Source: Escherichia coli | Lineage (GTDB): Bacteria > Pseudomonadota > Gammaproteobacteria > Enterobacterales > Enterobacteriaceae | NCBI RefSeq assembly: GCF_022846255.1 | Contig: NZ_AP025682.1 | Length of the DNA stretch: 64,000 nucleotides | Direction: 5' to 3' (one strand) | Shown: in pieces, positions 1 to 64,000 of the stretch | How the letters are laid out: the number at the start of each line of letters is the position of its first letter | Numbering within the stretch: position 1 is the first letter of the stretch | Made by a program: the position numbers and the translations under genes | The notes under the pieces: generated by a model | Told to the model about the DNA's origin: nothing | What the model saw: only the letters and a program-made list of their open reading frames with translations | The model's database searches: none

Positions 1-194
1 TTCCGCAAATTATGCATACGCCGACTGTCGTTATTTTCATGCACCCTCCCGGTTTATAGAAAGTGTGCAACTTTGTTGAACGGTTGTCTGGTGGGAGTTT
101 TGCGTTCCCCGAGGCACGTTCAGAAGAATTTAACGATAGGGTGAAAACTGCTCAAAACTCTGCGAGGCAGCTTCCAGTTCCAGATTAGAGAAAT

Positions 195-222
195 GAAAAA
201 AGCACCCGACAGGTGCTTTTCT
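195..222 (-). terminator. Rho-independent terminator downstream of ihfB
   Basis: hairpin agcacc-cgaca-ggtgct flanked by A-run/T-run (bidirectional shape). Confidence 0.6.
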
Positions 223-245
223 CGCGTTCAAGTTTGAGTAAAAAC

Positions 246-530
246 TTAACCGTAAATATTGGCGCGATCGCGCAGTTCTTTACCTGGTTTAAAGTGAGGA
301 ACGTATTTTCCTTCCAGTTCTACTTTATCGCCAGTCTTCGGATTACGTCCGGTACGTGGTGCGCGGTAGTGCAAAGAGAAACTGCCGAAACCGCGGATTT
401 CAATACGCTCGCCCTGCGCAAGAGTCGAGGCCATATGCTCCAGCATCTCTTTTACTGCATCTTCAACCGTCTTGGCGGGAATGTGCGATTGCTGGGTGGC
501 AAGTCTTTCTATCAATTCTGACTTGGTCAT
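246..530 (-). CDS. ihfB: Integration host factor beta subunit
   Basis: 94-aa [17 protein letters not shown]... recognised as IHF-beta; followed on minus strand by a hairpin + T-run terminator. Confidence 0.95.
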
Positions 531-689
531 GATTCCTCCGGTTCCTTAAAGGCAAATTAAGCGGCTGCTGTTGCTGCATTGATTAAGGGCGGCCGTAGCC
601 GCCCTTAGTGCTTGATTACAGGACGAAACCTGCAATCTGTCAAGTAAACTCAACAAACTTCGGAATAAAAATCCCGAAGAGTCAGAGAA

Positions 690-2363
690 TTACTCGCCTT
701 TAGCTGCTTTGAAAGCTTCAGCCATTGCGTTGTTGGAGAAGTTTGCATCTTCCTGTTTGTTAACAGTTGCGATTGCATCTTTCTCGTCAGCTTCGTCTTT
801 CGCACGAACAGACAGGCTGATTGCGCGGTTTTTACGATCAACGCCGGTGAATTTAGCTTCAACTTCGTCGCCAACGCTCAGAACCAGGGTAGCGTCTTCA
901 ACGCGGTCACGGGATGCTTCAGAAGCACGCAGGTAACCTTCAACGCCGTCAGCCAGTTCTACGGTTGCGCCTTTAGCGTCAACTGCAGTTACTTTACCGG
1001 TTACGATAGCGCCTTTCTTGTTCAGAGCAACCCAGTTGTTGAACGGATCTTCTGCGAGCTGTTTAACGCCCAGGGAGATACGTTCACGTTCTGCGTCAAC
1101 CTGCAGAACAACTGCAGCGATTTCGTCGCCTTTTTTGTATTCACGAACTGCTTCTTCGCCTGCAACGTTCCAGGAGATGTCAGACAGGTGAACCAGGCCG
1201 TCGATGCCGCCGTCCAGGCCGATGAAGATACCGAAGTCAGTGATAGACTTGATTTTACCTTCAACACGGTCGCCCTTGTTGTGGGTTTCCGCGAACTGCT
1301 GCCACGGGTTAGCTTTGCACTGTTTCAGACCCAGGGAGATACGACGACGTTCTTCGTCGATATCCAGAACCATAACTTCCACTACATCGCCAACGTTAAC
1401 AACTTTGGACGGGTGGATGTTTTTGTTGGTCCAATCCATTTCGGAAACGTGTACCAGGCCTTCAACGCCTTCTTCGATTTCAACGAAGCAGCCGTAGTCG
1501 GTCAGGTTGGTCACGCGACCAGTCAGTTTGGTACCTTCCGGATAACGTTTAGCGATAGCTACCCACGGATCTTCGCCCAGCTGTTTCAGGCCCAGGGATA
1601 CACGGGTACGTTCGCGGTCGAACTTCAGCACTTTAACAGTGATTTCGTCGCCCACGTTGACGATTTCGCTCGGATGCTTAACGCGTTTCCAGGCCATGTC
1701 AGTGATGTGCAGCAGGCCGTCAACGCCGCCCAGATCAACGAATGCACCGTAGTCAGTGAGGTTCTTAACGATACCTTTAACTTCCATGCCTTCCTGCAGG
1801 TTTTCCAGCAGCTGATCGCGCTCTGCGCTGTTTTCGGATTCGATAACGGCACGACGAGAAACAACAACGTTGTTGCGCTTCTGATCCAGCTTGATTACTT
1901 TGAATTCAAGCTCTTTGCCTTCCAGGTGCAGAGTGTCACGCACCGGACGAACGTCTACCAGAGAACCTGGCAGGAACGCACGAATACCGTTCAGCTCAAC
2001 AGTGAAGCCGCCCTTAACTTTGCCGTTGATAACACCGGTAACAGTTTCAGCATCTTCGTAAGCTTTTTCCAGCGTGATCCAGGCTTCGTGACGTTTAGCT
2101 TTCTCACGGGACAGCAGAGTTTCACCGAAGCCGTCTTCTACTGCGTCCAGAGCAACGTCAACTTCGTCACCTACCTGGATTTCCAGCTCGCCCTGGGCGT
2201 TTTTGAACTGCTCAGCCGGGATGGCGGACTCAGATTTCAGACCAGCGTCAACCAGTACTACGTCTTTGTCGATAGCAACAACAACGCCACGAACGATAGA
2301 ACCCGGGCGGGTTTCGATTTCTTTTAAGGACTCTTCAAAGAGTTGAGCAAAAGATTCAGTCAT
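690..2363 (-). CDS. rpsA: 30S ribosomal protein S1
   Basis: 557-aa ORF with six S1 domains, [26 protein letters not shown]... start. Confidence 0.97.
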
Positions 2364-2473
2364 GTTTAATCTTCAGGTTTATATTTAACGTCCACCTGGC
2401 TCCATGCCGGATGGGGTTGTTTAACATACCCGCTGTCATTCCATTGCAACGGGGGTACTGCAAATTCGGTCGC

Positions 2474-3157
2474 TTATGCGAGAGCCAATTTCTGGCGCGC
2501 GTATTGTAGCGCTTTTTCAATCACTTGCTCAATGCTTAAGGTGGTGGAATCCAACACTAAAGCATCGGCTGCCGGAACCAGTGGCGCTACCGCTCGGTTA
2601 CGATCGCGGTCGTCGCGTTCTTTGATCTCGGCCAAAAGGCGCTCAAAGTTAACACTAAAGCCCTTCTCCTGCAACTGTAGCATGCGGCGATGCGCACGTT
2701 CTTCCGAGGAGGCGTCAAGGAAAATTTTCACTGGCGCATCAGGGAATACCACCGTTCCCATGTCGCGGCCATCGGCAATCAGGCCTGGTAATTCGCGAAA
2801 CGCGCGTTGGCGACGCAATAATGCTTCACGAACGCGTGGGAATGCCGCGACTTGTGAAGCAGCATTCGCCACTTCCTGAGTACGAATTTCGCCGCTGACA
2901 TCTTCCCCTTCGAGGATCACTTCCAGATTACCGTTGGTTGACACAAAACGTACATCCAGATGGGATGCCAGCGGCACCAGCGCATCTTCCGATGCAACAT
3001 CAACATGGTGATGTAATGCCGCTAGTGCCAGTACGCGATAAATTGCACCCGAATCCAGCAGATGCCATTGCAACGCTTCCGCCATAGCCTTACACAAGGT
3101 GCCTTTCCCTGCACCGCTTGGGCCATCAATGGTAATAACCGGGGCAATTGCCGTCAT
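2474..3157 (-). CDS. cmk: Cytidylate kinase
   Basis: 227-aa ORF, P-loop GPSGAGKGT near N-terminus; conserved position upstream of rpsA. Confidence 0.95.
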
Positions 3158-3329
3158 CTTTATCTCCTTAAAACAGGCGTACCGTTAACATAACCGCGCG
3201 CATTATACGCGCCGACGCCACAAATCGTTAACGTTGTGTGCAAAAACCAGTTTTGTCTGTATTCAGATGGGGATTTATTGCGCAATTATAGCGGGCTGGC
3301 AGAAGACCAGCCCGAAAGATGACAATGAT

Positions 3330-4094
3330 TTACTTACCAGAGGCGATACGATCACGGATGTGTTGCGCACGCTCTGTTGATGGTGGGTGAGAATCAAACA
3401 TGGACTGGGTGCGACCGCCATCCAGGCTGGCCAGTTTTTCAAAGCTACCAACCAGCCCCTGGGTACTGATGCCACGTTTCTTCAACAGATCAAAAGAGAA
3501 ATCATCTGCTTCGGATTCTTTATCACGGGAGTATTTAGCATTGATAGCGCCTTCTGCGATATCACCTAATTGTGAACGGGAAAGCTGGGAAGCCACACCG
3601 CTGGTAGCTGAAATGGCATCGCGTGCGGCCACGATCGCATAAGAAGCTTTCATTTCAGCCAGCGAGTGACCCAACGCGACGTGGCCCAGTTCATGGCCCA
3701 GAACGCCTTCAATTTCGTTGTCGTTCATCATGTCCATCAGGCCACTGTAGACACGAACACAACCGTTCGCCATCGCCCATGCGTTGACGTCGCTGGTCAT
3801 ATAAACCTTATAGTTGACTGGCGTGCCATTAATATTGTTACCCAATGCTTTGGCGATTTTTGCCAGACGTTTCCCGTACTTGCTGGATTTGCTTGCCACT
3901 TTATTGCCGCTGTCCATTTCGACACAGCCCTGATTGGCGATTGCTTTAGCATCAGCATCGCTTAATGTTGCGGCTTTATAAGCATTCAGACCTGAGCTGA
4001 TAGCCAAATCGGTATTAATACCGTGCGTATTCTGACATCCTGTCAGTAAGGCTGCAGAGGTCGCAATCGCCAGCAATAATTTAGTATTCTTCAT
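3330..4094 (-). CDS. ycaL: M48-family metallopeptidase lipoprotein (YcaL)
   Basis: ORF 3330..4103; likely start at MKNTKLLLAIATSAALLTGC (lipobox); HELGHVALGH zinc motif. Confidence 0.85.
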   Translation of the reverse strand: MKNTKLLLAIATSAALLTGCQNTHGINTDLAISSGLNAYKAATLSDADAKAIANQGCVEMDSGNKVASKSSKYGKRLAKIAKALGNNINGTPVNYKVYMTSDVNAWAMANGCVRVYSGLMDMMNDNEIEGVLGHELGHVALGHSLAEMKASYAIVAARDAISATSGVASQLSRSQLGDIAEGAINAKYSRDKESEADDFSFDLLKKRGISTQGLVGSFEKLASLDGGRTQSMFDSHPPSTERAQHIRDRIASGK

Positions 4095-4263
4095 GTGAAT
4101 CATCCGTTGATTAATTATATATAAACATTATGTATCAACAAGTTACATTGATAATTAACGCTACCATTAATAAAAATACCCCACAAGGTCCGAAAAAAAA
4201 CGCCGGCAATGTGCCGACGTCTTTGAAAAGAAAGGATTGTCTATGTTATCGCCCGTTATTCAT

Positions 4264-5547
4264 TCAGCCGGGTTGACTTATCCGCGCCAATTGCTCGAAA
4301 TAGTCTGGAAAAGTTTTAGCGGTACATTTTGGATCAAGAATCGTCACAGCCGTATCTGATAATGCGACCAGCGAGAAACACATCGCCATCCGGTGATCAT
4401 TATAAGTGGCGATCTCAGCAAATTTCAGTTTTTCCGGTGGCGTAATGCGAATGAAATCATGCCCCTCTTCGACTTCCGCACCGACTTTACGCAGTTCTGT
4501 TGCCATCGCAAACAGGCGATCGGTCTCTTTAACACGCCAGTTATAGATATTGCGCAGCGTGGTGGTGCCTTTTGCAAATAACGCCGCGGTGGCAATGGTC
4601 ATCGCCGCATCGGGAATATGGTTCATATCCATATCAATGGCGTTCAGTTCACCACGCGTGCAGGAAATATAATCATCGCCCCAGCAAATGGTCGCGCCCA
4701 TTTTTTCCAGAACATCAGCAAAGCGAATATCACCCTGCATACTGTTGCGTCCAATGCCGGTCACTTTTACAGTGCCGCCTCTGATTGCTGCTGCTGCCAG
4801 GAAATAAGAAGCCGAAGATGCATCGCCTTCAACCAAATAAGTGCCCGGAGACTGGTAAGACTGCCCCCCTTTTACGACAAATTGTTGATAGTGCTGATTT
4901 TCAATTTCAACACCAAACGTCTTCATCAGATTGAGGGTGATATCGATATAAGGTTTAGAAACCAGATCGCCTTTAATACGAATCACCGTATCTTCCGGCG
5001 CAAGAGGCGCAGTCATTAACAGTGCGGTGAGGAACTGGCTGGAAACGGAGCCATCAACATCAACGTTGCCGCCAGTAAAGCCGCCCTGTAAACGCAATGG
5101 CGGATAATTTTCTTGTTCCAGGTAAGTGATCTTCGCCCCGCCCTGGCGCAGCGCATCCACCAGATGACCAATCGGGCGTTCTTTCATTCGCAGTTCACCG
5201 GTCAGTACAATATCATTGCTACCCAGGCAAAGTGCTGCCGCCAGCGGACGCATTGCCGTTCCGGCGTTACCGAGGAACAACTCCCGGGCACTTTCTGCGT
5301 GTAATGGACCACCGTTACCGATAATTTCGCAACGCGTACGATCGGCTGAAAGCGTATAGCTTACCCCTAACGCTGTTAATGCATTCAGCATATGGCGCAC
5401 GTCATCGCTATCCAGCAGATTGGTTAATACTGTTTTGCCGTGTGCTAATGCCGCCAGCAATAAAGCGCGGTTAGAAACGCTCTTGGAACCGGGCAGATTA
5501 ATAGTGCCATCGACACGAGCGATGGGTTGTAACGTTAGGGATTCCAT
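4264..5547 (-). CDS. aroA: 3-phosphoshikimate 1-carboxyvinyltransferase (EPSP synthase)
   Basis: 427-aa [38 protein letters not shown]... Confidence 0.96.
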
Positions 5548-5617
5548 GAACTCAACTCTCTACAACAGAAATAAAAACCCCACAGGCTGGCTGTGGGGAT
5601 TATGCAAAATTTCGACA

Positions 5618-6706
5618 TTAGCCGTGACGACGTTCGAACTCAACCATGAAGTCTGTCAGTGCTTTAACACCTTCCAGCGGCATGGCGTTATAAATAGACG
5701 CACGCATTCCGCCGACCACTCGGTGACCTTTCAGCGCATGTAAGCCCGCAGCGAAAGACTCTTCGAGGAACAATTTATCAAGCGCGCTATCCGCCAACTG
5801 GAACGGCACGTTCATCCGTGAACGGTTAGCTTTCGCCACATCATTGCGGTAGAAATCGCTGTTATCAATCACCCCATACAGCAGTTCTGCTTTTTGCTGA
5901 TTGATCTTATCCATTGCAACCACACCGCCGTTCGCTTTCAGCCATTTGAAGACCAGGCCAGATAAGTACCAGGCAAATGTCGGCGGCGTGTTGAACATGG
6001 AATCGTTATCGTTGAGGATGGAGTAATCCAGAATCGATGGGCAGGCGATATTCGCTTTGCCCAGCAAATCTTCACGAACGATGACGATTGTCAGGCCAGC
6101 CGGGCCGATATTTTTCTGCGCGCCAGCGTAAATTACACCATAACGGCTGACATCAATCGGACGGGAAAGAATGGTTGAAGAGAAGTCAGCGGCGACCACC
6201 ACGTCTTTGCCGAAGTCTGGCGTTTCGTCGATGGCGATACCGTCAATGGTTTCGTTCGGGCAGTAATGCATATAAGCAGCATTATCAGAGAGTTGCCATT
6301 CACTCATTGGCTTAACTGCGCGAAGACCATCAACGGTCACTTTCGCATCAAACACATTTGGTGTGCAGTATTTTTTCGCTTCTTTGATAGCACTTGCTGC
6401 CCAGTAACCCGCATCAACATAATCTGCAGTGGTTTTATCACCAAGAATATTCAGCGGTACAGCAGCAAATTGACCGCGACCACCGCCATGGCAGAACAAT
6501 ACCTTGTAGTTGGAGGGGACGTTAAGAAGATCGCGAAAATCCTTCTCGGCTTCCTCTGCAACCTGAATGAACTCTTTGCCACGGTGACTCACTTCCATCA
6601 CCGACGTACCAAGACCGTTCCAGTCGCGCAGTTCCTGTTGAGCCTGTTTAAGCACCTCTGCCGGTAGCATTGCCGGACCAGAACTAAAATTGAAGATTTG
6701 AGCCAT
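5618..6706 (-). CDS. serC: Phosphoserine aminotransferase
   Basis: 362-aa [24 protein letters not shown]...; serC-aroA operon arrangement. Confidence 0.96.
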
Positions 6707-6904
6707 TTCCCCTCACCACGTTGCGTTGCTATTAACCCGCGGTCAATCGATTGCGACCACAGGTAATACATTATTCCAGTGGCTATCGGTTTTATCATTC
6801 AGTGACACACATCGCAATGAGTAAAACCGTTGAGGGCAAAAATGTGGCTTGCATCACACAAAAGAATCTCTCGGATTATTAGCAAAAAGCCGATGTTTTT
6901 GCTG

Positions 6905-7597
6905 TCAGGTCACCCGTTTAGCCCGACTTGCCTTCGTCCATTCTGGATTTGCACAGCGCGGACATAATTGTTTTTCCCCCGCGTTCATATGAATGATTTC
7001 ACTGCAACGGATGCAGGCATAGTCCGCCGACTCCGGCACCACTTTGTAACGCTGAGTACAGTCACTGGGTAAAATAAGTAATCCCGGTTTCACCTTGTCA
7101 TCTTCAAAGAAATAAACACTGATTTGCCCGTTGGTTTCAAGAATCGCCAGACGTACCTGTCCCAACTGCTCTACACCGCGCAATCGTAGCTCCATAAAGA
7201 ACTCAAATTCCGTCATGTTGGAGTTATTGAGTTTCGACCAGGCCAGCTCGCCATCTTCAATAATGACAACCGGCTTGCCTTCCAGAAGATCTTCCAGTTT
7301 TTCACTGTGCGCCATCAACCACATTACCAGGCGGTATAACAACGCCAGAGTAATAAAGACGATAAGTACCGGGACCATCGGCACATCATCATAAAACGCC
7401 ACATCTCCCGCCGCTGAACCCAGTGTCAGAATGATTAACACTTCAAACAGCGACATCTGCCGCACACCGCGTCTTCCGGTCATTTTGAGGAACAAAAAAA
7501 CCAGTACAAAGGTATAAAGACTACGTAGTGCAACTTCGCCAAGGAAATCAAAAGGCACTTTATCAAATGCCATACGGTGGAGATCGAACGCCTTCAT
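6905..7597 (-). CDS. ycaP: DUF421 inner-membrane protein YcaP
   Basis: 230-aa ORF with N-terminal hydrophobic segments, position between serC and ycaO. Confidence 0.8.
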   Translation of the reverse strand: MKAFDLHRMAFDKVPFDFLGEVALRSLYTFVLVFLFLKMTGRRGVRQMSLFEVLIILTLGSAAGDVAFYDDVPMVPVLIVFITLALLYRLVMWLMAHSEKLEDLLEGKPVVIIEDGELAWSKLNNSNMTEFEFFMELRLRGVEQLGQVRLAILETNGQISVYFFEDDKVKPGLLILPSDCTQRYKVVPESADYACIRCSEIIHMNAGEKQLCPRCANPEWTKASRAKRVT

Positions 7598-7726
7598 TTT
7601 TATGCTCTTATCGTGGTTTATCCGCTAAAAGCATAGCCAACAGTTCATCGGCATGGCGGCGGTGATAGCGCCTTTGAGATAAAACCCGTATTATTGCGCG
7701 CTTTCCGTACGACTAAAGTGATTTTC

Positions 7727-9487
7727 ATGACGCAAACATTTATCCCCGGCAAAGATGCCGCTCTGGAAGATTCCATCGCACGCTTCCAGCAAAAACTTTC
7801 AGACCTCGGTTTTCAGATTGAAGAGGCCTCCTGGCTGAATCCCGTGCCTAACGTCTGGTCTGTACATATTCGCGACAAAGAGTGCGCACTGTGTTTTACC
7901 AACGGTAAAGGCGCAACCAAAAAAGCGGCGCTAGCTTCTGCCCTCGGTGAATATTTCGAGCGTCTCTCAACCAACTACTTTTTTGCGGACTTCTGGCTGG
8001 GCGAAACCATCGCCAACGGCCCATTCGTGCATTATCCCAACGAAAAATGGTTCCCACTGACCGAAAATGACGATGTACCAGAAGGGCTGCTCGATGACCG
8101 TCTGCGCGCATTTTACGATCCGGAGAATGAACTGACCGGTAGTATGCTGATTGACCTGCAATCCGGTAACGAAGATCGTGGTATTTGCGGTCTACCGTTT
8201 ACGCGCCAGTCCGACAATCAGACCATTTATATTCCGATGAATATCATTGGTAACTTGTACGTTTCTAACGGTATGTCTGCTGGCAATACCCGTAACGAAG
8301 CACGCGTTCAGGGGTTGTCCGAAGTTTTCGAACGTTACGTGAAAAACCGCATTATTGCTGAAAGCATCAGCTTGCCGGAAATCCCGGCAGACGTGCTGGC
8401 ACGTTATCCAGCAGTAGTTGAAGCGATCGAAACGCTGGAAGCGGAAGGTTTCCCGATCTTCGCTTATGACGGTTCGCTTGGCGGCCAGTATCCGGTGATT
8501 TGCGTGGTACTGTTCAATCCTGCTAACGGTACCTGCTTTGCCTCATTCGGTGCGCATCCTGATTTTGGCGTTGCACTGGAACGTACCGTGACCGAGTTGC
8601 TGCAAGGTCGTGGCCTGAAAGATCTGGATGTGTTTACTCCACCAACCTTCGATGATGAAGAAGTCGCTGAACATACCAACCTCGAAACGCACTTTATCGA
8701 TTCCAGCGGTTTAATCTCCTGGGACCTGTTCAAGCAGGATGCCGATTATCCGTTTGTTGACTGGAGCTTCTCCGGCACCACGGAAGAAGAGTTCGCCACG
8801 CTGATGGCTATCTTCAAAAAGGAAGATAAAGAAGTTTATATTGCCGATTACGAGCATCTGGGTGTCTACGCTTGCCGTATTATCGTGCCTGGCATGTCCG
8901 ATATTTATCCGGCTGAAGATCTGTGGCTGGCGAATAACAGTATGGGCAGCCATTTACGTGAAACGATTCTTTCGCTACCAGGTAGCGAGTGGGAAAAGGA
9001 AGATTACCTGAACCTCATCGAGCAACTGGATGAAGAAGGTTTTGATGACTTTACCCGCGTGCGTGAACTGTTGGGTCTGGCGACCGGGTCGGATAACGGC
9101 TGGTACACTCTGCGTATCGGTGAATTAAAAGCCATGCTGGCGCTGGCTGGTGGCGATCTGGAACAGGCTCTGGTCTGGACCGAATGGACGATGGAGTTTA
9201 ACTCATCAGTATTCAGCCCGGAACGCGCCAATTATTATCGCTGCCTGCAAACGTTGTTATTACTGGCGCAGGAAGAAGATCGCCAGCCGCTGCAATATCT
9301 GAATGCGTTTGTTCGCATGTACGGCGCAGATGCCGTGGAAGCCGCCAGTGCGGCAATGAGCGGCGAAGCGGCATTTTATGGCTTGCAACCAGTAGATAGC
9401 GATCTGCACGCGTTTGCTGCACATCAGTCGTTGTTGAAGGCCTACGAAAAGCTGCAACGCGCCAAAGCAGCATTCTGGGCAAAATAA
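7727..9487 (+). CDS. ycaO: YcaO (ribosomal protein S12 methylthiotransferase accessory factor)
   Basis: ORF 7694..9487; start placed at MTQTFIPGKDAALEDS... (586 aa). Confidence 0.9.
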   Translation: MTQTFIPGKDAALEDSIARFQQKLSDLGFQIEEASWLNPVPNVWSVHIRDKECALCFTNGKGATKKAALASALGEYFERLSTNYFFADFWLGETIANGPFVHYPNEKWFPLTENDDVPEGLLDDRLRAFYDPENELTGSMLIDLQSGNEDRGICGLPFTRQSDNQTIYIPMNIIGNLYVSNGMSAGNTRNEARVQGLSEVFERYVKNRIIAESISLPEIPADVLARYPAVVEAIETLEAEGFPIFAYDGSLGGQYPVICVVLFNPANGTCFASFGAHPDFGVALERTVTELLQGRGLKDLDVFTPPTFDDEEVAEHTNLETHFIDSSGLISWDLFKQDADYPFVDWSFSGTTEEEFATLMAIFKKEDKEVYIADYEHLGVYACRIIVPGMSDIYPAEDLWLANNSMGSHLRETILSLPGSEWEKEDYLNLIEQLDEEGFDDFTRVRELLGLATGSDNGWYTLRIGELKAMLALAGGDLEQALVWTEWTMEFNSSVFSPERANYYRCLQTLLLLAQEEDRQPLQYLNAFVRMYGADAVEAASAAMSGEAAFYGLQPVDSDLHAFAAHQSLLKAYEKLQRAKAAFWAK

Positions 9488-9892
9488 AATCAAATAGCCT
9501 ACGCAATGTAGGCTTAATGATTCGTCTGAGTTATATTACGGGGCGTTTTTTTAATGCCCCGCTTTACATATATTTGCATTAATAAAATAATTGTAATTAT
9601 AAGGTTAAATATCGGTAATTTGTATTTAATAAATACGATCGATATTGTTACTTTATTCGCCAGGTGCTCCCTTTTAATTAACTGTTTTAGCGGAGGATGC
9701 GGAAAAAATTCAACTCATTTGTTAATTTTTAAAATTTATTTTTATTTGGATAATCAAATATTTACTCCGTATTTGCATAAAAACCATGCGAGTTACGGGC
9801 CTATAAGCCAGGCGAGATATGATCTATATCAATTTCTCATCTATAATGCTTTGTTAGTATCTCGTCGCCGACTTAATAAAGAGAGAGTTAGT

Positions 9893-10750
9893 GTGAAAGC
9901 TGACAACCCTTTTGATCTTTTACTTCCTGCTGCAATGGCCAAAGTGGCCGAAGAGGCAGGTGTCTATAAAGCAACGAAACATCCGCTTAAGACTTTCTAT
10001 CTGGCGATTACCGCCGGTGTTTTCATCTCAATCGCATTCGTCTTCTATATCACAGCAACCACTGGCACAGGTACAATGCCCTTCGGCATGGCAAAACTGG
10101 TTGGCGGCATTTGCTTCTCTCTGGGGTTGATTCTTTGTGTTGTCTGCGGAGCCGATCTCTTTACTTCCACAGTGTTGATTGTTGTTGCCAAGGCGAGTGG
10201 GCGCATCACCTGGGGTCAGTTGGCGAAAAACTGGCTAAATGTTTATTTTGGCAACCTGGTCGGCGCACTGCTGTTTGTACTTTTAATGTGGCTTTCCGGC
10301 GAGTATATGACCGCAAATGGTCAATGGGGACTAAACGTCCTACAAACCGCCGACCACAAAGTGCACCATACTTTTATTGAGGCCGTCTGTCTTGGTATCC
10401 TGGCGAACCTGATGGTATGTCTGGCAGTATGGATGAGTTATTCTGGCCGCAGCCTGATGGACAAAGCGTTCATTATGGTGCTGCCGGTCGCGATGTTTGT
10501 TGCCAGCGGTTTTGAGCACAGTATCGCAAACATGTTTATGATCCCGATGGGTATTGTAATCCGCGACTTCGCATCTCCGGAATTCTGGACCGCTGTCGGT
10601 TCTGCACCGGAAAATTTTTCTCACCTGACCGTGATGAACTTCATCACTGATAACCTGATTCCGGTTACGATCGGTAATATTATCGGCGGTGGTTTGTTGG
10701 TTGGGTTGACATACTGGGTCATTTATCTGCGTGAAAACGATCACCATTAA
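9893..10750 (+). CDS. focA: Formate channel FocA
   Basis: C-terminal 285 aa of ORF 9554..10750; start placed at in-frame GTG (VKADNPFDLLLPAAMAK...); the upstream part of the ORF is AT-rich promoter DNA. Confidence 0.9.
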   Translation: MKADNPFDLLLPAAMAKVAEEAGVYKATKHPLKTFYLAITAGVFISIAFVFYITATTGTGTMPFGMAKLVGGICFSLGLILCVVCGADLFTSTVLIVVAKASGRITWGQLAKNWLNVYFGNLVGALLFVLLMWLSGEYMTANGQWGLNVLQTADHKVHHTFIEAVCLGILANLMVCLAVWMSYSGRSLMDKAFIMVLPVAMFVASGFEHSIANMFMIPMGIVIRDFASPEFWTAVGSAPENFSHLTVMNFITDNLIPVTIGNIIGGGLLVGLTYWVIYLRENDHH

Positions 10751-10804
10751 TGGTTGTCGAAGTACGCAGTAAATAAAAAATCCACTTAAGAAGGTAGGTG
10801 TTAC

Positions 10805-13087
10805 ATGTCCGAGCTTAATGAAAAGTTAGCCACAGCCTGGGAAGGTTTTACCAAAGGTGACTGGCAGAATGAAGTAAACGTCCGTGACTTCATTCAGAAA
10901 AACTACACTCCGTACGAGGGTGACGAGTCCTTCCTGGCTGGCGCTACTGAAGCGACCACCACCCTGTGGGACAAAGTAATGGAAGGCGTTAAACTGGAAA
11001 ACCGCACTCACGCGCCAGTTGACTTTGACACCGCTGTTGCTTCCACCATCACCTCTCACGACGCTGGCTACATCAACAAAGCGTTGGAAAAAGTTGTTGG
11101 TCTGCAGACTGAAGCTCCGCTGAAACGTGCTCTTATCCCGTTCGGTGGTATCAAAATGATCGAAGGTTCCTGCAAAGCGTACAACCGCGAACTGGACCCG
11201 ATGATCAAAAAAATCTTCACTGAATACCGTAAAACTCACAACCAGGGCGTGTTCGACGTTTACACTCCGGACATCCTGCGTTGCCGTAAATCCGGTGTTC
11301 TGACCGGTCTGCCAGATGCTTATGGCCGTGGTCGTATCATCGGTGACTACCGTCGCGTTGCGCTGTACGGTATCGACTATCTGATGAAAGACAAATACGC
11401 TCAGTTCACCTCTCTGCAGGCTGATCTGGAAAACGGCGTAAACCTGGAACAGACTATCCGTCTGCGCGAAGAAATCGCTGAACAGCACCGCGCTCTGGGT
11501 CAGATGAAAGAAATGGCTGCGAAATACGGCTACGACATCTCTGGTCCGGCTACCAACGCTCAGGAAGCTATCCAGTGGACTTACTTCGGCTACCTGGCTG
11601 CTGTTAAGTCTCAGAACGGTGCTGCAATGTCCTTCGGTCGTACCTCCACCTTCCTGGATGTGTACATCGAACGTGACCTGAAAGCTGGCAAGATCACCGA
11701 ACAAGAAGCGCAGGAAATGGTTGACCACCTGGTCATGAAACTGCGTATGGTTCGCTTCCTGCGTACTCCGGAATACGATGAACTGTTCTCTGGCGACCCG
11801 ATCTGGGCAACCGAATCTATCGGTGGTATGGGCCTCGACGGTCGTACCCTGGTTACCAAAAACAGCTTCCGTTTCCTGAACACCCTGTACACCATGGGTC
11901 CGTCTCCGGAACCGAACATGACCATTCTGTGGTCCGAAAAACTGCCGCTGAACTTCAAGAAATTCGCTGCTAAAGTGTCCATCGACACCTCTTCTCTGCA
12001 GTATGAGAACGATGACCTGATGCGTCCGGACTTCAACAACGATGACTACGCTATCGCTTGCTGCGTAAGCCCGATGATCGTTGGTAAACAAATGCAGTTC
12101 TTCGGTGCGCGTGCAAACCTGGCGAAAACCATGCTGTACGCAATCAACGGCGGCGTTGACGAAAAACTGAAAATGCAGGTTGGTCCGAAGTCTGAGCCGA
12201 TCAAAGGCGATCTCCTGAACTACGATGAAGTGATGGAGCGCATGGATCACTTCATGGACTGGCTGGCTAAACAGTACATCACTGCACTGAACATCATCCA
12301 CTACATGCACGACAAGTACAGCTACGAAGCCTCTCTGATGGCGCTGCACGACCGTGACGTTATCCGCACCATGGCGTGTGGTATCGCTGGTCTGTCCGTT
12401 GCTGCTGACTCCCTGTCTGCAATCAAATATGCGAAAGTTAAACCGATTCGTGACGAAGACGGTCTGGCTATCGACTTCGAAATCGAAGGCGAATACCCGC
12501 AGTTTGGTAACAACGATCCGCGTGTAGATGACCTGGCTGTTGACCTGGTAGAACGTTTCATGAAGAAAATTCAGAAACTGCACACCTACCGTGACGCTAT
12601 CCCGACTCAGTCTGTTCTGACCATCACTTCTAACGTTGTGTATGGTAAGAAAACTGGTAACACCCCAGACGGTCGTCGTGCTGGCGCGCCGTTCGGACCG
12701 GGTGCTAACCCGATGCACGGTCGTGACCAGAAAGGTGCAGTAGCCTCTCTGACTTCCGTTGCTAAACTGCCGTTTGCTTACGCTAAAGATGGTATCTCCT
12801 ACACCTTCTCTATCGTTCCGAACGCACTGGGTAAAGACGACGAAGTTCGTAAGACCAACCTGGCTGGTCTGATGGATGGTTACTTCCACCACGAAGCGTC
12901 CATCGAAGGTGGTCAGCACCTGAACGTTAACGTGATGAACCGTGAAATGCTGCTCGACGCGATGGAAAACCCGGAAAAATATCCGCAGCTGACCATCCGT
13001 GTATCTGGCTACGCAGTACGTTTCAACTCGCTGACTAAAGAACAGCAGCAGGACGTTATTACTCGTACCTTCACTCAATCTATGTAA
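10805..13087 (+). CDS. pflB: Pyruvate formate-lyase (formate C-acetyltransferase 1)
   Basis: 760-aa [32 protein letters not shown]..., C-terminal glycyl-radical motif RVSGYAV. Confidence 0.97.
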
Positions 13088-13129
13088 TTAGATTTGACTG
13101 AAATCGTACAGTAAAAAGCGTACAATAAA

Positions 13130-26900: not shown

Positions 26901-27992
26901 TACAGGCTGCCAGGCTACTGTAGGTTGCGCAGGTGGAACATCAACAGAGGCAACAGGCGGCGTCTGAGTCACAGGTTCAACCGGTGCAGCCCAGCTTTGC
27001 GTCGCCGTGGTAGCAGCAGCTGCTACAGCAACAGGTTCGGTAATTGGCGCACCGTTTAATAATGGATCGTACTCGTCATATTCTGGCTGCGTTGCACGAT
27101 TGCCCGAAAAGAGGACGTCGTCAGGGTCGGCAGCCACACCGCGTGCAGTGTAGGTAATCTCTTCGTCATCATCCATCCGCTTACCGGAGAACAACGCAGC
27201 GTCTGTTTGCCGCCCCATCGGATTAATGAATTTTTCCGCCAACCGTTTACGACGCGCTAGCGCGCCGCGAAGAATACGGGCACGGCGTGATTCATGCTGT
27301 TTGCCGTGACTTTCATCTTCTTCATATTCTTCGTCGTCTTCATACTCATCTTCATCGACCCAGGTATCATCGCGACGGGTACGATTACTGGCGAAGGTAA
27401 GAATATTTAAAATCCAGCCGCCGAGTTTTTCAGCAATGGTCACCCATGACCAACCGGTGAACAGCGTCAGGCCCGCTGCCCAAACGCAGAGCAGTGCAAT
27501 AGTTCCCCCGCTACTGTGTAGCAGTGGTTGTAGCGTAGTGCTCAGTAAGCTGCCAATGACGCCACCGGAGGCAAAATACCAGATATCGTCAGCGTTGATT
27601 GCCGCCAGACCACAGGAGGTAAGGATGAGCGCCAAAACGCCAATGATGCGTAGCGAAACGGCAAAATAATCAATGTATTCGTCGCTGGACTGATGACGCC
27701 AGGCAAACCAACAACCGCCGACAATAATGACGGGAATGGTGTAAGCCATCACGCCAAAAATAAAGAACAGCGTATCTGCCAGCCATGCACCGGGCATCCC
27801 ACCTAAATTATGGATAGGTTCATGCCAGGCCGTTTGCGACCAGCTGGGGTCCGAAGGGTTAAAGCTTAGTAAGGCAGCCATCAACCAGACGGCAAACAGG
27901 ACAATAAGGATCAGCAACGCCTCCAGAAGGCGGCGTCCGCTACTTAACTTTGTCAATGTGACTTCTTTGTCTTCAGTGTATTCCTGGCTCAA
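23922..27992 (-). CDS. ftsK: DNA translocase FtsK
   Basis: 1356-aa ORF: N-terminal membrane domain, long Pro/Gln-rich linker, C-terminal motor with Walker A GTTGSGKS. Confidence 0.96.
25462..25745 (-). repeat. In-frame tandem repeat (about 39-bp unit, about 7 copies) encoding the [13 protein letters not shown] linker repeats of FtsK
   Basis: near-identical tactgcggctgcggcgcaactggctgttgtggctgctga units visible on plus strand. Confidence 0.85.
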
Positions 27993-28070
27993 GAAAGGCT
28001 CTCCAGGTTACAGGCTTTTCCTGCCCGATGCTAAAACGGACAACAGTACCAGGTTACCCCAGTACTGTTG

Positions 28071-28086
28071 CTGTATGGATTAACAG
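28071..28086. promoter_or_regulatory. Putative LexA (SOS) box upstream of ftsK
   Basis: CTGT-N8-ACAG palindrome ctgtatggattaacag in the lrp-ftsK intergenic region. Confidence 0.5.
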
Positions 28087-28126
28087 GAGTGTAATCAAAA
28101 TACGCCGATTTTGCACCTGTTCCGTG

Positions 28127-28621
28127 TTAGCGCGTCTTAATAACCAGACGATTACTCTGCTTGACTTCTTCCATAACAACGTATGTCCGTGTGTCATTGA
28201 CGCCAGGCAGACGCAGCAGGGTTTCCCCCAGCAACTTACGGTAAGCTGACATATCCGGCACGCGTGTTTTCAACAGGTAGTCGAAATCACCGGATACTAA
28301 ATGACACTCCTGAATTTCTTCAAGTTTTTGTACAGCGGTATTGAATTGTTCAAACACATCCGGTGCGCCACGATTCAGAGTAATCTCAACGAATACCAGA
28401 AGTGATGCATCCAGATAATGGGGGTTCAGCAGCGCCGTATAGCCCTGAATAAACCCTTGTCTTTCCAGCCGACGCACACGCTCAAGGCACGGCGTTGGGG
28501 AAAGTCCCACACGTTTAGAAAGCTCGACGTTAGAAATACGCCCATCCTTTTGCAACTCATTAAGAATGTTACGATCGATACGGTCGAGATCTTTGCCAGG
28601 GCGCTTCTTGCTATCTACCAT
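28127..28621 (-). CDS. lrp: Leucine-responsive regulatory protein
   Basis: ORF 28127..28675; start at MVDSKKRPGKDLDRIDRNILNELQKDGR (164 aa). Confidence 0.96.
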   Translation of the reverse strand: MVDSKKRPGKDLDRIDRNILNELQKDGRISNVELSKRVGLSPTPCLERVRRLERQGFIQGYTALLNPHYLDASLLVFVEITLNRGAPDVFEQFNTAVQKLEEIQECHLVSGDFDYLLKTRVPDMSAYRKLLGETLLRLPGVNDTRTYVVMEEVKQSNRLVIKTR

Positions 28622-29047
28622 TATTATTGTCTCTCTGTATTCCTTCCCTACTCCTGTCTGACCCTGAAACATCACTGTTCAGAGTCGCTACCCGTCACGA
28701 TAGACCGAAATCATGAAGATTCACGGCGCGCAATGCCTGGGTCTACGGTGAGAAGACCGTTGCCTTGTGGCAGCTATCGACATCACGAATGGCGTCTGTC
28801 CACGCCATACGTAGATTTCACTAGCACGGTAAACATGGTATTTACATGCATGGTTATGCGCATATAAGAATACTGTTTTTTTCTTCCTCGAATGTTTTCG
28901 CAAAACACCAGGGGATTGTCAAAGCAAAACATCGATTTTTAGTACAACATGCCAGATATTCATTAACAGGGGCGTTTATTCATCATTTAATCGGCTTATA
29001 AAGCGGGAAATTTAAGTAGCAGAGGTGATAATGACGGGAGAATTTGA

Positions 29048-30130
<1,083 letters not shown>

Positions 30131-30252
30131 TTTTACAAATCAGTAACAAAAGTAAAGAAGGCGACACCATGCGACTATGGGTCGCCTTTATTTTTTCCTC
30201 GTTGTAACATTGCTCTGCAAATAATTCTGATAACTCACCTGCTAAGCGTGCA

Positions 30253-32019
30253 ATGAATAAATCCCGTCAAAAAGAGTTAACCCGCTGGTTAAAACAGCAA
30301 AGCGTCATCTCCCAACGTTGGCTGAATATTTCTCGTCTGCTGGGCTTTGTGAGCGGCATATTGATCATTGCCCAGGCCTGGTTCATGGCGCGAATTCTGC
30401 AACATATGATTATGGAGAATATTCCCCGTGAAGCCCTGCTGCTTCCCTTTACGTTACTGGTTCTGACCTTTGTACTGCGCGCATGGGTGGTCTGGTTACG
30501 CGAACGGGTGGGTTATCACGCCGGGCAGCATATCCGCTTTGCCATCCGCCGTCAGGTTCTCGACCGTCTGCAACAAGCAGGGCCAGCGTGGATTCAGGGT
30601 AAACCGGCGGGGAGCTGGGCGACGCTGGTACTCGAGCAAATTGACGATATGCATGATTACTATGCACGCTACCTGCCGCAAATGGCGCTGGCAGTGTCGG
30701 TGCCGTTGCTGATTGTGGTGGCGATCTTCCCCTCTAACTGGGCTGCGGCGCTCATTCTGCTGGGCACAGCACCGTTAATTCCGTTGTTTATGGCGCTGGT
30801 TGGAATGGGGGCTGCCGATGCTAACCGACGTAACTTTCTCGCTCTTGCTCGCTTAAGTGGGCATTTCCTCGATCGCCTGCGCGGCATGGAAACACTGCGT
30901 ATTTTTGGTCGTGGTGAAGCTGAAATTGAAAGTATTCGTTCTGCTTCGGAAGATTTCCGCCAACGGACAATGGAAGTGCTACGGCTGGCGTTTTTATCCT
31001 CCGGCATTCTCGAATTTTTTACCTCGCTGTCAATTGCGCTGGTGGCGGTCTACTTTGGTTTTTCCTATCTCGGCGAGCTGGATTTTGGTCACTACGATAC
31101 TGGCGTGACGCTGGCTGCGGGTTTTCTGGCCCTGATCCTTGCGCCGGAGTTTTTCCAGCCATTACGCGATCTCGGTACGTTTTATCATGCTAAAGCCCAG
31201 GCTGTTGGCGCAGCTGACAGTCTGAAAACGTTTATGGAAACCCCGCTCGCCCATCCGCAACGTGGTGAGGCGGAATTAGCATCAACCGATCCGGTGACCA
31301 TTGAAGCCGAGGATCTGTTTATTACATCACCAGAAGGTAAAACGCTGGCCGGACCGCTGAACTTTACTTTGCCAGCAGGCCAACGTGCAGTGTTGGTTGG
31401 TCGCAGCGGTTCAGGTAAAAGCTCACTACTGAACGCGCTTTCTGGTTTTCTCTCATATCAGGGATCGCTACGAATCAACGGGATAGAATTACGCGATTTA
31501 TCACCGGAATCATGGCGTAAACATCTCTCCTGGGTTGGGCAAAACCCACAATTACCGGCAGCAACATTACGGGATAACGTACTACTGGCGCGACCTGATG
31601 CCAGCGAACAAGAGTTACAAACAGCGCTGGATAACGCCTGGGTCAGTGAGTTTCTACCGCTACTGCCGCAAGGCATTGATACGCCTGTTGGTGACCAGGC
31701 TGCCCGCCTTTCCGTGGGGCAGGCGCAGCGCGTGGCGGTGGCCCGTGCGTTACTAAATCCCTGTTCGCTATTACTGTTGGATGAACCCGCTGCCAGCCTT
31801 GATGCTCACAGTGAACAGCGCGTAATGGAGGCGCTGAATGCCGCCTCTCTGCGCCAGACAACGTTAATGGTCACCCACCAGTTAGAAGATCTTGCTGACT
31901 GGGATGTCATTTGGGTAATGCAGGATGGTCAGATTATTGAGCAAGGACGTTACGCGGAATTAAGTGTGGCTGGTGGCCCATTCGCCACATTACTGGCCCA
32001 TCGTCAGGAGGAGATTTAA
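30253..32019 (+). CDS. cydD: Glutathione/cysteine ABC exporter subunit CydD
   Basis: 588-aa ORF, TMD + NBD (Walker A GRSGSGKSS). Confidence 0.95.
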   Translation: MNKSRQKELTRWLKQQSVISQRWLNISRLLGFVSGILIIAQAWFMARILQHMIMENIPREALLLPFTLLVLTFVLRAWVVWLRERVGYHAGQHIRFAIRRQVLDRLQQAGPAWIQGKPAGSWATLVLEQIDDMHDYYARYLPQMALAVSVPLLIVVAIFPSNWAAALILLGTAPLIPLFMALVGMGAADANRRNFLALARLSGHFLDRLRGMETLRIFGRGEAEIESIRSASEDFRQRTMEVLRLAFLSSGILEFFTSLSIALVAVYFGFSYLGELDFGHYDTGVTLAAGFLALILAPEFFQPLRDLGTFYHAKAQAVGAADSLKTFMETPLAHPQRGEAELASTDPVTIEAEDLFITSPEGKTLAGPLNFTLPAGQRAVLVGRSGSGKSSLLNALSGFLSYQGSLRINGIELRDLSPESWRKHLSWVGQNPQLPAATLRDNVLLARPDASEQELQTALDNAWVSEFLPLLPQGIDTPVGDQAARLSVGQAQRVAVARALLNPCSLLLLDEPAASLDAHSEQRVMEALNAASLRQTTLMVTHQLEDLADWDVIWVMQDGQIIEQGRYAELSVAGGPFATLLAHRQEEI

Positions 32020-33741
32020 ATGCGCGCTTTGCTACCCTATCTGGCACTGTATAAACGTCATAAATGGATGTTAAGTCTTGGTATTGTGCTGGCAATTGTC
32101 ACGCTGCTCGCCAGTATCGGTCTGTTGACACTTTCCGGCTGGTTCCTCTCCGCCTCAGCGGTAGCGGGGGTTGCCGGACTGTACAGCTTCAACTATATGC
32201 TACCCGCTGCGGGCGTGCGTGGCGCAGCAATCACCCGTACTGCCGGGCGCTATTTTGAACGCCTGGTAAGTCACGATGCGACTTTCCGCGTGTTGCAGCA
32301 TCTGCGCATTTACACCTTCAGCAAATTACTGCCCCTCTCCCCTGCCGGACTGGCGCGCTATCGTCAGGGCGAATTACTCAACCGCGTGGTGGCGGATGTT
32401 GATACGCTCGATCATCTTTACCTGCGCGTTATCTCACCGCTGGTAGGCGCTTTTGTGGTGATTATGGTGGTGACAATCGGGTTAAGTTTCCTTGATTTCA
32501 CCCTCGCCTTTACGCTGGGCGGCATTATGTTACTGACGCTTTTCCTGATGCCACCACTGTTTTATCGTGCGGGAAAAAGCACCGGGCAAAATCTGACTCA
32601 TCTTCGCGGGCAGTATCGCCAACAACTGACGGCCTGGCTGCAAGGGCAAGCTGAGCTGACCATTTTTGGTGCCAGCGATCGTTATCGCACGCAGTTAGAG
32701 AATACCGAAATTCAGTGGCTGGAAGCGCAACGTCGTCAATCTGAACTCACCGCATTATCGCAAGCGATAATGCTGCTCATTGGCGCGTTAGCGGTGATCC
32801 TGATGCTGTGGATGGCGTCTGGCGGCGTTGGCGGCAATGCTCAACCCGGCGCGTTAATTGCCCTGTTTGTCTTCTGCGCGTTAGCCGCGTTTGAAGCACT
32901 GGCACCAGTAACGGGTGCATTTCAGCATCTGGGGCAAGTCATTGCCTCTGCCGTACGGATCACTGACTTAACGGATCAAAAACCGGAAGTCACCTTCCCT
33001 GATACCCAAACTCGTGTTGCCGATCGCGTTTCGCTGACGTTACGGGATGTTCAGTTCACTTATCCGGAGCAATCCCAACAGGCACTTAAAGGGATTTCTC
33101 TTCAGGTAAACGCCGGGGAACATATAGCGATTCTCGGGCGAACCGGATGCGGCAAATCAACACTGTTACAACTGCTGACCCGCGCATGGGACCCGCAACA
33201 AGGCAAGATTTTGCTTAACGATAGCCCCATAGCCAGCCTGAATGAAGCGACTCTACGACAGACCATCAGCGTTGTGCCACAGCGAGTGCATCTGTTTAGC
33301 GCCACGCTGCGTGATAATCTGTTACTCGCCTCACCTGGCAGTAGTGATGAGGCTCTGGCGGAGATCTTACGTCGCGTTGGTCTGGAGAAGCTGCTCGAGG
33401 ATGCAGGTCTCAACAGTTGGTTAGGTGAAGGCGGACGCCAGCTCTCCGGTGGTGAACTGCGCCGTCTGGCTATCGCCCGTGCGCTGTTACATGATGCGCC
33501 TCTGGTATTGCTGGATGAACCTACAGAAGGCTTAGATGCCACAACCGAAAGTCAGATCCTTGAATTGCTTGCAGAAATGATGCATGAGAAAACGGTGTTA
33601 ATGGTCACCCATCGACTTCGCGGACTCTCTCGTTTCCAACAAATAATAGTGATGGACAACGGGCAAATTATTGAGCAAGGTACTCACGCAGAACTGCTTG
33701 CCAGACAGGGGCGTTATTACCAGTTTAAGCAGGGTTTGTAA
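32020..33741 (+). CDS. cydC: Glutathione/cysteine ABC exporter subunit CydC
   Basis: 573-aa ORF starting at the base after the cydD stop; Walker A GRTGCGKST. Confidence 0.95.
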   Translation: MRALLPYLALYKRHKWMLSLGIVLAIVTLLASIGLLTLSGWFLSASAVAGVAGLYSFNYMLPAAGVRGAAITRTAGRYFERLVSHDATFRVLQHLRIYTFSKLLPLSPAGLARYRQGELLNRVVADVDTLDHLYLRVISPLVGAFVVIMVVTIGLSFLDFTLAFTLGGIMLLTLFLMPPLFYRAGKSTGQNLTHLRGQYRQQLTAWLQGQAELTIFGASDRYRTQLENTEIQWLEAQRRQSELTALSQAIMLLIGALAVILMLWMASGGVGGNAQPGALIALFVFCALAAFEALAPVTGAFQHLGQVIASAVRITDLTDQKPEVTFPDTQTRVADRVSLTLRDVQFTYPEQSQQALKGISLQVNAGEHIAILGRTGCGKSTLLQLLTRAWDPQQGKILLNDSPIASLNEATLRQTISVVPQRVHLFSATLRDNLLLASPGSSDEALAEILRRVGLEKLLEDAGLNSWLGEGGRQLSGGELRRLAIARALLHDAPLVLLDEPTEGLDATTESQILELLAEMMHEKTVLMVTHRLRGLSRFQQIIVMDNGQIIEQGTHAELLARQGRYYQFKQGL

Positions 33742-33782
33742 GCTATTATTGAACGATCCGACTTGCGTGGAGTTTTGCGGTC

Positions 33783-34487
33783 ATGCGCCTGGTTCAGCTT
33801 TCTCGCCATTCAATAGCCTTCCCTTCCCCGGAAGGCGCATTACGTGAGCCTAACGGCCTGCTGGCACTGGGGGGCGATCTTAGCCCTGCGCGCCTGTTAA
33901 TGGCTTACCAGCGTGGTATTTTTCCGTGGTTTTCTCCAGGTGACCCCATCCTCTGGTGGTCGCCCGATCCCCGCGCGGTGCTTTGGCCTGAATCACTGCA
34001 TATCAGCCGTAGTATGAAGCGATTTCATAAACGCTCGCCCTATAGTGTCACGATGAATTACGCTTTTGGTCAGGTCATTGAAGGCTGTGCCAGCGATCGC
34101 GAAGAAGGAACCTGGATCACGCGTGGCGTGGTCGAAGCCTACCATCGCCTTCACGAACTCGGTCATGCCCACTCTATTGAAGTCTGGCGTGAAGATGAGC
34201 TTGTCGGCGGTATGTACGGCGTGGCCCAGGGAACGCTATTTTGTGGCGAGTCCATGTTCAGCCGGATGGAAAATGCGTCTAAAACGGCGCTTCTGGTATT
34301 CTGTGAGGAATTTATCGGTCATGGCGGTAAGCTTATCGACTGCCAGGTCCTTAACGATCACACAGCGTCGCTTGGTGCCTGCGAAATTCCCCGCCGGGAT
34401 TACCTTAATTATCTCAATCAAATGCGCCTCGGACGATTGCCGAATAATTTCTGGGTACCACGGTGCTTGTTTTCACCACAAGAATGA
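33783..34487 (+). CDS. aat: Leucyl/phenylalanyl-tRNA--protein transferase
   Basis: 234-aa [36 protein letters not shown]... Confidence 0.93.
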
Positions 34488-34768
34488 ATGTTTTCGGCAC
34501 ATTTCTCCCCAGAGTGTTATAATTGCGGTCGCAGAGTTGGTTACGCTCATTACCCCGCTGCCGATAAGGAATTTTTCGCGTCAGGTAACGCCCATCGTTT
34601 ATCTCACCGCTCCCTTATACGTTGCGCTTTTGGTGCGGCTTAGCCGTGTGTTTTCGGAGTAATGTGCCGAACCTGTTTGTTGCGATTTAGCGCGCAAATC
34701 TTTACTTATTTACAGAACTTCGGCATTATCTTGCCGGTTCAAATTACGGTAGTGATACCCCAGAGGAT

Positions 34769-34990
<222 letters not shown>

Positions 34991-35102
34991 TTGTTTTACC
35001 GCCTGATGGGCGAAGAGAAAGAACGAGTAAAAGGTCGGTTTAACCGGCCTTTTTTGCGTCTGAGAGTTACGGGGAATAAATATTCCAGGATGGAGTATTG
35101 AG

Positions 35103-36152
35103 TTTGAAAACTGCCTGTACGGCAGTGAACAGCGCCCGCTTTTTTACCGCGTCAGCGCAGCGTTTCTAAGCTGCCTGTACGGCAGTGAACTCCCTGATTC
35201 AGTTGCGCTCCCCGACGAGCTGTTTCTAAGCTGCCTGTACGGCAGTGAACCGTTGGCGTTTCGCGGCAACAGGTTTTTCAATTTTCTAAGCTGCCTGTAC
35301 GGCAGTGAACGTAGTTTTGATTCCAGCGATAACTGCCTATTTATTTCTAAGCTGCCTGTACGGCAGTGAACGTAGTTTTGATTCCAGCGATAACTGCCTA
35401 TTTATTTCTAAGCTGCCTGTACGGCAGTGAACGATCAGGCCCGGCTTTCCCCACACGTTCGTATTTTCTAAGCTGCCTGTACGGCAGTGAACCGCCTGCC
35501 ATTCAACCTGCAAATAGTTTTCGATTTCTAAGCTGCCTGTACGGCAGTGAACGAACTGTGGCACGAGGTTGCAGGCGTAAGACTTTTCTAAGCTGCCTGT
35601 ACGGCAGTGAACGCCATCTTTGAATATAACGCCCCGATTGTGATTTTCTAAGCTGCCTGTACGGCAGTGAACCCCTACCGTTTTAATAAATGGGATTTGC
35701 ATTATTTCTAAGCTGCCTGTACGGCAGTGAACGCTGAGGTGTTTACAATGCGTGCCGTGCTGGTTTTCTAAGCTGCCTGTACGGCAGTGAACTCTGTTTT
35801 TCGTCAGCAGGATTAAACCAGGCATTTCTAAGCTGCCTGTACGGCAGTGAACTCTCATCAATTACGGGTTCGTTGGCTGGATCTTTTCTAAGCTGCCTGT
35901 ATGGCAGTGAACGTCTTCTGCGCATCCGTACCACTCACCAATGATTTCTAAGCTGCCTGTATGGCAGTGAACTTAATCGGTAACGTTGCTCTAATTCCCC
36001 CTCTTTTCTAAGCTGCCTGTATGGCAGTGAACCCAGCGAGAATTGAGGCTGTTTGCCGTGTGCTTTTCTAAGCTGCCTGTATGGCAGTGAACATAAACGC
36101 GCGCAGGTTGTTGAGGTGCTCGAGTTTCTAAGCTGCCTGTATGGCAGTGAAC
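35103..36152 (-). CRISPR. Type I-F CRISPR array A: 18 repeats, 17 spacers (16 unique)
   Basis: 28-bp repeat (RNA sense on minus strand GTTCACTGCCGTACAGGCAGCTTAGAAA) at 60-61 bp period with 32-33 bp spacers; degenerate terminal repeat at 35103..35130; five repeats at 35885..36152 carry a loop variant. Confidence 0.97.
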
Positions 36153-36423
36153 TGGAATAATAGCAGACTATCCGATTGATTTACTGTTAAAACTTACAAA
36201 ATCGCAGATTCAAACCCTTTTTCCAGACTTCAAAACAGAAATAAACAAAATCAATGAGTTACATTTCGCCCTAAAAAAAGGGTCGATTTGGTATTTCTTC
36301 AATCTCATATTTTCTGCATAGCTTTTGATAAACAATTGACCAGAACACATACGGTCATAATCTCCGTCCCGCGAACAGCGTGTTCATTGCGTAACCAAAC
36401 AAATCAATCTATATAAATTCTTC

Positions 36424-36452
36424 TTGACCGTTTCACTCCAACTCCCTATAGT
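36424..36452 (+). promoter_or_regulatory. Putative sigma-70 promoter of tRNA-Ser
   Basis: TTGACC - 17 bp - TATAGT followed by GC-rich discriminator (agcgcccc), about 40 nt upstream of the tRNA. Confidence 0.55.
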
Positions 36453-36495
36453 AGCGCCCCGTTGCCACCTATGAGGTCTGGCAGCAAAACAATTT

Positions 36496-36583
36496 GGTGA
36501 GGTGTCCGAGTGGCTGAAGGAGCACGCCTGGAAAGTGTGTATACGGCAACGTATCCGGGGTTCGAATCCCCGCCTCACCGCCA
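36496..36583 (+). tRNA. serW: tRNA-Ser (anticodon GGA)
   Basis: 88-nt sequence GGTGAGGTGTCCGAGTGGCTGAAGG...TTCGAATCCCCGCCTCACCGCCA with long variable arm and encoded CCA. Confidence 0.93.
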
Positions 36584-36594
36584 TCTTTAAAGAA

Positions 36595-36626
36595 GAGCTC
36601 GTACGAAAGTACGGGCTTTTTTTTCG
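36595..36626 (+). terminator. Rho-independent terminator after tRNA-Ser
   Basis: gagctcgtac-gaaa-gtacgggc hairpin followed by TTTTTTTT. Confidence 0.7.
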
Positions 36627-36704
36627 CATTGATGCACCTTAAATAAAAAACACGTACTTCCTCTTCGAAAGTACGTGAAAATCAGTGGCTGATTACCATA
36701 CCCA

Positions 36705-37718
36705 CTAGTCGTAGGATACGGCAAATATGGCTTTGCTTTGGACTTCTCCAGGCTGTAGTGCTTCCTCCTTCACGCGGACATATTTCGCGGTAATCGGGAA
36801 GGTGTACTGATTCTCAATGGCCGCCATTTTAGTTAGTTTGTTCATCAGAGTATCACCCAGCTTTAACGGTGTTGTTGCGTTACCATTATAAATCTGGAAC
36901 CCAACCCCCTTAGCACCATTAAGCGATGTGTTTTTCAGAATGGTTCCACTATCATCCCATTCACCGCGCGCAACTTTAAAAGTCACTGGATTAGTCGTGA
37001 CGTTATAAACACTGTCACAATTTAAAACCAGATCTATAGAACCTGATTTCGTGTTATTGGCAGATTGCATCTCACTTACCGTTGTTTCTGGCATTCTTAT
37101 TTCGTAAATCGGTTGCGAAAAACTACAGGTTGTGGGTTTGTGTTTGATGCTAAATTCTATATTCTGAGTGTAAGAAACATCACTATTTAGTCGCCCAGTA
37201 ACCCAACATAAAAGCCATGATATGATATTATTATTGCAAGAGTTATCTGTTAGTATGCTAATAGCGGGGCGCGGGATGGTTATCTTGTCGATATTGGTGG
37301 TTATAGTATGGTCTACTTTACTCGTTGGCCCAACATATTCTGCCTTAAGAGTGAACGGTTTGGTATTTATCACATCCTGAGTGTTATATTCTTTTGGAGA
37401 AGCACCCAAGGAGTCAGTTCCAGTAGAAACAGGAAAACTACTACTCTCAAGGTTAAATTTCATAAAAATTGATTTCCCCGAATCCGACTCTCTAAGTTCA
37501 ACGATATAATCTTTTAACGGTGTTGCATAATACATTTTATCGCTTGCTGCATTACATGTGAACGTATCGACTAAGTTTGTATGAATTACAGCCGTTACCG
37601 TATCTTGTGCCATATCCAGTTCTATCGTTTGGCTTGCTGTTGTATTAGGCCCCAAGGTACATTTAGCCTGCCCCAAAAAAGGCAAAGCCAGTAAAAACAA
37701 AAACCAATATTTCTTCAT
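36705..37718 (-). CDS. Fimbrial adhesin / minor tip subunit (chaperone-usher pilus)
   Basis: ORF 36705..37739 (TTG-initiated in the track); likely ATG start at MKKYWFLFLLALPFLGQA signal peptide; last gene of the operon; AT-rich codon usage. Confidence 0.6.
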   Translation of the reverse strand: MKKYWFLFLLALPFLGQAKCTLGPNTTASQTIELDMAQDTVTAVIHTNLVDTFTCNAASDKMYYATPLKDYIVELRESDSGKSIFMKFNLESSSFPVSTGTDSLGASPKEYNTQDVINTKPFTLKAEYVGPTSKVDHTITTNIDKITIPRPAISILTDNSCNNNIISWLLCWVTGRLNSDVSYTQNIEFSIKHKPTTCSFSQPIYEIRMPETTVSEMQSANNTKSGSIDLVLNCDSVYNVTTNPVTFKVARGEWDDSGTILKNTSLNGAKGVGFQIYNGNATTPLKLGDTLMNKLTKMAAIENQYTFPITAKYVRVKEEALQPGEVQSKAIFAVSYD

Positions 37719-37729
37719 AAACAAATCCT

Positions 37730-40222
37730 TTAACGACAAATATAAACTTTATTCTCATCAATAACGTTATCAAAGGTAATAGTGCAGAATTGTTCCTGCT
37801 GTTTATTAACCGAGACGCGAATCGACGCGGGAACATCATTGGTGCGAATAAATATCCGACTTCCCTGTCCTACTAAGCCCACATTATTGCCACTTTCATC
37901 TTCAACCTCATAACCAAACGGCAACGGAGAGCCATCAGGTCGTTGGGAGATGAAATACCAGGGCTTGCGTTTATCAGTCTCAAACTGCGTCATCACTACC
38001 GCACCACGATAAGGAACGGTGTTTTTACGGTTACCCAGTAGCGCCACATCGCTTTTACTGTCGGCAATATCCAACATCAACGTATTTTCACGATACGGCG
38101 TCAGGTTGTCATAAATAGCGTAGCCTCTGCTATCCGTGGTCAAGTAACGATATCCCTGCACCGCAGCCCCCTCCAGCCCAGGTGCTTTGACAATGGCAAA
38201 CGTATCGGAAAGTCTGGGAGCCAGTGCCACCCCGTCCGACCACGCGACGAAACCGCCTTGAATATTACCGCTAACCTGTTGATATCTTTTCGACTGGCTA
38301 TAGCTGCCACCAATAGTCGCCAATGGCGCACGCCAGGTCAGGTTTCCACCTGCTGTTGTTTCGCTGCCCTGGTGTTGATGGCTCAAGTTTGCCCCGTAGC
38401 TGAACTGATCGCGGCTCCCCGCTACACCGCTGAGGCTGGTATTATTCGACCGATAGCCGTCTTTATCAAAAGTGGTCGAGTTAGAAACAAATAAATCTCG
38501 TCGTTTTTCAGTGATTCCATCGCCCCACGAGAAGGGAATTGAGAAATATAAGTTAATGCGTCTATCTTCGCGGTTATCTTCGTCGTAGGTCTGGCTAACA
38601 GACAAGGTATAACTAAGGCGTTCCCAGGAGTTCGAATAGCTGAGTTGATAATCTTTCCCTGTCCCGCTGCGTTCCCAATAATCCCGCCATTGACCGCTGA
38701 CCGACAGATATCCCCAATTTTCCGGTAATGACTGGTTTATATTTACAGAAAAGCTGTTCTTACGACCAAAATCGTACTGATAATAGTCGGCGATATCATA
38801 AACTGAGTCATCTTCTCGATTATAACTTTTCCTGTTATTTGCCCTCACGTGATCGTTAAAAGTACGATAATCTCGAGAAGAATAACGCCAGGCCGCCAGC
38901 GAAAATTGCGTTCCACTTTGAGAGAGATATTTGTTCCACGCAATCTGATAACTTTGACCATTAAACACATCACCGTTATCTTGTTCACTGTGGGAATGGG
39001 TAAAATCAACAGATACCGCACCAATCGGTGTATTCCATCCCGTGCCGAGAACAAACGATGAGTAATTATCAGACAACTGCGTGCCAGCATAGAGAGTCAG
39101 CAAATTATTAAGGCCATACTGATAGCTTCCCTGAATAAAATCTGACTGATCGCTGGCTCCCTCAATACGGCTACGTCCGACAGCAAATTCATATTTCGAA
39201 ACGCCCGGTTGCAACATATTTGGTACCGATGAATAAGGTACACGATAACGCGACACCGAACCGTCAGCTTCTTTAACGGTAACTTCCAGATCGGCACCAC
39301 CACCTGCAAGTTGCAAATCATCAATGGCGAATGGACCTGGCGGAACTTCTTTCTGGTAAACCACAAAGCCATTTTGTTCGATAGTGACAAGTGCGTTACT
39401 TTGGGCAACACCACGCACCACAGGCGTAAAATTCTGTTTAGAGTTCGGCAACATCTGCATATCGCGCCAAAGGCGTACACCGCGAAAACGCACGGAGTCA
39501 AAAACATCAGAACCGGTATACATTTCACCAGCACGCAATGTGCCAAGAATATGTGGAATTCCGCGCTCCAGATATAACGTGTTACTCTTCCATTTACCGC
39601 TGTTATCGTCACTTTTCGTATAATTGGCATTTGAATGCAACTGCCAGCCCAGCAGATTCAAACCACTATTCAGATTTAAATAGCTACTTTTATTATCTCC
39701 TCCGTGCTTATAATTACTGTAATACTGACTGGCATAATAAGAAGTATATAATGCGTTAATCCCACGATCCCATGCCTCAGGTGGAACATATCCGCGTTCA
39801 TACTCAACAACATAGGCCTGGGGTACACTCAACTTCAGGTTAAAATGCCCAATATCATAGTCAACGCTACCTCCCTGTACTGCATCCCGAAGAGGTACGC
39901 ATTCTACGCCTTTATCAATATTAATTCCTTCAGTGAGGATACCTATTTGCTTTAACTGCTCCCAAGATAAACATGTCGCATCCGGATCATCTTTAATGTC
40001 GACATTATAGTGTCCGCGCCACTGATTATTCAGGTAAACATCCATATCATAGATACCTGGCATCGGCTTATCACTATCAATATGATAGTCAGAAATTTTT
40101 TCCCCATTTAATCCGCCAATCATAAAATGGGTGTCAAATGTTTCATCTTCCGCCCATGCAAGCGACGTTGCCAACACCGACAGGATAGCCAGCGTAATAG
40201 AATTAAGTTTAGACATAATCAA
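37730..40222 (-). CDS. Fimbrial outer-membrane usher protein
   Basis: 830-aa ORF, size and composition typical of FimD/PapC ushers, between chaperone and adhesin. Confidence 0.85.
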   Translation of the reverse strand: MIMSKLNSITLAILSVLATSLAWAEDETFDTHFMIGGLNGEKISDYHIDSDKPMPGIYDMDVYLNNQWRGHYNVDIKDDPDATCLSWEQLKQIGILTEGINIDKGVECVPLRDAVQGGSVDYDIGHFNLKLSVPQAYVVEYERGYVPPEAWDRGINALYTSYYASQYYSNYKHGGDNKSSYLNLNSGLNLLGWQLHSNANYTKSDDNSGKWKSNTLYLERGIPHILGTLRAGEMYTGSDVFDSVRFRGVRLWRDMQMLPNSKQNFTPVVRGVAQSNALVTIEQNGFVVYQKEVPPGPFAIDDLQLAGGGADLEVTVKEADGSVSRYRVPYSSVPNMLQPGVSKYEFAVGRSRIEGASDQSDFIQGSYQYGLNNLLTLYAGTQLSDNYSSFVLGTGWNTPIGAVSVDFTHSHSEQDNGDVFNGQSYQIAWNKYLSQSGTQFSLAAWRYSSRDYRTFNDHVRANNRKSYNREDDSVYDIADYYQYDFGRKNSFSVNINQSLPENWGYLSVSGQWRDYWERSGTGKDYQLSYSNSWERLSYTLSVSQTYDEDNREDRRINLYFSIPFSWGDGITEKRRDLFVSNSTTFDKDGYRSNNTSLSGVAGSRDQFSYGANLSHQHQGSETTAGGNLTWRAPLATIGGSYSQSKRYQQVSGNIQGGFVAWSDGVALAPRLSDTFAIVKAPGLEGAAVQGYRYLTTDSRGYAIYDNLTPYRENTLMLDIADSKSDVALLGNRKNTVPYRGAVVMTQFETDKRKPWYFISQRPDGSPLPFGYEVEDESGNNVGLVGQGSRIFIRTNDVPASIRVSVNKQQEQFCTITFDNVIDENKVYICR

Positions 40223-40230
40223 TCCCTGAT

Positions 40231-40911
40231 CTATTTGACGGTTTTTACTTTTTCACTCAAATAGTTCCCATGGTCATCAATCAGCGTAATTGTATATTGA
40301 TTGATGGCTAAGGCTGTGGTGATAGTCTTATCTGACCAGGGGGCTAATAACAACGTTTCGTGATTTATTTTTCCACTTCCCATCAACTCAGGAATAGTTA
40401 TCCAGTTTGCGGAGTTGTTTTTGATATTAATACCACCATTGGCATGCTTAATGCTCAGACGACGAAAACTTTCTTTATCTACGCCAGTAAGTCCCTCTGG
40501 GCGGTAGATAAATTTAATACGATTCTGCATGGCGAATTTTATGCCATTCTTATCTTCTAATTCGGGGCAATTAGGTGGGATGTCTAGCACATTAAGGAAG
40601 AATAGGCTTTCGCGATCTTTTGGTAGTGTATTCGCCAATTTTTTGATTTTGAGTTGTTGCCCTTCCCCCCCTTTTACGTGAGCGACCGGTGGCGTCAACA
40701 CAAACGGAACATGAATTTTTTCTGGGGGTAGACTGGTATCGCCATCATCAATCCATGACTGAACCAGGGCGCTACGATTACCTTCATTCATTAACTGAAC
40801 GGTAATCTCTTTTTTCTTTTCTGGATAAATAACACGAGTGCCGTAGATATAGACACCACTCCACGCAGGCGTGACTATGCCGGCCAGCAAGAAGGCTATT
40901 AATTTTTTCAT
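40231..40911 (-). CDS. Periplasmic pilus chaperone (PapD/FimC-like)
   Basis: 226-aa ORF with signal peptide MKKLIAFLLAGIVTPAWSG and chaperone-like N-terminal region. Confidence 0.8.
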   Translation of the reverse strand: MKKLIAFLLAGIVTPAWSGVYIYGTRVIYPEKKKEITVQLMNEGNRSALVQSWIDDGDTSLPPEKIHVPFVLTPPVAHVKGGEGQQLKIKKLANTLPKDRESLFFLNVLDIPPNCPELEDKNGIKFAMQNRIKFIYRPEGLTGVDKESFRRLSIKHANGGINIKNNSANWITIPELMGSGKINHETLLLAPWSDKTITTALAINQYTITLIDDHGNYLSEKVKTVK

Positions 40912-40964
40912 TAAACAATCCTTGTTTGAGAAATCGGCGACCGAAGCCGCCGATAAACACGATA

Positions 40965-41513
40965 TTAATCTGTCACGACAGTCATTGTCAGAGCAGAGTT
41001 AACCGGGCCAGCAGTCACCGCATCACCTGATTGCGCGTATTTCGCACTGAAATTTAGTGTATATTCATTAGAGCTGTTTTTTTCTAACTCAATACTTTTA
41101 TCACCGTCAATCTGTTGAGATTGCCCATCTGCACTCTCATAGTAGACAGCAAAACCAGCACCATTTGGGTTTGCCACAGTATTAATGGTGATATCGCTAC
41201 GATTTGCATCAAACTGACTTCTGGAAAACGTAATTCTGGGAGTCTCATCTCCTGTACATTTGACCGTCAGCGGTACAGTTGTTTTATTTGAATAACCATC
41301 ATAAATATAACCAGCGCTCTTACCATCAAATTGATCAGCACCAATATCGTTCATAGCAATAGTAGCCTGGCTATTTCCGATAAATTGACAAGTAGTTCCA
41401 ACCACATTACCGGTAATAACTAACTCACCCTGTTCACTCCCCTCCTCTGCAAAAGCCCCTGCACTCATAAAAAGAGAAGATAATACTGCAACTGCAATAA
41501 TTGAACGTTTCAT
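40965..41513 (-). CDS. Major fimbrial subunit
   Basis: 182-aa ORF with signal peptide and Thr/Ser/Gly-rich pilin-like composition; first gene of the operon, preceded by about 380 bp of AT-rich DNA. Confidence 0.75.
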   Translation of the reverse strand: MKRSIIAVAVLSSLFMSAGAFAEEGSEQGELVITGNVVGTTCQFIGNSQATIAMNDIGADQFDGKSAGYIYDGYSNKTTVPLTVKCTGDETPRITFSRSQFDANRSDITINTVANPNGAGFAVYYESADGQSQQIDGDKSIELEKNSSNEYTLNFSAKYAQSGDAVTAGPVNSALTMTVVTD

Positions 41514-41841
41514 AGTCTATTCCTTAACTAATTTATTCCAGGTGATCAAGAGTCTTTTTCCTCTCGGAAATGAATTTCGCAAATTACATTTTCTATCGCA
41601 ATGTAAACAATTTGTTTTTGTGATTTAAATCAAATTATCAAAAGCATATAACAAACAAAAACATCTACAAAAAATATTTTCCTTGTTTACTATTCGGCAT
41701 TATTTGATGTCTTTGCAAGGTAAATTAATACGTATAATTAATTGTGGTTTTTTATTTTAAATAAACATCCGCATACTGATAAAAGTGTAGGGCATTGAAT
41801 TATTTATTCTATTTCCAGCCAGAAATAGGCTTTTCAATAGA

Positions 41842-41874
41842 CAAAAAGACCTGACAGCAAGGCCAGGTCTTTTA
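41842..41874 (-). terminator. Terminator downstream of cas6f (bidirectional shape)
   Basis: gacctg-N10-caggtc hairpin flanked by A-run and T-run. Confidence 0.6.
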
Positions 41875-41892
41875 TACATTACAACTTACTAA

Positions 41893-42447
41893 TCAAAACC
41901 AGGGAATAGTGGCGGTTGCGCTTAATCCGTAACTACTAAATTCCCCTTTAACCGGTTCAGTAAGCAAATCACCATGACGGATAAACAGCTTGAACTGCTG
42001 CTGACTCGACAAACTATTCATATTAAGAAAGGGTAAATCGGTCCGCTGTTCAGCCTGCGTCGCCAGTCGCTCAATCGCCTGTTCTTCAGTTAGCCAGCCT
42101 TTTTTCACTGAACGCCTTAACAGACGCTGAGGGTTACTTTTTACCTGTACACGACTTACGACTCGCCAGCCTTTAATTTCAGGTACTAGCGTGACAGGCG
42201 AACATTGGCAGTAATCAGTAAGCCCTTTACGCCACGTAGAGGCTTCAAGTTCTTGCAATGCGGGGGCACTGCCGTGCAAGCGTAAACGCGCTCCCGGCGT
42301 AACATTCACGTCCGGGAAACTCACGCCGATATCACCTTGCCCTCTTGCACCTAATGCCCGATGCAATTTGGCAAATAACGCCGCCATCAACATTTCGCTC
42401 GAAAATTCAGGATCTGGCAGAACGCGGATCTCAAGGTAGTGATCCAT
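41893..42447 (-). CDS. cas6f: Type I-F CRISPR endoribonuclease Cas6f (Csy4)
   Basis: ORF 41893..42489; start placed at MDHYLEIRVLPDPEF; last gene of cas operon. Confidence 0.9.
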   Translation of the reverse strand: MDHYLEIRVLPDPEFSSEMLMAALFAKLHRALGARGQGDIGVSFPDVNVTPGARLRLHGSAPALQELEASTWRKGLTDYCQCSPVTLVPEIKGWRVVSRVQVKSNPQRLLRRSVKKGWLTEEQAIERLATQAEQRTDLPFLNMNSLSSQQQFKLFIRHGDLLTEPVKGEFSSYGLSATATIPWF

Positions 42448-42457
42448 TGGCAGCTCC

Positions 42458-43459
42458 TTATTCCGATTTCTCACCAAAGACACCGCCACGGATCAGCACA
42501 GCCATCACGTAGCGCTGCTGATCAACGTCTGGTTTCATCCCTTTAGTCACCCAATTGTCCAGTAAGGTATAAAAGTCGAGTTTTTCTTTCGGTTGACGGC
42601 AGGCCACACCGCGACTGGTTACAGAACCGTAAGGTTCCACGGCTATAGCCCCCAATTCATCAACCTTTGGATGCCAGGTATCAATGGTACGTAAAGCATT
42701 GCCAATCTTCTGAGAGTGAATACCGGCAATGCCAGCCACCTGGTATAACACGCGACTTTTACTACTGTTGCTGTCGAGTACCAGCTCCTGCGACGGAAAA
42801 ACTTCTTGCCCGGCACCAAGACGAACCTGCGCTTCAACGGTAAGCATCACCCACTCTTTTGCGCTTAATCCTTGCTCTATAATGGCCGCCAGCTGCGTGA
42901 CCGCTGCCTGTCCCTGGTCAAATTGACGTAAAGAGAAGTCATGGCTGTTAAAAGTCCAGGAAGTGTCGTTAGCAGTAACTTTCACCTGGATCTGCTCAGC
43001 ACCAATGCGGTTGCGCCACAGAAAACGACCATTTGCCAGATTCAGCGCATAGCGAAGCGCCAGCTCTTTAAAGCCATGTTCGCTGATGTAACCTTCAATG
43101 ACCCCGGAAAGCGCCTCCTGGTAAGCCATATCATTACATACTGACGGTGTGGATAAATTACCCAGCACACGCAGCGTAAACACCACCTTTAACGTATCCG
43201 CATCTACCGGAAGCGAAGCCACATCCACCCGTTGCAGGTTAGCTTTTTGGATTTCAGCATCCAGTTTTGTGGAGTCACTGGTAATCGTATTTTTCAAGCG
43301 ATTAGAGATAGTTCCGCGAACCGCTTTCTCCTGAATCTCAATGGGTTGCCATACATTTCCTTGCCAGTTACCTGCGTACATTACCGCGTCAGATGTTGCC
43401 AGTTTGCGCTCAAATGCCAGTACCGATGCCGTTTTTATTACTACAGGAGCCTTTGCCAT
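42458..43459 (-). CDS. cas7f: Type I-F Cascade backbone subunit Cas7f (Csy3)
   Basis: 333-aa [36 protein letters not shown]..., position in operon. Confidence 0.9.
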
Positions 43460-43469
43460 AATTATGTCC

Positions 43470-44393
43470 TTATTCTAAATCGTCATATTCATTAAAAGTA
43501 AAATCATCACCAGCTGGCATTGCCGAGCAATAGTAGCCAGTGTCCGTTGTGCGGTAACGCCACATCAGCGGTTGCAAGTCAGTTATGCGATGTAATCCGC
43601 GCCATTCGCCGATGCCATATACCGCTTCGGCAAAAGCAAATGGCGTCACGGTGTCGCGCGCATTTTCAACTTCACCGGGTGCGTAAACAGGAGAAATGCG
43701 TTGGTAGCCACACATTAACGGTACCAGGAAACCAGGCATTGGCTTCGGCTGATATGTCCATTTTGCGCTGTTGTCTTCTGCCGGAGATTCGGCCTGATAT
43801 TTAACGGCAGCAAAATCAAGCCAGGCATCCAGCAATGAGATGTCGGGATGTTGTTGGTGATGTTCAGCCAGCCATTCACTGCGATCGTAAAGCGCATAGC
43901 CAGGCATTAAACGCCAGATGATTTTACGCAGTTGCTTTTCATCTTCAGGCGCATGAAAAAGCTGTGGTTCGCGCATGTCAACAATGCTGCCGCCCGCCAG
44001 TTTGTGGCTCTGGCAGAGCATTTTCAGATGGTCACACAGAGCTTTTCTGCCATATTCACCATTGGTGATTTCCCCTTCACATTCAATGAGCAAAGATACC
44101 GTCAGATGCATACGGCCCTCTTCATTGAACGAAGCGGTTTTACCTTCTCTGGTTAGTGGGTTACGGGTGAGAGCAAACTGAAAATACCGCCCAGAGCTAT
44201 ATGCCTGAATATGTTGTTCATGGCTAACTACCGCGCAACCGTCAAAACTTACGCCAAAATCATCCGCCACTTTGCGAGAAAGCGCATGAACATAGCCGAG
44301 AAAATGGGTCATCGCCGGGAATCCCCAGGTCAACCCGGAGACGGCGTTAGCGTTTTCGATACGTATATGGGGTAACAAGAGCAGATAACTCAT
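43470..44393 (-). CDS. cas5f: Type I-F Cascade subunit Cas5f (Csy2)
   Basis: 307-aa ORF, operon position between csy1 and csy3, overlaps csy1 stop by 4 bp. Confidence 0.88.
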
Positions 44394-45697
44394 TTCAGCG
44401 CCTCCTGCAAAACAGCTTCCATTTCACGCATCCGTTGAGCGAACAGAGACTGGCTGCGCCATTCTCTTTGCTCGACAGCGCCCACGTCGAAACTGGATTT
44501 TTTCAGGCGATAGTTGAGCCAGCGCGCAAAATCATCGGCCACCGCCCCCTGCCAGTCGTTTTTCTCCCGCTCCAGTTTGAAAACCTCATCGGACAGGCTT
44601 CGCCACGGATCCAGCCAAAGCTGCTGATGGCGAGGTAAATCTTGCGATTGCGCTGACCATCCCTGCCATTTTTCTTGCTGAAAAGCGGATGCCTGCATGA
44701 ACAGCAGATCGATCAACTCATCAATATATTTCGCCCGCGCAGTTCGGATATGAACATTATTTATGTCAACCTTCAACAGGTAAGTCATCCGGGCGATAAT
44801 GCCCGAAGCCGCCCTATTGAAATCGCCGCGTAAGGCAAAAATACTGAGCATGTTTTGTGGTGCGCGATCCAGCGTCGCCCAGGTAGGCGGCATTGACGGC
44901 AACAGCCAGACGCGCCCCCCACGCACACTATTGAGCAATGAAATATTTTGCGGTTTTGTGCCTCCGAAATGCATTTCAGCAAGATTCGGGAAACGAATAT
45001 CTGGCTGTGAGTGCCATTTACCTGCTTTGTGCGCTTCGCGAATGGCTTTCGATTCCTCACTAAAGCGCACGGCGGTTAGCTTTTCATACATCGCCTGCGC
45101 CAGTGAACTGGAAAACAGTGGGCATAAGAGGTGATAACCATCCGCAACAGGGAAATAGATTTGTTTTGCCAGTTTATGGCTGGCAGGCCGTCCAGTTGTC
45201 CATGCCTGGCTAAACCCAGCTACCCACTGCTCCAGTTGCGCTTTATCCTCTGCAAACGTACTTAATGCCTGATAATCACCACGCTTCAGGCTGGCAAGCA
45301 GTGAATCTCCGTTCACATCAGTTTGTAGCAACTTTGCGACGTCAAGTGCAGCGGCGTTACCAATCGCGTCAGTAGCGACATTCGCCAACGATGCCGTGTT
45401 TAAATAGCTTTCGTTAGCGGAGGTTTCCAGATAAAAGCTACTGGCTTTAGAATCACCATGACTGAATTTAGCGCCATGAGTGACTAATTTGATTTGCCCG
45501 GCACGCTTTGCCGCATCCGTTAACCAGTGACGAGGCAGGTAGCGTGCCTCGAGTTCCTGCCGCTCCTGAGCGATGACGCTGGCATCCTCGCCCTGTTCCA
45601 GTCGCTTTGTTGCTTCTTTTTCAAAGGCCTCGACTTTGGGTTGCCTTCGCGAAGCGATATAGTCAGTGATAAATTGTATTAGCGCCGTTTTTTCCAT
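44390..45697 (-). CDS. cas8f: Type I-F Cascade large subunit Cas8f (Csy1)
   Basis: 435-aa ORF, AAGGAG RBS upstream of ATG, first gene of csy cluster. Confidence 0.88.
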   Translation of the reverse strand: MEKTALIQFITDYIASRRQPKVEAFEKEATKRLEQGEDASVIAQERQELEARYLPRHWLTDAAKRAGQIKLVTHGAKFSHGDSKASSFYLETSANESYLNTASLANVATDAIGNAAALDVAKLLQTDVNGDSLLASLKRGDYQALSTFAEDKAQLEQWVAGFSQAWTTGRPASHKLAKQIYFPVADGYHLLCPLFSSSLAQAMYEKLTAVRFSEESKAIREAHKAGKWHSQPDIRFPNLAEMHFGGTKPQNISLLNSVRGGRVWLLPSMPPTWATLDRAPQNMLSIFALRGDFNRAASGIIARMTYLLKVDINNVHIRTARAKYIDELIDLLFMQASAFQQEKWQGWSAQSQDLPRHQQLWLDPWRSLSDEVFKLEREKNDWQGAVADDFARWLNYRLKKSSFDVGAVEQREWRSQSLFAQRMREMEAVLQEALK

Positions 45698-45743
45698 CTC
45701 GGCTCCTTTCGTTAATCCATCAAATTGAAGTTGCTCCCTGACT

Positions 45744-45827
45744 TCACTGAAAAATCTCCGTAGCCCAACCAGGCTTCAGTACAACGACGCATACAGCAAA
45801 AGGGACAACACCCGTGGTGATAATCAT
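45744..45827 (-). CDS. Hypothetical 27-aa hydrophobic mini-ORF (MIITTGVVPFAVCVVVLKPGWATEIFQ); candidate Cre-repressed toxin or upstream leader peptide
   Basis: ATG preceded by AGGTGAG at 6-nt spacing; not in ORF track (too short); lies between the Cre-like target site and csy1. Confidence 0.2.
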   Translation of the reverse strand: MIITTGVVPFAVCVVVLKPGWATEIFQ

Positions 45828-45837
45828 GGATAGCTCA

Positions 45838-45871
45838 CCTAGAGGTATCTACGTTTTAATCTAGTAAAATC
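45838..45871 (+). promoter_or_regulatory. Putative Cascade binding site (CC PAM + 11-nt seed match to the psi-spacer), overlapping a putative minus-strand promoter and RBS
   Basis: cc-tagaggtatct at 45838..45850 is identical to the first 11 nt of the psi-spacer at 45969..45979; I-F PAM is 5'-CC on the non-target strand. Confidence 0.45.
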
Positions 45872-45940
45872 CATGCAATAACCAATAGTGATATTACCAT
45901 GCATGAAATATTTGCCACACAATGATTTAAAAACTAACAT

Positions 45941-46014
45941 TCACGCACTGCCGTTGGCAGCTTAGAAATAGAGGTATCTCCGGATACGGACTTGTAAACT
46001 GCCGTACAGGCAGC
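45941..46014 (+). ncRNA. Degenerate mini-CRISPR (psiR-psiS-psiR), CreA/CreR-like crRNA-resembling RNA gene
   Basis: psiR1 tcacgcactgccgttggcagcttagaaa (intact 8-nt 5' handle, shortened loop); 25-nt psi-spacer; psiR2 gtaaactgccgtacaggcagc (intact Cas6f hairpin, lacks 3' handle); orientation opposite to cas genes; possible promoter TTGCCA-17-TAACAT at 45912..45940. Confidence 0.5.
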
Positions 46015-46024
46015 CCGCGCCCCT

Positions 46025-49000
46025 TCACGGGGCGCGGTACACACCTAACCAGGGGTGATAACGCCAGTCATCGACCACATCTTCTTCACTGACGGGTACT
46101 CTCACCTCAGCAAACTTTTCCCCAACGCTTGCTATCTCACAACCTTGCTTATCAGCTAAATTCAACAAAACGTGTTGGTAATCCATCACGCCCCAGCAAG
46201 CGACACCGCTGGCGCATCTCACCTCTTCTCGCCTGAAATTCCCTTGCGCTTTACGCTCGTTGTCGCCCGTACGGGAATAGAAACGCGCTTCGCTTTCTTC
46301 ATCATCCATATGCAGAAAAAATACCGCCTCCGGCAAAGGGGAATAACGAAATGGCGTCTGGCGCTGTATCCAGCCGTTCCAGCTTAGCGGTGCACGCCAC
46401 CATTGCGCCGCCACCACATGTTTGCTTTTACTGCTCATCAATTCGGCGGATAAACGACTATGTTCTAGCTCCGCCAGTTTGTTGGCATTATTGGCAGACA
46501 GGATCCGCGGCAAGGCGTTAATCGTCCGGTAGTCCGCGATCGGAATCAGTTCGCAAATATCGTGGCTATTCAGCAAGTGTTCTTTTGTTTCGAAACCAGG
46601 CTTACAAAATGCGGGGGCTTTTTTCTGCAATGATTTGATATTGCTACGCAAAATAACCAGATTCTCACTGGTCGGCACATTTCTACGGTGGCGCTGAATA
46701 CGTCCGGCAAATTGAATTATCGAACGCATGGAGCTTGGTTCGATAATTCCCCAATCCGCATCCCAGTCACGCCCCACTTCTATAACCGATGTCCCCAACA
46801 CCACAAACAGATGGTGCGATTCCGGACGGTTATGTAAGGCATCTGCGATATCTTCGTTGTTCCAGAAATCGAGTTCGTTATGACGGGTAAAAGCGCGGTC
46901 CAGTCGCTTCTCAATATCTGAACGCACCGCCAGCGGGTGTCGGGAGTGGTAAACACAATAATGAATACAAACATTTTCTGGTGAAGGAATGGCAATCAGG
47001 GCTTTGGTCACTGCAACCAGTGGATTGATATTCGCGAAGCGCACCAGGCCCAGCGAAACGGTTTTACCGCTTTCGTGTAGCTGGCGATGCGCCTGATGCA
47101 ACTTCAGCATTTGCGTATGCACCGTCTGGGCCACACTTTCGGTAACATCCTGGATTGCAACTGATGCAGATGAAATCGAAGCAACACGCCCGAAATGCAG
47201 CCGCTCTTTTTCAGCCAGCATTACCGCCCGCCTGGCAACAAATTTTGTATGCGCATCGCGAAAGGCCGCTCCATCGCTAATTTGCGTGGCATCAGCATCG
47301 TTTTCGTCAAACCAGGCACAGCAAATATTGACGGGCCTGCCGTTGGTACCACAAGACGCCTGCCACATTTTACGCCCGGCAAGATAAGCCGCGAACAGCG
47401 CCTGAATCAGGCCTGGCGGAAGCGTCGCCGAAGAGAGTAACACCCGCGTTCCCAGCATCCCGGCCCAGTTCATCAAACGACATACCGCATGAAGATCAGC
47501 AATATCAAAGTCGTCGGGTTCGTCGAGCACTAAATCGCTGGTTAACAGACGCAACATCGCCGGAAGCTGTTTCCCGCCACGCACACCCTCGGTCGCGGAA
47601 ATAAGATGATCAATTGTCGCGACCAGAATCGGCGCGCTCACTAACGCCTTAAGTTTGCTGTCATCCTTCAACCATTTTTCCAGCGCCCCGGTATGCAGGC
47701 TGCCTTCGTACTTAACGAACTGTTGCTCCTCTGCCGGCGACTCTTGCGAGGCACTTCCACAATCATTGTCTATTTTTTCCTGCTGCCAGAGCTGTTTAAC
47801 TGCCGCCGAACCAATTAATACCGCCAGCTCATCCTCACCGAGTCCAAGTCGACTACGCAGAGCATCGCCGGTTTGCAAAGTCAGCGTACGCAATCCCAGC
47901 GCGACGGTAAAACGGCACCCTTCCCGCTCATCGGCAAGCGCATACATAATGCGGGCGTTCGCAAAGGTTTTACCGCACCCCGTCGAGGCCATATTAACGC
48001 CGAAAAATCCCTCCTCCCGGCTTCGTTCACGTAACGCTCGCGCCACATCCGAGGCTTTATCCTGCCAGCGATATTTCGCATCTGTAGCTCGCTGGCTAAA
48101 ACCTTTATGTCGGGCAATTGCCGGAAGAGAAGCCCGTGTGCGCATCAGCTGCCGCCCAAGCAAAAACGCATGATGTGCGACGCCGACCAGGTGCTCGTCC
48201 ACCCGTTGTTTGAGTGCGCCACTTTGCCTATCGCTATTTGCCCAGACGATATAATCCGGCTCCTGCCATTTTTGCTGCGCATCGCTTGAGGAATAGTAAT
48301 GATCGGCAAGCATCAGGCAAAAACGCGCCATATGTGAGGGGAACAACTGTTCCATCAGCCCGTATGTCTTTAAACCGAGCGCGTTACTTGCCCGGCGGGA
48401 AATCTGATGTGCTTTTTCTCGCCAGCTAGCACTCTGAAGCGGTGTTCCAGCCGGAAATTGCCAGACGTGCGCAAAATCCTGTTGTAACCAGTCATCTCTG
48501 CGGTGGTTAACGGCATTCCAGTCAGCATTAAGTTGCCTTTCCAGCCAACTTTCACACCCTTTGCAAGATTGTTCCGGTTGTGGCGAAAGATTCTCCGGAA
48601 TTCGATGATGGGAAAGGATCAGCCAACCTACCGTTTTGGCTAGCGGTTGCAGCGAAGTAAATGGGCTATCTGAAAATTGAGGCGTGTCTTTTAGCAGGCG
48701 TTCCAGAATCGCAGATTCATCATCTGCCGTAAGTTCGCCAAGCTTCGCCAGCCACACATCGTCGGGCCGATCACCGACAAACGCCTGAAAGAGCCGCAGT
48801 GAGATCCATTCATGTCGGTATGGTTGATAACTGCGGGCATTCTTTTGGGTCAGGCTTTGCTGAAAGCTGCGTCCGGATTTTCCAAAATCATGAAATAACC
48901 CGGCGATGGCTGCCAGCAGCGCAATGCTTTCCGCACATTGCCAGCGGTTTTCTTCCTTGTTCACCAGGCTGGTTTGCGTTGTGCGATTTGTGGGAACGCG

Positions 49001-49258
49001 CCCCTGAGCATTAAAACGACGAATATTACCCACAATCCACATCAACTCAATTTGTCCATTCTTCTTTAGCCAGTGACATGCCACTGCGGTATTTCGCCTG
49101 GCAGTTTTGCGCAGTAAACGGCGGAGTGTATTAACGCCTTCCAGAGTAATCACTGTTTGCCATGCGGCATCACCTGTACGTTCAGCAAACTGATCAATAA
49201 TACGGCAGCTTTCCACGCGGGCGTTTTTTGTACAGCGCGAGATAATCAGAACATTCAT
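46025..49258 (-). CDS. cas3: Type I-F Cas2-Cas3 fusion (Cas2 domain + HD nuclease + SF2 helicase)
   Basis: 1077-aa ORF; N-terminal Cas2-like region; HD motif LLAAIAGLFHDFGK; overlaps cas1 stop by 4 bp. Confidence 0.92.
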   Translation of the reverse strand: MNVLIISRCTKNARVESCRIIDQFAERTGDAAWQTVITLEGVNTLRRLLRKTARRNTAVACHWLKKNGQIELMWIVGNIRRFNAQGRVPTNRTTQTSLVNKEENRWQCAESIALLAAIAGLFHDFGKSGRSFQQSLTQKNARSYQPYRHEWISLRLFQAFVGDRPDDVWLAKLGELTADDESAILERLLKDTPQFSDSPFTSLQPLAKTVGWLILSHHRIPENLSPQPEQSCKGCESWLERQLNADWNAVNHRRDDWLQQDFAHVWQFPAGTPLQSASWREKAHQISRRASNALGLKTYGLMEQLFPSHMARFCLMLADHYYSSSDAQQKWQEPDYIVWANSDRQSGALKQRVDEHLVGVAHHAFLLGRQLMRTRASLPAIARHKGFSQRATDAKYRWQDKASDVARALRERSREEGFFGVNMASTGCGKTFANARIMYALADEREGCRFTVALGLRTLTLQTGDALRSRLGLGEDELAVLIGSAAVKQLWQQEKIDNDCGSASQESPAEEQQFVKYEGSLHTGALEKWLKDDSKLKALVSAPILVATIDHLISATEGVRGGKQLPAMLRLLTSDLVLDEPDDFDIADLHAVCRLMNWAGMLGTRVLLSSATLPPGLIQALFAAYLAGRKMWQASCGTNGRPVNICCAWFDENDADATQISDGAAFRDAHTKFVARRAVMLAEKERLHFGRVASISSASVAIQDVTESVAQTVHTQMLKLHQAHRQLHESGKTVSLGLVRFANINPLVAVTKALIAIPSPENVCIHYCVYHSRHPLAVRSDIEKRLDRAFTRHNELDFWNNEDIADALHNRPESHHLFVVLGTSVIEVGRDWDADWGIIEPSSMRSIIQFAGRIQRHRRNVPTSENLVILRSNIKSLQKKAPAFCKPGFETKEHLLNSHDICELIPIADYRTINALPRILSANNANKLAELEHSRLSAELMSSKSKHVVAAQWWRAPLSWNGWIQRQTPFRYSPLPEAVFFLHMDDEESEARFYSRTGDNERKAQGNFRREEVRCASGVACWGVMDYQHVLLNLADKQGCEIASVGEKFAEVRVPVSEEDVVDDWRYHPWLGVYRAP

Positions 49259-50244
49259 TGATCAGCCTTAGCCAGTGCCTGGGCAGTTTCCTGCAAAGAG
49301 GTGATCATGACATCCAGCGCATCCGTTTGTTGAAAGATATTGATGCAGCGTAGACGAAACTCCTGGGCATCTTCACCTGCCATCGCGGCGATAAATGCTT
49401 GCGGCATCACAAGGGCATCTTTAATCAGATCGGCAAGGTCAAAAACCAGCCCGCCGCGACGTGTTTTACCGTGCATTACTGCTAAACCGTGCGGGATCCC
49501 GGTTACCCACGCCGCCACTGCTGCCAGTCCATAAGCCAGATAATTCCCTTGATCGAGGAAGCGGTTGGCCATATCAATACCACCGCCCCGTTTTGCGCGA
49601 GTGAAATCGCCATACCCCACTGTTTGACTGACCATTTTGTATAACGCTTTAGTCAATTTGGCCTCTACGAGCATAAGCTGCGTATGGTTTTCTGCCGCGT
49701 CTATTTCTTCACGAGTACGATTCAGGAGGGTATGCAGCGCATTAACATCAGGTTGAAATGCGTGTTCACGCTGCATTTTCGAGCTGGACCAGTGCTTATC
49801 GATATGTGTCAGGCGGATTAACTGAAAACGTTTCGCGGCGGCAAGTCGTTTATCTTCAGCAAACCAAAAAGAAACCCACTGCTGGAGATACTCTGTAGGG
49901 CGATATTCACTTTGTGGGCTGAGCCAGGAGACATCAACATCCACTTCATTTGCCGAATACAGCGGCGTGCCATCCGTACCACAAAAGCCCACCATCACCC
50001 CGGCATGAGCAAATTCACGCATCGCCGCCTGAGTAACGGAAGTTCCCATTCCCAACATCAATGCCGTGGTATTCGCAATGGGGATATTCCAGTAGTACGA
50101 CTCTTTACCTTCGCTGGTGACATACTCCACCCGCCCACCATTCACCTGTACCCGGCATTTTTCCAGATAATAAATATTGGCGCGTTTGGAGTGGAGAATG
50201 GTTTTGAGATCGGAAGGCGTGAGGTAATTCGAAGACATAAACAC
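49255..50244 (-). CDS. cas1: Type I-F CRISPR integrase Cas1
   Basis: 329-aa ORF upstream of cas2-3, first gene of cas operon. Confidence 0.9.
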   Translation of the reverse strand: MFMSSNYLTPSDLKTILHSKRANIYYLEKCRVQVNGGRVEYVTSEGKESYYWNIPIANTTALMLGMGTSVTQAAMREFAHAGVMVGFCGTDGTPLYSANEVDVDVSWLSPQSEYRPTEYLQQWVSFWFAEDKRLAAAKRFQLIRLTHIDKHWSSSKMQREHAFQPDVNALHTLLNRTREEIDAAENHTQLMLVEAKLTKALYKMVSQTVGYGDFTRAKRGGGIDMANRFLDQGNYLAYGLAAVAAWVTGIPHGLAVMHGKTRRGGLVFDLADLIKDALVMPQAFIAAMAGEDAQEFRLRCINIFQQTDALDVMITSLQETAQALAKADQ

Positions 50245-50400
50245 ATCCTGTGATTATTTTATATTTGAAGGTATTGGGCTTAGTACAGCATTGATTTATG
50301 TGCTGAAAATTGATTTCTGTCGCAATTATTACGATTGTTATTGTATGCTGAAGCTAATGGTTTGAAGTTGAGAGCGTCATGATATGACCAAACGTCTACC

Positions 50401-51268
50401 ATTATCGTATTGTGAAACTACCTGTACGGCAGTGAACCGCGTAGAGCTGCTGCGCAAACTCGACACTCATTTCTAAGCTGCCTGTACGGCAGTGAACCCT
50501 CGTTCATCAAGGTGCTCAAAGCTTGACATTTTCTAAGCTGCCTGTACGGCAGTGAACGCCAAGAACGCTGTTACCGCTTCCCTGTGCGCTTTCTAAGCTG
50601 TCTGTACGGCAGTGAACCCAGATTGCCGAAAACATCGCCTTTGATGAACTTTCTAAGCTGCCTGTACGGCAGTGAACGGGCGCGGTGTCGTCCAGGATTT
50701 GGAGGCAACTTTCTAAGCTGCCTGTACGGCAGTGAACAACAGGTCGTCCAGCGCATCCCACGGATCCGGTTTCTAAGCTGCCTGTACGGCAGTGAACATC
50801 GCGCACACGCAGTCTTACATTTGCCACCATTTCTAAGCTGCCTGTACGGCAGTGAACGAGTGATTATTATGGCCCAATCGGACGATGACTTTCTAAGCTG
50901 CCTGTACGGCAGTGAACCTCCACCCGTGGTAAGCAGAAAGGGCCGTAACTTTCTAAGCTGCCTGTACGGCAGTGAACTGATCTGTTGCGATACTGACAGT
51001 ATCGTTAGCTTTCTAAGCTGCCTGTACGGCAGTGAACTGTTTTTTTGACGTGTAAACCGGGCGGTTTTTTTTCTAAGCTGCCTGTACGGCAGTGAACATC
51101 TCCGTATTTACTGTCCTCCCTGCTATCCATTTCTAAGCTGCCTGTACGGCAGTGAACTGCCAGTTTCGAAAACGTGCAGCAAATGCAGTTTTCTAAGCTG
51201 CCTGTACGGCAGTGAACTACCTTAATTTGAAATGAACCTTTGCCGCATATTTCTAAGCTGCCTGTACG
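50401..51268 (-). CRISPR. Type I-F CRISPR array B: 15 repeats, 14 spacers
   Basis: same 28-bp repeat at exact 60-bp period, 32-bp spacers; degenerate terminal repeat at 50401..50428 next to cas1; repeat at 50581 has a stem substitution. Confidence 0.97.
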
Positions 51269-51431
51269 GCAGTGAACTCAAATACTACACGTTTAGCTCG
51301 TTGTTGATAAAGAAAAATCATCTCATTTTCCTGCTGCCACCCTTTTTTATTCTTACCTTCCAGCACCATTAATTATCAACAACTTACCTTCACCTCCAAA
51401 AATAGGGTTTTCACCGTTCCCCCCTACAAAC

Positions 51432-51465
51432 AAAAAGTCCGTAACCTCTTTCGAGATTACGGACT
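51432..51465 (-). terminator. Rho-independent terminator after clpA
   Basis: gtccgtaa...ttacggac hairpin followed on minus strand by TTTTGTTT. Confidence 0.65.
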
Positions 51466-51489
51466 TCACCAACCTACCTAACAATTAGA

Positions 51490-53766
51490 TTAATGCGCTG
51501 CTTCCGCCTTGTGCTTTTGTGCACTCTGGAATCCGTAAGTCAGCTCATTTTTATCTTTATCCAGCGCAACCGTCACCTGACCGCCGTCCACCAGCGAACC
51601 AAACAACAGTTCGTTGGCGAGCGGTTTTTTCAGGTTGTCCTGGATGACACGCGCCATCGGACGTGCGCCCATTGCCCGGTCGTAACCTTTCTCGGCCAGC
51701 CAGTTACGCGCTTCCTGGCTCACTTCCAGAGAAACACCTTTCTGATCCAGCTGAACCTGCAACTCGACGATGAATTTATCCACTACCTGATGGATCACGT
51801 CGGTGGAGAGATGATCGAACCAGATAATGTTGTCGAGACGGTTACGAAACTCCGGCGTAAAGATCTTCTTGATCTCTTCCATCGCATCAGTGCTGTTGTC
51901 CTGGTGGATAAGACCAATCGATTTACGCTCAGTTTCTCGTACCCCAGCGTTGGTGGTCATCACCAATACCACGTTACGGAAGTCCGCTTTGCGTCCGTTG
52001 TTATCGGTCAGCGTACCGTTGTCCATCACCTGCAACAGAATATTGAACACGTCCGGATGCGCTTTCTCGATTTCGTCCAGCAGCAGTACCGCGTGCGGAT
52101 GCTTGATGACCGCATCGGTCAGCAGCCCCCCCTGATCAAAACCAACGTATCCCGGAGGCGCACCAATCAGACGGCTGACGGTATGGCGTTCCATATACTC
52201 GGACATATCAAAGCGCAGAAGCTCAATGCCCAAAGCTTTCGAAAGCTGTACCGTCACCTCTGTTTTCCCGACCCCGGTAGGACCGGCAAACAGGAACGAA
52301 CCGACCGGTTTATGTTCGTGACCTAAACCTGCACGCGCCATCTTAATGGCTTCAGTCAGCGCCTCAATGGCTTTATCCTGACCGAAGACCAGCATTTTCA
52401 GGCGATCGCCGAGGTTTTTCAGGGTATCGCGGTCACTCTGCGAAACACTCTTCTCTGGAATGCGCGCAATACGGGCCACCACGGACTCAATATCCGCCAC
52501 ATTAACGGTTTTCTTGCGTTTGCTTACCGGCATCAGGCGTGCGCGAGCGCCCGCTTCGTCGATAACGTCAATGGCTTTATCCGGCAGATGACGATCGTTA
52601 ATGTATTTCACCGCCAGCTCTACCGCTGCACGCACCGCTTTTGCGGTATAACGCACGTCGTGGTGCGCTTCATACTTCGGTTTCAGGCCATTGATGATCT
52701 GTACGGTTTCTTCTATCGACGGTTCAGTAATATCAATTTTCTGGAAGCGACGCGCCAGAGCACGGTCTTTCTCGAAAATGTTGCTGAACTCCTGATAGGT
52801 TGTCGAACCAATTACGCGGATTTTACCGCTGGAGAGCAACGGTTTAATCAGGTTAGCCGCATCGACCTGGCCACCAGACGCTGCACCCGCACCGATAATG
52901 GTGTGGATCTCATCAATAAACAGGATGCTGTTAGTGTCCTGCTCCAACTGCTTGAGCAACGCTTTAAAACGTTTTTCAAAGTCGCCGCGATATTTTGTGC
53001 CCGCTAACAGAGAACCGATATCGAGAGAGTAAATCGTACAGTCAGCCATCACTTCCGGCACATCGCCCTGAACAATTCGCCAGGCAAGCCCCTCCGCAAT
53101 CGCGGTTTTACCGACACCAGACTCCCCCACCAGCAGCGGGTTGTTTTTACGGCGACGGCAGAGAACCTGAATAGCACGCTCCAGCTCCTTCTCACGACCA
53201 ATCAGTGGGTCGATTCCGCCCACTCGCGCAAGCTGATTCAGGTTCGTCGTGAAATTCTCCATACGTTCCTCCCCACCAGCTTGTTCTTCGCTGTTTGGCT
53301 GGCTGCCAGGATCAGAAGACTGTGTCGGCTCGTCTTTACGCGTGCCATGAGAGATAAAGTTCACCACATCGAGACGGCTGACTTCATGTTTGCGCAACAG
53401 ATATGCCGCCTGCGACTCCTGTTCGCTAAAGATAGCGACCAGAACGTTTGCACCGGTAACCTCATTGCGACCGGAGGACTGGACATGGAAGACCGCACGT
53501 TGCAGTACACGCTGAAAACTCAGCGTCGGCTGTGTGTCGCGCTCCTCTTCACTGGCAGGCAGAACGGGTGTGGTTTGTTCAATAAAGGCTTCCAGTTCCT
53601 GACGGAGCGCAACCAAATCCACAGAACACGCTTCCAGCGCCTCCCGGGCAGATGGGTTACTGAGCAGCGCCAGTAACAAGTGCTCGACGGTCATAAACTC
53701 ATGACGGTGCTCGCGCGCTCTGGCGAAAGCCATATTTAAACTGAGTTCCAGTTCTTGATTGAGCAT
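51490..53766 (-). CDS. clpA: ATP-dependent Clp protease ATP-binding subunit ClpA
   Basis: ORF 51490..53781; start at [23 protein letters not shown] (758 aa); two AAA+ modules. Confidence 0.96.
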
Positions 53767-53796
53767 AGGCACCTCCCCCAATTTTTATGCCTGCAT

Positions 53797-54117
53797 TCAG
53801 GCTTTTTCTAGCGTACACAGCAATGGATGCTCATTCTCCCTCGCGTACTTGTTCACCATCGCCACTTTGGTTTCTGCAACCTCAGCGGTAAAGACTCCGC
53901 AAATGGCCTTCCCCTGGTAGTGAACAGCGAGCATCAATTGCGTTGCACGTTCTACATCATAAGAAAAGAATTTTTGTAACACGTCAATAACAAACTCCAT
54001 CGGAGTATAATCATCATTGACTAATATCACTTTATACATAGATGGCGGTTTTAGCGCGTCGCGAACTTTTTCTTCCGCCAGTTGATCAAAGTCCAGCCAG
54101 TCGTTCGTTTTACCCAT
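53797..54117 (-). CDS. clpS: ClpA adaptor protein ClpS
   Basis: 106-aa [46 protein letters not shown]... Confidence 0.96.
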
Positions 54118-54439
54118 TGTCAGTTATCATCTTCGGTTACGGTTATCGGCAGAACGCCCTGCCGCTGACAAGAGCTTATTTGCCTGACCAATCTACTCCA
54201 CATGATAGATAACTATCATCTATCGTTGGCATCAGCGACATCTGTCACATTCCTGTCAATAGCGTTAACTGCTTCAAATTTTTGATTCATACCTGCCCCC
54301 TGGCCCCTGTCAAATGCTTGACGGCTCGCCCTAATTCTCTAAATTGTATTTCTAGAGTTGGCGAGGTTTTGAACAGCCCCCTCTCTGACCCCGGTTTATT
54401 CCATCTTACTTGTATAAGATTTGCGAAGGATGTCGAAGC

Positions 54440-54664
54440 ATGGAAAAGGGTACTGTTAAGTGGTTCAACAATGCCAAAGGGTTTGGTTTCATCTGCCCTG
54501 AAGGCGGCGGCGAAGATATTTTCGCTCATTATTCCACCATTCAGATGGATGGTTACAGAACGCTAAAAGCTGGACAATCCGTTCAGTTTGATGTCCACCA
54601 GGGGCCAAAAGGCAATCACGCCAGTGTTATTGTGCCCGTCGAAGTAGAAGCGGCAGTCGCGTAG
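54440..54664 (+). CDS. cspD: Cold-shock-domain protein CspD
   Basis: ORF 54410..54664; start at MEKGTVKWFNNAKGFGFI (74 aa). Confidence 0.95.
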   Translation: MEKGTVKWFNNAKGFGFICPEGGGEDIFAHYSTIQMDGYRTLKAGQSVQFDVHQGPKGNHASVIVPVEVEAAVA

Positions 54665-54697
54665 CTCTTCTGTCTCATTGTGTACATCCTAAAGGCA

Positions 54698-54730
54698 AAA
54701 TGCCAGCCCGATCGGCTGGCATTTTTATCC
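54698..54730. terminator. Bidirectional terminator between cspD and macB
   Basis: aaatgccagcc-cgat-cggctggcattttt hairpin. Confidence 0.7.
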
Positions 54731-54738
54731 CAAACAAA

Positions 54739-56685
54739 TTACTCTCGTGCCAGAGCATCTACTGGATCCAGTCGTGCCGCATTTCGTGCGGGTAACCAGC
54801 CAAATAAAATCCCGGTGACCGTCGAGCAAAGAAACGCCAGCAGCAGTGCCAACGGTGAAAAACCAATCTCCCAGCCGGGTAAGAAAAGCTGCAAGGTGAA
54901 AGCAATTAACAGTGACAGTGTTATTCCCAACGCGCCACCAACCAGGCAAACCAGTACGGCTTCGATCAAAAACTGTTGCAAAACATCGCTTGCTCGCGCA
55001 CCTACAGCCATGCGAATGCCAATTTCCCGCGTCCGCTCGGTCACTGACACCAGCATAATATTCATTACACCAATACCGCCCACCACCAGCGAAATCACCG
55101 CAACCAGCGTCAGAAACAGTTGTAAAGTACGTGTGGTCTTTTCAACGGTTTTCAAGACGCCATCCATGTTCCAGGTAAAGAAATCCTTCTTACCGTGGCG
55201 CAGTGAAAGTAAACGCGTGAGTTGCTGTTCCGCCTCAGCGCTGTCAAAGCCTTCTTTCACCCTGACAGTAATGGAGTTCAGCCACGACTGCCCCATAACT
55301 CGCCCGGACATCGTGCTGTATGGCAGCCAGACACGCAGCACTTTACTGCTACCAAACATCGACTGTTTTTCTTCCGCCACACCAATGACTCTGGCGGGCA
55401 TATTGCCGACCAGAATCACCTCGCCAACCACATCTGCTTTATGGGGGAAAAGCTGGCGGCGAGTATTACTGTCGAGAACCACGACCTGCGCACGACCGTT
55501 CAGCTGCTCCTGATTAAAGGTGTTCCCTTCACTGAAGGTCATGCCATAGACATTAAAATAATCGCCGCTCACGCCATTGGCACTGGCAGCCACATCAACA
55601 TTGTTATAACGCAGGCGCAGGTTTTGCGAGACGGCGGGCGTGGCAGAGGCAACCCACGGTTGTTTTTGGATGGCGATTAAGTCGTCGTACTTCAGCGCCT
55701 GCTGATATTGCGGATCGTCATCGCCAAAATCTTTCCCGGGATAGACATCAATAGTATTCGTACCAATAGAACGAATATCCGCCAGCACCATTTGTTTAGC
55801 GGCGTCGCCCACCACGACAATGGAAACCACCGACGCAATACCGATAATAATCCCCAGCATGGTCAGTAAAGTACGCATTTTATTCGCTGCCAGCGCCCGC
55901 CATGCCATCGTCAGCGCCTCGTTAAAACCGCTGACAAACTGCCGCCAGCCAGACGCCGTGTTGACAACAGGTTCCGTTCCGCCAGTAGCATTCACTTTTT
56001 CAACGGCGGGAGGATTGCGCACAATTTCGCCGTCGCGAATTTCGATCACCCGCTCGGCCTGAGCAGCAACCTGCGGATCGTGGGTGACGATAATCACCGT
56101 ATGCCCGCGATCGCGCAGCTGATGCAGGATCGCCATCACCTCTTCGCCAGAATGGCTGTCCAGTGCGCCGGTCGGTTCATCGGCAAGAATTACCTGACCG
56201 CCGTTCATCAATGCCCGCGCGATACTGACGCGCTGTTGCTGGCCACCCGAAAGCTGTGCCGGGTAATACTCTGTACGGTCTTCCAGCCCCAGTCGTTGCA
56301 GTAACTCCTGGGCGCGAAGCAGCCGCTGTTTCCGCTCAAGACCGGCATAGACGGCGGGTACTTCAACGTTCTGCTCGGCGGTTAAATGCGAAAGCAAATG
56401 GTAACGCTGGAAAATAAAGCCGAAATGCTCGCGGCGCAGTTGCGCCAGCGCATCGGCGTCCAGCGTGGCAACATCCTGACCGGCGACGCGATAGGTGCCG
56501 CTGGTGGCCTTATCCAGGCAGCCGAGAATATTCATCAGGGTCGATTTACCGGAACCCGAAGCGCCGACAATCGCCACCATCTCACCGGCATAAATATCGA
56601 GGCTGATGCCCTTCAGCACCTCAACCTGCTCATCACCGGCAGGATAGCTGCGACGAATATCCTTTAATTCGAGCAAGGGCGTCAT
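54739..56685 (-). CDS. macB: Macrolide export ABC transporter ATPase/permease MacB
   Basis: 648-aa ORF, N-terminal NBD (GASGSGKST) and C-terminal FtsX-like permease. Confidence 0.95.
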
Positions 56686-57797
56686 TGCGCAGCTCCTGGT
56701 TTGGCCTCACCAATCACCACTTCATCGCCCGCTTCCAGCCCTTTGACAATCTCAACATCGGTATCGTTACGTGCGCCAATCGTCACTTCACGCTCGCGTG
56801 TTTCACCATTACGCAACAATTTGACTTTATAACGATTATCGCCAACCGGATCGCCTAACGCCGACAGAGGGATCGTCAGCACATTTTTCACATCGGTGAG
56901 CTGAATATGCACTTGCGCGGTCATATCCAGCCGCAGTAAACCATTGGGGTTGGGTACTTCAAAACGGGCGTAATAGAAAATAGCGTCGTTAATCTTTTCC
57001 GGCGTCGGTAGCACATCCTTGATTTGCCCCTCGTAGCGCGTCAGTGGATCGCCAAGCACCGTAAACCAGGCTTTTTGCCCCGGCTTCAGGTGGATTACAT
57101 CCGCTTCAGAAACCTGCGCTTTTACCAGCATGGTGCTCATATCTGCCAGCGTCAGAATGTTCGGTGCTTGTTGTGCGGCAATCACCGTCTGGCCTTGCAG
57201 AGTGGTGATTTGCGTGACTTCCCCGGCCATCGGGGCAACGATGCGGGTGTAATCGAGATTGGTTTTAGCCGTATCGAGAGAGGCCTGATTGCGCTTGATT
57301 TGCGCGTCAATGGTGCCAATTTGCGCCTGTTTCACAGCCATCTCCGTCGCGGCGTTATCGAGATCCTGCTGTGAAACCGCTTGCGTTTGTGCAAGACGTT
57401 GCTGACGGGAATACGTCACCCGCGCCAGTTTCAGCTCCGCTTCCGCCTGCTGCCGCTGCGCGCGTAGCTCCATCAGCGTTGCTTCCACCTCCTTGATCTG
57501 GTTTTCAGCCTGTTCAGGATCAATAACCCCTAAAAGCTGGTCTTTTTTTACTTTATCGCCAATCGCCACCGACAGCGTTTTCAACTGACCGCTGACCTGC
57601 GCGCCCACGTCAACCTTACGCAGCGCGTCCAGCTTTCCGGTCGCCAGCACGCTTTGCTGTAAATCACCGGGGCGCACAATCAGCGTCTGATAAGTCGGCA
57701 CCGGTGCGTTAAGAATTCTCCATAACGTAATCAGCCCGGCGATGACTAACACCATCGCAATAACGTAACGCTTCTTCACGGTTTTCCGCTTTTTCAT
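56682..57797 (-). CDS. macA: Macrolide export periplasmic adaptor MacA
   Basis: ORF 56682..57824; start at [18 protein letters not shown]; overlaps macB start by 4 bp. Confidence 0.93.
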
Positions 57798-57911
57798 AAA
57801 TATTCTGAATACTCCATATGCCAATCCGGGTCATTAACTTCAACGAAATATCAACAAAATCCTAAAATTTACGTTAGTAATCACACTATTGATGTTTGGT
57901 TAAGATACGCA

Positions 57912-58904
57912 ATGGTGAAATCGACGTCATGTATAACCATTGATTTAATGAATATGTCGCAGCTAACTGAACGGACCTTTACGCCATCTGAATCTCTCAG
58001 CAGCCTGTCACTTTTTCTTAGTCTGGCACGTGGACAGTGTCGGCCGGGTAAATTCTGGCATCGCCGTAGTTTTCGCCAGAAATTTTTGCTGCGCTCGTTG
58101 ATTATGCCGCGTTTAAGCGTTGAGTGGATGAACGAACTTTCCCACTGGCCTAATCTCAATGTGTTGTTAACGCGCCAGCCGCGACTGCCTGTGCGTCTGC
58201 ATCGCCCTTACCTTGCGGCGAATCTTAGCCGTAAGCAATTGCTGGAGGCGTTACGTTACCATTATGCGTTACTCCGCGGGTGTATGTCGGCGGAAGAATT
58301 CAGCTTATATTTGAATACCCCCGGGCTGCAACTGGCGAAGCTGGAAGGCAAAAACGGCGAGCAGTTCACACTTGAGCTGACCATGATGATCTCAATGGAT
58401 AAAGAAGGTGACAGCACAATCCTGTTTCGCAACAGCGAAGGTATTCCTCTGGCAGAGATCACGTTTACCCTGTGTGAATATCAGGGGAAAAGAACAATGT
58501 TTATTGGCGGACTGCAAGGCGCAAAATGGGAAATCCCACATCAGGAAATCCAGAATGCGACGAAAGCCTGCCACGGGCTATTTCCCAAACGCCTCGTGAT
58601 GGAAGCGGCCTGTCTGTTTGCCCAACGTTTGCAGGTAGAGCAGATTATTGCCGTCAGCAATGAAACGCATATTTACCGCAGCCTGCGTTATCGTGATAAA
58701 GAAGGCAAGATCCATGCCGATTACAACGCGTTCTGGGAGTCGGTTGGCGGCGTATGTGATGCTGAACGTCATTACCGCCTTCCAGCACAGATAGCACGAA
58801 AAGAGATTGCCGAAATCGCCAGTAAAAAACGGGCTGAATACCGTCGGCGCTATGAGATGCTCGACGCTATTCAGCCACAAATGGCCACGATGTTTCGCGG
58901 TTAA
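57912..58904 (+). CDS. ybjX: DUF535/VirK-like protein YbjX
   Basis: 330-aa ORF; exact start uncertain (alternative in-frame ATG at MNMSQLTERTF). Confidence 0.8.
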   Translation: MVKSTSCITIDLMNMSQLTERTFTPSESLSSLSLFLSLARGQCRPGKFWHRRSFRQKFLLRSLIMPRLSVEWMNELSHWPNLNVLLTRQPRLPVRLHRPYLAANLSRKQLLEALRYHYALLRGCMSAEEFSLYLNTPGLQLAKLEGKNGEQFTLELTMMISMDKEGDSTILFRNSEGIPLAEITFTLCEYQGKRTMFIGGLQGAKWEIPHQEIQNATKACHGLFPKRLVMEAACLFAQRLQVEQIIAVSNETHIYRSLRYRDKEGKIHADYNAFWESVGGVCDAERHYRLPAQIARKEIAEIASKKRAEYRRRYEMLDAIQPQMATMFRG

Positions 58905-60559
58905 TCCGCGCGACCGCGCGCCAGCCACAGCACGCGTGAGAACATTTTTTTCAGCAGCGTCGGTACGGAATCCACACCACGACGTCCGGCCTCCATTGCC
59001 ACTTCAATGGCAAGATCGGGTTTGGAAGAGCGATGGATCGCTTTCGAGATAATTTTGCGCAGATTCATCGGTACATTTTCCGGGATTTGCGCCACGCGGT
59101 GGAACACATCGGAAAATCCCTGGCGATACATAAAATGTTCCATATCCAGCGCCGGTAACGCCGTTAAATGTTCTCGTTCGGCTTCCCGATCATTATTCAA
59201 CAGGCTGCGTACCGTAGCGGCATATTTCTTCCCTGCTTCATCGCCATCGACCAGTACATGCCATTCAATCCCCATTCGCCGGGCAAATTTAACCAGTGGC
59301 TTTAGCCCGGACTGGGCAAACTCAATGACCTTGATCCCTTCGGCATCAAAATGATGTCCGCACTGACGCGCCAGTTCATTGATAACCCAGGTTTCCGTTT
59401 CCCCTTCCACCAGCAGCCAACAGCGGGCAAACAGCGATGACGGACGGTTAAAACGAATGTGAAAGGAGATGCGTCGGCTATCTTCGGTACTCAAGCCACT
59501 CGGTCCCAGACGCCAGGCGGCAACGCGAGAGGACTCACGTACCAGTCGGCAAACATGCTCTACCGGCGTTAACGAAAGCAACTCTCCCGAGTTGGTAGTA
59601 GCGATGCGCTGCAATGGCAGAAGGTTCAACAGATGCCAGGCAACTGAAAGCATAATGGGGTGCAAACGGGTTTCTGGATCTTCGATCAGCAACAATGGAC
59701 GGGCGTCTTTATCCAGCCGCAATGTGCCTTTTGCCTGCAATAAAGTAGCAAACAGACCGAGCAAAATAACCCGATACGAGCGCCCACCAGGTCGGTCAAT
59801 CATCCGGTTGATGATATCCAGATAGCGCCAGCTTCGTTGCTCATTGCTGGCTCGCCGCCGCATTAAACGATATCGCGCCTGTCCGGCCCCCTGCTCAGAG
59901 AAATAATGCTCAAGCAGCTGTACCATTGCGGAAAGTCCCTGACGAATCTGTCCATCAGAGAGATTTTGCGGATGTGAGGACAACTCACGGGCGAGGAAAT
60001 CGAGCTGGCGCGCGGTGACTTCCACATTAGGGACATTTGGCACCGTGCCATTACGAATACGGCGCATAAAACGGGCATCACGCAAGCGCAGCACCGGCAT
60101 TAAACGCACCAGATGGCGTGCCTGATCGTTAATATCCTCGACATCAATCGGATGTCCGTCTTTATCGAGAAAACTGCGGAGTGTCATCACGCTGCCGTCT
60201 TCCGCACTCTCCCCTTCCAGACGATAAAAAATACGGTGATAGCCATCGGTGCATGGCGTCCAGCACGCTTCCAGTGGCCGATAGCGGCGTACCCGATGTC
60301 GGCCTGGCAGCGATTCGCGGAAGGTCAAAATAATATGCAGATGATGTTCCCGTCCGTTGATATCTCCCGGCGGGAACCAGAAATCGTCGCGCTCAAAATG
60401 GTAGAGATCTGATTCTGGCGATAGCAGCAGGGTTAAGGCGTCCAGCAAGCTGGATTTACCCCACGCGTTCTCCCCAATCAGGACGTTGTTTTGTTCCAGC
60501 ATCAACGACAAACGGTTGATACCGCGAAAACCCACAATTTCAACGCGCTCAAGAATCAT
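58901..60559 (-). CDS. ybjD: OLD-family ATP-dependent endonuclease-like protein YbjD
   Basis: 552-aa ORF, N-terminal P-loop GENAWGKSS. Confidence 0.88.
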   Translation of the reverse strand: MILERVEIVGFRGINRLSLMLEQNNVLIGENAWGKSSLLDALTLLLSPESDLYHFERDDFWFPPGDINGREHHLHIILTFRESLPGRHRVRRYRPLEACWTPCTDGYHRIFYRLEGESAEDGSVMTLRSFLDKDGHPIDVEDINDQARHLVRLMPVLRLRDARFMRRIRNGTVPNVPNVEVTARQLDFLARELSSHPQNLSDGQIRQGLSAMVQLLEHYFSEQGAGQARYRLMRRRASNEQRSWRYLDIINRMIDRPGGRSYRVILLGLFATLLQAKGTLRLDKDARPLLLIEDPETRLHPIMLSVAWHLLNLLPLQRIATTNSGELLSLTPVEHVCRLVRESSRVAAWRLGPSGLSTEDSRRISFHIRFNRPSSLFARCWLLVEGETETWVINELARQCGHHFDAEGIKVIEFAQSGLKPLVKFARRMGIEWHVLVDGDEAGKKYAATVRSLLNNDREAEREHLTALPALDMEHFMYRQGFSDVFHRVAQIPENVPMNLRKIISKAIHRSSKPDLAIEVAMEAGRRGVDSVPTLLKKMFSRVLWLARGRAD

Positions 60560-60984
60560 ATCCCCTCCAGAAATATGTGACTTATCCTTTACGCTGGCAG
60601 TATAACGGGAAAGGCCATGCTAATACGTGATGACATCACATTTAAGCATGGCAAATGTCTGAAAAATGAGCGAATAATCGCGTTATACTCCCTCTTGCTG
60701 ATAAGCCTGCAAAAACAACAAAATCAAATAATTAGCATGATAAATTATTTTTTATTACGCCTAAAGGATTAAATCTTTTGCTTGCACTACACTGTCAATC
60801 AGACAAATGACTATATGGGGCAACCCGCTGTTGCCCTAAATCAAATTTACTGGATTTATTTATCTGGTGAATGACTCGCCTTCGTTTTTAAAATAGCCGC
60901 GCATTATTTCCGTCGTCACTTTTTTACGACGACCCTATAAAACGACCATATTTTTCACAGGGTCAATTTTTAATTGAGGTGGAT

Positions 60985-61680
60985 ATGTTCAGAAAATTAG
61001 CAGCTGAATGTTTTGGTACTTTCTGGCTTGTTTTTGGTGGCTGTGGTAGTGCCGTACTGGCCGCAGGCTTCCCGGAATTAGGCATTGGTTTTGCCGGCGT
61101 GGCGCTGGCATTCGGTCTGACCGTTCTGACGATGGCCTTTGCTGTTGGTCATATTTCTGGTGGTCATTTTAACCCGGCGGTCACTATTGGTTTATGGGCT
61201 GGCGGACGTTTCCCGGCAAAAGAAGTCGTTGGCTACGTAATTGCCCAGGTTGTCGGCGGTATTGTTGCGGCGGCGCTGCTGTATTTAATTGCCAGTGGTA
61301 AAACGGGTTTTGACGCGGCAGCCAGCGGTTTTGCTTCTAACGGTTATGGCGAGCATTCGCCAGGCGGTTATTCCATGCTTTCCGCGCTGGTAGTTGAACT
61401 GGTATTGAGTGCAGGTTTCCTGCTGGTGATCCACGGCGCAACCGACAAATTCGCTCCTGCTGGTTTTGCGCCGATCGCTATTGGTCTGGCCTTAACCCTG
61501 ATTCACTTAATCAGTATTCCGGTGACTAACACTTCTGTTAACCCGGCGCGCAGCACCGCGGTTGCTATCTTCCAGGGCGGCTGGGCGTTAGAACAACTGT
61601 GGTTCTTCTGGGTGGTGCCAATTGTCGGCGGTATTATCGGTGGTCTGATTTACCGGACCCTGCTGGAAAAACGTAATTAA
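60985..61680 (+). CDS. aqpZ: Aquaporin Z
   Basis: ORF 60979..61680; start at [19 protein letters not shown]; two NPA motifs (NPAV, NPAR). Confidence 0.96.
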
Positions 61681-62137
61681 TTAGCATTGGCATTTTATCT
61701 GCCCTGGTTGTTTTATCTTCGACGTTACAAACCGCACGGGTGTTGGTGGCGTCAAAATCGCTGAAGCGTTCCCCGAAGGCCGGGGCAGCCCACATGGATG
61801 TGGGCTGAGGGCGCGTCTTACAGGGACGTTACCTCGCGCCCGACCCGGTAGCCGAAGGGGATAAGCTGAAGGTACCGCGCAGCGGCGATTTTGTTCGCCA
61901 GAGCCCGGGGGTGCAGGGGGCGGCGGCGACTGGCCGCCCCCTGCGCGCTCCCTGCGCCAGTGGCTTTATATGGCATTGCACATGAAAGGAGCGCAACAAT
62001 GCTAAACACTCATATAGAATTAAAAATCCCCCTCTGATGCATAACATTTCCTTTTAATTGCAACTTTACTCGTCCTTCCGCTTTCAGTAGTGTGTCATCG
62101 CGCATTTCGACTTCATCTTTGCAAGGACTGGGTTTTC

Positions 62138-63037
62138 ATGTTTTCTGGGCTGTTAATCATTCTGGTTCCCCTGATTTTGGGTTACCTCATTCCGCTTCGC
62201 CAAAAAGCTGCATTAAAAGTTATTAATCAGCTATTAAGTTGGATGGTTTACCTCATTCTCTTTTTTATGGGTATCAGTCTGGCGTTTCTCGATAACCTCG
62301 CCAGTAACCTGTTGGCGATTCTGCATTATTCTGCTGTCAGTATTACCGTTATTTTACTGTGTAATATTGCCGCCCTGATGTGGCTGGAGCGCGGTCTGCC
62401 GTGGCGCAACTACCACCAGCAAGAAAAACTCCCATCGCGTATTGCGATGGCGCTGGAGTCGCTAAAACTGTGCGGCGTAGTAGTGATTGGTTTTGCCATT
62501 GGCCTGAGTGGACTGGCTTTCTTACAACACGCGACCGAAGCCAGTGAATACACCTTAATTCTGCTACTTTTCCTCGTCGGTATTCAGTTGCGCAATAATG
62601 GCATGACCTTAAAGCAGATTGTCCTTAATCGCCGGGGAATGATTGTCGCCGTGGTGGTGGTTGCCAGTTCATTAATTGGTGGTTTAATTAACGCCTTTAT
62701 TCTTGATCTTCCCATCAATACCGCGCTGGCAATGGCCTCCGGTTTCGGCTGGTATTCTCTTTCCGGTATTTTATTGACCGAATCTTTTGGTCCTGTAATC
62801 GGGAGCGCGGCGTTTTTTAATGATCTGGCCCGTGAGCTGATTGCTATTATGTTAATCCCTGGGCTGATTCGCCGTAGCCGCTCTACTGCACTGGGCTTAT
62901 GCGGTGCGACGTCGATGGATTTCACCCTGCCCGTTCTTCAACGTACAGGCGGGCTGGATATGGTCCCGGCGGCGATTGTTCACGGTTTTATTCTTAGTCT
63001 GTTAGTGCCGATTCTCATCGCCTTTTTCTCTGCATAA
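62138..63037 (+). CDS. lysO: Lysine exporter LysO (YbjE)
   Basis: ORF 62090..63037; start at MFSGLLIILVPLILGYL (299 aa), polytopic membrane protein. Confidence 0.88.
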   Translation: MFSGLLIILVPLILGYLIPLRQKAALKVINQLLSWMVYLILFFMGISLAFLDNLASNLLAILHYSAVSITVILLCNIAALMWLERGLPWRNYHQQEKLPSRIAMALESLKLCGVVVIGFAIGLSGLAFLQHATEASEYTLILLLFLVGIQLRNNGMTLKQIVLNRRGMIVAVVVVASSLIGGLINAFILDLPINTALAMASGFGWYSLSGILLTESFGPVIGSAAFFNDLARELIAIMLIPGLIRRSRSTALGLCGATSMDFTLPVLQRTGGLDMVPAAIVHGFILSLLVPILIAFFSA

Positions 63038-63180
63038 TACCTCTCTGGCGGTAGATCTCTGCCGCCAAAATTGCGCTAAATCAATCTCCCTTAAAGTTGC
63101 ATTAAAAATCTCTTTTATCCCCGCGTTAAGCGTCTTAACCTTAAACATGTATATTAAATATAACTTTAAAAGGTGTGATC

Positions 63181-64000
63181 ATGTTTTGTGTGCAATGTGA
63201 ACAAACTATCCGTACTCCGGCAGGAAACGGCTGCTCATACGCGCAGGGGATGTGTGGTAAAACGGCGGAAACCTCTGACCTTCAGGATTTACTCATCGCG
63301 ACGCTGCAAGGGCTTTCGGCCTGGGCAGTGAAAGCACGTGAATACGGCATCATCAACCACGATGTAGACAGCTTTGCGCCACGTGCCTTTTTCTCAACCC
63401 TGACCAACGTTAACTTCGATTCTCCGCGTATTGTCGGCTACGCTCGTGAAGCGATTGCCCTGCGCGAGGCGCTGAAAGCACAGTGCCTGGCTGTAGATGC
63501 CAACGCCCGCGTCGATAACCCGATGGCTGACCTGCAACTGGTGAGTGACGATCTCGGCGAGCTGCAACGTCAGGCGGCGGAATTTACTCCCAATAAAGAT
63601 AAAGCGGCGATTGGCGAAAACATTCTCGGCCTGCGTCTGCTCTGCCTGTATGGCCTGAAAGGTGCGGCGGCCTATATGGAACACGCACACGTTCTCGGTC
63701 AATACGACAACGATATTTATGCACAGTACCATAAAATCATGGCGTGGCTGGGGACCTGGCCTGCCGATATGAACGCGCTTCTTGAGTGTTCAATGGAAAT
63801 CGGCCAGATGAACTTCAAAGTGATGAGCATTCTGGATGCAGGCGAAACCAGTAAATACGGTCACCCGACGCCAACCCAGGTCAACGTCAAAGCGACGGCA
63901 GGTAAATGCATTCTGATTTCCGGTCACGATCTCAAAGATCTCTACAACCTGCTGGAACAGACCGAAGGCACGGGCGTTAATGTCTACACCCACGGTGAAA
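63181..64000 (+). CDS. hcp: Hydroxylamine reductase / hybrid-cluster protein (5' part, runs off window end)
   Basis: ATG at 63181 then [27 protein letters not shown]; no stop within window, so absent from ORF track. Confidence 0.9.

Follow-up and report, generated by a model that had tools for sequence, protein, structure and literature searches.

The type I-F CRISPR-Cas locus in this stretch of Escherichia coli DNA (NZ_AP025682.1, 64,000 nt, called the window here) raises the question of whether its two CRISPR arrays belong to one working system, given that one of them, array A, lies across a tRNA gene and a fimbrial operon from the cas genes. Our reading, with a probability of about 85%, is that the window holds a standard E. 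coli type I-F locus with a YehD-type fimbrial operon acquired between the serW and cas6f terminators, and that both arrays are parts of one working system. Its gene content, leader motifs, PAM-consistent spacers and polarised spacer gain are evident at the sequence level.

The locus lies between clpA and infA, where a full type I-F1 cas set lies between array A and array B; arrays and cas genes alike are on the minus strand. Read along that strand, the order was clpA (51490-53766) with its terminator (51467-51434), leader B and array B, cas1 (49255-50238), cas2-3 (46025-49258), a 327-nt gap, csy1 (44390-45697), csy2 (43470-44393), csy3 (42458-43459), cas6f (41893-42447), an intrinsic terminator 3' of cas6f (41844-41873), four fimbrial genes, and finally leader A and array A; serW lies on the plus strand between the fimbrial genes and leader A. 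The initial annotation had given the same minus-strand order and had counted infA (34773-34991) as its last member, which did not hold, as infA is on the plus strand like serW. This flank of array A was 100% identical to K-12 infA over 283 nt and is annotated as infA in homologous E. coli loci. The six expected Cas proteins (Cas1f, the Cas2-Cas3f fusion, Csy1, Csy2, Csy3 and Cas6f) were all present, intact and above the curated NCBIfam type I-F cut-offs, with the four csy-cas6f products matching equivalogs and the other two matching Cas1f and Cas3f. The repeats were of the 28-nt CRISPR-4/DR4 kind with a 5-bp predicted hairpin and 32-nt spacers, and Rfam assigned 32 of them to CRISPR-DR4, every one on the minus strand.

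The split had been proposed as a distinctive architecture. It is real, but comparison with other E. coli I-F loci demonstrated that the serW position is standard and already published, and that only the fimbrial operon is extra. Published E. coli I-F loci occupy the clpA-infA interval, each array having a leader beside it (PMC3903273), and the second array, CRISPR4.2, has been described as separated from the cas cluster by serW (PMC12736100). The window showed the same CRISPR-III placement: the cas genes are flanked by an array at either end, and serW separates cas6f from CRISPR4.2. Strains NRG 857C and BCE049 have the order infA, CRISPR, serW, cas6f to cas1, CRISPR and clpA, and serW was found between cas6f and the infA-side array in every E. 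coli I-F locus examined. The window shares with the CRISPR-III loci of LF82, NRG 857C and ED1a the site, the cas order in two transcription units about 330 nt apart, the 28-nt repeat, the CC PAM, the serW position and the two leaders, whereas it differs from them in the 5.27-kb fimbrial operon and in a mosaic, divergent cas allele (93.6% identity overall, 82-100% per 250-nt interval). A host other than E. coli was first suggested by an identity of about 90% to E. coli over the whole region, a figure lowered by the divergence of the cas allele, by the spacers and by the lack of a counterpart to the insert; it was ruled out by the flanks alone, which were 98.05% identical to K-12 (macB to clpA) and 98.07% identical to NRG 857C (cydC to infA).

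Both arrays were found where the initial annotation had placed them, oriented in the cas direction on the minus strand and ending at low coordinates in degenerate terminal repeats. Array A, of the CRISPR4.2 type (35103-36152), has 18 repeats of 28 nt and 17 spacers, from the leader-proximal repeat at 36125-36152 to the terminal repeat GTTCACTGCCGTACAGGCAGTTTTCAAA at 35103-35130; 17 of the 18 repeats were intact, and spacers 13 and 14 were identical 33-mers. Array B, of the CRISPR4.1 type (50410-51277), has 15 repeats and 14 spacers, with the terminal repeat GTTCACTGCCGTACAGGTAGTTTCACAA at 50410-50437 and a stem-breaking mutation in repeat 12 (50590-50617). A search by Cas1 for further strains with array B returned only the same clone as the window (99.99% identity). 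The distance of 5.7 kb that had been given between array A and cas6f was measured as 5,741 nt from the cas6f stop codon.

The initial annotation's presumption that array A is preceded by a leader of its own was borne out by comparison with leader B. The leader A core (36153-36284) and the leader B core (51278-51409), both on the minus strand, carry the same four type I-F integration motifs, which in leader A are a proximal ATCAA (36180-36176), a proximal inverted repeat AAAAAGGGT (36222-36214), a distal IHF-type site TAACTCATTGAT (36261-36250) and a distal inverted repeat GACCCTTTTT (36284-36275). In leader A they lie 23, 61, 97 and 122 nt from the first repeat; in leader B only the proximal ATCAA is shifted, by 3 nt to 26 nt, and both inverted repeats and the distal IHF-type site keep their distances of 61, 97 and 122 nt. 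The four motifs were conserved in an alignment of 17 leaders from 12 Enterobacterales loci. The roles of such motifs in integration have been described (bioRxiv 10.1101/2023.05.26.542337), and the marks of an integration-competent I-F leader, namely an inverted repeat and an IHF site in both the distal and the proximal part and a first repeat that opens with GT, all within about 150 bp, were present in leader A at 36153-36284. The Pseudomonas aeruginosa I-F leader, which forms the Cas1-2/3-IHF integration complex, has two inverted repeats, two IHF sites and a GT-starting first repeat within about 150 bp, and leaders A and B show the same blocks, although the motif sequences differ between the genera.

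In the mechanism that we propose, each array would have its own leader of about 130 nt, which Cas1-Cas2/3 and IHF could fold for spacer integration; minus-strand transcription of each would start in the adjoining leader region; and Cas6f and the Csy complex would serve both transcripts in trans. Because the arrays would act in trans, the 5.7-kb gap between cas6f and array A should carry no mechanistic consequence. Transcription, processing and adaptation probably still take place at array A today. A sigma-70 scan of the minus strand of leader A gave no convincing promoter, the best matches being weak (8 of 12 positions); the pre-crRNA promoter may lie in the DNA between the leader core and the serW promoter (36285-36423), within which homology to K-12 resumes at 36396.

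The missing promoter match is one of three observations that would fit array A being an orphan or decaying remnant, cut off by the fimbrial insertion and serW and neither transcribed nor used for adaptation; the others are its position 5.7 kb from cas6f, beyond two terminators and a tRNA gene on the opposite strand, and the duplicated spacer unit A13 = A14. We consider this highly improbable. An orphan would be expected to have no leader, no recent acquisition and decayed repeats, and array A showed none of these: the full set of leader motifs was present at exact spacing, and the leader-proximal spacers A2 and A5 had PAM-correct protospacers, with perfect or near-perfect targets found for leader-end spacers of the array. 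A G-to-A change in the hairpin loop, which leaves the predicted hairpin intact, was private to the five leader-proximal repeats (35885-36152) and absent from the 13 older ones. Such polarity is expected if new repeats copy the first repeat, and the five altered repeats therefore indicate at least four acquisitions after the mutation, at leader A. The E. coli strain GCA_035828735.1 has the same architecture and insert, with flanks 98.9% and a cas-fimbrial region 97.8% identical to the window, and carries 17 entirely different spacers in its array A. Replacement of spacers between strains could also stem from recombination of whole arrays rather than local acquisition. Polarised gain was seen in the same array elsewhere, as NRG 857C and BCE049 have the older CRISPR4.2 spacers in common and NRG 857C has seven more at the leader end. 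A true remnant looks different, as in K-12, where the CRISPR4.1-2 remnant shares the site, leader B and the repeat with the window but consists of two repeats and one spacer beside clpA, with no cas genes and no array A or leader A. Judged by its leader motifs, CC PAMs, private repeat change and the spacer turnover in a conspecific strain, array A is not an orphan; the leaderless remnant by which the initial annotation would have been overturned was not what we found.

Protospacers were identified for 5 of the 30 distinct spacers (A2, A5, A12, B1 and B11) when phages, plasmids and E. coli genomes were searched. All five, from both arrays, were flanked by a 5'-CC PAM on the leader-proximal side, and the sequences that contain them are conjugative plasmids of IncN and similar types, a phage, a lambdoid prophage, a gene of a Mu-like prophage and an unclassified hypothetical gene. 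This PAM agrees with that reported earlier (PMC3506596), where interference in LF82 was tested with a single spacer, spacer 1 of CRISPR4.1.

Remote arrays have precedents. The dispersed I-F arrays of Yersinia pestis bear leaders, lie kilobases from the cas genes and share one set of Cas proteins. The E. coli I-E CRISPR-II arrays between ygcE and ygcF likewise have their own leader kilobases from cas and are served by the same Cas proteins (PMC3903273). Both are much farther off, whereas array A stays within one compact locus. A parallel at the same chromosomal site is Citrobacter amalonaticus S646, in which the downstream array is parted from cas6f by serW and cargo and has kept a full leader; there the cargo consists of isochorismatase-like, pirin and LysR genes and lies between serW and the leader instead of between serW and cas6f.

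Leader A had also been described as sharing DNA with the serW promoter region. The intergenic region is indeed shared, but the functional motifs are not, since the leader A core ends 140 nt before the serW -35 hexamer at 36424. The serW unit (36424-36622, plus strand) comprises a promoter (TTGACC-17-TATAGT, 36424-36452), tRNA-Ser(GGA) (36496-36583) and a terminator. K-12, which is without array A, retains the serW promoter region from window position 36396 on, and the stretch from leader A to serW was 95-100% identical to NRG 857C. This neighbourhood could be functionally coupled, with the strong serW promoter, by firing divergently, giving leader A negative supercoiling or promoter activity, or with the fimbrial operon co-regulated with CRISPR-Cas. 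We regard such coupling as improbable. E. coli, Escherichia sp. E1V33 and the SCPM-O-B-8794 lineage all keep serW beside leader A, yet in other Enterobacterales leaders just as conserved follow cas6f immediately, with no tRNA gene in the vicinity, and in C. amalonaticus three unrelated genes separate serW from the leader. Of the two arrays, that on the infA side often has more repeats (22 versus 10 in NRG 857C, 18 versus 15 in the window), but the clpA-side array of E. whittamii has 42 repeats. As for co-regulation, a CRP-like site with one mismatch is found at 41619-41634, upstream of the gene for the fimbrial major subunit, while CRP-like matches across the window were fewer than expected by chance and the operon has its own terminator, a lower GC content and a history of independent movement on IS1 elements.

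The insert itself was mapped against NRG 857C as a 5.27-kb YehD-type chaperone-usher operon (36623-41891, minus strand) that replaces about 69 nt between the serW and cas6f terminators. It encodes a tip or adhesin-like subunit (36705-37718), an usher (37730-40216), a chaperone (40231-40911) and a major subunit (40965-41513), with NCBIfam matches to YehD, chaperone and usher families; a terminator of its own (36677-36651) follows the genes, and 330 nt of AT-rich DNA precede them. The GC content was 36-48% in the insert versus about 50% in the cas genes. The operon is probably horizontally acquired, passive cargo and should not affect CRISPR-Cas function. A tRNA-integrated island was rejected as its origin: the insert holds four fimbrial genes only and no integrase, and the tRNA 3' end occurs once in the window. 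At the clpA-infA site the operon was found in none of 5,426 complete RefSeq E. coli genomes; the same insert was found in E. coli GCA_035828735.1, in metagenome contigs, in Escherichia sp. E1V33 and in E. whittamii.

Misjoining of a fimbrial contig at repeated tRNA or CRISPR sequences would make the split an assembly artefact. Short-read contigs often break at the tRNA gene or the arrays, and several Logan contigs stop directly behind the adhesin gene. In K-12, serW and serX do not differ in sequence. Against this, the serW-fimbrial and fimbrial-cas6f junctions were spanned in at least six independent assemblies and metagenome contigs, and an IS1-mobilised E. coli copy of the operon retains the last 57 nt of serW fused to it, so we give the artefact practically no credence.

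Close relatives of the arrangement are found in other Escherichia species. In E1V33 and E. whittamii Sa2BVA5 the fimbrial operon is also located between tRNA-Ser(GGA) and cas6f, colinear and 93.5% and 90.9% identical, respectively. They belong to other species, with about 91-92% identity to the window in the flanks. In both, three tandem repeats of about 158 bp come after the tRNA gene and each close with the tRNA 3' end, and in the E. whittamii draft the genes next to the tRNA gene are ghrA, ycdX and ycdY, the neighbourhood of serX in K-12, instead of leader A and infA. A doubtful, though conceivable, extension is that the fimbrial-plus-cas block is a divergent allele that reached this E. coli lineage from a cryptic Escherichia clade, perhaps relocating by recombination at the identical tRNA-Ser(GGA) genes, as the serX-like flank of E. 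whittamii would suggest, and that the strong, divergent serW promoter is exploited through supercoiling or promoter sharing, making the serW-side array the preferred site of adaptation.

The gap between cas2-3 and csy1, called Cre-like in the initial annotation, holds a predicted regulatory mini-array of a known kind; the class has been described for I-F1 loci (PMC10120712). The degenerate mini-array and its surroundings (45840-46021, plus strand, antisense to the cas genes) comprise two degenerate repeats, psiR1 (about 45941-45968) and psiR2 (45994-46021), around a short spacer, psiS (45969-45993, 25 nt), with a promoter-like site before them at 45912-45940 on the plus strand. The candidate target, a CC PAM at 45840-45841 followed by TAGAGGTATCTaCG at 45842-45855, matches psiS positions 1-11 and 13-14, and six aligned Escherichia loci varied in the match only at position 6. 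The layout has what defines an I-F1 mini-array for a CreR or crRNA-like RNA: a short spacer with a degenerate repeat on either side, located between cas3 and cas8f in antisense orientation to cas3, and close to it a PAM-flanked target that matches the seed. Downstream of the target, a 27-codon hydrophobic ORF was assessed as a candidate CreT-like toxin, but NRG 857C retains neither its start codon nor its frame, which leaves it unsupported as a protein.

The locus and its two-array split are already known, and the rare fimbrial operon is the only unusual feature. For CRISPR biology the finding carries little weight, as one more case of arrays with intact leaders working wherever they are placed. 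CRISPR typing by amplification from cas6f to infA would fail in such strains or give a product 5 kb too long. For the population genomics of E. coli, the fimbrial-interrupted locus marks a rare lineage, and it appears to be the chromosomal source of an IS1-mobilised fimbrial operon that plasmids and islands of E. coli from pigs, horses and humans now carry.

A repeat search of the window returned two arrays with one common 28-nt repeat (minus-strand sequence GTTCACTGCCGTACAGGCAGCTTAGAAA) at a spacing of about 60 nt: array A, on the infA side, at 35103-36152 (18 repeats, 17 spacers) and array B, on the clpA side, at 50410-51277 (15 repeats, 14 spacers), both on the minus strand. Rfam identified 32 repeat copies as CRISPR-DR4, every one on the minus strand, and the lowest-coordinate repeat had a degenerate 3' half in both arrays, as the initial annotation had described. 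Between the arrays, the minus strand carries cas1, cas2-3, csy1, csy2, csy3 and cas6f, each scoring above the NCBIfam type I-F cut-off, a terminator 3' of cas6f, and a chaperone-usher operon of four genes (YehD-type major subunit, chaperone, usher and tip subunit). The tRNA-Ser(GGA) gene serW lies on the plus strand and has a good promoter (36424-36452), and the locus is bordered by infA (plus strand) and clpA (minus strand). The gene order and strands proposed initially were correct for the cas genes, the arrays, the fimbrial operon and serW, but not for infA, which is on the plus strand; the separation of array A from cas6f by about 5.7 kb was confirmed.

Judged by sequence, the flanks of the window belong to E. 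coli sensu stricto, the macB-clpA flank being 98.05% identical to K-12 and the cydC-infA flank 98.07% identical to NRG 857C. The I-F system is sited between clpA and infA with the arrays CRISPR4.1 and CRISPR4.2, each with an adjoining leader (PMC3903273), and serW has been stated to separate the cas cluster from the second array (PMC12736100). The annotated I-F loci of strains NRG 857C and BCE049 read infA, CRISPR, serW, cas6f to cas1, CRISPR, clpA. Strain LF82 has 9 spacers in CRISPR4.1 and 22 in CRISPR4.2 (PMC3506596); since the clpA-side array of its close relative NRG 857C also has 9 spacers, array B is the counterpart of CRISPR4.1, and array A that of CRISPR4.2. The architecture was confirmed as that of the known E. 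coli CRISPR-III locus. From the upstream DNA of array A (leader A) through serW, identity with NRG 857C was 95-100%, and the cas genes were 93.6% identical overall (82-100% per 250-nt window), representing a mosaic, more divergent allele. In K-12, which is without cas-F, all that is left beside clpA is a degenerate repeat, a single spacer, one further repeat and leader B, and neither array A nor leader A is present; homology between K-12 and the window restarts at 36396, a short distance before the serW promoter.

An alignment was built from the 140-nt segments preceding both arrays and 15 leaders of E. coli, Citrobacter, Pseudocitrobacter, Raoultella, Enterobacter, Lelliottia, Intestinirhabdus, Brenneria and Serratia. 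This 17-leader alignment revealed four blocks of conservation: block 1, GACCCTTTTT; block 2, TAAnnnnTTGAT, the IHF consensus on the other strand; block 3, AAAAAGGGT, the inverted complement of block 1; and block 4, an A-rich stretch with ATCAA. In leaders A and B alike, the distance to the first repeat is 122 nt for block 1, 97 nt for block 2 and 61 nt for block 3, and the proximal ATCAA lies 23 nt from that repeat in leader A versus 26 nt in leader B. Structural and genetic work has shown that two inverted repeats and two IHF sites within about 150 bp direct type I-F Cas1-2/3 integration (bioRxiv 10.1101/2023.05.26.542337), and both leaders carry the same motif set. The claim that array A has its own leader is borne out by this full set. 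Leader A had also been said to share DNA with the serW promoter region, which holds insofar as the two are divergent neighbours within one 343-nt intergenic region, but no identified motifs overlap: the integration core ends at 36284, the DNA common to K-12, with the serW promoter region, starts at 36396, and the -35 hexamer of serW follows at 36424. A sequence scan of leader A yielded no convincing sigma-70 promoter.

Matches to the spacers, numbered from the leader end, were sought in phages, plasmids and E. coli genomes. Spacer A12 matched 91 conjugative plasmids inside a SprT-like gene (32/32 nt), A5 a lambdoid prophage (32/32 nt), B11 a Mu-like prophage gene (32/32 nt), A2 a hypothetical chromosomal gene (30/32 nt) and B1 Escherichia phage CharmingMan (30/32 nt). 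In all five cases the protospacer was preceded on the leader-proximal side by CC, the published E. coli I-F PAM (PMC3506596). A G-to-A change in the hairpin loop is common to the five leader-nearest repeats of array A and missing from the 13 older ones; since new repeats are copied from the leader-proximal repeat, at least four acquisitions at leader A after the mutation are implied. The changed repeats keep the hairpin and still score as DR4. Strain GCA_035828735.1, which has the same fimbrial insert, carries 17 array A spacers, all different from those of the window, and the older CRISPR4.2 spacers are common to NRG 857C and BCE049, with seven extra at the leader end in NRG 857C. The reading of array A as an orphan remnant was rejected on its leader motifs, PAM-correct spacers, polarised repeat SNP and spacer turnover between strains; in sequence terms, array A appears to show every hallmark of an active array. 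The interference test published for LF82 used a CRISPR4.1 spacer only (PMC3506596).

Some individual units deserve description. At A13 and A14 (35283-35404), a repeat-spacer unit whose spacer has an atypical length of 33 nt is duplicated exactly in tandem, and a metagenome contig (L034) carries the array A of the window with one SNP in spacer A12. A10 (35553-35584) overlaps, in the same orientation and with an offset of about 3 nt, an I-E spacer (L057, 1500-1531) that E. coli 2013C-4282 and WL297 carry in their ygcE-queE array; two CRISPR systems in different strains sampled one site of the same element. In repeat 12 of array B (50590-50617), GGCAG has become GACAG, which removes the predicted Cas6f hairpin (-2.2 vs. 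-8.6 kcal/mol); processing of the adjacent spacers, B11 and B12, may be poor.

A degenerate mini-array was also observed in the cas2-3/csy1 gap (45840-46021, plus strand), antisense to the cas genes. On the plus strand, psiR1 keeps the 3' handle CTTAGAAA, psiS is 25 nt (TAGAGGTATCTCCGGATACGGACTT), and psiR2 keeps the hairpin; a promoter-like site (45912-45940, plus strand) lies just upstream of the mini-array. Its candidate target, CC followed by TAGAGGTATCTaCG (45840-45855), is about 145 nt upstream of csy1. Among six Escherichia loci, psiS and target vary at position 6 only, a position without base pairing in type I complexes. The mini-array fits the published class of I-F1 cas3-cas8f regulatory mini-arrays, also known as CreR or crRNA-like RNAs (PMC10120712), and no description specific to E. 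coli I-F was found in the literature. Downstream of the target lies a 27-codon hydrophobic ORF (MIITTGVVPFAVCVVVLKPGWATEIFQ, 45742-45825, minus strand). A toxin gene is disfavoured here, as NRG 857C has kept neither the start codon nor the reading frame of the ORF; the DNA from the ORF to csy1 is almost invariant in the six loci, and a conserved 5' UTR or RNA element is the likelier reading of the region.

The fimbrial insert (36623-41891, 5.27 kb) stands where NRG 857C has about 69 nt between the serW and cas6f terminators. Its GC content is 36-48%, compared to about 50% in the cas genes and 53% in the flanks, and it carries its own terminator; no integrase was found in the insert and no tRNA 3'-end repeat at its far border. 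None of the 5,426 complete RefSeq E. coli genomes, about 250 of which carry cas6f, had the whole arrangement or the fimbrial-cas6f junction. An exact-protein look-up recovered the arrangement in GCA_035828735.1, a conspecific strain given its 98.9% flank identity to the window, and in several metagenome and read-archive contigs. In a scan of one genome per species, the same operon was colinear in Escherichia sp. E1V33 (93.5% identity) and E. whittamii (90.9%), and was missing from the SCPM-O-B-8794 lineage, Citrobacter and Pseudocitrobacter. The fimbrial arrangement is real and recurrent. C. amalonaticus has an independent variant of the same theme, in which three unrelated genes separate serW from the leader of the downstream array. 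In PMC8148099, I-F1 structures A and B differ in the ORFs adjoining the cas genes and a clade V strain has a divergent cas-F set; the fimbrial variant may have been depicted there already. Some 110 nt before the start of the major-subunit gene is a CRP-like site (TGTGATTTAAATCAAA, 41619-41634, one mismatch), and CRP-like matches across the window are fewer than expected by chance.

Copies of the operon with about 94-95% identity also occur on plasmids or chromosomal islands in 35 complete E. coli genomes. In both chromosomal copies examined (ETEC1718 and 2018-02-2CC), IS1 ends flank the equivalent of 36527-41829, the left end adjoining the last 57 nt of serW and the right end lying 64 nt short of the cas6f stop codon. 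The segment between the IS1 ends evidently took up precisely this insert from a chromosome laid out like the window. In E1V33 (L007, reverse complement 4190-4670) and E. whittamii (L008, reverse complement 4200-4670), three units of about 158 bp come in tandem after the tRNA-Ser gene, each terminating in a copy of the tRNA 3' end and its terminator; these resemble the tyrT-type repeat structure, and the window is without them. The E. whittamii draft (L008, 16408-20552; L045) reads clpA, array B (42 repeats), cas genes, fimbrial operon, tRNA-Ser, ghrA, ycdX, ycdY, ycdZ and csgG, with the neighbourhood of K-12 serX in place of leader A, array A and infA. Either a genuine rearrangement between the two tRNA-Ser(GGA) genes, which are identical, or a misjoin at the tandem units could account for this flank.

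By sequence, the I-F1 gene set of the window is intact, both leader-array units share one design, and spacers were taken up with the correct PAM and in the correct orientation. Cas6f cuts any transcript bearing the repeat hairpin, the resulting crRNAs are loaded by Csy complexes, and the leader-repeat junction is recognised by Cas1-Cas2/3 with IHF. All of these steps act in trans, and we propose that they would serve both arrays, so that a distance of 5.7 kb, with two terminators and a tRNA gene in between, should be of no consequence. Transcription of array A would start within 36153-36420, since the region upstream of it contains the antisense serW gene and the fimbrial terminator. The sole novelty of the locus is a rare, passive cargo insertion.

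Follow-up and report, generated by a model that had tools for sequence, protein, structure and literature searches.

Introduction

The clpA-infA region is a known chromosomal site of type I-F CRISPR-Cas systems in Escherichia (PMC3903273). The type I-F systems described at this site in the E. coli strains LF82 and ED1a, as well as that of Pectobacterium atrosepticum, possess the same repeat, GTTCACTGCCGTACAGGCAGCTTAGAAA, as the locus analyzed here, together with 32-nt spacers and a CC protospacer-adjacent motif (PAM). The E. coli and P. atrosepticum systems also display the same arrangement, in which two arrays flank cas1-cas2/3-csy1-3-cas6f, at the same chromosomal site (PMC3903273).

Spacer acquisition in type I-F is polarized, with one new repeat synthesized per spacer (PMC4678832). 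For type I-E, adaptation drops by at most 3-fold when the sequence between the inverted repeats is changed, and repeats bearing a deletion or an insertion are duplicated in their altered form (PMC5039180). The endoribonuclease Cas6f, for its part, reads the major groove of the repeat stem (PMC5965381). In this article, the window, that is, the whole 64,000-nucleotide stretch of DNA taken from contig NZ_AP025682.1, is examined with respect to a single-base loop variant shared by the leader-proximal repeats of one of its two arrays, designated array A.

Organization of the Type I-F Locus

The six genes cas1f, cas2-3f, csy1, csy2, csy3, and cas6f all score above the NCBIfam equivalog cut-offs (6/6) and form one operon at 41893-50244, which is situated between the two arrays, with array A lying between serW and infA and array B adjoining clpA (Table 1). 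A search of the window for repeat copies with no more than 3 mismatches recovered 18 copies in array A and 14 in array B (50470-51277), the latter having an additional degenerate repeat at 50410 beyond those 14. All 33 repeats of the two arrays exceed the gathering score of the Rfam family CRISPR-DR4 (RF01317), which is 35 bits, and 15 of the 17 spacers of array A are 32 nt long, the other two being 33 nt. By its genes and repeats, array A is part of a type I-F CRISPR-Cas locus that is both complete and conventional. Tn7-like type I-F3 CRISPR transposons carry tniQ/tns genes, lack cas1 and cas2-3, and have special guides flanked by divergent repeats. The composition of the locus differs from theirs in that cas1f and cas2-3f are present and the interval between the arrays contains cas and fimbrial genes only; in contrast with the atypical repeats of type I-F3, the variants of array A differ by one loop base and are located at the leader end.

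A tRNA-Ser gene is found at 36496-36583, and a Yeh-like chaperone-usher fimbrial operon (36705-41513), encoding a YehD-like subunit, a chaperone, an usher, and a putative adhesin, is inserted between cas6f and serW. This operon was present in every conspecific locus fetched and absent from the type I-F locus of all 5426 complete E. coli genomes. The fact that the cas genes of the window are only 94.4% identical to their E. coli counterparts (about 5.6% divergent), combined with a fimbrial insert unmatched in complete E. coli, indicates that the host belongs to an Escherichia lineage outside E. coli proper, for which E. fergusonii or a cryptic clade would be plausible. Elsewhere in the window, a full-length match to the sRNA STnc130 (Rfam RF02084, 142.5 bits) was identified at 20267-20401, which is unrelated to the array variant.

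Table 1. Positions of array A, its repeats and spacers, and the surrounding type I-F features in the window
Feature	Position	Strand	Remark
CRISPR array A	35103..36152	-	18 repeats of 28 nt, 17 spacers, period 60-61 nt
Degenerate terminal (trailer) repeat	35103..35130	-	GTTCACTGCCGTACAGGCAGTTTTCAAA, GUACA loop, beside infA
Twelve canonical repeats and spacers A06-A16	35163..35852	-	GUACA loops
Spacer A05	35853..35884	-	boundary: variant repeat upstream, canonical repeat downstream
Repeat R05	35885..35912	-	oldest AUACA copy, 3' hairpin of crRNA A04
Spacer A04	35913..35944	-	AUACA on both sides, common to L032; placed after the mutation and before the lineage split
Repeat R04	35945..35972	-	AUACA, 3' hairpin of crRNA A03
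Spacers A01-A03 and intervening repeats	35973..36124	-	window/L018 lineage only; absent from L032
Repeat R03	36005..36032	-	AUACA, 3' hairpin of crRNA A02
Repeat R02	36065..36092	-	AUACA, 3' hairpin of crRNA A01
Repeat R01	36125..36152	-	AUACA, adjoins leader
Leader of array A	36153..36420	-	AT-rich
cas6f (csy4)	41893..42447	-	endoribonuclease expected to cut repeat hairpins
csy3, csy2, csy1	42458..45697	-	Csy/Cascade subunits
cas2-3f and cas1f	46025..50244	-	adaptation, interference
CRISPR array B	50410..51277	-	15 repeats, all GUACA loops, internal control for the ancestral repeat; leader from 51278 onward, beside clpA

The Loop Variant of Array A

In the RNA sense, which corresponds to the minus strand, the five leader-proximal repeats of array A read GTTCACTGCCATACAGGCAGCTTAGAAA, the sole difference from the canonical repeat (12 copies) being the substitution of A for G at position 11, the first loop nucleotide, which appears as C to T on the plus strand. 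The loop is consequently AUACA in 5 of the 18 repeats and GUACA in 13, with the trailer repeat counted among the latter. The repeats were cross-checked by direct reading, a repeat finder, and a mismatch search, all of which agree, and these confirm the coordinates, the counts of 5 and 13, and the GUACA-to-AUACA change that an earlier sequence-only reading had given. The variant repeats score 45.8 bits against CRISPR-DR4 and the canonical ones 50.1 bits. If 5 variants were placed at random among 18 repeats, the probability of all of them falling at the leader end would be 1/8568.

Deamination at a Dcm hotspot was considered as the source of the C-to-T change and ruled out, as no CCWGG site occurs in the repeat. 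A separate feature of array A is the tandem duplication of a 61-nt repeat-spacer unit at 35283-35404, as a result of which spacers A13 and A14 are identical (33 nt each). The contigs L018 and L032, described below, both stop inside this duplication, which is consistent with a real duplication that breaks short-read assemblies.

The assignment of the leader end is supported by several types of observation. The matches to the Rfam repeat family lie on the minus strand, which is the strand of the cas genes. A degenerate repeat is present at the low-coordinate end of both arrays, namely at the infA end of array A and at the cas1 end of array B. The 70 nt of leader A nearest the repeat are identical across conspecific strains, and motifs of this leader are also found in the leader of array B and in an E. 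coli leader. The only two spacers with perfect protospacers, A12 and A05, are both preceded by 5'-CC in the minus-strand orientation, so that the PAM contributes two data points only. Because the repeat strand, the degenerate-repeat end, the leader conservation, and the 5'-CC PAMs all agree, the variant block of array A is leader-proximal, and its placement at the leader end in the sequence-only reading is borne out by the Rfam strand, the conserved leader, and the PAM at two protospacers matching at 32/32. A consensus promoter scan of the array A leader on the array strand found no sigma-70-like promoter.

Relatives and the Order of Spacer Uptake

Relatives with the same locus were recovered by exact-protein look-ups with the fimbrial genes, and their arrays were parsed by script. 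Seven conspecific strains (L013-L017, L020, and L022), which are 91-98% identical to the window over the aligned locus segments outside the arrays, carry GUACA in every repeat of both arrays, and their spacers are entirely different. Because array B and both arrays of all seven strains contain GUACA throughout, the AUACA variant is evidently derived, and the finding runs counter to the notion that it might be the ancestral form, which the earlier reading had named as grounds for abandoning its interpretation.

The variant repeats are also present in two separate assemblies, L018 (ENA ERZ929318) and L032 (ENA ERZ17811667). L018, a metagenome contig, differs from the window at 4 of 15176 bases and has the same A01-A13 array with the same five variant repeats. 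L032, a contig of 3x coverage, shows 2 differences in 4110 flanking bases outside the array, and its array is arranged as leader-AUACA:x-AUACA:A04-AUACA:A05-GUACA:A06-GUACA:A07-GUACA:A12-GUACA:A13. It thus has the same boundary between variant and canonical repeats as the window and shares spacers A04-A07 with it; A01-A03 are absent, and its own leader-end spacer, x, stands in their place with AUACA repeats on both sides. In neither relative are the variants scattered, the other outcome named beforehand as contradictory: the block is identical in L018, and it is contiguous with the same boundary in L032. An internal deletion of four units, removing spacers A08-A11, was also noted in L032 (4111-4559).

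Since the window has A01-A03 where L032 has x, all of them flanked by AUACA, both lineages continued spacer uptake after the mutation, with each new unit copying AUACA. Even if L032 had deleted A01-A03, x would still represent a leader-end addition copying AUACA. From the comparison of the units of the window and L032, acquisition would accordingly be polarized, with new units entering next to the leader and the first repeat being duplicated. What these array comparisons demonstrate is the sequence pattern, its orientation, the derived state of the variant, and the inheritance of AUACA by new units at the leader end.

No relative sharing A05 or A06 with a canonical repeat upstream, as expected of a split before the mutation, was present among the relatives found. 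Scanning JGI metagenomes with spacer A06 and its repeat flanks gave no match and hence no pre-mutation relative, and further exact-protein look-ups (with a TTG-start fimbrial ORF, a spurious ORF of 162 aa lying within the array, and the L018 counterpart of the latter) returned nothing new. When the 5426 complete E. coli genomes were queried with the array, with the variant block, and with the spacers by themselves, none of them proved to share the array; the matches obtained were repeat-driven, orphan mini-arrays, or protospacers. As no pre-mutation relative was found, the origin of the variant within array A is reconstructed rather than observed.

Distribution of the Variant in Other Arrays

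Genome and metagenome collections were scanned for the exact variant repeat, which was found in several types of arrangement. It occurs as a single internal copy in L001, L004, L008, L040, L041, and L052; as a leader-end block in L047 and in L002, the latter from Providencia alcalifaciens with 17 copies and a full type I-F operon adjacent; and as the only repeat of the array in L046 (37 copies), L044, L045, L049, and L010. An array of E. coli E69 also holds AUACA repeats. Among 318 non-terminal type I-F repeats, a sample biased by the fact that the fetched loci were partly chosen for position 11, substitutions are concentrated mainly at loop positions 11-14.

Certain arrays exhibit less regular patterns. 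In Providencia rettgeri RB151 (L003 6905-7895) and Enterobacter sp. R1 (L007 32-505), AUACA, AUGCA, and GUACA repeats are interleaved, with the array of the latter following the order A A G A A G G G. The AUACA repeat was also detected in 58 complete E. coli genomes. In the two that were examined, ECONIH4 (L011 2447-2594) and C3 (L012 2445-2532), it is the single AUACA repeat of a very small orphan array next to clpA, no cas genes being present within the 5-kb stretch fetched for each. The first repeat of ECONIH4 is canonical and the second is AUACA, an order that simple leader-end templating fails to explain. Because the patterns of Enterobacter sp. R1, RB151, and ECONIH4 defy the simple model, recombination, deletion, or reversion (back-mutation) also acts on arrays of this kind.

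Proposed History of the Variant Block and Alternative Explanations

The block of array A is very probably explained by a mutation at the leader end that was copied by four later acquisitions. In the proposed sequence of events, the C-to-T change on the plus strand (G11 to A) would have arisen in R05 while R05 was the first repeat and A05 the newest spacer, either just after the integration of A05 or during its repair synthesis, a gap-filling error giving the same pattern. Cas1-Cas2/3 integrates every new spacer where the leader meets the first repeat, and in the standard model the two strands of that repeat each template one daughter repeat, so that a mutation in it would pass to all later ones. 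Each later acquisition would then yield a further AUACA repeat, with A04 taken up first, followed by A03, A02, and A01 in the lineage of the window; the lineages would have split after A04, and the L032 lineage would have taken up x independently. We infer both the exact moment of the mutation and its functional neutrality. The distribution of spacers, with A04 predating the split, A03-A01 added in the window lineage, and x added in L032, fits the original proposal of a mutation in the first repeat followed by about four acquisitions.

The block might alternatively have been brought in from outside, the segment consisting of the leader and A01-A05 with AUACA repeats being imported by homologous recombination from an AUACA strain or array instead of mutating within array A. 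Escherichia CRISPR arrays do exchange segments (PMC3903273), AUACA is found in other Escherichia arrays, such as the orphan mini-arrays of the 58 E. coli genomes and the array of E69, and the interspersed patterns of L003, L007, and L011 require recombination or reversion. Such an import is nevertheless considered unlikely, given that neither array of the seven conspecific strains contains AUACA and no conspecific donor is seen, and that A01-A05 occur in no genome or contig other than the near-identical L018 and L032. Moreover, under import, x and A01-A03 would still be later leader-end additions copying AUACA, which leaves the main inference of the sequence-only reading standing. A sequencing or assembly error, as well as five independent mutations, can be regarded as effectively excluded: apart from the general difficulty of assembling repeats nothing speaks for an artifact, the same pattern is found in three independent assemblies (the window, L018, and L032), and independent mutation would demand five identical changes at exactly the five leader-most positions, with the placement probability given above.

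A further explanation holds that the loop change is not neutral, with AUACA being favored, for instance through a change in the binding or turnover of Cas6f or in the amount of crRNA, and the block resulting from selection or gene conversion and not from passive copying. The recurrence of G11 to A in Providencia, Acinetobacter, Enterobacter, Serratia, Chimaeribacter, and Escherichia, including the takeover of whole arrays, would be in line with this view, which is judged very unlikely for several reasons. The recurrence is inflated by ascertainment, the loci having been found through a search for the variant; within the repeat, the loop shows the least constraint in the biased sample of 318; C to T is the most frequent of spontaneous changes; and the predicted hairpin differs by no more than 0.8 kcal/mol. 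Gene conversion, in addition, would not end cleanly at one boundary common to two lineages. A sweep of G11A through type I-F arrays, whether because Cas6f binds or releases the hairpin differently, because crRNA abundance shifts, or because repeat-mimicking RNA anti-CRISPRs act with a different strength, is likewise hardly to be expected; were G11A non-neutral, the newest four crRNAs would behave unlike the older ones.

Copying of a leader-end mutation, the preferred explanation, gives the variant a modest practical value as an internal clock of array A, separating four post-mutation acquisitions from the older spacers. Between the window and L032, four gained spacers and the loss of four spacers in one event are set against 2 SNPs in 4.1 kb of flanking sequence, indicating that array turnover outpaces flanking mutation. 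In these relative terms the recent adaptation activity proposed at the outset holds, and the type I-F system of the window was competent for adaptation recently in relation to the divergence of the strains.

The Variant Hairpin and Cas6f Processing

Both the stem (CUGCC/GGCAG) and the 8-nt 3' handle remain intact in the variant, and the predicted folds of both repeats have the same pairing, with a 5-bp stem, a pentaloop, and an 8-nt handle, at -8.6 kcal/mol for the canonical repeat and -7.8 kcal/mol for the variant. Only crRNAs A01-A04 would bear the variant hairpin, since that of A05 comes from the canonical repeat R06. The Cas6f of the window is clearly homologous to Csy4 of Pseudomonas aeruginosa PA14 (E = 2e-48), the repeat hairpin of which has the same CUGCC/GGCAG 5-bp stem, pentaloop, and 8-nt handle; the entries 2XLI/2XLJ/2XLK and 4AL5-7 are solved complexes of the PA14 repeat hairpin with Csy4/Cas6f. 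The loops differ, being GUAUA in PA14, GUACA in the canonical repeat of the window, and AUACA in its variant. In the Csy4-RNA structure of Haurwitz et al. 2010, G11 and A15 reportedly form a sheared pair in the loop, the bases of which are said not to be read by the protein; G11A would abolish this pair.

Given that the 5-bp stem is kept and that the AUACA repeat recurs in other arrays, up to whole arrays of it, a strong effect on Cas6f is unlikely, and the comparative and folding data together suggest that any effect is at most small. As the variant alters neither the 5-bp stem nor the 8-nt 3' handle, crRNAs A01-A04 would most likely still be processed and loaded. The existence of blocks and whole arrays of AUACA in some hosts indicates that the variant loop is probably compatible with type I-F function there; extending this tolerance to the Cas6f of the window is indirect, because the Cas6f proteins beside AUACA-only arrays are just 31-34% identical to it.

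A distinct type of change is observed in array B, where repeat 12 (50590-50617) has a lone stem mutation, GGCAG to GACAG, with which the predicted hairpin is lost (-2.2 versus -8.6 kcal/mol). On the predicted structures, this stem mutation is more likely than the loop variant of array A to hamper Cas6f processing of the neighboring crRNA. Comparable single defective repeats were also seen in the arrays of conspecific strains.

Targets of the Spacers

Spacer A12 (35433-35464) matches a SprT-like gene over 32/32 positions with a 5'-CC PAM. Its protospacer is carried by 91 plasmids, 89 of which are typed as conjugative, with the one examined belonging to IncN, and the hosts of these plasmids include Escherichia, Klebsiella, Salmonella, Citrobacter, and Proteus. 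Spacer A05 likewise has a 32/32 match with a 5'-CC PAM, to a lambdoid prophage of E. coli STEC384, in whose early region the target gene, annotated as a type I restriction endonuclease, is located between cI/cro-like genes and gam/exo. Hits outside arrays A and B in complete E. coli genomes consist only of the protospacers of A12 and A05 and a 29-nt overlap with A10.

With regard to that overlap, 29 nt of spacer A10 (35553-35584) recur unchanged in a type I-E spacer that E. coli 2013C-4282 and WL297 carry in their queE-ygcE array, the two spacers being offset by about 3 nt (L037 1500-1531). A type I-F and a type I-E system, each in a different species, have here drawn on one and the same site of a mobile element. 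Spacer x of L032 has a 28/32 match to Ayreon-like Escherichia siphophages, in their gene for the small terminase subunit, with CA rather than CC at the PAM position.

Sensitive BLAST against phages and plasmids, 28-mer seeds in E. coli genomes, and exact matching in IMG/VR revealed no target for spacers A01-A04, so that these acquisitions can be dated in relative terms only. A check for self-targeting that allowed up to 6 mismatches found no match to any spacer of array A or B in the rest of the window.

Comparison with Known Systems

The locus of the window is distinguished from the type I-F systems of E. coli by cas genes 94.4% identical to theirs, by the fimbrial operon, by its own spacer array, and by the five G11A repeats. 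In terms of array growth, the window and L032 behave in the same way as systems in which the rule that the first repeat serves as template has been established, with altered repeats being copied as altered and changes between the inverted repeats being tolerated (type I-E, Goren et al. 2016, PMC5039180; type I-B, Wang et al. 2016, PMC4872114). The type I-E and type I-B cases involved engineered plasmid arrays, whereas array A represents a spontaneous mutation in a chromosomal type I-F array, recognized by comparison only. The window and L032 together provide a clean natural illustration that the leader-adjacent repeat serves as the template for new type I-F repeats.

The 28-nt variant repeat is present in identical form in P. 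alcalifaciens PAL-1, P. rettgeri RB151, and Acinetobacter metagenome-assembled genomes. In PAL-1, the 17-copy AUACA block adjoins the leader, older loop variants occupy the trailer side, and the full type I-F operon is adjacent. These systems belong to other genera, with Cas6f proteins only 31-34% identical to that of the window, and in them AUACA is dominant or fixed, unlike the window, where it accounts for only 5 of 18 repeats. Set beside them, the block in array A is an already understood by-product of CRISPR array growth, and nothing suggests a new mechanism.

Follow-up and report, generated by a model that had tools for sequence, protein, structure and literature searches.

The window, meaning the whole 64,000-nucleotide stretch of Escherichia coli DNA analysed here, carries a type I-F CRISPR-Cas locus in which infA, a first array (array A), a tRNA-Ser gene, the cas genes from cas6f to cas1, a second array (array B), and clpA follow one another in the order standard for E. 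coli I-F loci. The clpA-clpS region, 99.3% identical to that of many strains, identifies the window as E. coli. Each of the six cas genes gave an NCBIfam equivalog match well over the cut-off. The features of the locus are as follows.

34772-34990, plus strand: infA, the core gene flanking the trailer side of array A
35103-36152, minus strand: array A as a whole, 18 repeats and 17 spacers
36153-36495, minus strand: leader of array A, 343 nt, at the tRNA-Ser end
36496-36583, plus strand: tRNA-Ser (GGA), the E. coli landmark between array A and the cas side
41893-50244, minus strand: type I-F cas operon, six genes, all full-length matches
41893-42447, minus strand: cas6f, full-length match
42458-43459, minus strand: csy3, full-length match
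43470-44393, minus strand: csy2, full-length match
44390-45697, minus strand: csy1, full-length match
46025-49258, minus strand: cas2-3, full-length match
49255-50244, minus strand: cas1, full-length match
50410-51277, minus strand: array B, the second I-F array, between cas1 and clpA, 15 repeats and 14 spacers, all of 32 nt, with no duplicates

Both arrays are built on the same repeat, TTTCTAAGCTGCCTGTACGGCAGTGAAC on the plus strand; its reverse complement, the type I-F repeat GTTCACTGCCGTACAGGCAGCTTAGAAA, is predicted to fold into a hairpin with a 5-bp stem (-8.6 kcal/mol). In array A, 12 of the 18 repeats are exact, five carry a single loop substitution, and one, the terminal repeat on the infA side (35103-35130), is degenerate; 15 of the spacers are 32 nt long and two are 33 nt. 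Array A is read on the minus strand, because the degenerate repeat lies at the infA end and the tRNA-Ser end has a conserved leader (98% mean column identity when aligned with those of four other E. coli I-F strains). A scan of the array and leader for promoter and terminator consensus sequences was uninformative. The orientation was confirmed by the spacers at 35433-35464 and 35853-35884, which have exact protospacers with a 5'-CC PAM in the minus-strand sense, located in a plasmid SprT-like gene and a lambdoid prophage gene; these protospacers also identify the array as a working immune memory. The SprT-like target gene occurs on E. coli plasmids of ∼34 kb (42 plasmid records), and the prophage target gene, in STEC384, is annotated as a type I restriction endonuclease. 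A third targeted spacer, in array B (50618-50649), matches a DUF3164 gene in two chromosomes.

Several other sequence features of the window were recorded. The five leader-proximal repeats of array A (35885-36152) all carry the same substitution (TGTATGG for TGTACGG, plus strand), which alters the first loop base of the hairpin and retains the stem (-7.8 versus -8.6 kcal/mol). The variant begins between spacers 13 and 14, counted from the trailer end, and fits a mutation in the first repeat that each subsequent acquisition then copied. Inside the I-F locus, between tRNA-Ser and cas6f, lies a chaperone-usher fimbrial operon of four genes (36705-41513), encoding a YehD-like subunit, a chaperone, an usher, and a 337-aa fimbrial protein. 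Thirty-five complete genomes have copies of this operon with ∼94% identity, on plasmids and in an island that is flanked by IS1 and includes a copy of the tRNA-Ser gene as well. Outside the locus, a 39-nt tandem repeat (25464-25733; 6.9 copies, 90% identity, with overlapping 18- and 21-nt periods) presumably lies in the linker region of ftsK, judging by its position relative to infA.

Toward the trailer end of array A, the 33-nt spacer GTAGTTTTGATTCCAGCGATAACTGCCTATTTA at 35311-35343 is repeated identically at 35372-35404, with a single canonical 28-nt repeat (35344-35371) between the two copies. The elements of the duplicated region are listed below.

35283-35310, minus strand: trailer-side repeat of copy 1, canonical 28-nt type I-F repeat, where the periodic 61-nt stretch starts
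35311-35343, minus strand: copy 1 of the 33-nt spacer, crRNA sense TAAATAGGCAGTTATCGCTGGAATCAAAACTAC, fourth spacer counted from the trailer end
35344-35371, minus strand: repeat separating the copies, canonical, from the repeat/spacer parse
35372-35404, minus strand: copy 2, the identical 33-nt spacer, fifth spacer counted from the trailer end
35405-35432, minus strand: leader-side repeat of copy 2, canonical, where the periodic stretch ends

A preliminary description of this DNA had reported two identical spacers separated by one repeat, both of 33 nt while all others are of 32 nt. The repeat/spacer parse and Tandem Repeats Finder agree with the first of these statements, the latter program returning a period of 61 with 2.5 copies, 100% matches, and zero indels across 35283-35433; the parse also bears out the second, as the 29 other spacers of the two arrays are all 32 nt long. 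When up to three mismatches were allowed, the spacer was found at these two sites only in the whole window, and none of 100 shuffled controls gave a match. The repeat boundaries are unambiguous at this point, since the adjoining spacer bases do not extend the repeat, and the three repeats around the copies are identical, with no marker mutation by which an exchange could be traced. The duplicated units are the fourth and fifth oldest in array A. The copy number of two is the number as assembled, and the true number could be higher.

The duplicated spacer contains AACTGCCT (35326-35343), which is also present in the degenerate terminal repeat TTTGAAAACTGCCTG (35103-35130), and the spacer also has the motif CTGCCT, which recurs in every repeat; these resemblances are probably due to chance. 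On the minus strand, 35337-35861 forms a spurious ORF of 174 aa, composed of repeat-encoded VHCRTGSLE blocks, in which the frame shifts at the 33-nt spacer and the stop is the TAA that opens copy 1.

A search for the protospacer of the duplicated spacer yielded no credible match in GenBank phages or PLSDB plasmids, where blastn returned partial hits at chance level only. Exact matches were likewise absent from IMG/VR, JGI metagenomes, and GTDB genomes, and neither of two 21-nt halves of the spacer matched in IMG/VR.

The comparison set consisted of 28 parsed arrays, taken from 14 other E. coli strains that have this I-F locus. Their 172 unique spacers comprised 159 of 32 nt, 11 of 33 nt (6.4%), one of 31 nt, and one of 34 nt. 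An adjacent duplicated spacer was present in three of the 28 arrays, those of strains MINF_1D (NZ_LR890198.1), 04-00955 (NZ_CP035498.1), and A36 (NZ_CP028739.1). The spacer order in MINF_1D is 10,11,11,12,13,86,87,88,89,17,90,91; spacer 11 occurs singly, between 10 and 12, in TUM13773, A22, and NRG 857C, and the array of PSUO2 equals that of MINF_1D except that spacer 11 is absent. In 04-00955 the order is 97,98,98,116,99, and three sister arrays read 97,98,116,99. In MINF_1D and 04-00955 the array was thus already established when the duplication arose, as their sisters have a single copy between the same older and newer spacers. The arrays next to infA of MINF_1D and PSUO2 (L006/L013), with spacer 11 doubled in one and absent in the other, look like reciprocal outcomes of misalignment at one unit, and the gain and loss of the same units in these arrays is the signature of repeat misalignment. 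As in the window, a single repeat-spacer unit is doubled in the array interior of each of these three strains, at the same two loci; in the strains the copies are spacers 7 and 8. They differ from it in that their duplicated spacers are 32 nt long and in that, for two of the three, single-copy sister arrays date the duplication after later acquisitions. A special role of the 33-nt length was rejected, given that 6.4% of unique spacers have this length and that the three other duplications involve 32-nt spacers. The preliminary description had taken the shared 33-nt length as a pointer to duplication; the length itself is incidental (11 of 172), and what survives of the argument is a modest contribution, in that a second capture would usually be 32 nt.

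To find relatives of the window, we searched for exact matches to the fimbrial protein whose gene lies 550 bp from the leader. Contigs L018 to L027 share the fimbrial operon arrangement of the window, and two metagenome contigs, L019 (ENA ERZ929318) and L027 (ENA ERZ17811667), reach array A, with non-array flanks 99.97% and 99.95% identical, respectively, to those of the window. In the orientation of the window, L019 opens inside the duplicated spacer, of which the last 22 nt are present, and a repeat then leads to a complete 33-nt copy; after another repeat come spacer 6 (35433-35464), with one SNP at position 7, and spacers 7 to 17. L027 likewise opens with the final 26 nt of the spacer, followed by a repeat and a complete copy; a further repeat leads to spacer 6, spacers 11 to 14, and then its newest spacer, which differs from that of the window and is absent from it; spacers 7 to 10 are missing. 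In both contigs the loop-variant repeat begins at the same position as in the window. Both end inside the upstream copy, giving at least two copies each and leaving the older spacers beyond reach, and such an end is expected because a tandem duplication loops the assembly graph. One is a MEGAHIT-style k127 contig and the other a SPAdes-style NODE contig, and they come from different samples.

The concatenated spacers of arrays A and B found no matching array in 5,426 complete E. coli genomes, where the only matches were to protospacers in plasmids and prophages; none of these genomes has a spacer of either array in its own arrays. As exact-protein probes, a 162-aa version of the spurious array ORF from the window gave no record, a variant with one SNP gave L019 only, in whose metagenome assembly a 162-aa version had been called as a gene, and two shorter array ORFs gave no matches. 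In L018 (NCBI GCA_035828735.1, JAYNAB010000002.1) the csy-fimbrial-tRNA-array-infA layout is that of the window, the fimbrial protein is identical, and the flanks are 99.6% identical. Its 17-spacer array, trailer end included, has no spacer in common with the window, which suggests replacement of a whole array between close relatives.

L019 and L027 bear directly on whether the second copy exists in the genome or was created when an assembler traversed the repeat loop around a single copy twice. CRISPR arrays are difficult for short-read assemblers, and the break of both related contigs within the duplication indicates a graph tangle at that spot. A single-copy array cannot, however, assemble a junction of spacer end, repeat, and start of the same spacer, as k-mers spanning it would not exist in the reads; the duplication is thus present in at least three independent data sets. 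The identical junction was recovered in two more assemblies, from other samples and by other assemblers, and the SNP in one contig and the different spacer content of the other mean that neither is a copy of the window. The preliminary description had proposed a read-level check against an assembly artefact and a comparison with the same array in related strains; with the same junction in L019 and L027 an artefact is now unlikely, and we consider an origin in misassembly extremely improbable. The duplication is not an artefact of one assembly, and it is inherited. It is older than the split from the L027 lineage, because L027 has the loop-variant repeat too and its array departs from that of the window after spacer 14, and hence older than spacers 15 to 17, the last three acquisitions.

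The two copies could also have arisen if Cas1-Cas2/3, with the invader present, acquired the same prespacer twice in succession as independent events, in which case the copies would have been adjacent from the start. The cas operon and the leader are intact and the lineage went on acquiring spacers; back-to-back capture would likewise give adjacent copies, and no relative with a single copy was found among 5,426 E. coli genomes, JGI metagenomes, GTDB genomes, and an exact-protein index. Both copies, however, have the minority length of 33 nt (6.4% of unique E. coli I-F spacers), and, if length errors are stochastic, ∼94% of second captures would be 32 nt long. Among the comparable E. coli duplications, the two with a placeable history are also secondary events inside established arrays. 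In array groups of CRISPRCasdb, where repeated spacers are 3.3% of spacers, 695 of 805 candidates were duplications (86%), against 8 reacquisitions and 7 independent insertions (∼1% each) (PMC11472070). We regard double acquisition as unlikely. A further proposal, that the duplicate was retained by selection because two copies of the 33-nt guide raise crRNA dosage against a recurrent invader or mobile element, concerns maintenance rather than origin and is compatible with a duplication by repeat misalignment. Two sublineages retained the duplication while later spacers were acquired and nearby ones were deleted, although tandem duplicates are expected to disappear more quickly than single units (PMC11472070); a dosage benefit, if real, would explain this survival despite the quick collapse expected. 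Persistence in very close relatives (flanks at least 99.95% identical) needs no selection, though, the databases searched held no target for the duplicated spacer, and unrelated spacers are duplicated at a similar low rate in other strains. Selection for double dosage is unsupported and appears very unlikely.

The best explanation, which we hold with considerable confidence, is that the tandem unit derives from one capture followed by misalignment of the repeats. The 33-nt spacer would have been captured once, at the leader end of the I-F array between infA and tRNA-Ser. Later, neighbouring identical 28-bp repeats would have misaligned by one 61-bp register, through slipped-strand mispairing at the replication fork or unequal exchange between sister chromosomes, placing a second repeat-spacer unit beside the first; the duplication would then have been inherited. 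The sequence does not separate replication slippage from unequal recombination, and the order of events proposed here, capture and then later duplication, is drawn by analogy with the other arrays. The pre-crRNA transcribed from the minus strand would be expected to yield two identical 61-nt crRNAs after cleavage by Cas6f, that is, a double dose of one guide without a new target. The exact tandem unit, the type and orientation of the array, the junction in independent relatives, its age relative to spacers 15 to 17, and the secondary origin of the comparable duplications elsewhere are shown directly; we infer the single capture, the misalignment step, and this crRNA output. The preference expressed in the preliminary description, for duplication by slippage or recombination over two acquisitions, is thus supported, by analogy with the three E. 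coli cases and the literature.

This literature places the event among the familiar ones. Duplication is the commonest non-polar event in CRISPR arrays (PMC11472070), duplicated spacers range from 1% of spacers (Pseudomonas aeruginosa) to 11% (E. coli CRISPR2.2) (PMC4524480), and tools for reconstructing array history treat duplication as a routine event (CCTK, PMC10457644). In the accepted model, short, close direct repeats misalign at the replication fork independently of RecA, which yields deletions as well as duplications; direct proof of this in CRISPR arrays is still lacking (PMC8047081). The duplication in array A is real but ordinary, both the event and the array being of known types. 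It adds no new immune specificity, and strain typing or reconstruction of acquisition history should treat the two copies as a single unit. It also marks a site where short-read assemblies break, both related contigs stopping there, and the locus is a clear illustration from nature of repeat misalignment in E. coli arrays of type I-F.

Array A corresponds to CRISPR4 of Touchon and Rocha 2010 (PMC2886076), which lies between tRNA-Ser and infA, and probably, in our reading of PMC3903273, to CRISPR4.2 of the CRISPR-III locus. It resembles E. coli CRISPR4 in its 28-nt repeat, 32-nt spacers, flanking genes, leader, and orientation, and the locus does so in its partner cas operon and in a second array adjoining clpA. 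The window differs from the known E. coli I-F locus in its spacer set, which is absent from the 5,426 complete E. coli genomes, and from the 14 compared strains in the 4.8-kb chaperone-usher fimbrial operon between tRNA-Ser and cas6f, which none of them has. Compared with documented duplications, the window shows no difference in kind; its unit holds a 33-nt spacer, and its single-copy ancestor has not been observed. Repeat-spacer duplications described previously (Garrett 2021, PMC8047081; SpacerPlacer, PMC11472070; Kupczok et al. 2015, PMC4524480; CCTK, PMC10457644) follow the same pattern as the window, with identical spacers one repeat apart in the interior of the array and flanking repeats unchanged, and those studies score this pattern as duplication, attributed to the misalignment of short, close direct repeats.

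Follow-up and report, generated by a model that had tools for sequence, protein, structure and literature searches.

The stretch of Escherichia coli DNA analysed here (the window, 64 kb in full) most probably carries, in its infA–clpA interval, the E. coli CRISPR-III (type I-F1) locus with spacers that form a record of mobile elements, a reading to which we assign a probability of about 0.88. Because approximately one-quarter of the spacers have CC-flanked targets in plasmids or prophages and none targets the window, the locus counts as an ordinary representative of known kinds of immune system, with a working-looking memory. Its operon of cas1, cas2-3 and csy1–4 is intact (six of six type I-F cas genes full length) and has a minus-strand type I-F array on either side:

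41893..42447, minus strand: cas6f (csy4), PF09618, 184 aa in related contigs
42458..43459, minus strand: csy3 (cas7f), identified by Pfam
43470..44393, minus strand: csy2 (cas5f), identified by Pfam
44390..45697, minus strand: csy1 (cas8f), identified by Pfam
46025..49258, minus strand: cas2-3 fusion (cas3f), identified by PADLOC, with a Cas3_I-F_Cas2 domain
49255..50238, minus strand: cas1f, identified by Pfam

The gene set is that of type I-F1, with Pfam matches to Cas_Cas1 and Cas_Csy1-4 at E values of 4e-13 to 8e-145 and a PADLOC match of the fusion gene to Cas23f/Cas3f (1219 bits). The 3′ end of infA lies at approximately 34990 and clpA at 51490–53781, which places the locus at the clpA–infA site. 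E. coli CRISPR-III has been described there as a type I-F system comprising CRISPR4.1/CRISPR4.2 and cas-F genes (Almendros et al. 2014, PMC3903273), and the window resembles it in site, gene order, 28-nt repeat and the presence of two arrays that each have a conserved leader of their own, as well as in the serW tRNA-Ser gene beside the infA-side leader; the layout is that described in PMC3903273 and that of the annotated I-F locus of E. coli CFSAN064035. The published survey reported a nearly invariant locus (PMC3903273). The window differs from CRISPR-III in its cas operon (approximately 94.5% identical to the nearest of the 5,426 complete E. coli genomes that formed our E. coli collection, versus 98.7% for the flanks, which are E. 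coli clpA–macAB), in a four-gene chaperone-usher fimbrial operon between cas6f and serW, and in spacer content, as none of its spacers occurs in the type I-F (clpA–infA) arrays of those 5,426 genomes and only one, A10, recurs at all, in two strains and within their type I-E arrays.

A repeat search recovered 33 copies of a 28-nt repeat (TTTCTAAGCTGCCTGTACGGCAGTGAAC on the plus strand) in two blocks, with the following features:

35103..36152, minus strand: CRISPR array A, infA side, 18 repeats and 17 spacers, from A17 (35131-35162, farthest from the leader) to A01 (36093-36124, adjoining it)
36153..36320, minus strand: leader of array A, AT-rich, conserved with the infA-side leader of CFSAN064035
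50410..51277, minus strand: CRISPR array B, clpA side, 15 repeats and 14 spacers, from B14 (50438-50469, oldest) to B01 (51218-51249, newest)
51278..51445, minus strand: leader of array B, conserved with the clpA-side leader of CFSAN064035
35311..35404, minus strand: A13 and A14, one 33-nt spacer tandemly duplicated with its repeat unit (copies at 35311-35343 and 35372-35404)
35885..36152, minus strand: five leader-proximal repeats of array A with a loop SNP (crRNA sense CUGCC-A-UACA-GGCAG, -A- replacing -G-)

In E. coli nomenclature, array A is probably CRISPR4.2 and array B CRISPR4.1. The earlier note's count of 31 spacers, 30 of them unique, was reproduced (17 + 14, with the 33-nt duplicate), and its span of 35131–51240 holds at the start and falls trivially short at the end, the last spacer reaching 51249. 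Spacer lengths (29 of 32 nt and 2 of 33 nt) are those of type I-F1. On the minus strand, 32 of the 33 repeats exceeded the gathering threshold of Rfam CRISPR-DR4 (RF01317), far beyond chance; the terminal repeats (35103-35130 in array A and 50410-50437 in array B) are degenerate, and folding predicted the Cas6f hairpin (5-bp stem, 5-nt loop) in the canonical, loop-SNP and both terminal repeats. The first repeat of CFSAN064035 has the canonical G at the loop position. Since the SNP is common to the five leader-proximal repeats, spacers A01–A04 were acquired after the loop mutation arose in the first repeat.

The leaders would drive minus-strand transcription of both arrays, and cutting by Cas6f at the hairpin base of the repeats is predicted to yield 60-nt crRNAs with an 8-nt CUUAGAAA handle, 32 nt of spacer and a 20-nt hairpin. 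Loaded with such a crRNA, the Csy complex would locate protospacers flanked by 5′-CC and then bring in Cas2-3. Known I-F1 systems, those of Pseudomonas aeruginosa PA14 and Pectobacterium atrosepticum, share with the window Cas1, Cas2-3 and Csy1-4, 32-nt spacers, the 5′-CC PAM and 28-nt repeats that form a Cas6f hairpin, but differ in host and spacer content.

Searches of phage, plasmid and E. coli collections gave convincing protospacers for seven spacers:

35433..35464, minus strand: A12, 32/32, CC PAM, SprT-like gene beside stbABC in approximately 91 plasmids, E = 2e-5
50618..50649, minus strand: B11, 32/32, CC PAM, DUF3164 gene of a Mu-like transposable prophage, E = 6e-5
35853..35884, minus strand: A05, 32/32, CC PAM, gene beside a lambdoid-prophage repressor, E = 6e-5
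50438..50469, minus strand: B14, 31/32, CC PAM, lambdoid prophage of STEC384
51218..51249, minus strand: B01, 30/32, CC PAM, conserved intergenic site in the lambdoid late region
36033..36064, minus strand: A02, 30/32, CC PAM, 700-aa tail-region gene in a siphovirus-type prophage of E. coli JNE151685
35973..36004, minus strand: A03, 28/32, CC PAM, J-like tail-tip gene in the JNE151685 prophage

All seven protospacers lie inside an annotated plasmid or prophage, and CC occupies positions −2/−1 in all seven of these mobile-element matches, each of which reaches 28/32 or better, an outcome with a probability of approximately (1/16)^7 under uniform base composition. The plasmids matched by A12 are conjugative (MOBF/MPF_T, IncN-like), approximately 34 kb in size and carried by E. 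coli, Klebsiella, Salmonella, Citrobacter and others. The B11 prophage is found in E. coli A35 and OkiPb01694, and the A05 prophage sits at ttcA in E. coli STEC384 and STEC379; the 30/32 targets of B01 are in a prophage of E. coli B27 and in phage CharmingMan, with shorter exact matches in HK544, ev099, Emek and Ss-VASD. These matches trace the identifiable spacers to IncN-like conjugative plasmids and enteric temperate phages (Mu-like, lambdoid and with siphovirus-type tail genes). Protospacers of B14 and A05 lie 6.7 kb apart in one STEC384 prophage, and those of A03 and A02 2.5 kb apart in one JNE151685 prophage; because both members of each pair lie on one strand of a single prophage, the two pairs fit primed adaptation, which may have produced them.

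Other spacers had weaker or different matches:

50858..50889, minus strand: B07, 28/32, baseplate-V gene junction of a contractile-tail prophage in approximately 425 E. coli genomes
50738..50769, minus strand: B09 (tentative), 28/32, large-terminase gene of phage vB_EcoM-ep3, E of approximately 1
51038..51069, minus strand: B04 (tentative), 23/32, CC PAM, tail-fibre gene of the JNE151685 prophage
35553..35584, minus strand: A10, positions 4-32 identical to a type I-E array spacer near queE/ygcE

For B07, a PAM of TA or TC together with a mismatch at position 1 marks the matched sites as diverged relatives and not licensed targets. Three of the four B09 mismatches are at third codon positions, leaving the encoded peptide identical, and the PAM is CG, with the −1 base at a wobble position; for B04, seven of the nine mismatches fall in one codon phase, the third position (calculated by hand from annotated CDS coordinates). 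Chance similarity may still account for B04, B07 and B09. The A10-like type I-E spacer occurs in E. coli 2013C-4282 and WL297, and no underlying target of A10 was found in the phage, plasmid and E. coli collections. The spacers had been taken earlier to be traces of past invaders with a 5′-CC PAM, and both suppositions are borne out by the seven with plasmid or prophage protospacers, all of which are directly preceded by CC on the 5′ side; the proposed search of phage, plasmid and E. coli genomes with that PAM has thus supplied seven CC-flanked targets. The description 'unknown target' no longer applies to roughly one-quarter to one-third of the spacers and stands for the 19 of the 30 unique spacers that were unmatched in the phage, plasmid and E. 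coli collections, 7 of which (or relatives thereof) were absent from IMG/VR too.

The Cre-like psi-spacer module suspected earlier is present between cas3 and csy1, in the orientation opposite to that of the cas genes, with a single CC-flanked seed match at 45838-45850:

45941..46021, plus strand: Cre-like mini-array (psi-repeat, psi-spacer, psi-repeat)
45941-45968, plus strand: psiR1, TCACGCACTGCCGTTGGCAGCTTAGAAA, with the 5′ handle CTTAGAAA kept
45969-45993, plus strand: psi-spacer, 25 nt
45994-46021, plus strand: psiR2, with the Cas6f hairpin GTAAACTGCCGTACAGGCAG kept
45838..45864, plus strand: predicted psi-spacer target, with a CC PAM at 45838-45839 followed by TAGAGGTATCT at 45840-45850
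45912..45940, plus strand: predicted sigma-70-like promoter of the mini-array, TTGCCA-17-TAACAT, directly upstream of psiR1

The module thus has two degenerate repeats, the upstream one with a 5′ handle and the downstream one with a 3′ hairpin, around a shortened spacer in an intergenic region of the cas operon. CC plus the 11-nt psi-seed occurs at one site only in the 64 kb, in this same intergenic region and 141 bp upstream of where csy1 starts, and the site matches the psi-spacer at positions 1-11 and 13-14. The mini-array region is present in 238 of the 5,426 E. coli genomes. In an alignment of five E. coli I-F loci, the −10 element of the mini-array promoter is invariant and guide–target pairing is maintained: the only mismatches in the first 13 positions are at the unpaired positions 6 and 12, and position 5 co-varies (G:G in the window versus T:T in CFSAN064035, a compensatory change). 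Every sixth spacer base is dispensable for pairing according to the I-F1 mini-array literature, in which these autoregulatory elements, with psi-spacers typically of 23-27 nt, are described as crlRNA (Shmakov et al. 2023, bioRxiv 10.1101/2023.03.03.530964) or CreR (Liu et al. 2023, bioRxiv 10.1101/2023.03.10.532045) and have been experimentally validated in P. aeruginosa. As judged from its sequence, the E. coli mini-array fits this class, which it resembles in its two repeats in the cas3–cas8f gap, transcription opposite to cas3, upstream repeat with a 5′ handle, 25-nt spacer, seed complementary to a CC-flanked site downstream towards cas8f, and mismatches at 6 and 12; it differs in host, the validated example being that of P. 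aeruginosa YL84. Most likely, the psi-spacer would guide Csy to the site upstream of csy1 and so repress csy1–4 transcription without cleavage. A consensus scan located no csy1 promoter, so that overlap of the target with this promoter is suggested by position only.

We consider it very unlikely that the psi-spacer gates more than csy1–4, with a short ORF acting as a CreT-like toxin that is released when Csy is inhibited. The candidate ORF (MIITTGVVPFAVCVVVLKPGWATEIFQ; minus strand, approximately 45826-45743) is hydrophobic and preceded by a Shine–Dalgarno sequence, starts 12 nt after the PAM and has 27 codons; in both the window and CFSAN064035 it comes after the target, and in UTI89-type loci it is frame-shifted. 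CRISPR-repressed CreTA and CreAP modules, known from Haloarcula I-B and Acinetobacter I-F (creAP) systems (bioRxiv 10.1101/2024.01.05.574328), likewise have a degenerate mini-CRISPR in the cas3–csy1 gap, whose partial complementarity to a promoter directs Csy there. Unlike them, the window has no recognizable toxin gene, its only post-target ORF being this one of unconserved frame, and lacks the KilAC-like 103-aa ORF of A. baylyi; neither a rare-codon run nor a KilAC-like ORF was found after the psi-target. If the toxin reading were true, the E. coli I-F locus would be a CRISPR-guarded addiction module rather than a simple autoregulatory loop.

The strongest competitor to a working memory, which we hold to be a real though clearly less probable possibility, is that the spacers are genuine old memories in a frozen relic, silent or no longer acquiring or interfering, and thus without present function. 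B01–B14 and A01–A11 recur unchanged in independent public assemblies and metagenomes, where the leader ends hold no newer spacers, arrays of E. coli are reported to change little over time (PMC10910852), and the matches of B01, A02 and A03 are imperfect. However, none of the six cas genes is disrupted, the leaders and every repeat hairpin have been retained, the loop SNP in five leader-proximal repeats shows at least four later acquisitions, three spacers match circulating elements at 32/32 with a PAM, and the psi-seed/target pair is kept by covariation, which speaks for selection acting on a Csy complex that is expressed.

It is unlikely that any spacer is directed against a prophage or plasmid resident in another part of the source genome and is tolerated via an anti-CRISPR, PAM or seed escape, or cas repression. 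Such a situation would be conceivable in that the identified targets are mostly E. coli temperate phages, some self-targeting event occurs in approximately 10% of complete E. coli genomes (PMC10910852) and the window covers 64 kb of the genome only, but prophage self-targeting is reported to be rare (18 events in 1,014 genomes; PMC10910852) and none of the 5,426 complete genomes carries both a target and these arrays. Self-targeting, earlier thought not assessable by eye, is now excluded for the 64-kb window: the canonical spacers match nothing in it beyond chance (longest exact match, 13 nt), PAM-plus-seed matches number 5 for the real spacers versus a mean of 4.0 for shuffled ones, and the sole internal 'self' match is that of the separate 25-nt psi-spacer in the cas3–csy1 gap. 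All spacer matches in the 5,426 genomes are in prophages, plasmids or a CRISPR array. Finally, although short queries against 28 Gb produce many weak matches (22/32 matches came at the expected noise rate, and B09 has an E of approximately 1), chance similarity uninformative on spacer origin is refuted for the seven main matches by E values of 2e-5 to 6e-5 for those at 32/32, by CC flanks and mobile-element location in all seven, and by two prophages each matched by two spacers.

Together, these results leave the general understanding of CRISPR unchanged, and the spacers now serve as a host-range record of a lineage that has met Mu-like and lambdoid temperate phages and IncN-like conjugative plasmids, the latter common in clinical Enterobacterales. 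The record can help to type strains and to predict which plasmids or phages this one should exclude. In addition, the psi-spacer covariation provides comparative support, now in E. coli, for the published view that I-F effector expression is self-limited via a degenerate crRNA.

Two blocks of a 28-nt repeat (TTTCTAAGCTGCCTGTACGGCAGTGAAC on the plus strand; period 60–61 nt) define the arrays of this locus, one on the infA side (array A) and one on the clpA side (array B), and the cas genes were all recovered at full length by Pfam and PADLOC. The locus is flanked on the left by infA and on the right by clpA–clpS–cspD–macAB (right flank 98.7% identical to E. coli), and thus occupies the clpA–infA site where E. 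coli carries its type I-F 'CRISPR-III' locus (arrays CRISPR4.1 and CRISPR4.2; PMC3903273), the same site as the arrays and cas genes of the annotated E. coli I-F example CFSAN064035.

Features of the locus (coordinates, strand, description)
35103–36152, minus (crRNA sense), array A: 18 repeats, 17 spacers
36496–36583, plus, tRNA-Ser (GGA, serW)
36705–41513, minus, four-gene chaperone-usher fimbrial operon
41893–42447, minus, cas6f
42458–43459, minus, csy3
43470–44393, minus, csy2
44390–45697, minus, csy1
46025–49258, minus, cas2-3 fusion
49255–50238, minus, cas1
50410–51277, minus (crRNA sense), array B: 15 repeats, 14 spacers

Spacers were numbered from the leaders (A01–A17 on the infA side, B01–B14 on the clpA side). 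The count of 31 spacers, 30 of them unique, given in an earlier note was borne out both by the repeat search (17 + 14; 29 of 32 nt and 2 of 33 nt) and by Rfam, in which 32 of the 33 repeats exceeded the CRISPR-DR4 gathering score on the minus strand, the terminal repeat at 50410 being too degenerate to score; the span assigned to them (35131–51240) was correct at its start, whereas the last spacer ends at 51249. The only identical pair is A13 and A14 (33 nt each; 35311–35343 and 35372–35404), a spacer and repeat unit duplicated in tandem (35311–35404), within which a related metagenome contig stops. Beyond the mini-array described below, no more degenerate repeats (up to eight substitutions) were found in the window. 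The Cas6f hairpin was kept in every repeat class folded (canonical, loop-SNP variant and two terminal repeats), and the remaining repeats match these classes apart from one stem substitution in an array B repeat (50590–50617), so that all 31 spacers could mature into crRNAs; the leaders of both arrays are conserved relative to CFSAN064035. The cas operon (41893–50238) is ~94.5% identical to the nearest of 5,426 complete E. coli genomes, and identity across the cas3–csy1 gap is 91% or 83%, compared with 98.7% for the neighbouring clpA–macAB; on sequence grounds, the operon seems to represent a third allelic lineage among E. coli I-F loci. Its Csy1 is identical on 11 public contigs.

To assign targets, which the earlier note had listed as unknown, the 30 unique spacers were concatenated with stretches of N between them and searched against phage, plasmid and complete E. 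coli genome collections; those still unmatched were searched again at a looser threshold, and each matching region was fetched and its flank read for a PAM. Seven spacers matched plasmids or prophages, every one with the 5' CC that the note had proposed to look for.

Protospacers (spacer, identity, PAM, target)
A12, 32/32, CC, SprT-like gene directly after stbABC on ~91 conjugative MOBF/MPF_T plasmids of ~34 kb
B11, 32/32, CC, DUF3164 gene in E. coli A35 and OkiPb01694, within a Mu-like prophage (Mor, gp16, DDE transposase)
A05, 32/32, CC, lambdoid prophage at ttcA in E. coli STEC384/379
B14, 31/32, CC, the STEC384/379 prophage also matched by A05, on the same strand and 6.7 kb away from that site
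B01, 30/32, CC, late-region intergenic site conserved among lambdoid prophages and phages (B27 prophage, CharmingMan)
A02, 30/32, CC, tail gene of a siphovirus-type prophage of E. coli JNE151685
A03, 28/32, CC, tail-tip gene of the JNE151685 prophage also matched by A02, on the same strand and 2.5 kb away from that site
B09, 28/32, CG, large terminase of phage vB_EcoM-ep3 (suggestive only)
B07, 28/32, TA or TC, baseplate-V junction in ~425 E. coli genomes, position 1 mismatched (suggestive only)
B04, 23/32, CC, tail-fibre gene of the JNE151685 prophage (suggestive only)

The occurrence of CC at positions −2/−1 in all seven main cases has a chance probability of roughly (1/16)^7; judged from these flanks, the motif is the I-F PAM, oriented as expected, which independently confirms the strand of array transcription. 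The A12 plasmids were found in E. coli, Klebsiella, Salmonella, Citrobacter, Proteus and Enterobacter, and their gene content (EexN, KikA, a Nuc-like PLD and VirB genes) suggests an IncN-like backbone. A version of A12 whose seed differs by one base (A to G at position 7) occurs in ENA metagenome ERZ929318 (L021, 15034–15065), in an otherwise identical array A; the window's version, not that of ERZ929318, gives the 32/32 plasmid match.

For B09, mismatches fall mostly at third codon positions, with the peptide identical and the G of the CG PAM at a wobble site; for B04, seven of the nine mismatches are in a single codon phase, the third position (a hand calculation from CDS coordinates). B04 was the sole addition when the target elements that had been fetched (460 kb) were scanned with a cut-off of 22/32, the other 22/32 matches lacking a PAM and occurring at the expected chance rate. 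At E ≤ 10, the 25 spacers unmatched at that stage yielded only noise among plasmids (a Mycolicibacterium match) and, among phages, only B09 with ep3 and one mycobacteriophage noise match. Exact-pattern scans of IMG/VR (N at every sixth position), which had no positive control and are weak, returned no matches for A01, B02, A10, A13, A04, B03 or the PAM-bearing B07. In the collections searched, 19 unique spacers had no match. A stretch of 29 contiguous bases of spacer A10 (35553–35584) recurs, in the same orientation, in a spacer that E. coli 2013C-4282 and WL297 carry in their type I-E CRISPR2 array (L009, 2998–3029). The flanks of the shared stretch imply slightly different source variants, and two CRISPR types apparently sampled one element; a target of A10 itself was not found (no match for the A10 core in a genome-contig scan).

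Self-targeting by canonical spacers within the window is excluded: with the arrays masked, the best match was 13 exact bases (about chance level), and CC plus at least eight effective seed bases (sixth positions ignored) gave five matches for the real spacers against a shuffled mean of 4.0. Among the 5,426 complete E. coli genomes, none of which carries these arrays, every inspected match lay in a prophage, plasmid or CRISPR array and none in core genes, making self-targeting of core genes unlikely.

A repeat-fragment search did reveal a mini-array (psi-module) in the 327-bp cas3–csy1 gap, running antisense to the cas genes on the plus strand.

Features of the cas3–csy1 gap
45743–45826, minus, 27-codon ORF (MIITTGVVPFAVCVVVLKPGWATEIFQ) downstream of the psi-target
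45838–45850, predicted psi-target, CC+TAGAGGTATCT, 141 bp upstream of csy1
45941–45968, plus, psiR1, which keeps the CTTAGAAA handle
45969–45993, plus, psi-spacer of 25 nt (TAGAGGTATCTCCGGATACGGACTT)
45994–46021, plus, psiR2, which keeps the Cas6f hairpin

A predicted sigma-70-like promoter (TTGCCA-17-TAACAT) ends one base upstream of psiR1. The earlier note had pointed to a Cre-like module, and this was upheld, the psi-target being the single match of the psi-spacer seed in the 64 kb; guide and target are identical at positions 1–11 and 13–14. Of the 5,426 genomes, 238 contain this intergenic region, which falls into two sequence groups. When the window was aligned with four of these genomes, the promoter-like DNA between guide and target was highly divergent while their pairing was kept: mismatches within the first 13 positions occurred only at 6 and 12, which I-F complexes leave unpaired, and position 5 was changed on both sides in CFSAN064035 (G:G to T:T). 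In its place, orientation, CC PAM and sixth-position mismatches, the module matches the I-F1 mini-arrays of Shmakov et al. (bioRxiv 10.1101/2023.03.03.530964), which are located between cas3 and the effector operon and transcribed opposite to cas3; the repressor function of one of them was validated in Pseudomonas aeruginosa. It also fits the CreR concept (bioRxiv 10.1101/2023.03.10.532045), its 25-nt spacer being inside the 23–27 nt reported for bacterial I-F CreA/CreR. A scan of IMG/VR for phage-borne mimics (psi handle plus seed pattern), weak for want of a positive control, found none.

The 27-codon ORF, whose AGGTGA Shine–Dalgarno sequence overlaps the psi-target PAM, was considered as a CreT-like toxin. 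It is identical in CFSAN064035, and the 5' UTR around it is conserved far above the promoter-like DNA upstream; its frame is shifted in UTI89-type loci, and since the reading frame is not conserved we set the toxin aside and read the module as probably CreR-like (cas autoregulation) rather than CreTA.

The anatomy, protospacer matches, PAM and guide–target covariation were all directly observed. We infer that the arrays would be transcribed from their leaders and processed by Cas6f, with Csy surveying CC-flanked targets for degradation by Cas2-3; priming may have been the source of the spacer pairs A02/A03 and A05/B14. A Csy–psi-RNA complex would bind upstream of csy1 and repress csy1–4 without cleavage, because pairing ends after ~14 nt. 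Five leader-proximal repeats of array A (35885–36152) share a loop SNP (G to A in the crRNA sense) absent from the first repeat of CFSAN064035, which implies that at least four spacers (A01–A04) were added after the first repeat mutated. Pointing the other way, very recent acquisition is not apparent from comparison with NCBI assembly GCA_005387665.1 (array B identical) or an ENA metagenome contig (A01–A11 identical), neither of which shows extra leader-end spacers.

The fimbrial operon between cas6f and the serW/array A leader region encodes a YehD-like major subunit (182 aa), a PapD-like chaperone (226 aa), an usher (830 aa) and an adhesin-like subunit (344 aa), and stands in contrast to the near invariance of the E. 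coli I-F locus in the published survey (PMC3903273); PADLOC found no defence genes in this 5-kb insert. Thirty-five complete E. coli genomes carry homologues (~94% identity), on 99–121 kb plasmids or in an IS1-flanked island, where an adjoining tRNA-Ser fragment suggests IS1-mediated mobilization out of a locus resembling this one. The presence of serW in the cas-region query accounts for several short matches in nearly every E. coli genome. An 81-aa ORF (36384–36629, minus), overlapping serW on the opposite strand, is almost certainly spurious.

Together, the features of this locus are of known kinds: an E. coli type I-F locus, CC-PAM spacers derived from mobile genetic elements, and a probable autoregulatory mini-array of the I-F1 kind. 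What is particular to it is modest, namely a cas allele ~5% diverged from those of complete genomes, a spacer set absent from the same genomes, the fimbrial insert and the covariation within the mini-array.

Follow-up and report, generated by a model that had tools for sequence, protein, structure and literature searches.

The four pilus genes at positions 36705–41513 of the window (the whole stretch of 64,000 nucleotides of E. coli DNA analyzed here) raise the question of what kind of pilus they encode and how they came to stand inside a type I-F CRISPR-Cas locus. Gene positions bear out the placement claimed in an initial annotation of this DNA, namely between serW and cas6f, within the CRISPR-Cas locus. 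Sequence comparisons indicate that segment 36625–41891 is very probably an intact operon for a chaperone-usher pilus, kept by selection and belonging to the Yeh/Stc/Yhl group (putatively gamma4-type), which resides at a locus shared within the genus and subject to exchange of alleles.

Gene content and kinship of the pilus operon

The initial annotation had described a major subunit, a chaperone, an usher and an adhesin encoded co-directionally; their coordinates proved exact, and all four genes are intact and lie on the minus strand. Families were assigned with NCBIfam models at curated cut-offs and precomputed Pfam domains, and agreed with that description. The major pilin (40965–41513, 182 aa) is of the YehD type (PRK15220, 226.6 bits, cut-off 136), and the periplasmic chaperone (40231–40911, 226 aa) is PapD-like (PRK15218, 393.8 bits, cut-off 372; Pfam PF00345). 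The outer-membrane usher (37730–40216, 828 aa counted from 40216 in an ORF spanning 37730–40222) is of the PapC type, matching PRK15217 over its full length with 1500.5 bits (cut-off 933) and containing domains PF13954, PF00577 and PF13953 (PapC_N, Usher and PapC_C). The fourth gene encodes a two-domain tip adhesin with a Fimbrial domain (36705–37718, 337 aa from the ATG at 37718; ORF 36705–37739), in which residues ca. 19–190 form the receptor-binding domain and residues 191–337 the pilin domain. The operon thus combines pilin subunits of the Fimbrial fold with a two-domain tip adhesin. Directly past the adhesin stop codon, a terminator-like hairpin with a T-run (36651–36677, minus strand) marks its end. 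The only other ORF of at least 150 aa in 36625–41891, 177 aa long, lies inside the usher gene. Going by these families, the four products would be exported by Sec, the standard pathway; the chaperone would fold the pilins by donor-strand complementation, and the usher would polymerize the major pilin beneath a single two-domain tip adhesin, whose N-terminal domain would bind a receptor, most probably a glycan of the gut or a ligand of the mucosa.

When compared with five other loci, the usher, the chaperone and the pilin domain of the adhesin showed dN/dS values of 0.05–0.15, and on this ground the operon appears to be maintained by selection. Damaged relatives were also found: the major pilin gene is split or stopped in an E. 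marmotae locus (L020) and in Escherichia sp. E1V33 (L030), and a Mu-like prophage lies in the usher gene of locus L078. The operon is therefore dispensable.

The AT bias noted earlier was upheld. GC content is 41.9% in 36625–41891 versus 49.9% in the window, and 28.5% in the 379 bp upstream of the operon (41514–41892); GC3 of the major pilin gene is 0.29. Most of this upstream stretch (41514–41843, minus strand, about 27–28% GC) is a putative regulatory region with a promoter-like site at 41782–41754, and is 87–91% conserved in other Escherichia loci. A search of 34500–52000 against Rfam returned only CRISPR repeats and no match in the AT-rich region. This region contains one GATC site and no convincing repeats of an invertible element, and hence nothing that would point to phase variation of the Pap or fim type. 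Judged by base composition alone, it is a likely H-NS target; silencing by a nucleoid protein at a region of 28% GC would probably keep pilus expression low in culture.

Kinship to known pili was analyzed next to gene position. Identities to the K-12 proteins are 64% for YehB, 54% for YehC and 34% for YehD, and the usher is 82% identical to that of the Citrobacter yeh locus. Of the models, PRK15217 fits the usher best, and StcB ranks second for the chaperone (281.7 bits, below its 500-bit cut-off). The Yeh operon of K-12 (yehDCBA; yehABCD in UTI89) occupies the canonical site metG-mrp-yehE...rcnB, whereas the window operon is located at serW-cas6f and has no yehE-like gene upstream. The window adhesin scored only 25.2 bits with the YehA model PRK15216 (cut-off 452), and BLASTP aligned it to YehA at 24% identity in the pilin domain only, the head having no detectable sequence similarity. 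Identity of the operon as Yeh fimbriae proper, i.e. an orthologue of yehDCBA, was rejected on account of its position and of an adhesin that is not YehA-type. A separate canonical yeh locus exists in K-12, E1V33 and E. whittamii, the last two carrying both operons (L046, L059). Outside Escherichia, the closest relatives are the yeh/stc-locus operons of Citrobacter spp. and Salmonella enterica subsp. diarizonae (usher 79–82%, chaperone 75–80% and adhesin 51–65% identical, the adhesin belonging to the same sequence family); unlike the window operon, these are located at metG-mrp-yehE...rcnB-thiM and not beside tRNA-Ser or cas genes.

Yhl is a further relative. The adhesin head shares only 11% identity with the receptor-binding domain of YhlD (PDB 8V9V) and does not qualify as a YhlD adhesin by sequence. 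Yhl is reported to occur in over 90% of phylogroup E strains (PMC12778044); by contrast, megablast, which would miss relatives below about 80–85% identity, matched the window operon in only 103 of 5,426 complete E. coli genomes. Searches of PDB sequences with the adhesin and with a 27-sequence profile gave no significant match, leaving fold comparison as the only informative approach. The head would form a new sequence class, for which a model predicts a Yeh/Yhl-like fold (11–15% identity). As no solved structure is related to the head in sequence, its receptor is probably a different one, which would matter for gut-niche choice by Escherichia lineages. The window operon appears to be a third, unnamed paralogue beside canonical yeh (metG-rcnB) and Yhl; it adds a third member to the Yeh/Yhl pilus group and reveals no new kind of system.

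The serW-cas6f locus in Escherichia

In K-12 the interval consists of clpA-serW-infA only, confirming that this strain has no pilus genes here. The three loci of ordinary I-F E. coli that were examined all showed the order infA, CRISPR array, serW, cas6f...cas1, array, clpA, with 70 bp and no operon between serW and cas6f. Because serW already lies within the type I-F locus in these strains, the operon replaces a 70-bp spacer by 5,267 bp. In the window, array A (35103–36152, minus strand, 18 type I-F repeats of 28 nt with a 60-nt period) is followed by its leader side (36153–36495), which faces serW. The latter, encoding tRNA-Ser(GGA) (36496–36583, plus strand), is intact and shows no difference from the serW gene in ordinary I-F E. 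coli. The serW terminator, a hairpin and T-run read from the sequence (36596–36624, plus strand), is the last stretch in common with I-F E. coli lacking the operon, which places the left junction at 36624/36625. The right junction, at 41891/41892, lies between cas6f and its terminator hairpin (41844–41873, minus strand, 12-bp stem). This terminator differs from that of ordinary I-F E. coli and is 92–97% conserved in operon-bearing loci of other Escherichia; so is the whole cas6f-side flank (41830–41892), which is absent from ordinary I-F E. coli. The cas operon follows (41893–50238, minus strand; cas6f, csy3, csy2, csy1, cas2-3, cas1), and then array B (50410–51277, minus strand, 15 repeats), which adjoins clpA.

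The initial annotation saw an inserted rather than an ancestral operon, and asked whether most E. coli carry it here. They do not: the operon was found at the serW-cas6f position in 0 of 5,426 complete E. coli genomes, including 0 of the 240 that are type I-F-positive by csy3. The annotation had also regarded the placement as unusual. It is not peculiar to this strain: the order cas6f-operon-tRNA-Ser was met again in another E. coli strain (L009) and in other Escherichia whose aat differs by 11–13%. Among the few dozen loci compared across species, which do not amount to a census, this order was observed in E. marmotae (L019, L020, L022, L076, L077, L079), Escherichia sp. E1V33 (L030), E. whittamii (L031, L063, L064) and albertii-labelled genomes (L073–L075), and the operon adjoins cas6f in all native chromosomal loci seen. 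As far as sequence comparison can tell, serW-cas6f is an accessory locus common to the genus, where the operon is old or shared and not a fresh local insertion. On these data the interval is a variable cassette site in the genus, a point of relevance to the typing of E. coli by its CRISPR sequences at clpA-infA. Literature searches retrieved no description of the operon, be it at serW, on phage-plasmids or in E. marmotae.

Allele exchange and origin of the chromosomal copy

Divergence of the usher was compared with that of aat. Between species, ushers are 93.7–97.7% identical and aat 87–89%; within E. marmotae, ushers are only 96.7–97.7% identical and aat 99.7–99.9%. The usher is thus less diverged than aat between species and more so within one, which argues for an exchange of alleles at an old common locus. 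Adhesin-head alleles only 40–95% identical stand beside ushers that are 98% identical, and dS is saturated in the head. Synonymous divergence of the pilus genes (0.12–0.31) is generally below that of the neighbouring cas genes (0.24–0.49). This agrees with exchange, although part of the effect could stem from the codon bias of AT-rich genes. Taken together, the divergences suggest that species trade alleles of the operon, chiefly of its adhesin head and major pilin; the likely route would be homologous recombination, for which the serW and cas flanks offer conserved sequence.

How the window's lineage came by its copy is a narrower matter. It is quite possible, if short of probable, that the operon entered this E. 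coli lineage from another Escherichia species by homologous recombination at serW/cas6f and was not retained from an ancestor. The operon, rare in E. coli, is 94–97% identical to those of other species, versus 88–93% for aat and the cas genes on its flanks, and just past the stop codon of cas6f the sequence takes the form found in other species even though cas6f and csy3 are E. coli-like (96–98% identical to L008 or L007). Against this, no donor more than 97% identical across the operon was found, and the IS1-bounded module described below implies a third, E. coli-like donor. Moreover, two E. coli strains share the operon at 99.3–99.9% identity though their neighbouring genes differ (csy1 86.8%, cydD 98.4% identical), and so part of its history lies inside E. 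coli. Such introgression is a variant of the reading preferred here and differs from it in history only. A foreign origin of the window cas operon, ca. 92% identical to those of other E. coli, was considered separately and rejected: L007 and L008 likewise share 92%, E. coli I-F operons being equally mosaic among themselves.

The initial annotation had pointed to an islet abutting serW; as a recent acquisition that entered the 3' end of this gene by site-specific integration, it now appears improbable. The low GC content of the segment and its absence from K-12 and from all 240 I-F-positive complete genomes speak for it, as do serW and serX, which are described as O-island sites and are known sites of island integration in EHEC. 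Enterobacteriaceae bacterium RIT691, in addition, has a Yeh-like operon between two tRNA-Ser(GGA) copies. However, no integrase gene was found among the ORFs of 36625–41891, no IS in the segment or at its junctions, and no direct or inverted repeats flanking it. The proposed search for repeats of the serW 3' end was equally negative, its terminal 25-mer having a single occurrence in the window, even at a tolerance of 3 mismatches, and no repeat at the far junction. The left junction lies past the serW terminator and not inside the tRNA gene, and the same arrangement exists in at least four other Escherichia lineages with usher divergence of 3–6%.

CRISPR-Cas neighbourhood and mobile copies

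Functional coupling of the operon to the type I-F system, e.g. by read-through from cas6f or by shared regulation, is very improbable. The operon is co-directional with the cas operon, lies immediately downstream of it and adjoins cas6f in every native chromosomal locus seen; yet the strong cas6f terminator and then the 330-bp AT-rich promoter region stand in between, all 240 complete I-F-positive E. coli genomes are without the operon at this site, and cas genes are missing from the mobile copies inspected. Pilus and cas operons thus do not co-occur consistently, mobile copies included, and the co-mobilization raised in the initial annotation found no support: of the two mobile kinds inspected, neither carries cas genes, and serW sequence is either present or absent. 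Adjacency apart, there is no indication of a functional link. Spacers of the arrays had no match in a phage collection; the sole single-spacer match to plasmids, among the matches listed, was to a SprT-like gene of conjugative plasmids, and none of the plasmids matched, among those listed, was an operon-bearing phage-plasmid record.

Mobile copies of the operon have IS1 at their borders, or else phd-doc and IS3 debris next to them, and their serW is truncated or missing. Their major pilin is very different from that of the window operon, at 51–53% identity. In the IS1-bounded module, usher and adhesin are 98 and 97% identical to those of the window, respectively; in the second kind, the SSU5-type variant, the usher is 89% identical, and the backbone is 91% identical to phage SSU5. 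A search of the phage collection with the operon gave no match, the phage-plasmid copies being filed as plasmids. IS1 was found at both ends only in relatives L001, L002, L026 and L027, and not in the window copy. In the module, the IS1 end abuts position 32 of serW (window position 36527), in the anticodon loop, and the cargo ends at 41829. Of serW, the module retains the 3' 57 nt, together with the serW terminator and an 80-bp stretch that matches the window's post-serW spacer at 100% identity, so that its source can only be a chromosomal serW-linked copy. That the chromosomal operon is instead a leftover of a phage-plasmid or IS1-transposon insertion, as might be suggested by related operons found amid IS1 or IS3 debris or on phage-plasmids of the P1-like and SSU5-like kinds, is barely credible, since neither window junction has IS1 or plasmid sequence, serW is intact, and for the IS1 module the serW-linked sequence that it carries contradicts this direction of flow.

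In the reading based on a shared chromosomal locus, the operon has escaped at least once, captured as a mobile module by two IS1 copies, one of them in the serW anticodon loop. A more distant allele is found on SSU5-like phage-plasmids. The half-serW scar is direct evidence for the capture of a chromosomal pilus operon onto P1-like phage-plasmids, for which no paper describing adhesin cargo of this kind was found. Phage P1 presumably carries a resident IS1, and acquisition of the module through it is suspected; target-site duplications were not found around the module in the P1-like plasmid. More tentatively, Yeh-family pilus operons may be exchanged throughout the genus at the 3' flank of tRNA-Ser(GGA) genes (serW, with serX in E. 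whittamii and RIT691), where ancient classes of adhesin-head and pilin alleles persist as trans-species polymorphisms and are spread between strains by P1-like and SSU5-like phage-plasmids, an idea that we consider possible but rather doubtful. If true, a temperate phage-plasmid could alter the adhesion specificity of its host. The IS1 module itself occurs both on P1-like phage-plasmids and in chromosomal islands, where its flanks are, respectively, 98.6% identical to phage P1 or part of a tRNA-Leu island with an integrase, restriction-modification genes and Hhe.

The serW–cas6f interval in E. coli

The host is E. coli, the cydDC genes of the window being 97.7–99.3% identical to those of complete E. 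coli genomes. The locus comprises infA (34772–34990, plus strand), type I-F CRISPR array A with 18 repeats (35103–36152), serW encoding tRNA-Ser(GGA) (36496–36583, plus strand), the four pilus genes (36705–41513, minus strand), cas6f, csy3, csy2, csy1, cas2-3 and cas1 (41893–50238, minus strand), and array B (50410–51277), followed by clpA. The initial annotation had described four co-directional pilus genes, AT-rich together with their upstream region and missing from K-12, and this description was confirmed: its coordinates are exactly the ORF limits, K-12 has only clpA-serW-infA in that interval, and GC content is 41.9% in the inserted segment (36625–41891) and 28.5% in the 379 bp upstream of the first pilus gene, versus 49.9% in the whole window. 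Terminators lie 3' of cas6f (41844–41873) and of the adhesin gene (36651–36677), and a promoter-like site lies at 41782–41754, so that the operon looks like an independent transcription unit.

The ordinary type I-F locus of E. coli, examined in TK3896, BCE049 and 025542-1, has the order infA-array-serW-70 bp-cas6f in all three. The window agrees with them perfectly as far as the serW terminator (36624), and does so again from the cas6f stop codon (41892); between these flanks, 5,267 bp in the window replace the 70 bp. The operon was found at the serW–cas6f site in none of 5,426 complete E. coli genomes, 240 of which carry I-F csy3. To this extent the data fit the earlier view of an inserted islet. 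Its reading as a tRNA-linked islet is not supported: neither integrase nor IS was found in the inserted segment, no repeats flank it, no repeat of the serW 3' end occurs in the window with up to three mismatches allowed, and the left junction lies beyond the serW terminator, outside the tRNA.

The same locus in other Escherichia

The exact adhesin sequence of the window was found in 27 assembly blocks, with the cas-operon-serW context in every contig long enough to reveal it. They include a second E. coli strain whose operon is 99.3–99.9% identical to that of the window, while neighbouring genes diverge (csy1 86.8%, cydD 98.4%). The order cas6f-operon-tRNA-Ser-infA also occurs in E. marmotae (six loci), Escherichia sp. 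E1V33 and E. albertii-labelled genomes. Divergence of aat among these and E. coli is 11–13% (four lineages, as the E. whittamii loci do not include aat), which makes them separate species-level groups. Among operon-bearing loci, the 63 bp between the operon upstream region and cas6f are 92–97% conserved, and the cas6f terminator therein is unlike the one in ordinary I-F E. coli. The position, which had been considered unusual, is so for E. coli and normal for its sister species.

In E. whittamii the cas-operon module is kept, but the far side of the tRNA is the serX neighbourhood (ghrA, ycdX, csgG) and not infA. Loci of strain Sa2BVA5 (L031/L063, GCA_014836715.1) and L064 read clpS-clpA-array-cas1...cas6f-pilus operon-tRNA-Ser(GGA), with ghrA, ycdX, ycdY and csgG...csgD on the promoter side of the tRNA. 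This implies a rearrangement whose breakpoint would lie within the identical serW and serX genes.

All four pilus genes are under purifying selection, with dN/dS of 0.05–0.15 for the usher, the chaperone and the adhesin pilin domain. Between species, ushers are 93.7–97.7% identical, as compared to 87–89% for aat and 89–95% for csy3; within E. marmotae, by contrast, aat is 99.7–99.9% identical and ushers just 96.7–97.7%. Where ushers are 98% identical, the adhesin heads beside them share 40%, 65% or 95% identity, and synonymous divergence of the heads is saturated; for the major pilin, identity spans 53% to 97%. These contrasts and ranges argue that old allele classes have been shuffled between species at one shared locus, for which the conserved serW and cas flanks would probably have served as recombination arms. 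The E. coli lineage of the window may either have retained the operon or have regained it by introgression, and both histories exclude site-specific insertion.

Several loci show local variation. The T-stem pair of serW is altered on both sides in the window (36555–36575, CCGGGG...CCCCGC), ordinary I-F E. coli, E1V33 and E. whittamii; the T-arm is GGGGG...CCCCC in K-12, E. marmotae and the IS1-bounded mobile copies described below, so the serW variant apparently goes along with the haplotype around it. In E1V33 (L030, 10403–10904), the interval from serW to the adhesin gene contains three tandem RtT-like elements whose scores of 41–42 bits fall slightly short of the 45-bit gathering score. Such elements also occur downstream of the tRNA in L031 and not in the window or E. 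marmotae, and the length of the serW-adhesin spacer varies accordingly; RtT annotations adjoin serW in some E. coli matches. In one E. marmotae genome (L078, GCA_036174025.1), a Mu-like prophage (repressor, MuA and MuB transposase genes, kil, gam) starts at ~12300 after the chaperone gene, in the place of the usher, and interrupts the operon. A different E. marmotae genome (L020, 5207–5754) has its major pilin gene broken into two ORFs, and in E1V33 (5475–6020) this gene contains an in-frame stop; these changes could be occasional inactivation or sequencing error.

Family placement and predicted function

NCBIfam models identified the major pilin as YehD-type (226.6 bits, curated cut-off 136), the chaperone as PRK15218 (393.8 bits, cut-off 372) and the usher as PRK15217 (1500 bits, cut-off 933), whereas the fourth product, the adhesin, reached 25 bits against a cut-off of 452 for YehA. 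Identity to K-12 YehDCBA is 64% for the usher, 54% for the chaperone and 34% for the pilin; the adhesin aligns in its C-terminal pilin domain only, with 24% identity. On this basis the operon would be a third member of the Yeh/Yhl/Stc group, its adhesin head representing a new sequence class. Yeh proper was ruled out, as both locus and adhesin differ, and so was Yhl, with a head identity of 11% and the operon matched by megablast in only 103 of 5,426 complete genomes; Yhl is reported in >90% of phylogroup E (PMC12778044). The nearest operons outside Escherichia, in Citrobacter species and Salmonella diarizonae (usher 79–82%, adhesin 51–65% identical), are at the canonical yeh position, metG-mrp-yehE...rcnB. 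Many Csy3 proteins also appear in the 90%-identity cluster of the major pilin, an artefact of how the protein collection was clustered that has no biological meaning.

In Enterobacteriaceae bacterium RIT691 (L051, 5644–12461), a more divergent Yeh-like operon (usher 62% identical) has a complete copy of tRNA-Ser(GGA) on either side, and behind each copy come two RtT repeats (Rfam RF00391). The copy on the right is serX, with ghrA and csgG next to it, and exopolysaccharide genes occupy the left flank. This is a second, independent association of the pilus family with tRNA-Ser(GGA).

Judging from the protein families, subunits would be exported by Sec and stabilised by the chaperone, the usher would polymerise the 182-aa pilin into a rod with a single adhesin at its tip, and the Yeh/Yhl-like head would bind a host or dietary ligand. 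YehD is reported to bind pectin, and YhlD colonic mucosa (PMC12778044). The new head class predicts a third binding specificity. Because the upstream region is 28% GC, H-NS repression of the operon is likely; such repression has reportedly been described for cryptic chaperone-usher operons of E. coli, yeh among them (Korea et al. 2010).

Mobile copies and CRISPR spacers

The most interesting by-product of the analysis is the traceable escape of the operon onto phage-plasmids. About 35 complete E. coli genomes carry an operon copy ~94% identical; all five such copies inspected lie among IS1 sequences, and those four whose left end is preserved (L001, L002, L026 and L027) start inside serW. In plasmid pBS15R-A_1 (L002), a complete IS1 joins serW at position 32, within the anticodon loop. 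After it come the 3' 57 nt of serW, the terminator, 80 bp of spacer at 100% identity with the window, and the operon, up to an inverted IS1 at the point matching window position 41829. The serW fragment shows a chromosomal, serW-linked copy to be the source of the cargo, and its K-12-type T-arm, not the compensated variant of the window, marks the donor as a further lineage. The plasmid sequence on either side matches phage P1 with 98.6% identity, and the module lies between lysis and tail-fibre genes. Its IS1 copies (8162–8929 and 14231–14996) are mutually inverted, with no target-site duplication around them in the P1 backbone. We suspect entry by recombination at a resident IS1, which P1 presumably carries. 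Chromosomal IS1-bounded copies lie in an island adjoining tRNA-Leu with an integrase, a type I restriction system and Hhe. A second allele, 85–91% identical, sits beside phd-doc on 106–114-kb plasmids with replication genes that share 91% identity with phage SSU5, and also on chromosomes, IS1-flanked. No mobile copy examined contained cas genes.

None of the 31 window spacers matched the operon-bearing phage-plasmids among the matches listed, or the phage collection. Spacer 35433–35464 perfectly matches an SprT-like gene in most of 105 matching plasmid records from Klebsiella, E. coli, Salmonella and others, 94 of them conjugative and many ~34 kb. A 174-aa ORF within array A (35337–35861, minus strand) is no gene but translated CRISPR repeats, with a recurring VHCRTGSLE motif. 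The far-end repeats at 35103 and 50410 are degenerate. In array A, adjacent spacers 35311–35343 and 35372–35404 are identical over 33 nt, indicating duplication of a repeat-spacer unit, and the five repeats nearest serW (35885–36152) have a C-to-T variant in common, CTGTATGG versus CTGTACGG.

Follow-up and report, generated by a model that had tools for sequence, protein, structure and literature searches.

The window (the whole stretch of DNA that was analysed, 64 kb in length) has the backbone of E. coli, its cydDC-aat segment being 98.9% identical to E. coli, and carries between clpA and infA a complete type I-F CRISPR-Cas locus on the minus strand. Past a CRISPR array at 50470-51277 (minus strand), the gene order is cas1, cas2/3, csy1-3, cas6f, an AT-rich region and a chaperone-usher operon. 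The last gene of the csy1-cas6f unit, cas6f (csy4; 41893-42447, minus strand; TIGR02563 cas_Csy4, 183.6 bits), starts with the ATG at 42447 and stops with the TGA at 41893-41895, and a product of 184 aa was called for it in the comparison loci L005-L024. Compared to E. coli cas6f/csy3, the nucleotide identity is 96.9% and the homology stops at the stop codon. The fimbrial operon that follows (36705-41513, minus strand) encodes a major subunit (40965-41513), a chaperone (40231-40911), an usher (37730-40222) and a tip adhesin (36705-37739), all on the minus strand, and ends with a terminator at 36645-36677. Beyond it lie serW (36496-36584, plus strand) and a second CRISPR array preceded by a leader (35103-36152). 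In E. coli I-F loci serW is located 112 bp from cas6f, and relative to these loci the segment at approximately 36625-41843 of the window constitutes an additional module of 5.2 kb comprising the operon's own terminator, its four genes and the AT-rich region.

The AT-rich region occupies exactly the gap between the cas6f stop codon and the ATG of the fimbrial major subunit (41514-41892, 379 bp), and the initial annotation, which had placed a control region here next to a cas operon terminator, proved exact in its coordinates. Its GC content is 28.5%, or 27.3% when the terminator is left out, as compared to 49.9% for the 64-kb window; among all 379-bp windows across the 64 kb (mean GC 0.499, sd 0.048) it is the lowest in GC, approximately 4.5 sd below the mean. 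The region contains 13 A/T tracts of at least 4 nt. Eleven of these are found in 41514-41843, where composition-matched shuffles yield 7.2 +/- 2.3 and reach 11 or more in 41 of 500 cases, so that the excess of tracts over composition is only mild.

A predicted intrinsic terminator of the cas operon (41844-41873, minus strand) begins 19 nt past the cas6f stop, 330 bp upstream of the major-subunit ATG. It is composed of a 12-pair stem with a 6-nt loop followed by TTTTTGTC (to 41836) with the T-run TTTTT, and folds with a free energy of -16.7 kcal/mol (z -3.2). As a run of A precedes the stem, the same hairpin could also halt transcription arriving from the opposite direction. The stem is nearly invariant in seven other loci from E. 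albertii, E. marmotae, E. whittamii, Escherichia sp. E1V33 and E. coli. A different hairpin stands 3' of cas6f in E. coli I-F loci, and its alignment with the hairpin of the window is only marginal (74% over 42 bp, E 0.03); for this reason we assign the hairpin to the cas side at low certainty.

The structural genes point to the Yeh family. The major subunit matches the NCBIfam YehD equivalog with 226.6 bits (cut-off 136), the chaperone matches PRK15218 with 393.8 bits (cut-off 372) and the usher PRK15217 with 1500 bits (cut-off 933), and the gene order (major subunit, chaperone, usher, adhesin) is that of the yehD region of K-12, of Salmonella stc and of Citrobacter. The proteins have nevertheless diverged from those of K-12, with identities of 54% to YehC, 65% to the N-terminal half of YehB and 34% to YehD. 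The tip adhesin found no match among the PDB sequences, where solved Yeh and Yhl adhesin domains are present (PMC12778044); since it resembles neither domain by sequence, the operon could be identified neither with Yeh nor with Yhl. The location differs as well: canonical yeh loci (L004, L016 and L018 in our comparison) occupy the apbC-yehE-yehD site and have yehE (DUF2574) upstream of yehD, whereas the operon of the window lies between cas6f and serW and has no yehE upstream. Because of this position we read it as a paralogous locus and not as the yeh locus itself, and assign it by similarity as a further gamma-4 Yeh/Yhl/Stc member at a non-canonical site.

The succession of cas6f, approximately 380 bp of AT-rich DNA and a yehD-type operon was also found in E. 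albertii (L015), E. marmotae (L017), E. whittamii (L013) and Escherichia sp. E1V33 (L014), as well as in the E. coli assemblies L005-L012, L019 and L021-L024. A search of 5,426 complete RefSeq E. coli genomes did not find the junction between cas6f and the fimbrial operon. A scan of genome contigs with the major subunit returned two loci only, because this subunit is hypervariable, and further homologues were recovered via the protein database and exact-match look-ups. The variability is illustrated by the alleles of the window and of a second, IS1-bounded form of the operon, which share 55% identity in the major subunit while the operon DNA is approximately 94% identical.

One end of this second form lies in the AT-rich region. 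In CP057686.1 a 768-bp IS1 is inserted within the AT-rich region (L006/L022) and is flanked by the 8-bp duplication GATTTCTG, which matches the sequence at 41820-41827 of the window. An IS1-bounded unit, approximately 94% identical to the window, ends at about 41827-41829, that is at the IS1 target site; besides the operon it contains the final 58 nt of serW and the AT-rich region as far as this site. The partial serW gene reveals capture from a chromosome arranged as in the window. The unit is present in 20 complete E. coli genomes and in 15 PLSDB plasmids, with plasmid and chromosomal copies, and many of the plasmids bearing it are of the P1-like phage-plasmid type and have ddrA, holin and tail-fibre genes in its vicinity; a search of a phage collection yielded no copy of the operon. 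An IS1 insertion in the AT-rich DNA thus gave rise to one boundary of a mobile fimbrial unit that phage-plasmids now carry. These side results, the mobile unit and the genus-wide place of the operon within a CRISPR-Cas locus, hold more interest than the control region.

The AT-rich region can be divided by homology into two parts. The promoter-proximal block (41520-41661, minus strand) is homologous to the DNA upstream of K-12 yehD, with 73.6% identity over 142 bp (E 2e-10), a match that extends to more than 4,400 E. coli genomes. In an alignment of 11 upstream regions, taken from eight cas-adjacent loci and from yehD of K-12, C. freundii and Salmonella, a characteristic footprint could be recognized on the coding strand. 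At its distal end is an invariant block, TT(A/G)AATCA-NN-AA(A/G)ACA-N3/4-TGTTTACATTGCG (41634-41597). Nearer to the ATG, approximately 13 variable nucleotides are followed by T.TG.GAA(A/T)TT and by a short hairpin that is not significant, and the footprint closes with TTAAGGAA, the ATG and a conserved set of signal-peptide codons. The ribosome-binding site TAAGGAA (41526-41520) and the ATG (41513-41511), together spanning 41511-41526 on the minus strand, are invariant in all 11 homologues, and TGTTTACATTGCG, TTAAATCA, the ribosome-binding site and the signal-peptide codons are invariant across Escherichia, Citrobacter and Salmonella. Conservation is thus much stronger in the control region and the signal peptide than in the mature subunit, and the block at 41520-41661 is, judging from this homology, the predicted functional core of the control region.

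The distal half (41662-41843, minus strand) is conserved in the alignment only among the cas-adjacent operons. The upstream regions of yehD in K-12, Salmonella and Citrobacter are very AT-rich (26-32% GC), as is the region of the window, but the distal 180 bp are unrelated to canonical yehD upstream DNA, where no counterpart was found. In E. coli, distant BLAST matches to the distal half came only from copies of the IS1 unit, and comparison with the rest of the window and with the E. coli I-F and K-12 loci gave no relatives besides the marginal terminator alignment. The distal half contains a promoter-like TTATCA-17-TAAAAT (41782-41754) that is not conserved in sister lineages, a SlyA-like match, TTTGCAAGGTAA, at 41712-41723, and an ArcA-like box at 41768 that scores 10.8 bits, a value reached in 43% of shuffles. 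None of these weak promoter-like, SlyA-like and ArcA-like matches in 41662-41843 exceeds chance.

The best-defined element of the region, which the initial annotation had overlooked, is the invariant block, which is predicted to be the counterpart of the ArcA-P operator mapped upstream of K-12 yehD. On the coding (minus) strand it reads TTAAATCA..AAAACA...TGTTTACATTGCG (41597-41634), and the predicted operator, with direct repeats at 11-bp spacing, spans 41590-41634 (plus strand), including an 18-bp predicted ArcA box, ATGTAAACAATTTGTTTT, at 41601-41618. The published K-12 site, AAGTTGCCGCAATGTAAACACATTGTTTTATTGATTTAAAACA, consists of four direct repeats at 11-bp spacing with a box of 12.3 bits (PMC3798270 Table S4); it is the reverse complement of the invariant block, with 31 of 36 positions identical over the repeats. 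In K-12, an ArcA ChIP-seq peak was found at yehD in one of two replicates and yehDCBA was derepressed 5.4-fold in an anaerobic arcA mutant (PMC3798270), and YehD was listed among the ArcA targets in an independent genomic SELEX study (PMC6134199).

In order to score the box of the window, we built a matrix from 115 published ArcA boxes (training range 9.6-21.5 bits, mean 15.7). This matrix reproduced the published 12.3 bits of K-12, recovered the known cydD and focA boxes in the window and attributed 14.1 bits to 41601-41618, which ranks sixth among approximately 128,000 positions of the 64-kb window. At an equal distance from the ATG (77 or 88 nt), nine of the ten other homologues carry a box of 10-13.6 bits, and the IS1-unit allele scores poorly at this position. 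Since the ArcA motif is itself AT-rich and 10% of the region shuffles contain hits of at least 14.1 bits, the case for the operator is built on orthology and cross-genus conservation rather than on score. The block has in common with the multi-repeat ArcA-P operators of Park et al. 2013 an 18-bp box flanked by repeats spaced 11 bp apart, and, as at the majority of ArcA-repressed promoters, it lies over or directly beside candidate core promoter elements; unlike those operators, it is proposed from orthology and a matrix score that by itself is not significant in AT-rich DNA.

Two candidate promoters, both tentatively placed on the minus strand, are associated with this block. Candidate promoter A (41573-41601) combines a -35 TTGCGA (41601-41596) with a -10 GAAATT (41578-41573) across a 17-nt spacer, for a predicted start near 41566. 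Its matrix score, 7.85, is the best on the coding strand but remains below the shuffle maximum (8.9 +/- 1.6), and across the 11 homologues both hexamers are conserved while the spacer is variable. Candidate promoter B (41600-41629) would use TTTAAA/TTAAAT (41629-41623) as -35 and, after a 17/18-nt spacer, the invariant TACATT (41605-41600) as -10, with a predicted start near 41593. It scores 4.9 and lies wholly under the ArcA repeats, and conservation is highest over the whole stretch from its -35 to its -10. Neither a promoter scan tool nor our own sigma-70 matrix detected sigma-70-like sites above shuffled controls in the region; K-12 yehD is likewise listed with 'no TSS' (PMC3798270 Table S6).

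Other candidate sites were also considered. An FNR/CRP-family-like dyad, TGTGATTTAAATCAAA (41619-41634, plus strand; TTGAT-N4-ATCAC on the minus strand), shares bases with the outer ArcA repeat. It has one mismatch to TGTGA-N6-TCACA, of which two such sites occur in the 64 kb as compared to 1.6 expected, and one mismatch to TTGAT-N4-ATCAA, and it is partly conserved. CRP had been the first guess for this dyad and was demoted, given that the canonical yeh homologues match poorly and that the bases belong to the published ArcA repeats; we retain an FNR/CRP-family-like site here as a secondary and speculative possibility. A sigma-54 promoter on the invariant TTGC, noticed by eye, was rejected as no GG is present 10 nt upstream. 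No match to the IHF, Lrp and Fis consensus patterns was found in the region, and a 5'-leader hairpin (41547-41566) is no more stable than those of shuffled sequences, nor is its K-12 counterpart.

The initial annotation had described the region as very AT-rich DNA with A/T tracts, of the type found at H-NS-silenced fimbrial promoters. The extreme AT content and the homology to K-12 make this description plausible, while the motif and the phased tracts gave nothing beyond composition. The fimbrial operon has 42% GC against 50-51% for the backbone, an AT content in line with an H-NS-silenced promoter, and the 27%-GC region together with the 42%-GC operon would be typical H-NS substrates. The H-NS motif TCGATAAATT is not enriched (one match with 2 mismatches as compared to 1.2 expected) and no AA/TT phasing at 10-11 bp was detected in the region. 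Neither a high-affinity nucleation motif nor phased A-tract curvature is strictly required for H-NS binding.

In K-12, the yehDCBA operon is cryptic, is associated with H-NS in two genome-wide studies and is induced 3.6-fold by SlyA overproduction (PMC5797941). The gap between yehD and yehE is one of 78 H-NS-bound 'promoter islands' (PMC3661553), and the operon forms part of a static domain with extended protein occupancy, whose loss alone does not induce its expression (bioRxiv 10.1101/2024.06.20.599902); a further activator may thus be needed. The H-NS-bound islands and silenced upstream regions of the cryptic E. coli fimbrial operons yad, sfm, elf/ycb and yeh consist of an extreme AT stretch preceding an AT-rich operon, as is observed here, where the operon is AT-rich and apparently horizontally mobile. 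In contrast to these islands, the density of promoter-like signals in the region of the window is not above shuffles and the H-NS motif is not enriched. By analogy with K-12, we consider H-NS silencing of this region likely.

We weighed several other readings of the region. The I-F locus and the Yeh-type operon are paired from E. albertii to E. coli, and in a first, joint reading this pairing would have a function and not be an accident: the making of the adhesin would be linked to the expression of the immune system, either through a low level of read-through at the cas6f terminator or through a regulator common to both that acts on the AT-rich region, and this region would double as the IS1 entry point that moves the operon onto P1-like phage-plasmids. 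Taken as a whole, this reading seems to us very doubtful. Slightly less credible again is that fimbrial expression depends on cas transcription, by read-through or antitermination at the cas6f terminator or by a shared H-NS domain. Such coupling, by silencing or antitermination, had been suggested in the initial annotation, and it could draw on the fact that all the genes are on the same strand and only 379 bp apart, on the conservation of this neighbourhood across the genus and on the observation that SlyA overproduction in K-12 raises both casABC (type I-E) and yehDCBA (PMC5797941). The data did not bear it out. Eight Escherichia lineages share the strong terminator with its 12-pair stem and T-run, and a search for antiterminator-like RNA families or structures found none. 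In E. coli LF82 expression of the csy1-cas6f unit is constitutive (PMC3506596), in contrast to the cryptic yeh operons. The cas operon, at 50.5% GC, is backbone-like in composition and so is not an obvious H-NS target. Finally, the control region is retained when the operon resides away from cas, in the IS1 units as well as at canonical yeh loci.

We also asked if the region could conceal a small gene, be it for a regulatory RNA or for a short protein comparable to yehE, since canonical loci have yehE (DUF2574) upstream of yehD and four ORFs of 21-40 aa are present in the region. The ORF of 40 aa shares sequence with the terminator, and in sister lineages 1-nt indels disrupt it; a scan of 36100-42100 gave no Rfam match at E <= 1, and the predicted 5' leader does not fold better than shuffled sequences. 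A hidden gene is accordingly a very improbable content of this region.

Many fimbrial operons are controlled by phase switches, and the invertible fimS element and the Dam-Lrp switch of pap are, as in the window, AT-rich control regions preceding a fimbrial major-subunit gene. A fim-type switch was defined by inverted repeats of at least 9 bp that flank the promoter and a tyrosine recombinase gene nearby, and a Pap-type switch by two GATC sites approximately 100 bp apart within Lrp sites; the region has no such flanking repeats, nearby recombinase gene, paired GATC or Lrp motif. Apart from the terminator, there is no perfect inverted repeat of 10 nt or more, every neighbouring ORF is a cas or fimbrial gene and none codes for a recombinase, and the region is found in a single orientation in all of the independent assemblies (at least 15), in agreement with the initial annotation, which had seen no support for inversion-type phase variation. 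It had also pointed to clusters of Dam GATC sites as a possible sign of methylation-dependent control; a single GATC is present, at 41544, and it reads AATC in sister lineages. Slipped-strand changes in a homopolymer could be evoked from a T5/T6 length difference at 41669-41674 among near-identical loci, but this T-tract is short and stands approximately 100 nt upstream of either candidate start. Phase switching of any of these three kinds, inversion, Dam/Lrp methylation or slipped-strand change, appears even more improbable than a hidden gene.

The least credible reading is that of a decayed CRISPR leader or array remnant, as suggested by the position of the region directly after cas6f, where an array stands in many type I-F loci, and by the AT-richness of CRISPR leaders: no repeat-like sequence within 3 mismatches occurs in or near the region (the arrays being at 35103-36152 and 50470-51277), neither leader of the window is similar to it, E. 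coli I-F loci have serW and not an array after cas6f, and the homology is instead to yehD upstream regions.

On the strength of the homologies described above, the DNA at 41514-41892 is best understood as the ordinary 5' control region of a Yeh-family fimbrial operon. It is probable that it serves a normally silent gamma-4 operon governed by a K-12-like logic involving H-NS, ArcA and SlyA. As K-12 yehDCBA is cryptic, bound by H-NS, inducible by SlyA and derepressed in the arcA mutant, this same logic, transferred from a paralogous operon, provides the best model for the window. A weak sigma-70 promoter would lie within 41573-41629. H-NS would polymerise over both the region (27% GC) and the operon (42% GC), keeping them silent under laboratory conditions, and anti-silencers such as SlyA would relieve it. 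At low oxygen, phosphorylated ArcA would bind the repeats spaced at 11 bp, on the -35 or beside it, and add to the repression; the overlap or close proximity of these repeats to the -35 of candidate A or B fits repression by occlusion. Expression would then be graded and condition-dependent rather than phase-variable, and the fimbrial operon would be transcriptionally separate from the cas genes.

An AT-rich promoter region, probably silenced by H-NS and repressed by ArcA, in front of a cryptic fimbrial operon is an ordinary feature, and this identity would remove the link suggested between CRISPR-Cas and fimbriae. What the comparison adds for the family is the documentation of a third Yeh-family operon, besides Yeh and Yhl, in the clpA-infA CRISPR locus of several Escherichia species. 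It also defines, from eleven genomes, a 45-bp invariant core common to all Yeh-type operons from Salmonella to Escherichia that coincides with the predicted ArcA site, and this core provides a target in the search for the yehD promoter and for the signal that induces these gut-colonisation pili.

The type I-F CRISPR-Cas locus lying between clpA and infA was found to hold a complete Yeh-family chaperone-usher fimbrial operon, situated between cas6f and serW (module 36625-41843, operon proper 36705-41513), so that cas6f is separated from the downstream CRISPR array by 5.7 kb with the operon intervening. The same cas6f-fimbrial operon-serW neighbourhood was observed in E. whittamii (L013), Escherichia sp. 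E1V33 (L014), E. albertii (L015), E. marmotae (L017) and some E. coli (assemblies L019 and L021-L024). It was absent from all 5,426 complete RefSeq genomes of E. coli, and a fimbrial operon in the CRISPR-Cas locus is mentioned neither in PMC3559732 nor in PMC3903273, which treat E. coli fimbriae and E. coli CRISPR loci, respectively. In the downstream array (35103-36152), all five leader-proximal repeats (35885-36152) carry the identical G-to-A change (CCATAC), consistent with recent spacer uptake during which a mutated first repeat was copied; the repeat at the far end (35103) is degenerate.

The operon also occurs in a unit bounded by IS1 elements, where it is flanked on one side by the 3'-terminal 58 nt of serW and on the other by approximately 310 bp of the AT-rich region that precedes the major subunit gene (L001 5235-12148, L002 5235-12069, and L020; counterpart 36527-41827 in the window). 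This unit was detected in 20 complete genomes of E. coli and in 15 PLSDB plasmids, many of the latter being P1-like phage-plasmids. The E. coli sequence CP057686.1 (L006/L022) carries one IS1 (5919-6686), at the very point of the AT-rich region where the unit ends, and its serW is uninterrupted; this arrangement likely represents an intermediate state toward the IS1-bounded unit. Beside the intact tRNA gene (L022 12295-12383), the final 20 nt of serW are present in two additional copies about 181 bp apart (11932-11951 and 12113-12132), which are reminiscent of duplicated attachment sites or of a small tandem duplication.

Scanning the window with a matrix built from published ArcA boxes recovered exactly the published boxes of cydD (30132-30149) and focA (9591-9608) and gave high scores close to clpS/clpA (53976-53993) and trxB/lrp (29070-29087) as well, and the window is therefore rich in predicted ArcA-controlled promoters. 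Within the AT-rich region, a homopolymer tract (41669-41674) differs in length (T5/T6) between otherwise near-identical loci (the window, L007, L008, L010 and L011 versus L005 and L009), a difference that is probably neutral. Elsewhere, a 39-bp tandem repeat of 6.9 copies (25464-25733) inside an ftsK-sized ORF (23922-27992) is the expected, ordinary repetitive linker of FtsK.

In Escherichia sp. E1V33, the major-subunit frame (L014 4001-4546) is apparently truncated, with a longest ORF of 129 aa and a tblastn match covering residues 1-182, and the gene may be a pseudogene. The major subunit (40965-41513 in the window) is hypervariable, cas-adjacent alleles (protein records P0038, P0005, P0007 and P0020) sharing 55-71% identity with one another, and it is 34% identical to K-12 YehD. 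Since the signal peptide, the upstream region and the flanking DNA are nevertheless conserved, this pattern suggests that the subunit gene is under diversifying selection or undergoes allele exchange.

Follow-up and report, generated by a model that had tools for sequence, protein, structure and literature searches.

The 27-codon ORF in front of csy1 in the 64,000-nt Escherichia coli sequence analysed here (the window) is probably not a toxin gene but part of the leader of csy1-csy2-csy3-cas6f, in a CreR-like circuit by which the Csy complex would repress its own genes.

The csy1 gene (cas8f; identified by PF09611 and by the RefSeq annotation of homologous loci) is the first of csy1-csy2-csy3-cas6f and occupies 44390..45697 on the minus strand, with its Shine-Dalgarno (SD) sequence AAGGAG at 45708-45703. 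In its leader, on the same strand, the ORF list gave a 27-codon ORF at 45744..45827, which starts with ATG at 45827-45825 and stops with TGA at 45746-45744, 46 nt before the csy1 ATG. Its peptide, taken from the ORF list and the sequence, is MIITTGVVPFAVCVVVLKPGWATEIFQ. An SD-like AGGTGAG lies at 45834..45840 (minus), followed by 6 nt (CTATCC) and the ATG. The ORF was thus exactly as described in the first-pass annotation, which had also correctly reported the hydrophobic character of the peptide (the N-terminal 17 residues, read directly from the sequence), the divergent orientation of a mini-CRISPR on the plus strand, and the overlap of AGGTGAG with a PAM and seed-match site. The A-G-G of this motif is complementary to protospacer base 1 (45840) and the CC PAM (45838-45839), so that this part of the apparent SD is forced by the target site. 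In other haplotypes the motif reads AGGTGAA, AGGAGAG or AGGATGA.

The mini-array is on the plus strand. Pseudo-repeat 1 (45943..45968) consists of the hairpin CTGCC-GTT-GGCAG and the 8-nt 5' handle CTTAGAAA. It is followed by a 25-nt pseudo-spacer (45969..45993, TAGAGGTATCTCCGGATACGGACTT) and by pseudo-repeat 2 (45994..46014, GTAAACTGCCGTACAGGCAGC), which is invariant in 10 haplotypes, differs from the first 21 nt of the array repeat by 2 mismatches, and has lost the 3' handle part. The loop of pseudo-repeat 1 is variable and its stem is preserved in the window-type haplotypes; the fifth pair is lost in the IHE3034 type, and the E. ruysiae locus has a mismatch. Only CRISPR-DR4 was matched in a scan with Rfam, by the main array and, below threshold, by pseudo-repeat 1 (45946-45968, 22.7 bits), and the leader matched no known RNA family. 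Like the RNAs of the CreA/CreR class, the stretch 45943-46014 is a degenerate mini-CRISPR with a 5' handle and a Cas6 hairpin near a cas operon, and, also as in that class, its pseudo-spacer matches a PAM-flanked site of the locus only in part, at the PAM-proximal end.

This site, the predicted target of the crRNA-like RNA, is located at 45838..45853 (plus) and comprises the CC PAM and protospacer positions 1-14 (45840-45853). The plus strand at 45838-45850 reads CC and then TAGAGGTATCT, and the first 11 nt of the pseudo-spacer are matched, plus positions 13-14. PAM and seed together were found once in the window, against 0.10 expected by chance. The CC PAM was preserved in 11 of 11 haplotypes, and guide-target positions 1-5, 7-11, and 13 were paired in every one of them; mismatches within guide positions 1-13 occurred only at 6 and 12, the bases that are flipped out by the I-F Csy complex. 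At position 5, guide and target covaried from G:G to T:T in two haplotypes. From these sequence comparisons, the guide-target pairing looks functional. For the PAM-distal half of the pseudo-spacer, which is invariant, no second target was found in the window.

Transcription of csy1 across this region has been studied in E. coli LF82, like UTI89 a strain of the IHE3034 type, where RT-PCR detected no cas2/3-csy1 co-transcript and csy1 formed its own unit across a 330-bp gap (PMC3506596). The promoter of csy1-cas6f must therefore be within the intergenic region. A hexamer scan of the haplotype alignment gave two promoter-like pairs in the csy sense (minus strand): GTGGCA (45918-45913), 16 nt, TAATAT (45896-45891), and TTGGTT (45885-45880), 16 nt, TAGATT (45863-45858). 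Both pairs are consensus-level matches, positionally conserved, and located upstream of the target; with either of them, the target would coincide with the predicted transcription start or lie shortly after it. Downstream of the target and before csy1, the alignment contained no positionally conserved promoter-like hexamer pair; the candidate TTCAGT-16-TTCAAT in the leader was rejected, having TTCGAC at the -10 position in the IHE3034 type. No intrinsic terminator was found between the ORF and csy1. For the mini-array, a consensus scan gave a sigma-70-like promoter at 45912..45940 (plus; TTGCCA-17-TAACAT), which would start transcription near the beginning of pseudo-repeat 1. The scan returned 1 site against 0.8 expected, and ATGTTA is invariant in the alignment.

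On this basis we propose the following circuit. The plus-strand promoter would transcribe the mini-array from pseudo-repeat 1 through the 25-nt pseudo-spacer to pseudo-repeat 2, and Cas6f, to judge from the conserved hairpins, would trim the transcript into a crRNA-like RNA that carries the usual CUUAGAAA handle and has a hairpin at its 3' end. Csy loaded with this RNA would bind the CC-flanked site at 45838-45853 through its 13-14 nt PAM-proximal match, as the pairing and its covariation suggest. By analogy with homologous I-F modules, this match would be too short to license cleavage by Cas2-3, giving binding only. The target would lie at or just downstream of the csy1-cas6f promoter, on the non-template strand, and the bound complex would lower transcription of its own genes, that is, CreR-type negative feedback. 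Repression would relax when crRNAs or anti-CRISPRs titrate Csy. The ORF would sit in the approximately 150-nt 5' leader of the csy1-csy2-csy3-cas6f messenger, where the SD-like motif and the start codon may permit some translation with no selection on the product. The leader nucleotides may be conserved for the sake of an RNA helix or of a site bound by a protein, either of which would tune the expression of csy1.

The locus resembles the CreR systems described by Liu 2023 (10.1101/2023.03.03.530964) in several respects: a mini-array of two repeats, degenerate and located within the cas locus, with transcription opposite to that of cas3; the handle kept by pseudo-repeat 1 and the hairpin by pseudo-repeat 2; a short pseudo-spacer with a PAM-proximal partial match that excludes positions 6 and 12; and, upstream of cas8f/csy1, a site flanked by CC, with repression but no cleavage as the predicted outcome. 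It differs in the leader of about 145 nt that follows the target and that, in the most divergent loci, surpasses the flanking cas genes in conservation. No description of the Escherichia instance was found in the main texts consulted. The first-pass annotation had proposed a CreTA-like addiction module with a peptide toxin and, as a fallback, a leader ORF upstream of csy1 with a Cre-like RNA that autoregulates csy expression. The fallback fits best, given the missing terminator, the RT-PCR result in LF82, and the pairing signature at positions 6 and 12. The toxin and addiction part was not supported: the frame is lost in 201 of 238 genomes and stopped in E. ruysiae, the peptide matches no family, and a strain with csy3::IS100 keeps the module.

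We then considered how far the ORF and its surroundings are conserved. In the 201 genomes just mentioned (84% of the E. coli I-F genomes), the ATG is missing, with TTTGTGTGATC in place of CCATGATTATC, and a 1-nt insertion after codon 14 shifts the frame and alters the C-terminal half. In the IHE3034 type, the best frame left starts with GTG and encodes 37 aa, of which the C-terminal half is different, and it ends 15 nt before the csy1 ATG. In the E. ruysiae locus, TGG is changed to TGA at codon 21, leaving a 20-aa truncated product. The ORF was intact in six sampled haplotypes, and the replacements among them were conservative (I/M/L, T/A, V/A, A/T, G/C). Variable sites fell 5:3:7 on the three codon positions, a split that cannot be told from a uniform one and shows no clear periodicity, and synonymous sites were as constrained as the rest, suggesting that selection acts at the RNA or DNA level. 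These results indicated that the peptide is not conserved, which makes a peptide toxin unlikely.

The occurrence of the ORF is not beyond chance either. [quoted passage not shown] In the actual sequence there are eight mini-ORFs of 20-36 aa (10 ORFs are listed when csy1 and cas2-3 are included). Four variants of the peptide had no exact match in a collection of 15 billion proteins, three possible peptides matched none of the NCBIfam and PADLOC models at E values up to 10, and nothing is annotated under the region in the RefSeq records of 238 genomes. The hydrophobic 27-aa peptide is probably not a gene.

Conservation was also compared at the nucleotide level. An SD-like motif and a start codon are retained in all haplotypes at about the same distance from the PAM, in three versions (AGGTGA-N7-ATG, AGGAGA-N12-GTG, and AGGA-N9-ATG), which share 31-46% identity in the rest of this stretch. 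Across the haplotypes, the spacing between PAM and csy1 ATG is constant at 145-147 nt (145 nt from the target in the window, with the small SD-led ORF between). The most conserved part of the leader is 45698..45788 (minus), which covers the last 15 codons of the ORF including the stop and the 46 nt between there and the csy1 ATG; its identity was 89-100% in every haplotype comparison, whereas the first 500 nt of csy1 are only 74% identical in two of the loci (L001 and L003). Between the window and E. ruysiae, the ORF and leader are 95% identical, against 86-90% for cas2-3, csy2, csy3, and cas6f. In the most divergent loci, the leader nucleotides are thus more conserved than the flanking cas genes.

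The 327-bp module itself is accessory. It was missing from the loci examined in Pseudocitrobacter, Klebsiella oxytoca, Citrobacter koseri, and C. amalonaticus, and also from one locus with a 91% identical Csy1. Three natural variants bear on what happens when Csy is lost. In E. coli TUM13066, csy3 is split by IS100 and the intergenic region is intact, matching that of other IHE3034-type genomes; loss of Csy is therefore tolerated with the IHE3034-type module, a result that applies to that type and not to the window version. Among natural variants, this strain argues against toxicity upon de-repression. The only window-type locus with a dead csy1 is that of E. ruysiae (csy1::IS), where the nonsense codon in the ORF and the stem mismatch in pseudo-repeat 1 were found, and which is changed at otherwise invariant leader positions. 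In SZQ1, a deletion removed the module together with csy1-csy2. The lesions of E. ruysiae and SZQ1 fit models with and without a toxin alike, and the comparison of lesions came to one each way.

Some of these observations count against the CreR-like reading. A plain untranslated leader is not obviously in need of more conservation than coding sequence, the SD and start codon persist in three divergent versions, and the lesions in the csy1-null E. ruysiae locus are also predicted by a toxin model. The promoter assignments behind this reading are, moreover, all consensus matches. In addition, all three I-F modules between cas3 and csy1 that have been dissected experimentally held a toxin, namely CreT of Acinetobacter sp. 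WCHA45 (PMC10097628), CreP of Acinetobacter baylyi (10.1101/2024.01.05.574328), and CreT1/2 of Pseudomonas aeruginosa (10.64898/2026.06.02.729485). The mini-array of P. aeruginosa, which we read as the same element as CreTA, had at first been taken as purely autoregulatory.

These precedents raise the alternative that the leader is a CreT-like small RNA toxin, where, as with every CreT characterised, translation would be poisoned by the RNA itself rather than by the peptide once Csy no longer represses it. The SD and start codon would recruit ribosomes, the mini-array would be the CreA antitoxin and make Csy addictive, and read-through from the same promoter may extend to csy1-4. The architecture agrees with the CreTA modules of WCHA45 and P. 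aeruginosa, with 330-400 bp separating cas3 from csy1, a creA in divergent orientation, a partial target flanked by CC, and after it an SD and a mini-ORF directed towards csy1; the mini-ORF acts as RNA in both of those systems too. In WCHA45 (PMC10097628), the gap is about 400 bp and the target is downstream of the creT start. In P. aeruginosa (CreTA1 and CreTA2; Wang et al. 2026, 10.64898/2026.06.02.729485), the module uses the same cas2-3/csy1 site, subtype, PAM, and mismatches at positions 6 and 12, with a CreA2 pseudo-spacer of 26 nt as compared with 25 nt here. Presence and absence of the module among close relatives is likewise as in the CreTA of P. aeruginosa, where it occurs in a part of near-identical loci, and of Acinetobacter. 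The preserved SD and start codon, the constraint on leader nucleotides beyond that of the flanking genes in the most divergent loci, and the altered leader of the csy1-null E. ruysiae locus would also be explained.

Within each known CreT family, however, the mini-ORF is identical (15 nt in P. aeruginosa, 33 bp in Acinetobacter), and no mini-ORF is common to the haplotypes here, the frame being 27 aa, 37 aa after the frameshift, or 20 aa after truncation. The 15-nt mini-ORF of P. aeruginosa CreT contains two consecutive proline codons and is accompanied by a GC-rich hairpin, all of which are required and conserved, and that of WCHA45 is conserved among homologues with its start codon in a required 5-bp hairpin. 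In the present leader we found neither rare nor proline codons in tandem, no stabilising hairpin rich in GC, no terminator, and no equivalent of the start-codon hairpin; of the marks of creT (a strong SD, a start codon, a conserved mini-ORF with special codons, and a stabilising hairpin downstream of the CreA target), an SD-like motif and a start codon are present. The window-type SD is predicted to pair with codons 3-4 of the ORF, the transcript would have no place to end before csy1, and TUM13066 is viable with its module intact. The target also differs in position from that of P. aeruginosa, which is about 30 bp upstream of the -35 element. Taken together, we regard an RNA toxin as unlikely, though to be kept in mind. 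A frame-2 ORF with tandem Arg codons (MRRC..., 26 aa) was considered and rejected. It has no SD, and its Arg codons, which are CGT, are missing in the IHE3034 type. CGT is a common codon in E. coli.

A functional upstream ORF, of which translation but not the product tunes csy1, either by opening an RNA helix or by translational coupling, is quite unlikely in our estimate. The possible helix is a predicted long-range pairing within 45730..45809 (minus), between a 5' arm GUUGUCCCUUUUGCUG at 45809-45794, in codons 7-12 of the ORF, and a 3' arm CAGUGAAGUCAGGGAGCAAC at 45749-45730, which spans the stop codon. Its 16 bp are 100% paired in nine haplotypes, and the three one-sided changes are all on G-U pairs. 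Together with the SD and start codon in all haplotypes and the constant spacing between PAM and csy1 ATG, this placement of the two arms would suit control by translation. However, the helix showed no two-sided covariation and its shuffle control was uninformative (439/500). Folding scores were weak as well: the whole leader folded no better than shuffled sequences (z +0.43), and single-sequence folds of the 95-nt leader core gave z-scores of -1.3 and -0.56. Moreover, the distance from the end of the frame to the csy1 ATG changes from 46 nt in the window type to 15 nt in the IHE3034 type, leaving no single conserved geometry for coupling.

There is a small chance that the haplotypes differ in function. 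The SD-led frame or leader RNA of the window type would then be a real toxin kept in check by the crRNA-like RNA, a CreTA-like guard unlike the known CreT that doubles as the csy1-4 leader, with toxin and effector on one Csy-repressed promoter. The IHE3034 type, which most E. coli carry, would be a detoxified derivative that has kept autoregulation only.

The membrane-active peptide toxin of the first-pass annotation, de-repressed on Csy loss in a CrePA-like and type-I-toxin-like manner, is very improbable: although the ORF, its SD, and its position under a guide-controlled site are real, its first 17 residues are hydrophobic, its replacements are conservative in the six intact haplotypes, and a premature stop accompanies the dead csy1 of E. 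ruysiae, its start and hydrophobic C-terminal part are lost in 84% of the E. coli I-F loci, an ORF of such size is expected by chance, its codon positions and synonymous sites show no coding pattern, it is absent from the protein collection, annotation, and models searched, and two of its nonsynonymous changes are exactly those that keep the predicted helix paired. A precedent for a protein toxin under CreA control does exist in CrePA of A. baylyi ADP1, where CreA-guided Csy represses it from the gap between cas3 and csy1 (Shu et al. 2024, 10.1101/2024.01.05.574328); CreP, however, has 103 aa, a KilAC domain, and 50 conserved homologues, whereas the ORF here has 27 codons, no family match or homologues, and a frame disrupted in most related loci. 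E. coli also has small hydrophobic type I toxins such as Ibs, Ldr, ShoB, TisB, and Hok. The predicted peptide is like them in size and hydrophobicity, but type I membrane peptides are conserved products of about 18-50 aa, translated under the control of an antisense RNA, and here neither an NCBIfam toxin match, nor an antisense RNA feature, nor conservation was found.

If the CreR-like circuit is true, the module would explain how type I-F of E. coli is regulated. In published work, this system is called constitutive and csy a transcription unit of its own. From the module it seems that Csy sets its own level via a crRNA-like guide, and expression would then respond to crRNA load and to anti-CRISPRs. 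Anyone cloning or deleting genes of type I-F in uropathogenic or avian pathogenic E. coli should not treat the 330-bp gap as an inert spacer. Effort is better spent on the pairing of guide and target and on the leader RNA, with its unusual conservation, than on the peptide. Should the leader prove toxic, a fourth, unrelated type of toxin would have been recruited to the same cas3-csy1 slot.

Finally, we looked for the module and for mimics of its guide outside these genomes. The intergenic region had no match in phage and plasmid collections. Scanning viral contigs with handle and seed returned 120 chance matches, the pattern being too short, and none of them had a repeat hairpin in the right position; the hits of a longer pattern were ordinary I-F arrays and a solitary repeat whose seed match was limited to 6 nt. 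No phage mimic of the pseudo-spacer guide was found in these scans. A metagenome scan with the pseudo-spacer pattern recovered four loci, three of which were identical to the 503025 type and one of which was a new haplotype.

[quoted passage not shown] A CRISPR array (50408-51287, repeat GTTCACTGCCGTACAGGCAGCTTAGAAA), cas1 (49255-50244) and cas2-3 (46025-49258) are followed by a 327-bp intergenic region (45698-46024), csy1 (44390-45697), and then csy2, csy3 and cas6f, which end at 41893. In the window, tRNA-Ser (36496-36583) is separated from cas6f by a chaperone-usher fimbrial cluster lying within 36496-41892, with usher (37730-40222), chaperone (40231-40911) and subunit (40965-41513) genes. 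Elsewhere among the E. coli I-F loci examined, tRNA-Ser is about 110 nt from cas6f and a further CRISPR array lies past the tRNA gene; window 38000-56000 showed no second array.

The plus strand of the intergenic region carries a mini-array composed of pseudo-repeat 1 (45943-45968, CACTGCCGTTGGCAGCTTAGAAA; its match to Rfam CRISPR-DR4 was below threshold), a 25-nt pseudo-spacer (45969-45993) and pseudo-repeat 2 (45994-46014, GTAAACTGCCGTACAGGCAGC). A target at 45840-45853 (plus strand) is identical to pseudo-spacer positions 1-11 and 13-14, and is directly preceded by the I-F PAM CC (45838-45839). This CC-flanked site occurs once in the window. We compared guide with target across 11 haplotypes (the window and loci L001-L004, L013-L017 and the E. 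ruysiae locus L153). The PAM was kept in 11/11, pairing at positions 1-5, 7-11 and 13 was constant, and mismatches within positions 1-13 fell only on positions 6 and 12, the bases that I-F complexes leave out of pairing, as papers on P. aeruginosa also stress. Position 5 covaried, with G:G replaced by T:T in both partners in 503025-type E. coli and E. ruysiae, and in Escherichia sp. E1V33 the match reached position 15. The constant PAM, the pairing pattern, the covariation and the placement of mismatches are good comparative evidence that the guide-target pair is functional.

The pseudo-spacer also contains an imperfect palindrome (45974-45987, GTATC TCCG GATAC), and its part beyond the seed was invariant in all haplotypes despite having no match to the target. 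A second target of the pseudo-spacer was not found in the window. On a viral contig (IMGVR_UViG_2901292590_000001, about 5113-5129), TAGAGGCG comes after a solitary I-F-like repeat, TTCACTGCCGCACAGGCAGCTTAGAAA. Because this element has just a 6-nt seed in common with the window guide, it is probably either a solitary repeat with no relation to the module or an RNA anti-CRISPR.

The 27-codon ORF proposed in the first-pass annotation was present in the ORF listing (45744-45827, minus strand, ATG start, MIITTGVVPFAVCVVVLKPGWATEIFQ), with AGGTGAG at 45840-45834, 6 nt ahead of the ATG. Given the position of the target and PAM, this Shine-Dalgarno (SD) sequence overlaps the complement of the PAM and of protospacer base 1, which force its AGG. 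When the intergenic region was shuffled 5000 times with dinucleotides preserved, 82% of the shuffles had an ATG ORF of at least 27 codons on either strand, and 26% had one preceded at 5-13 nt by an SD-like tetramer; the real region has eight ORFs of 20-36 aa. The ORF is thus not beyond chance expectation.

The ATG frame was intact in six sampled haplotypes, with a few conservative replacements. The dominant version, however, is the IHE3034 type (201/238 E. coli genomes, including IHE3034, UTI89, APEC O18, NC101 and the type strain ATCC 11775), which has TTTGTGTGATC in place of CCATGATTATC and an additional A following codon 14. Its sole SD-proximal frame over the same codons starts with GTG and yields MITTGVVPFAVYVSCTEAMLGYGDFSVKSGSNFDLMD, whose C-terminal half differs from the window peptide. 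In E. ruysiae, codon 21 is changed from TGG to TGA. The ratio of variable sites at the three codon positions was 5:3:7, indistinguishable from uniform. No homolog was found: the peptide is missing from a collection of 15 billion proteins and had no match in NCBIfam or PADLOC. The ORF is real as a sequence, but is not conserved as a peptide.

Conservation was instead found at the nucleotide level. The stretch 45698-45788 (minus strand), consisting of the last 15 codons including the stop and the 46 nt from there to csy1, was 89-100% identical in all comparisons, while identity fell to 64% in the promoter-containing stretch (45854-45942), to 31% between SD and ATG, and to 74% in the first 500 nt of csy1. 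In the loci with this 74% value, the leader stretch was more conserved than the flanking cas genes. Between the window and E. ruysiae, the ORF and leader were 95% identical, and cas2-3, csy2, csy3 and cas6f were 86-90% identical. This excess of leader conservation over the flanking cas genes indicates that selection acts at all three codon positions, on RNA or DNA and not on the peptide.

RNAalifold proposed a 16-bp helix in the leader, paired in 9/9 haplotypes, with its 5' arm (GUUGUCCCUUUUGCUG, 45809-45794) in codons 7-12 and its 3' arm (CAGUGAAGUCAGGGAGCAAC, 45749-45730) spanning the stop codon. Three substitutions in the arms all fell on G-U pairs and kept pairing (U-G to C-G, U-G to U-A, and G-U to A-U); two of them correspond to the V-to-A and A-to-T replacements, 'nonsynonymous' in terms of the ORF. 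The whole leader did not fold better than shuffles. Since two-sided covariation was absent among the nine haplotypes and controls were uninformative, the predicted helix is only a lead. The stretch 45698-45788 also holds three (A/C/G)GGAG motifs (ACGGAG, AGGGAG and AAGGAG, the last being the csy1 SD) that might be CsrA-type sites, and a short SD-led GTG frame (MKSGSNFNLMD) ending 14 nt ahead of the csy1 ATG.

No intrinsic terminator was found between the ORF and csy1. Two promoter-like hexamer pairs conserved in position lie upstream of the target on the minus strand (-10 TAATAT at 45896-45891 and TAGATT at 45863-45858), and none was found downstream of it. E. coli LF82 has the same 330-bp gap; RT-PCR spanning cas2/3-csy1 gave no product there, csy1 was expressed in log and stationary phase, and Almendros et al. 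(2012) concluded that csy1-cas6f forms its own transcription unit (PMC3506596). Together, these points put a predicted csy promoter upstream of the ORF and within the intergenic region, so that the ORF would belong to the csy1-4 leader. Pairing of the crRNA would then be with the minus strand, which is non-template for csy. This is the orientation in which Cascade and dCas9 CRISPRi block elongation best.

We propose that a plus-strand promoter (TTGCCA-17-TAACAT, 45912-45940) drives transcription of the mini-array, and that Cas6f would cleave at both pseudo-repeats, giving an RNA made of CUUAGAAA, the 25-nt guide and a hairpin at the 3' end. A Csy complex carrying this RNA would bind CC and 13-14 nt, a match so short that binding would occur without cleavage by Cas2-3. 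In I-F systems, R-loop licensing allows binding but no Cas2-3 cleavage at short matches. Experiments on homologous I-F modules showed the same (PMC10097628 among them). Bound Csy would reduce csy1-cas6f transcription, as in CreR-type negative feedback (10.1101/2023.03.03.530964). With the missing terminator, the upstream conserved hexamers, the separate unit in LF82 and the guide-target pairing, a csy1 leader ORF with CreR-like control of csy, offered in the first-pass annotation as a fallback, became the best-supported reading.

The leader could alternatively encode an RNA toxin as in CreTA, which we regard as unlikely. The layout is that of the I-F CreTA modules of Acinetobacter (PMC10097628) and P. 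aeruginosa (10.64898/2026.06.02.729485), with a divergent creA, a target, and an SD and mini-ORF towards csy1, and a toxin keeps some weight because all three I-F modules dissected so far contain one (PMC10097628; 10.1101/2024.01.05.574328; 10.64898/2026.06.02.729485). A creT, however, is defined by a conserved mini-ORF, tandem rare or proline codons and a stabilising hairpin; here no mini-ORF is common to the haplotypes, and such codons and hairpin are absent. Three natural effector-null variants gave mixed signals. In E. coli TUM13066, csy3 is split by IS100 with an IHE3034-type intergenic region fully intact, which argues against toxicity. In E. coli SZQ1, a single deletion joins a truncated cas3f to csy3 and takes out the module with csy1 and csy2, which is compatible with toxin and non-toxin models alike. 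In E. ruysiae (CP112983), an IS3-family element interrupts csy1 with loss of about 110 codons, and the nonsense codon in the ORF is accompanied by a mismatch in the pseudo-repeat 1 stem, which fits either toxin inactivation or plain divergence. The 27-aa peptide itself as a CreTA-like toxin, the main proposal of the first-pass annotation, was not supported and is highly improbable, given a chance-expected ORF and selection at the RNA or DNA level.

Of 5,426 complete E. coli genomes, 238 had the intergenic region, in each case flanked by cas3f and csy1 and in none annotated; E. whittamii, Escherichia sp. E1V33, E. ruysiae and a small number of metagenome contigs had it too. Contigs encoding the exact window Csy1 had an identical region. 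It was missing from the nearest I-F loci outside Escherichia (those of Pseudocitrobacter, K. oxytoca, C. koseri and C. amalonaticus), where no more than 17 nt lie between cas2-3 and csy1, and from a locus with a Csy1 91% identical to that of the window, where the two genes overlap. This distribution indicates that the region is an accessory module, a pattern also reported for the cas3-csy1 modules of Acinetobacter (PMC10097628) and P. aeruginosa (10.64898/2026.06.02.729485). No description of the Escherichia instance was found in the main texts of the literature searched; the module belongs to a known class, of which this is a new member.

The window csy1 5' end was 96% identical to the IHE3034 type and 74% to the 503025 and SCPM types (44390-45697 against loci L001, L003 and L014), whereas the intergenic promoter stretch was 96% identical to E. 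whittamii and 66% to IHE3034. This contrast implies a mosaic locus, with putative recombination breakpoints flanking the leader and two csy1 N-terminal alleles that have diverged deeply.

The cas2-3 stop codon is enclosed by a perfect 9-bp GC-rich hairpin (46015-46037, CCGCGCCCC / GGGGCGCGG), which accompanies a ...YRAP C-terminus in place of ...FRNL. Other E. coli haplotypes did not have such a hairpin; similar ones were seen in Pseudocitrobacter (L005), E. ruysiae and two further loci, L021 and L023. In L021 (Logan SRR7532984; Csy1 75% identical), the cas2-3/csy1 gap is just 78 nt (1422-1500) and holds no pseudo-spacer, target or leader. It has a lone repeat-like hairpin, GCTGCTTGTACAGCAG, on the antisense strand after a GC hairpin, and might represent either a vestige of the module or its precursor.
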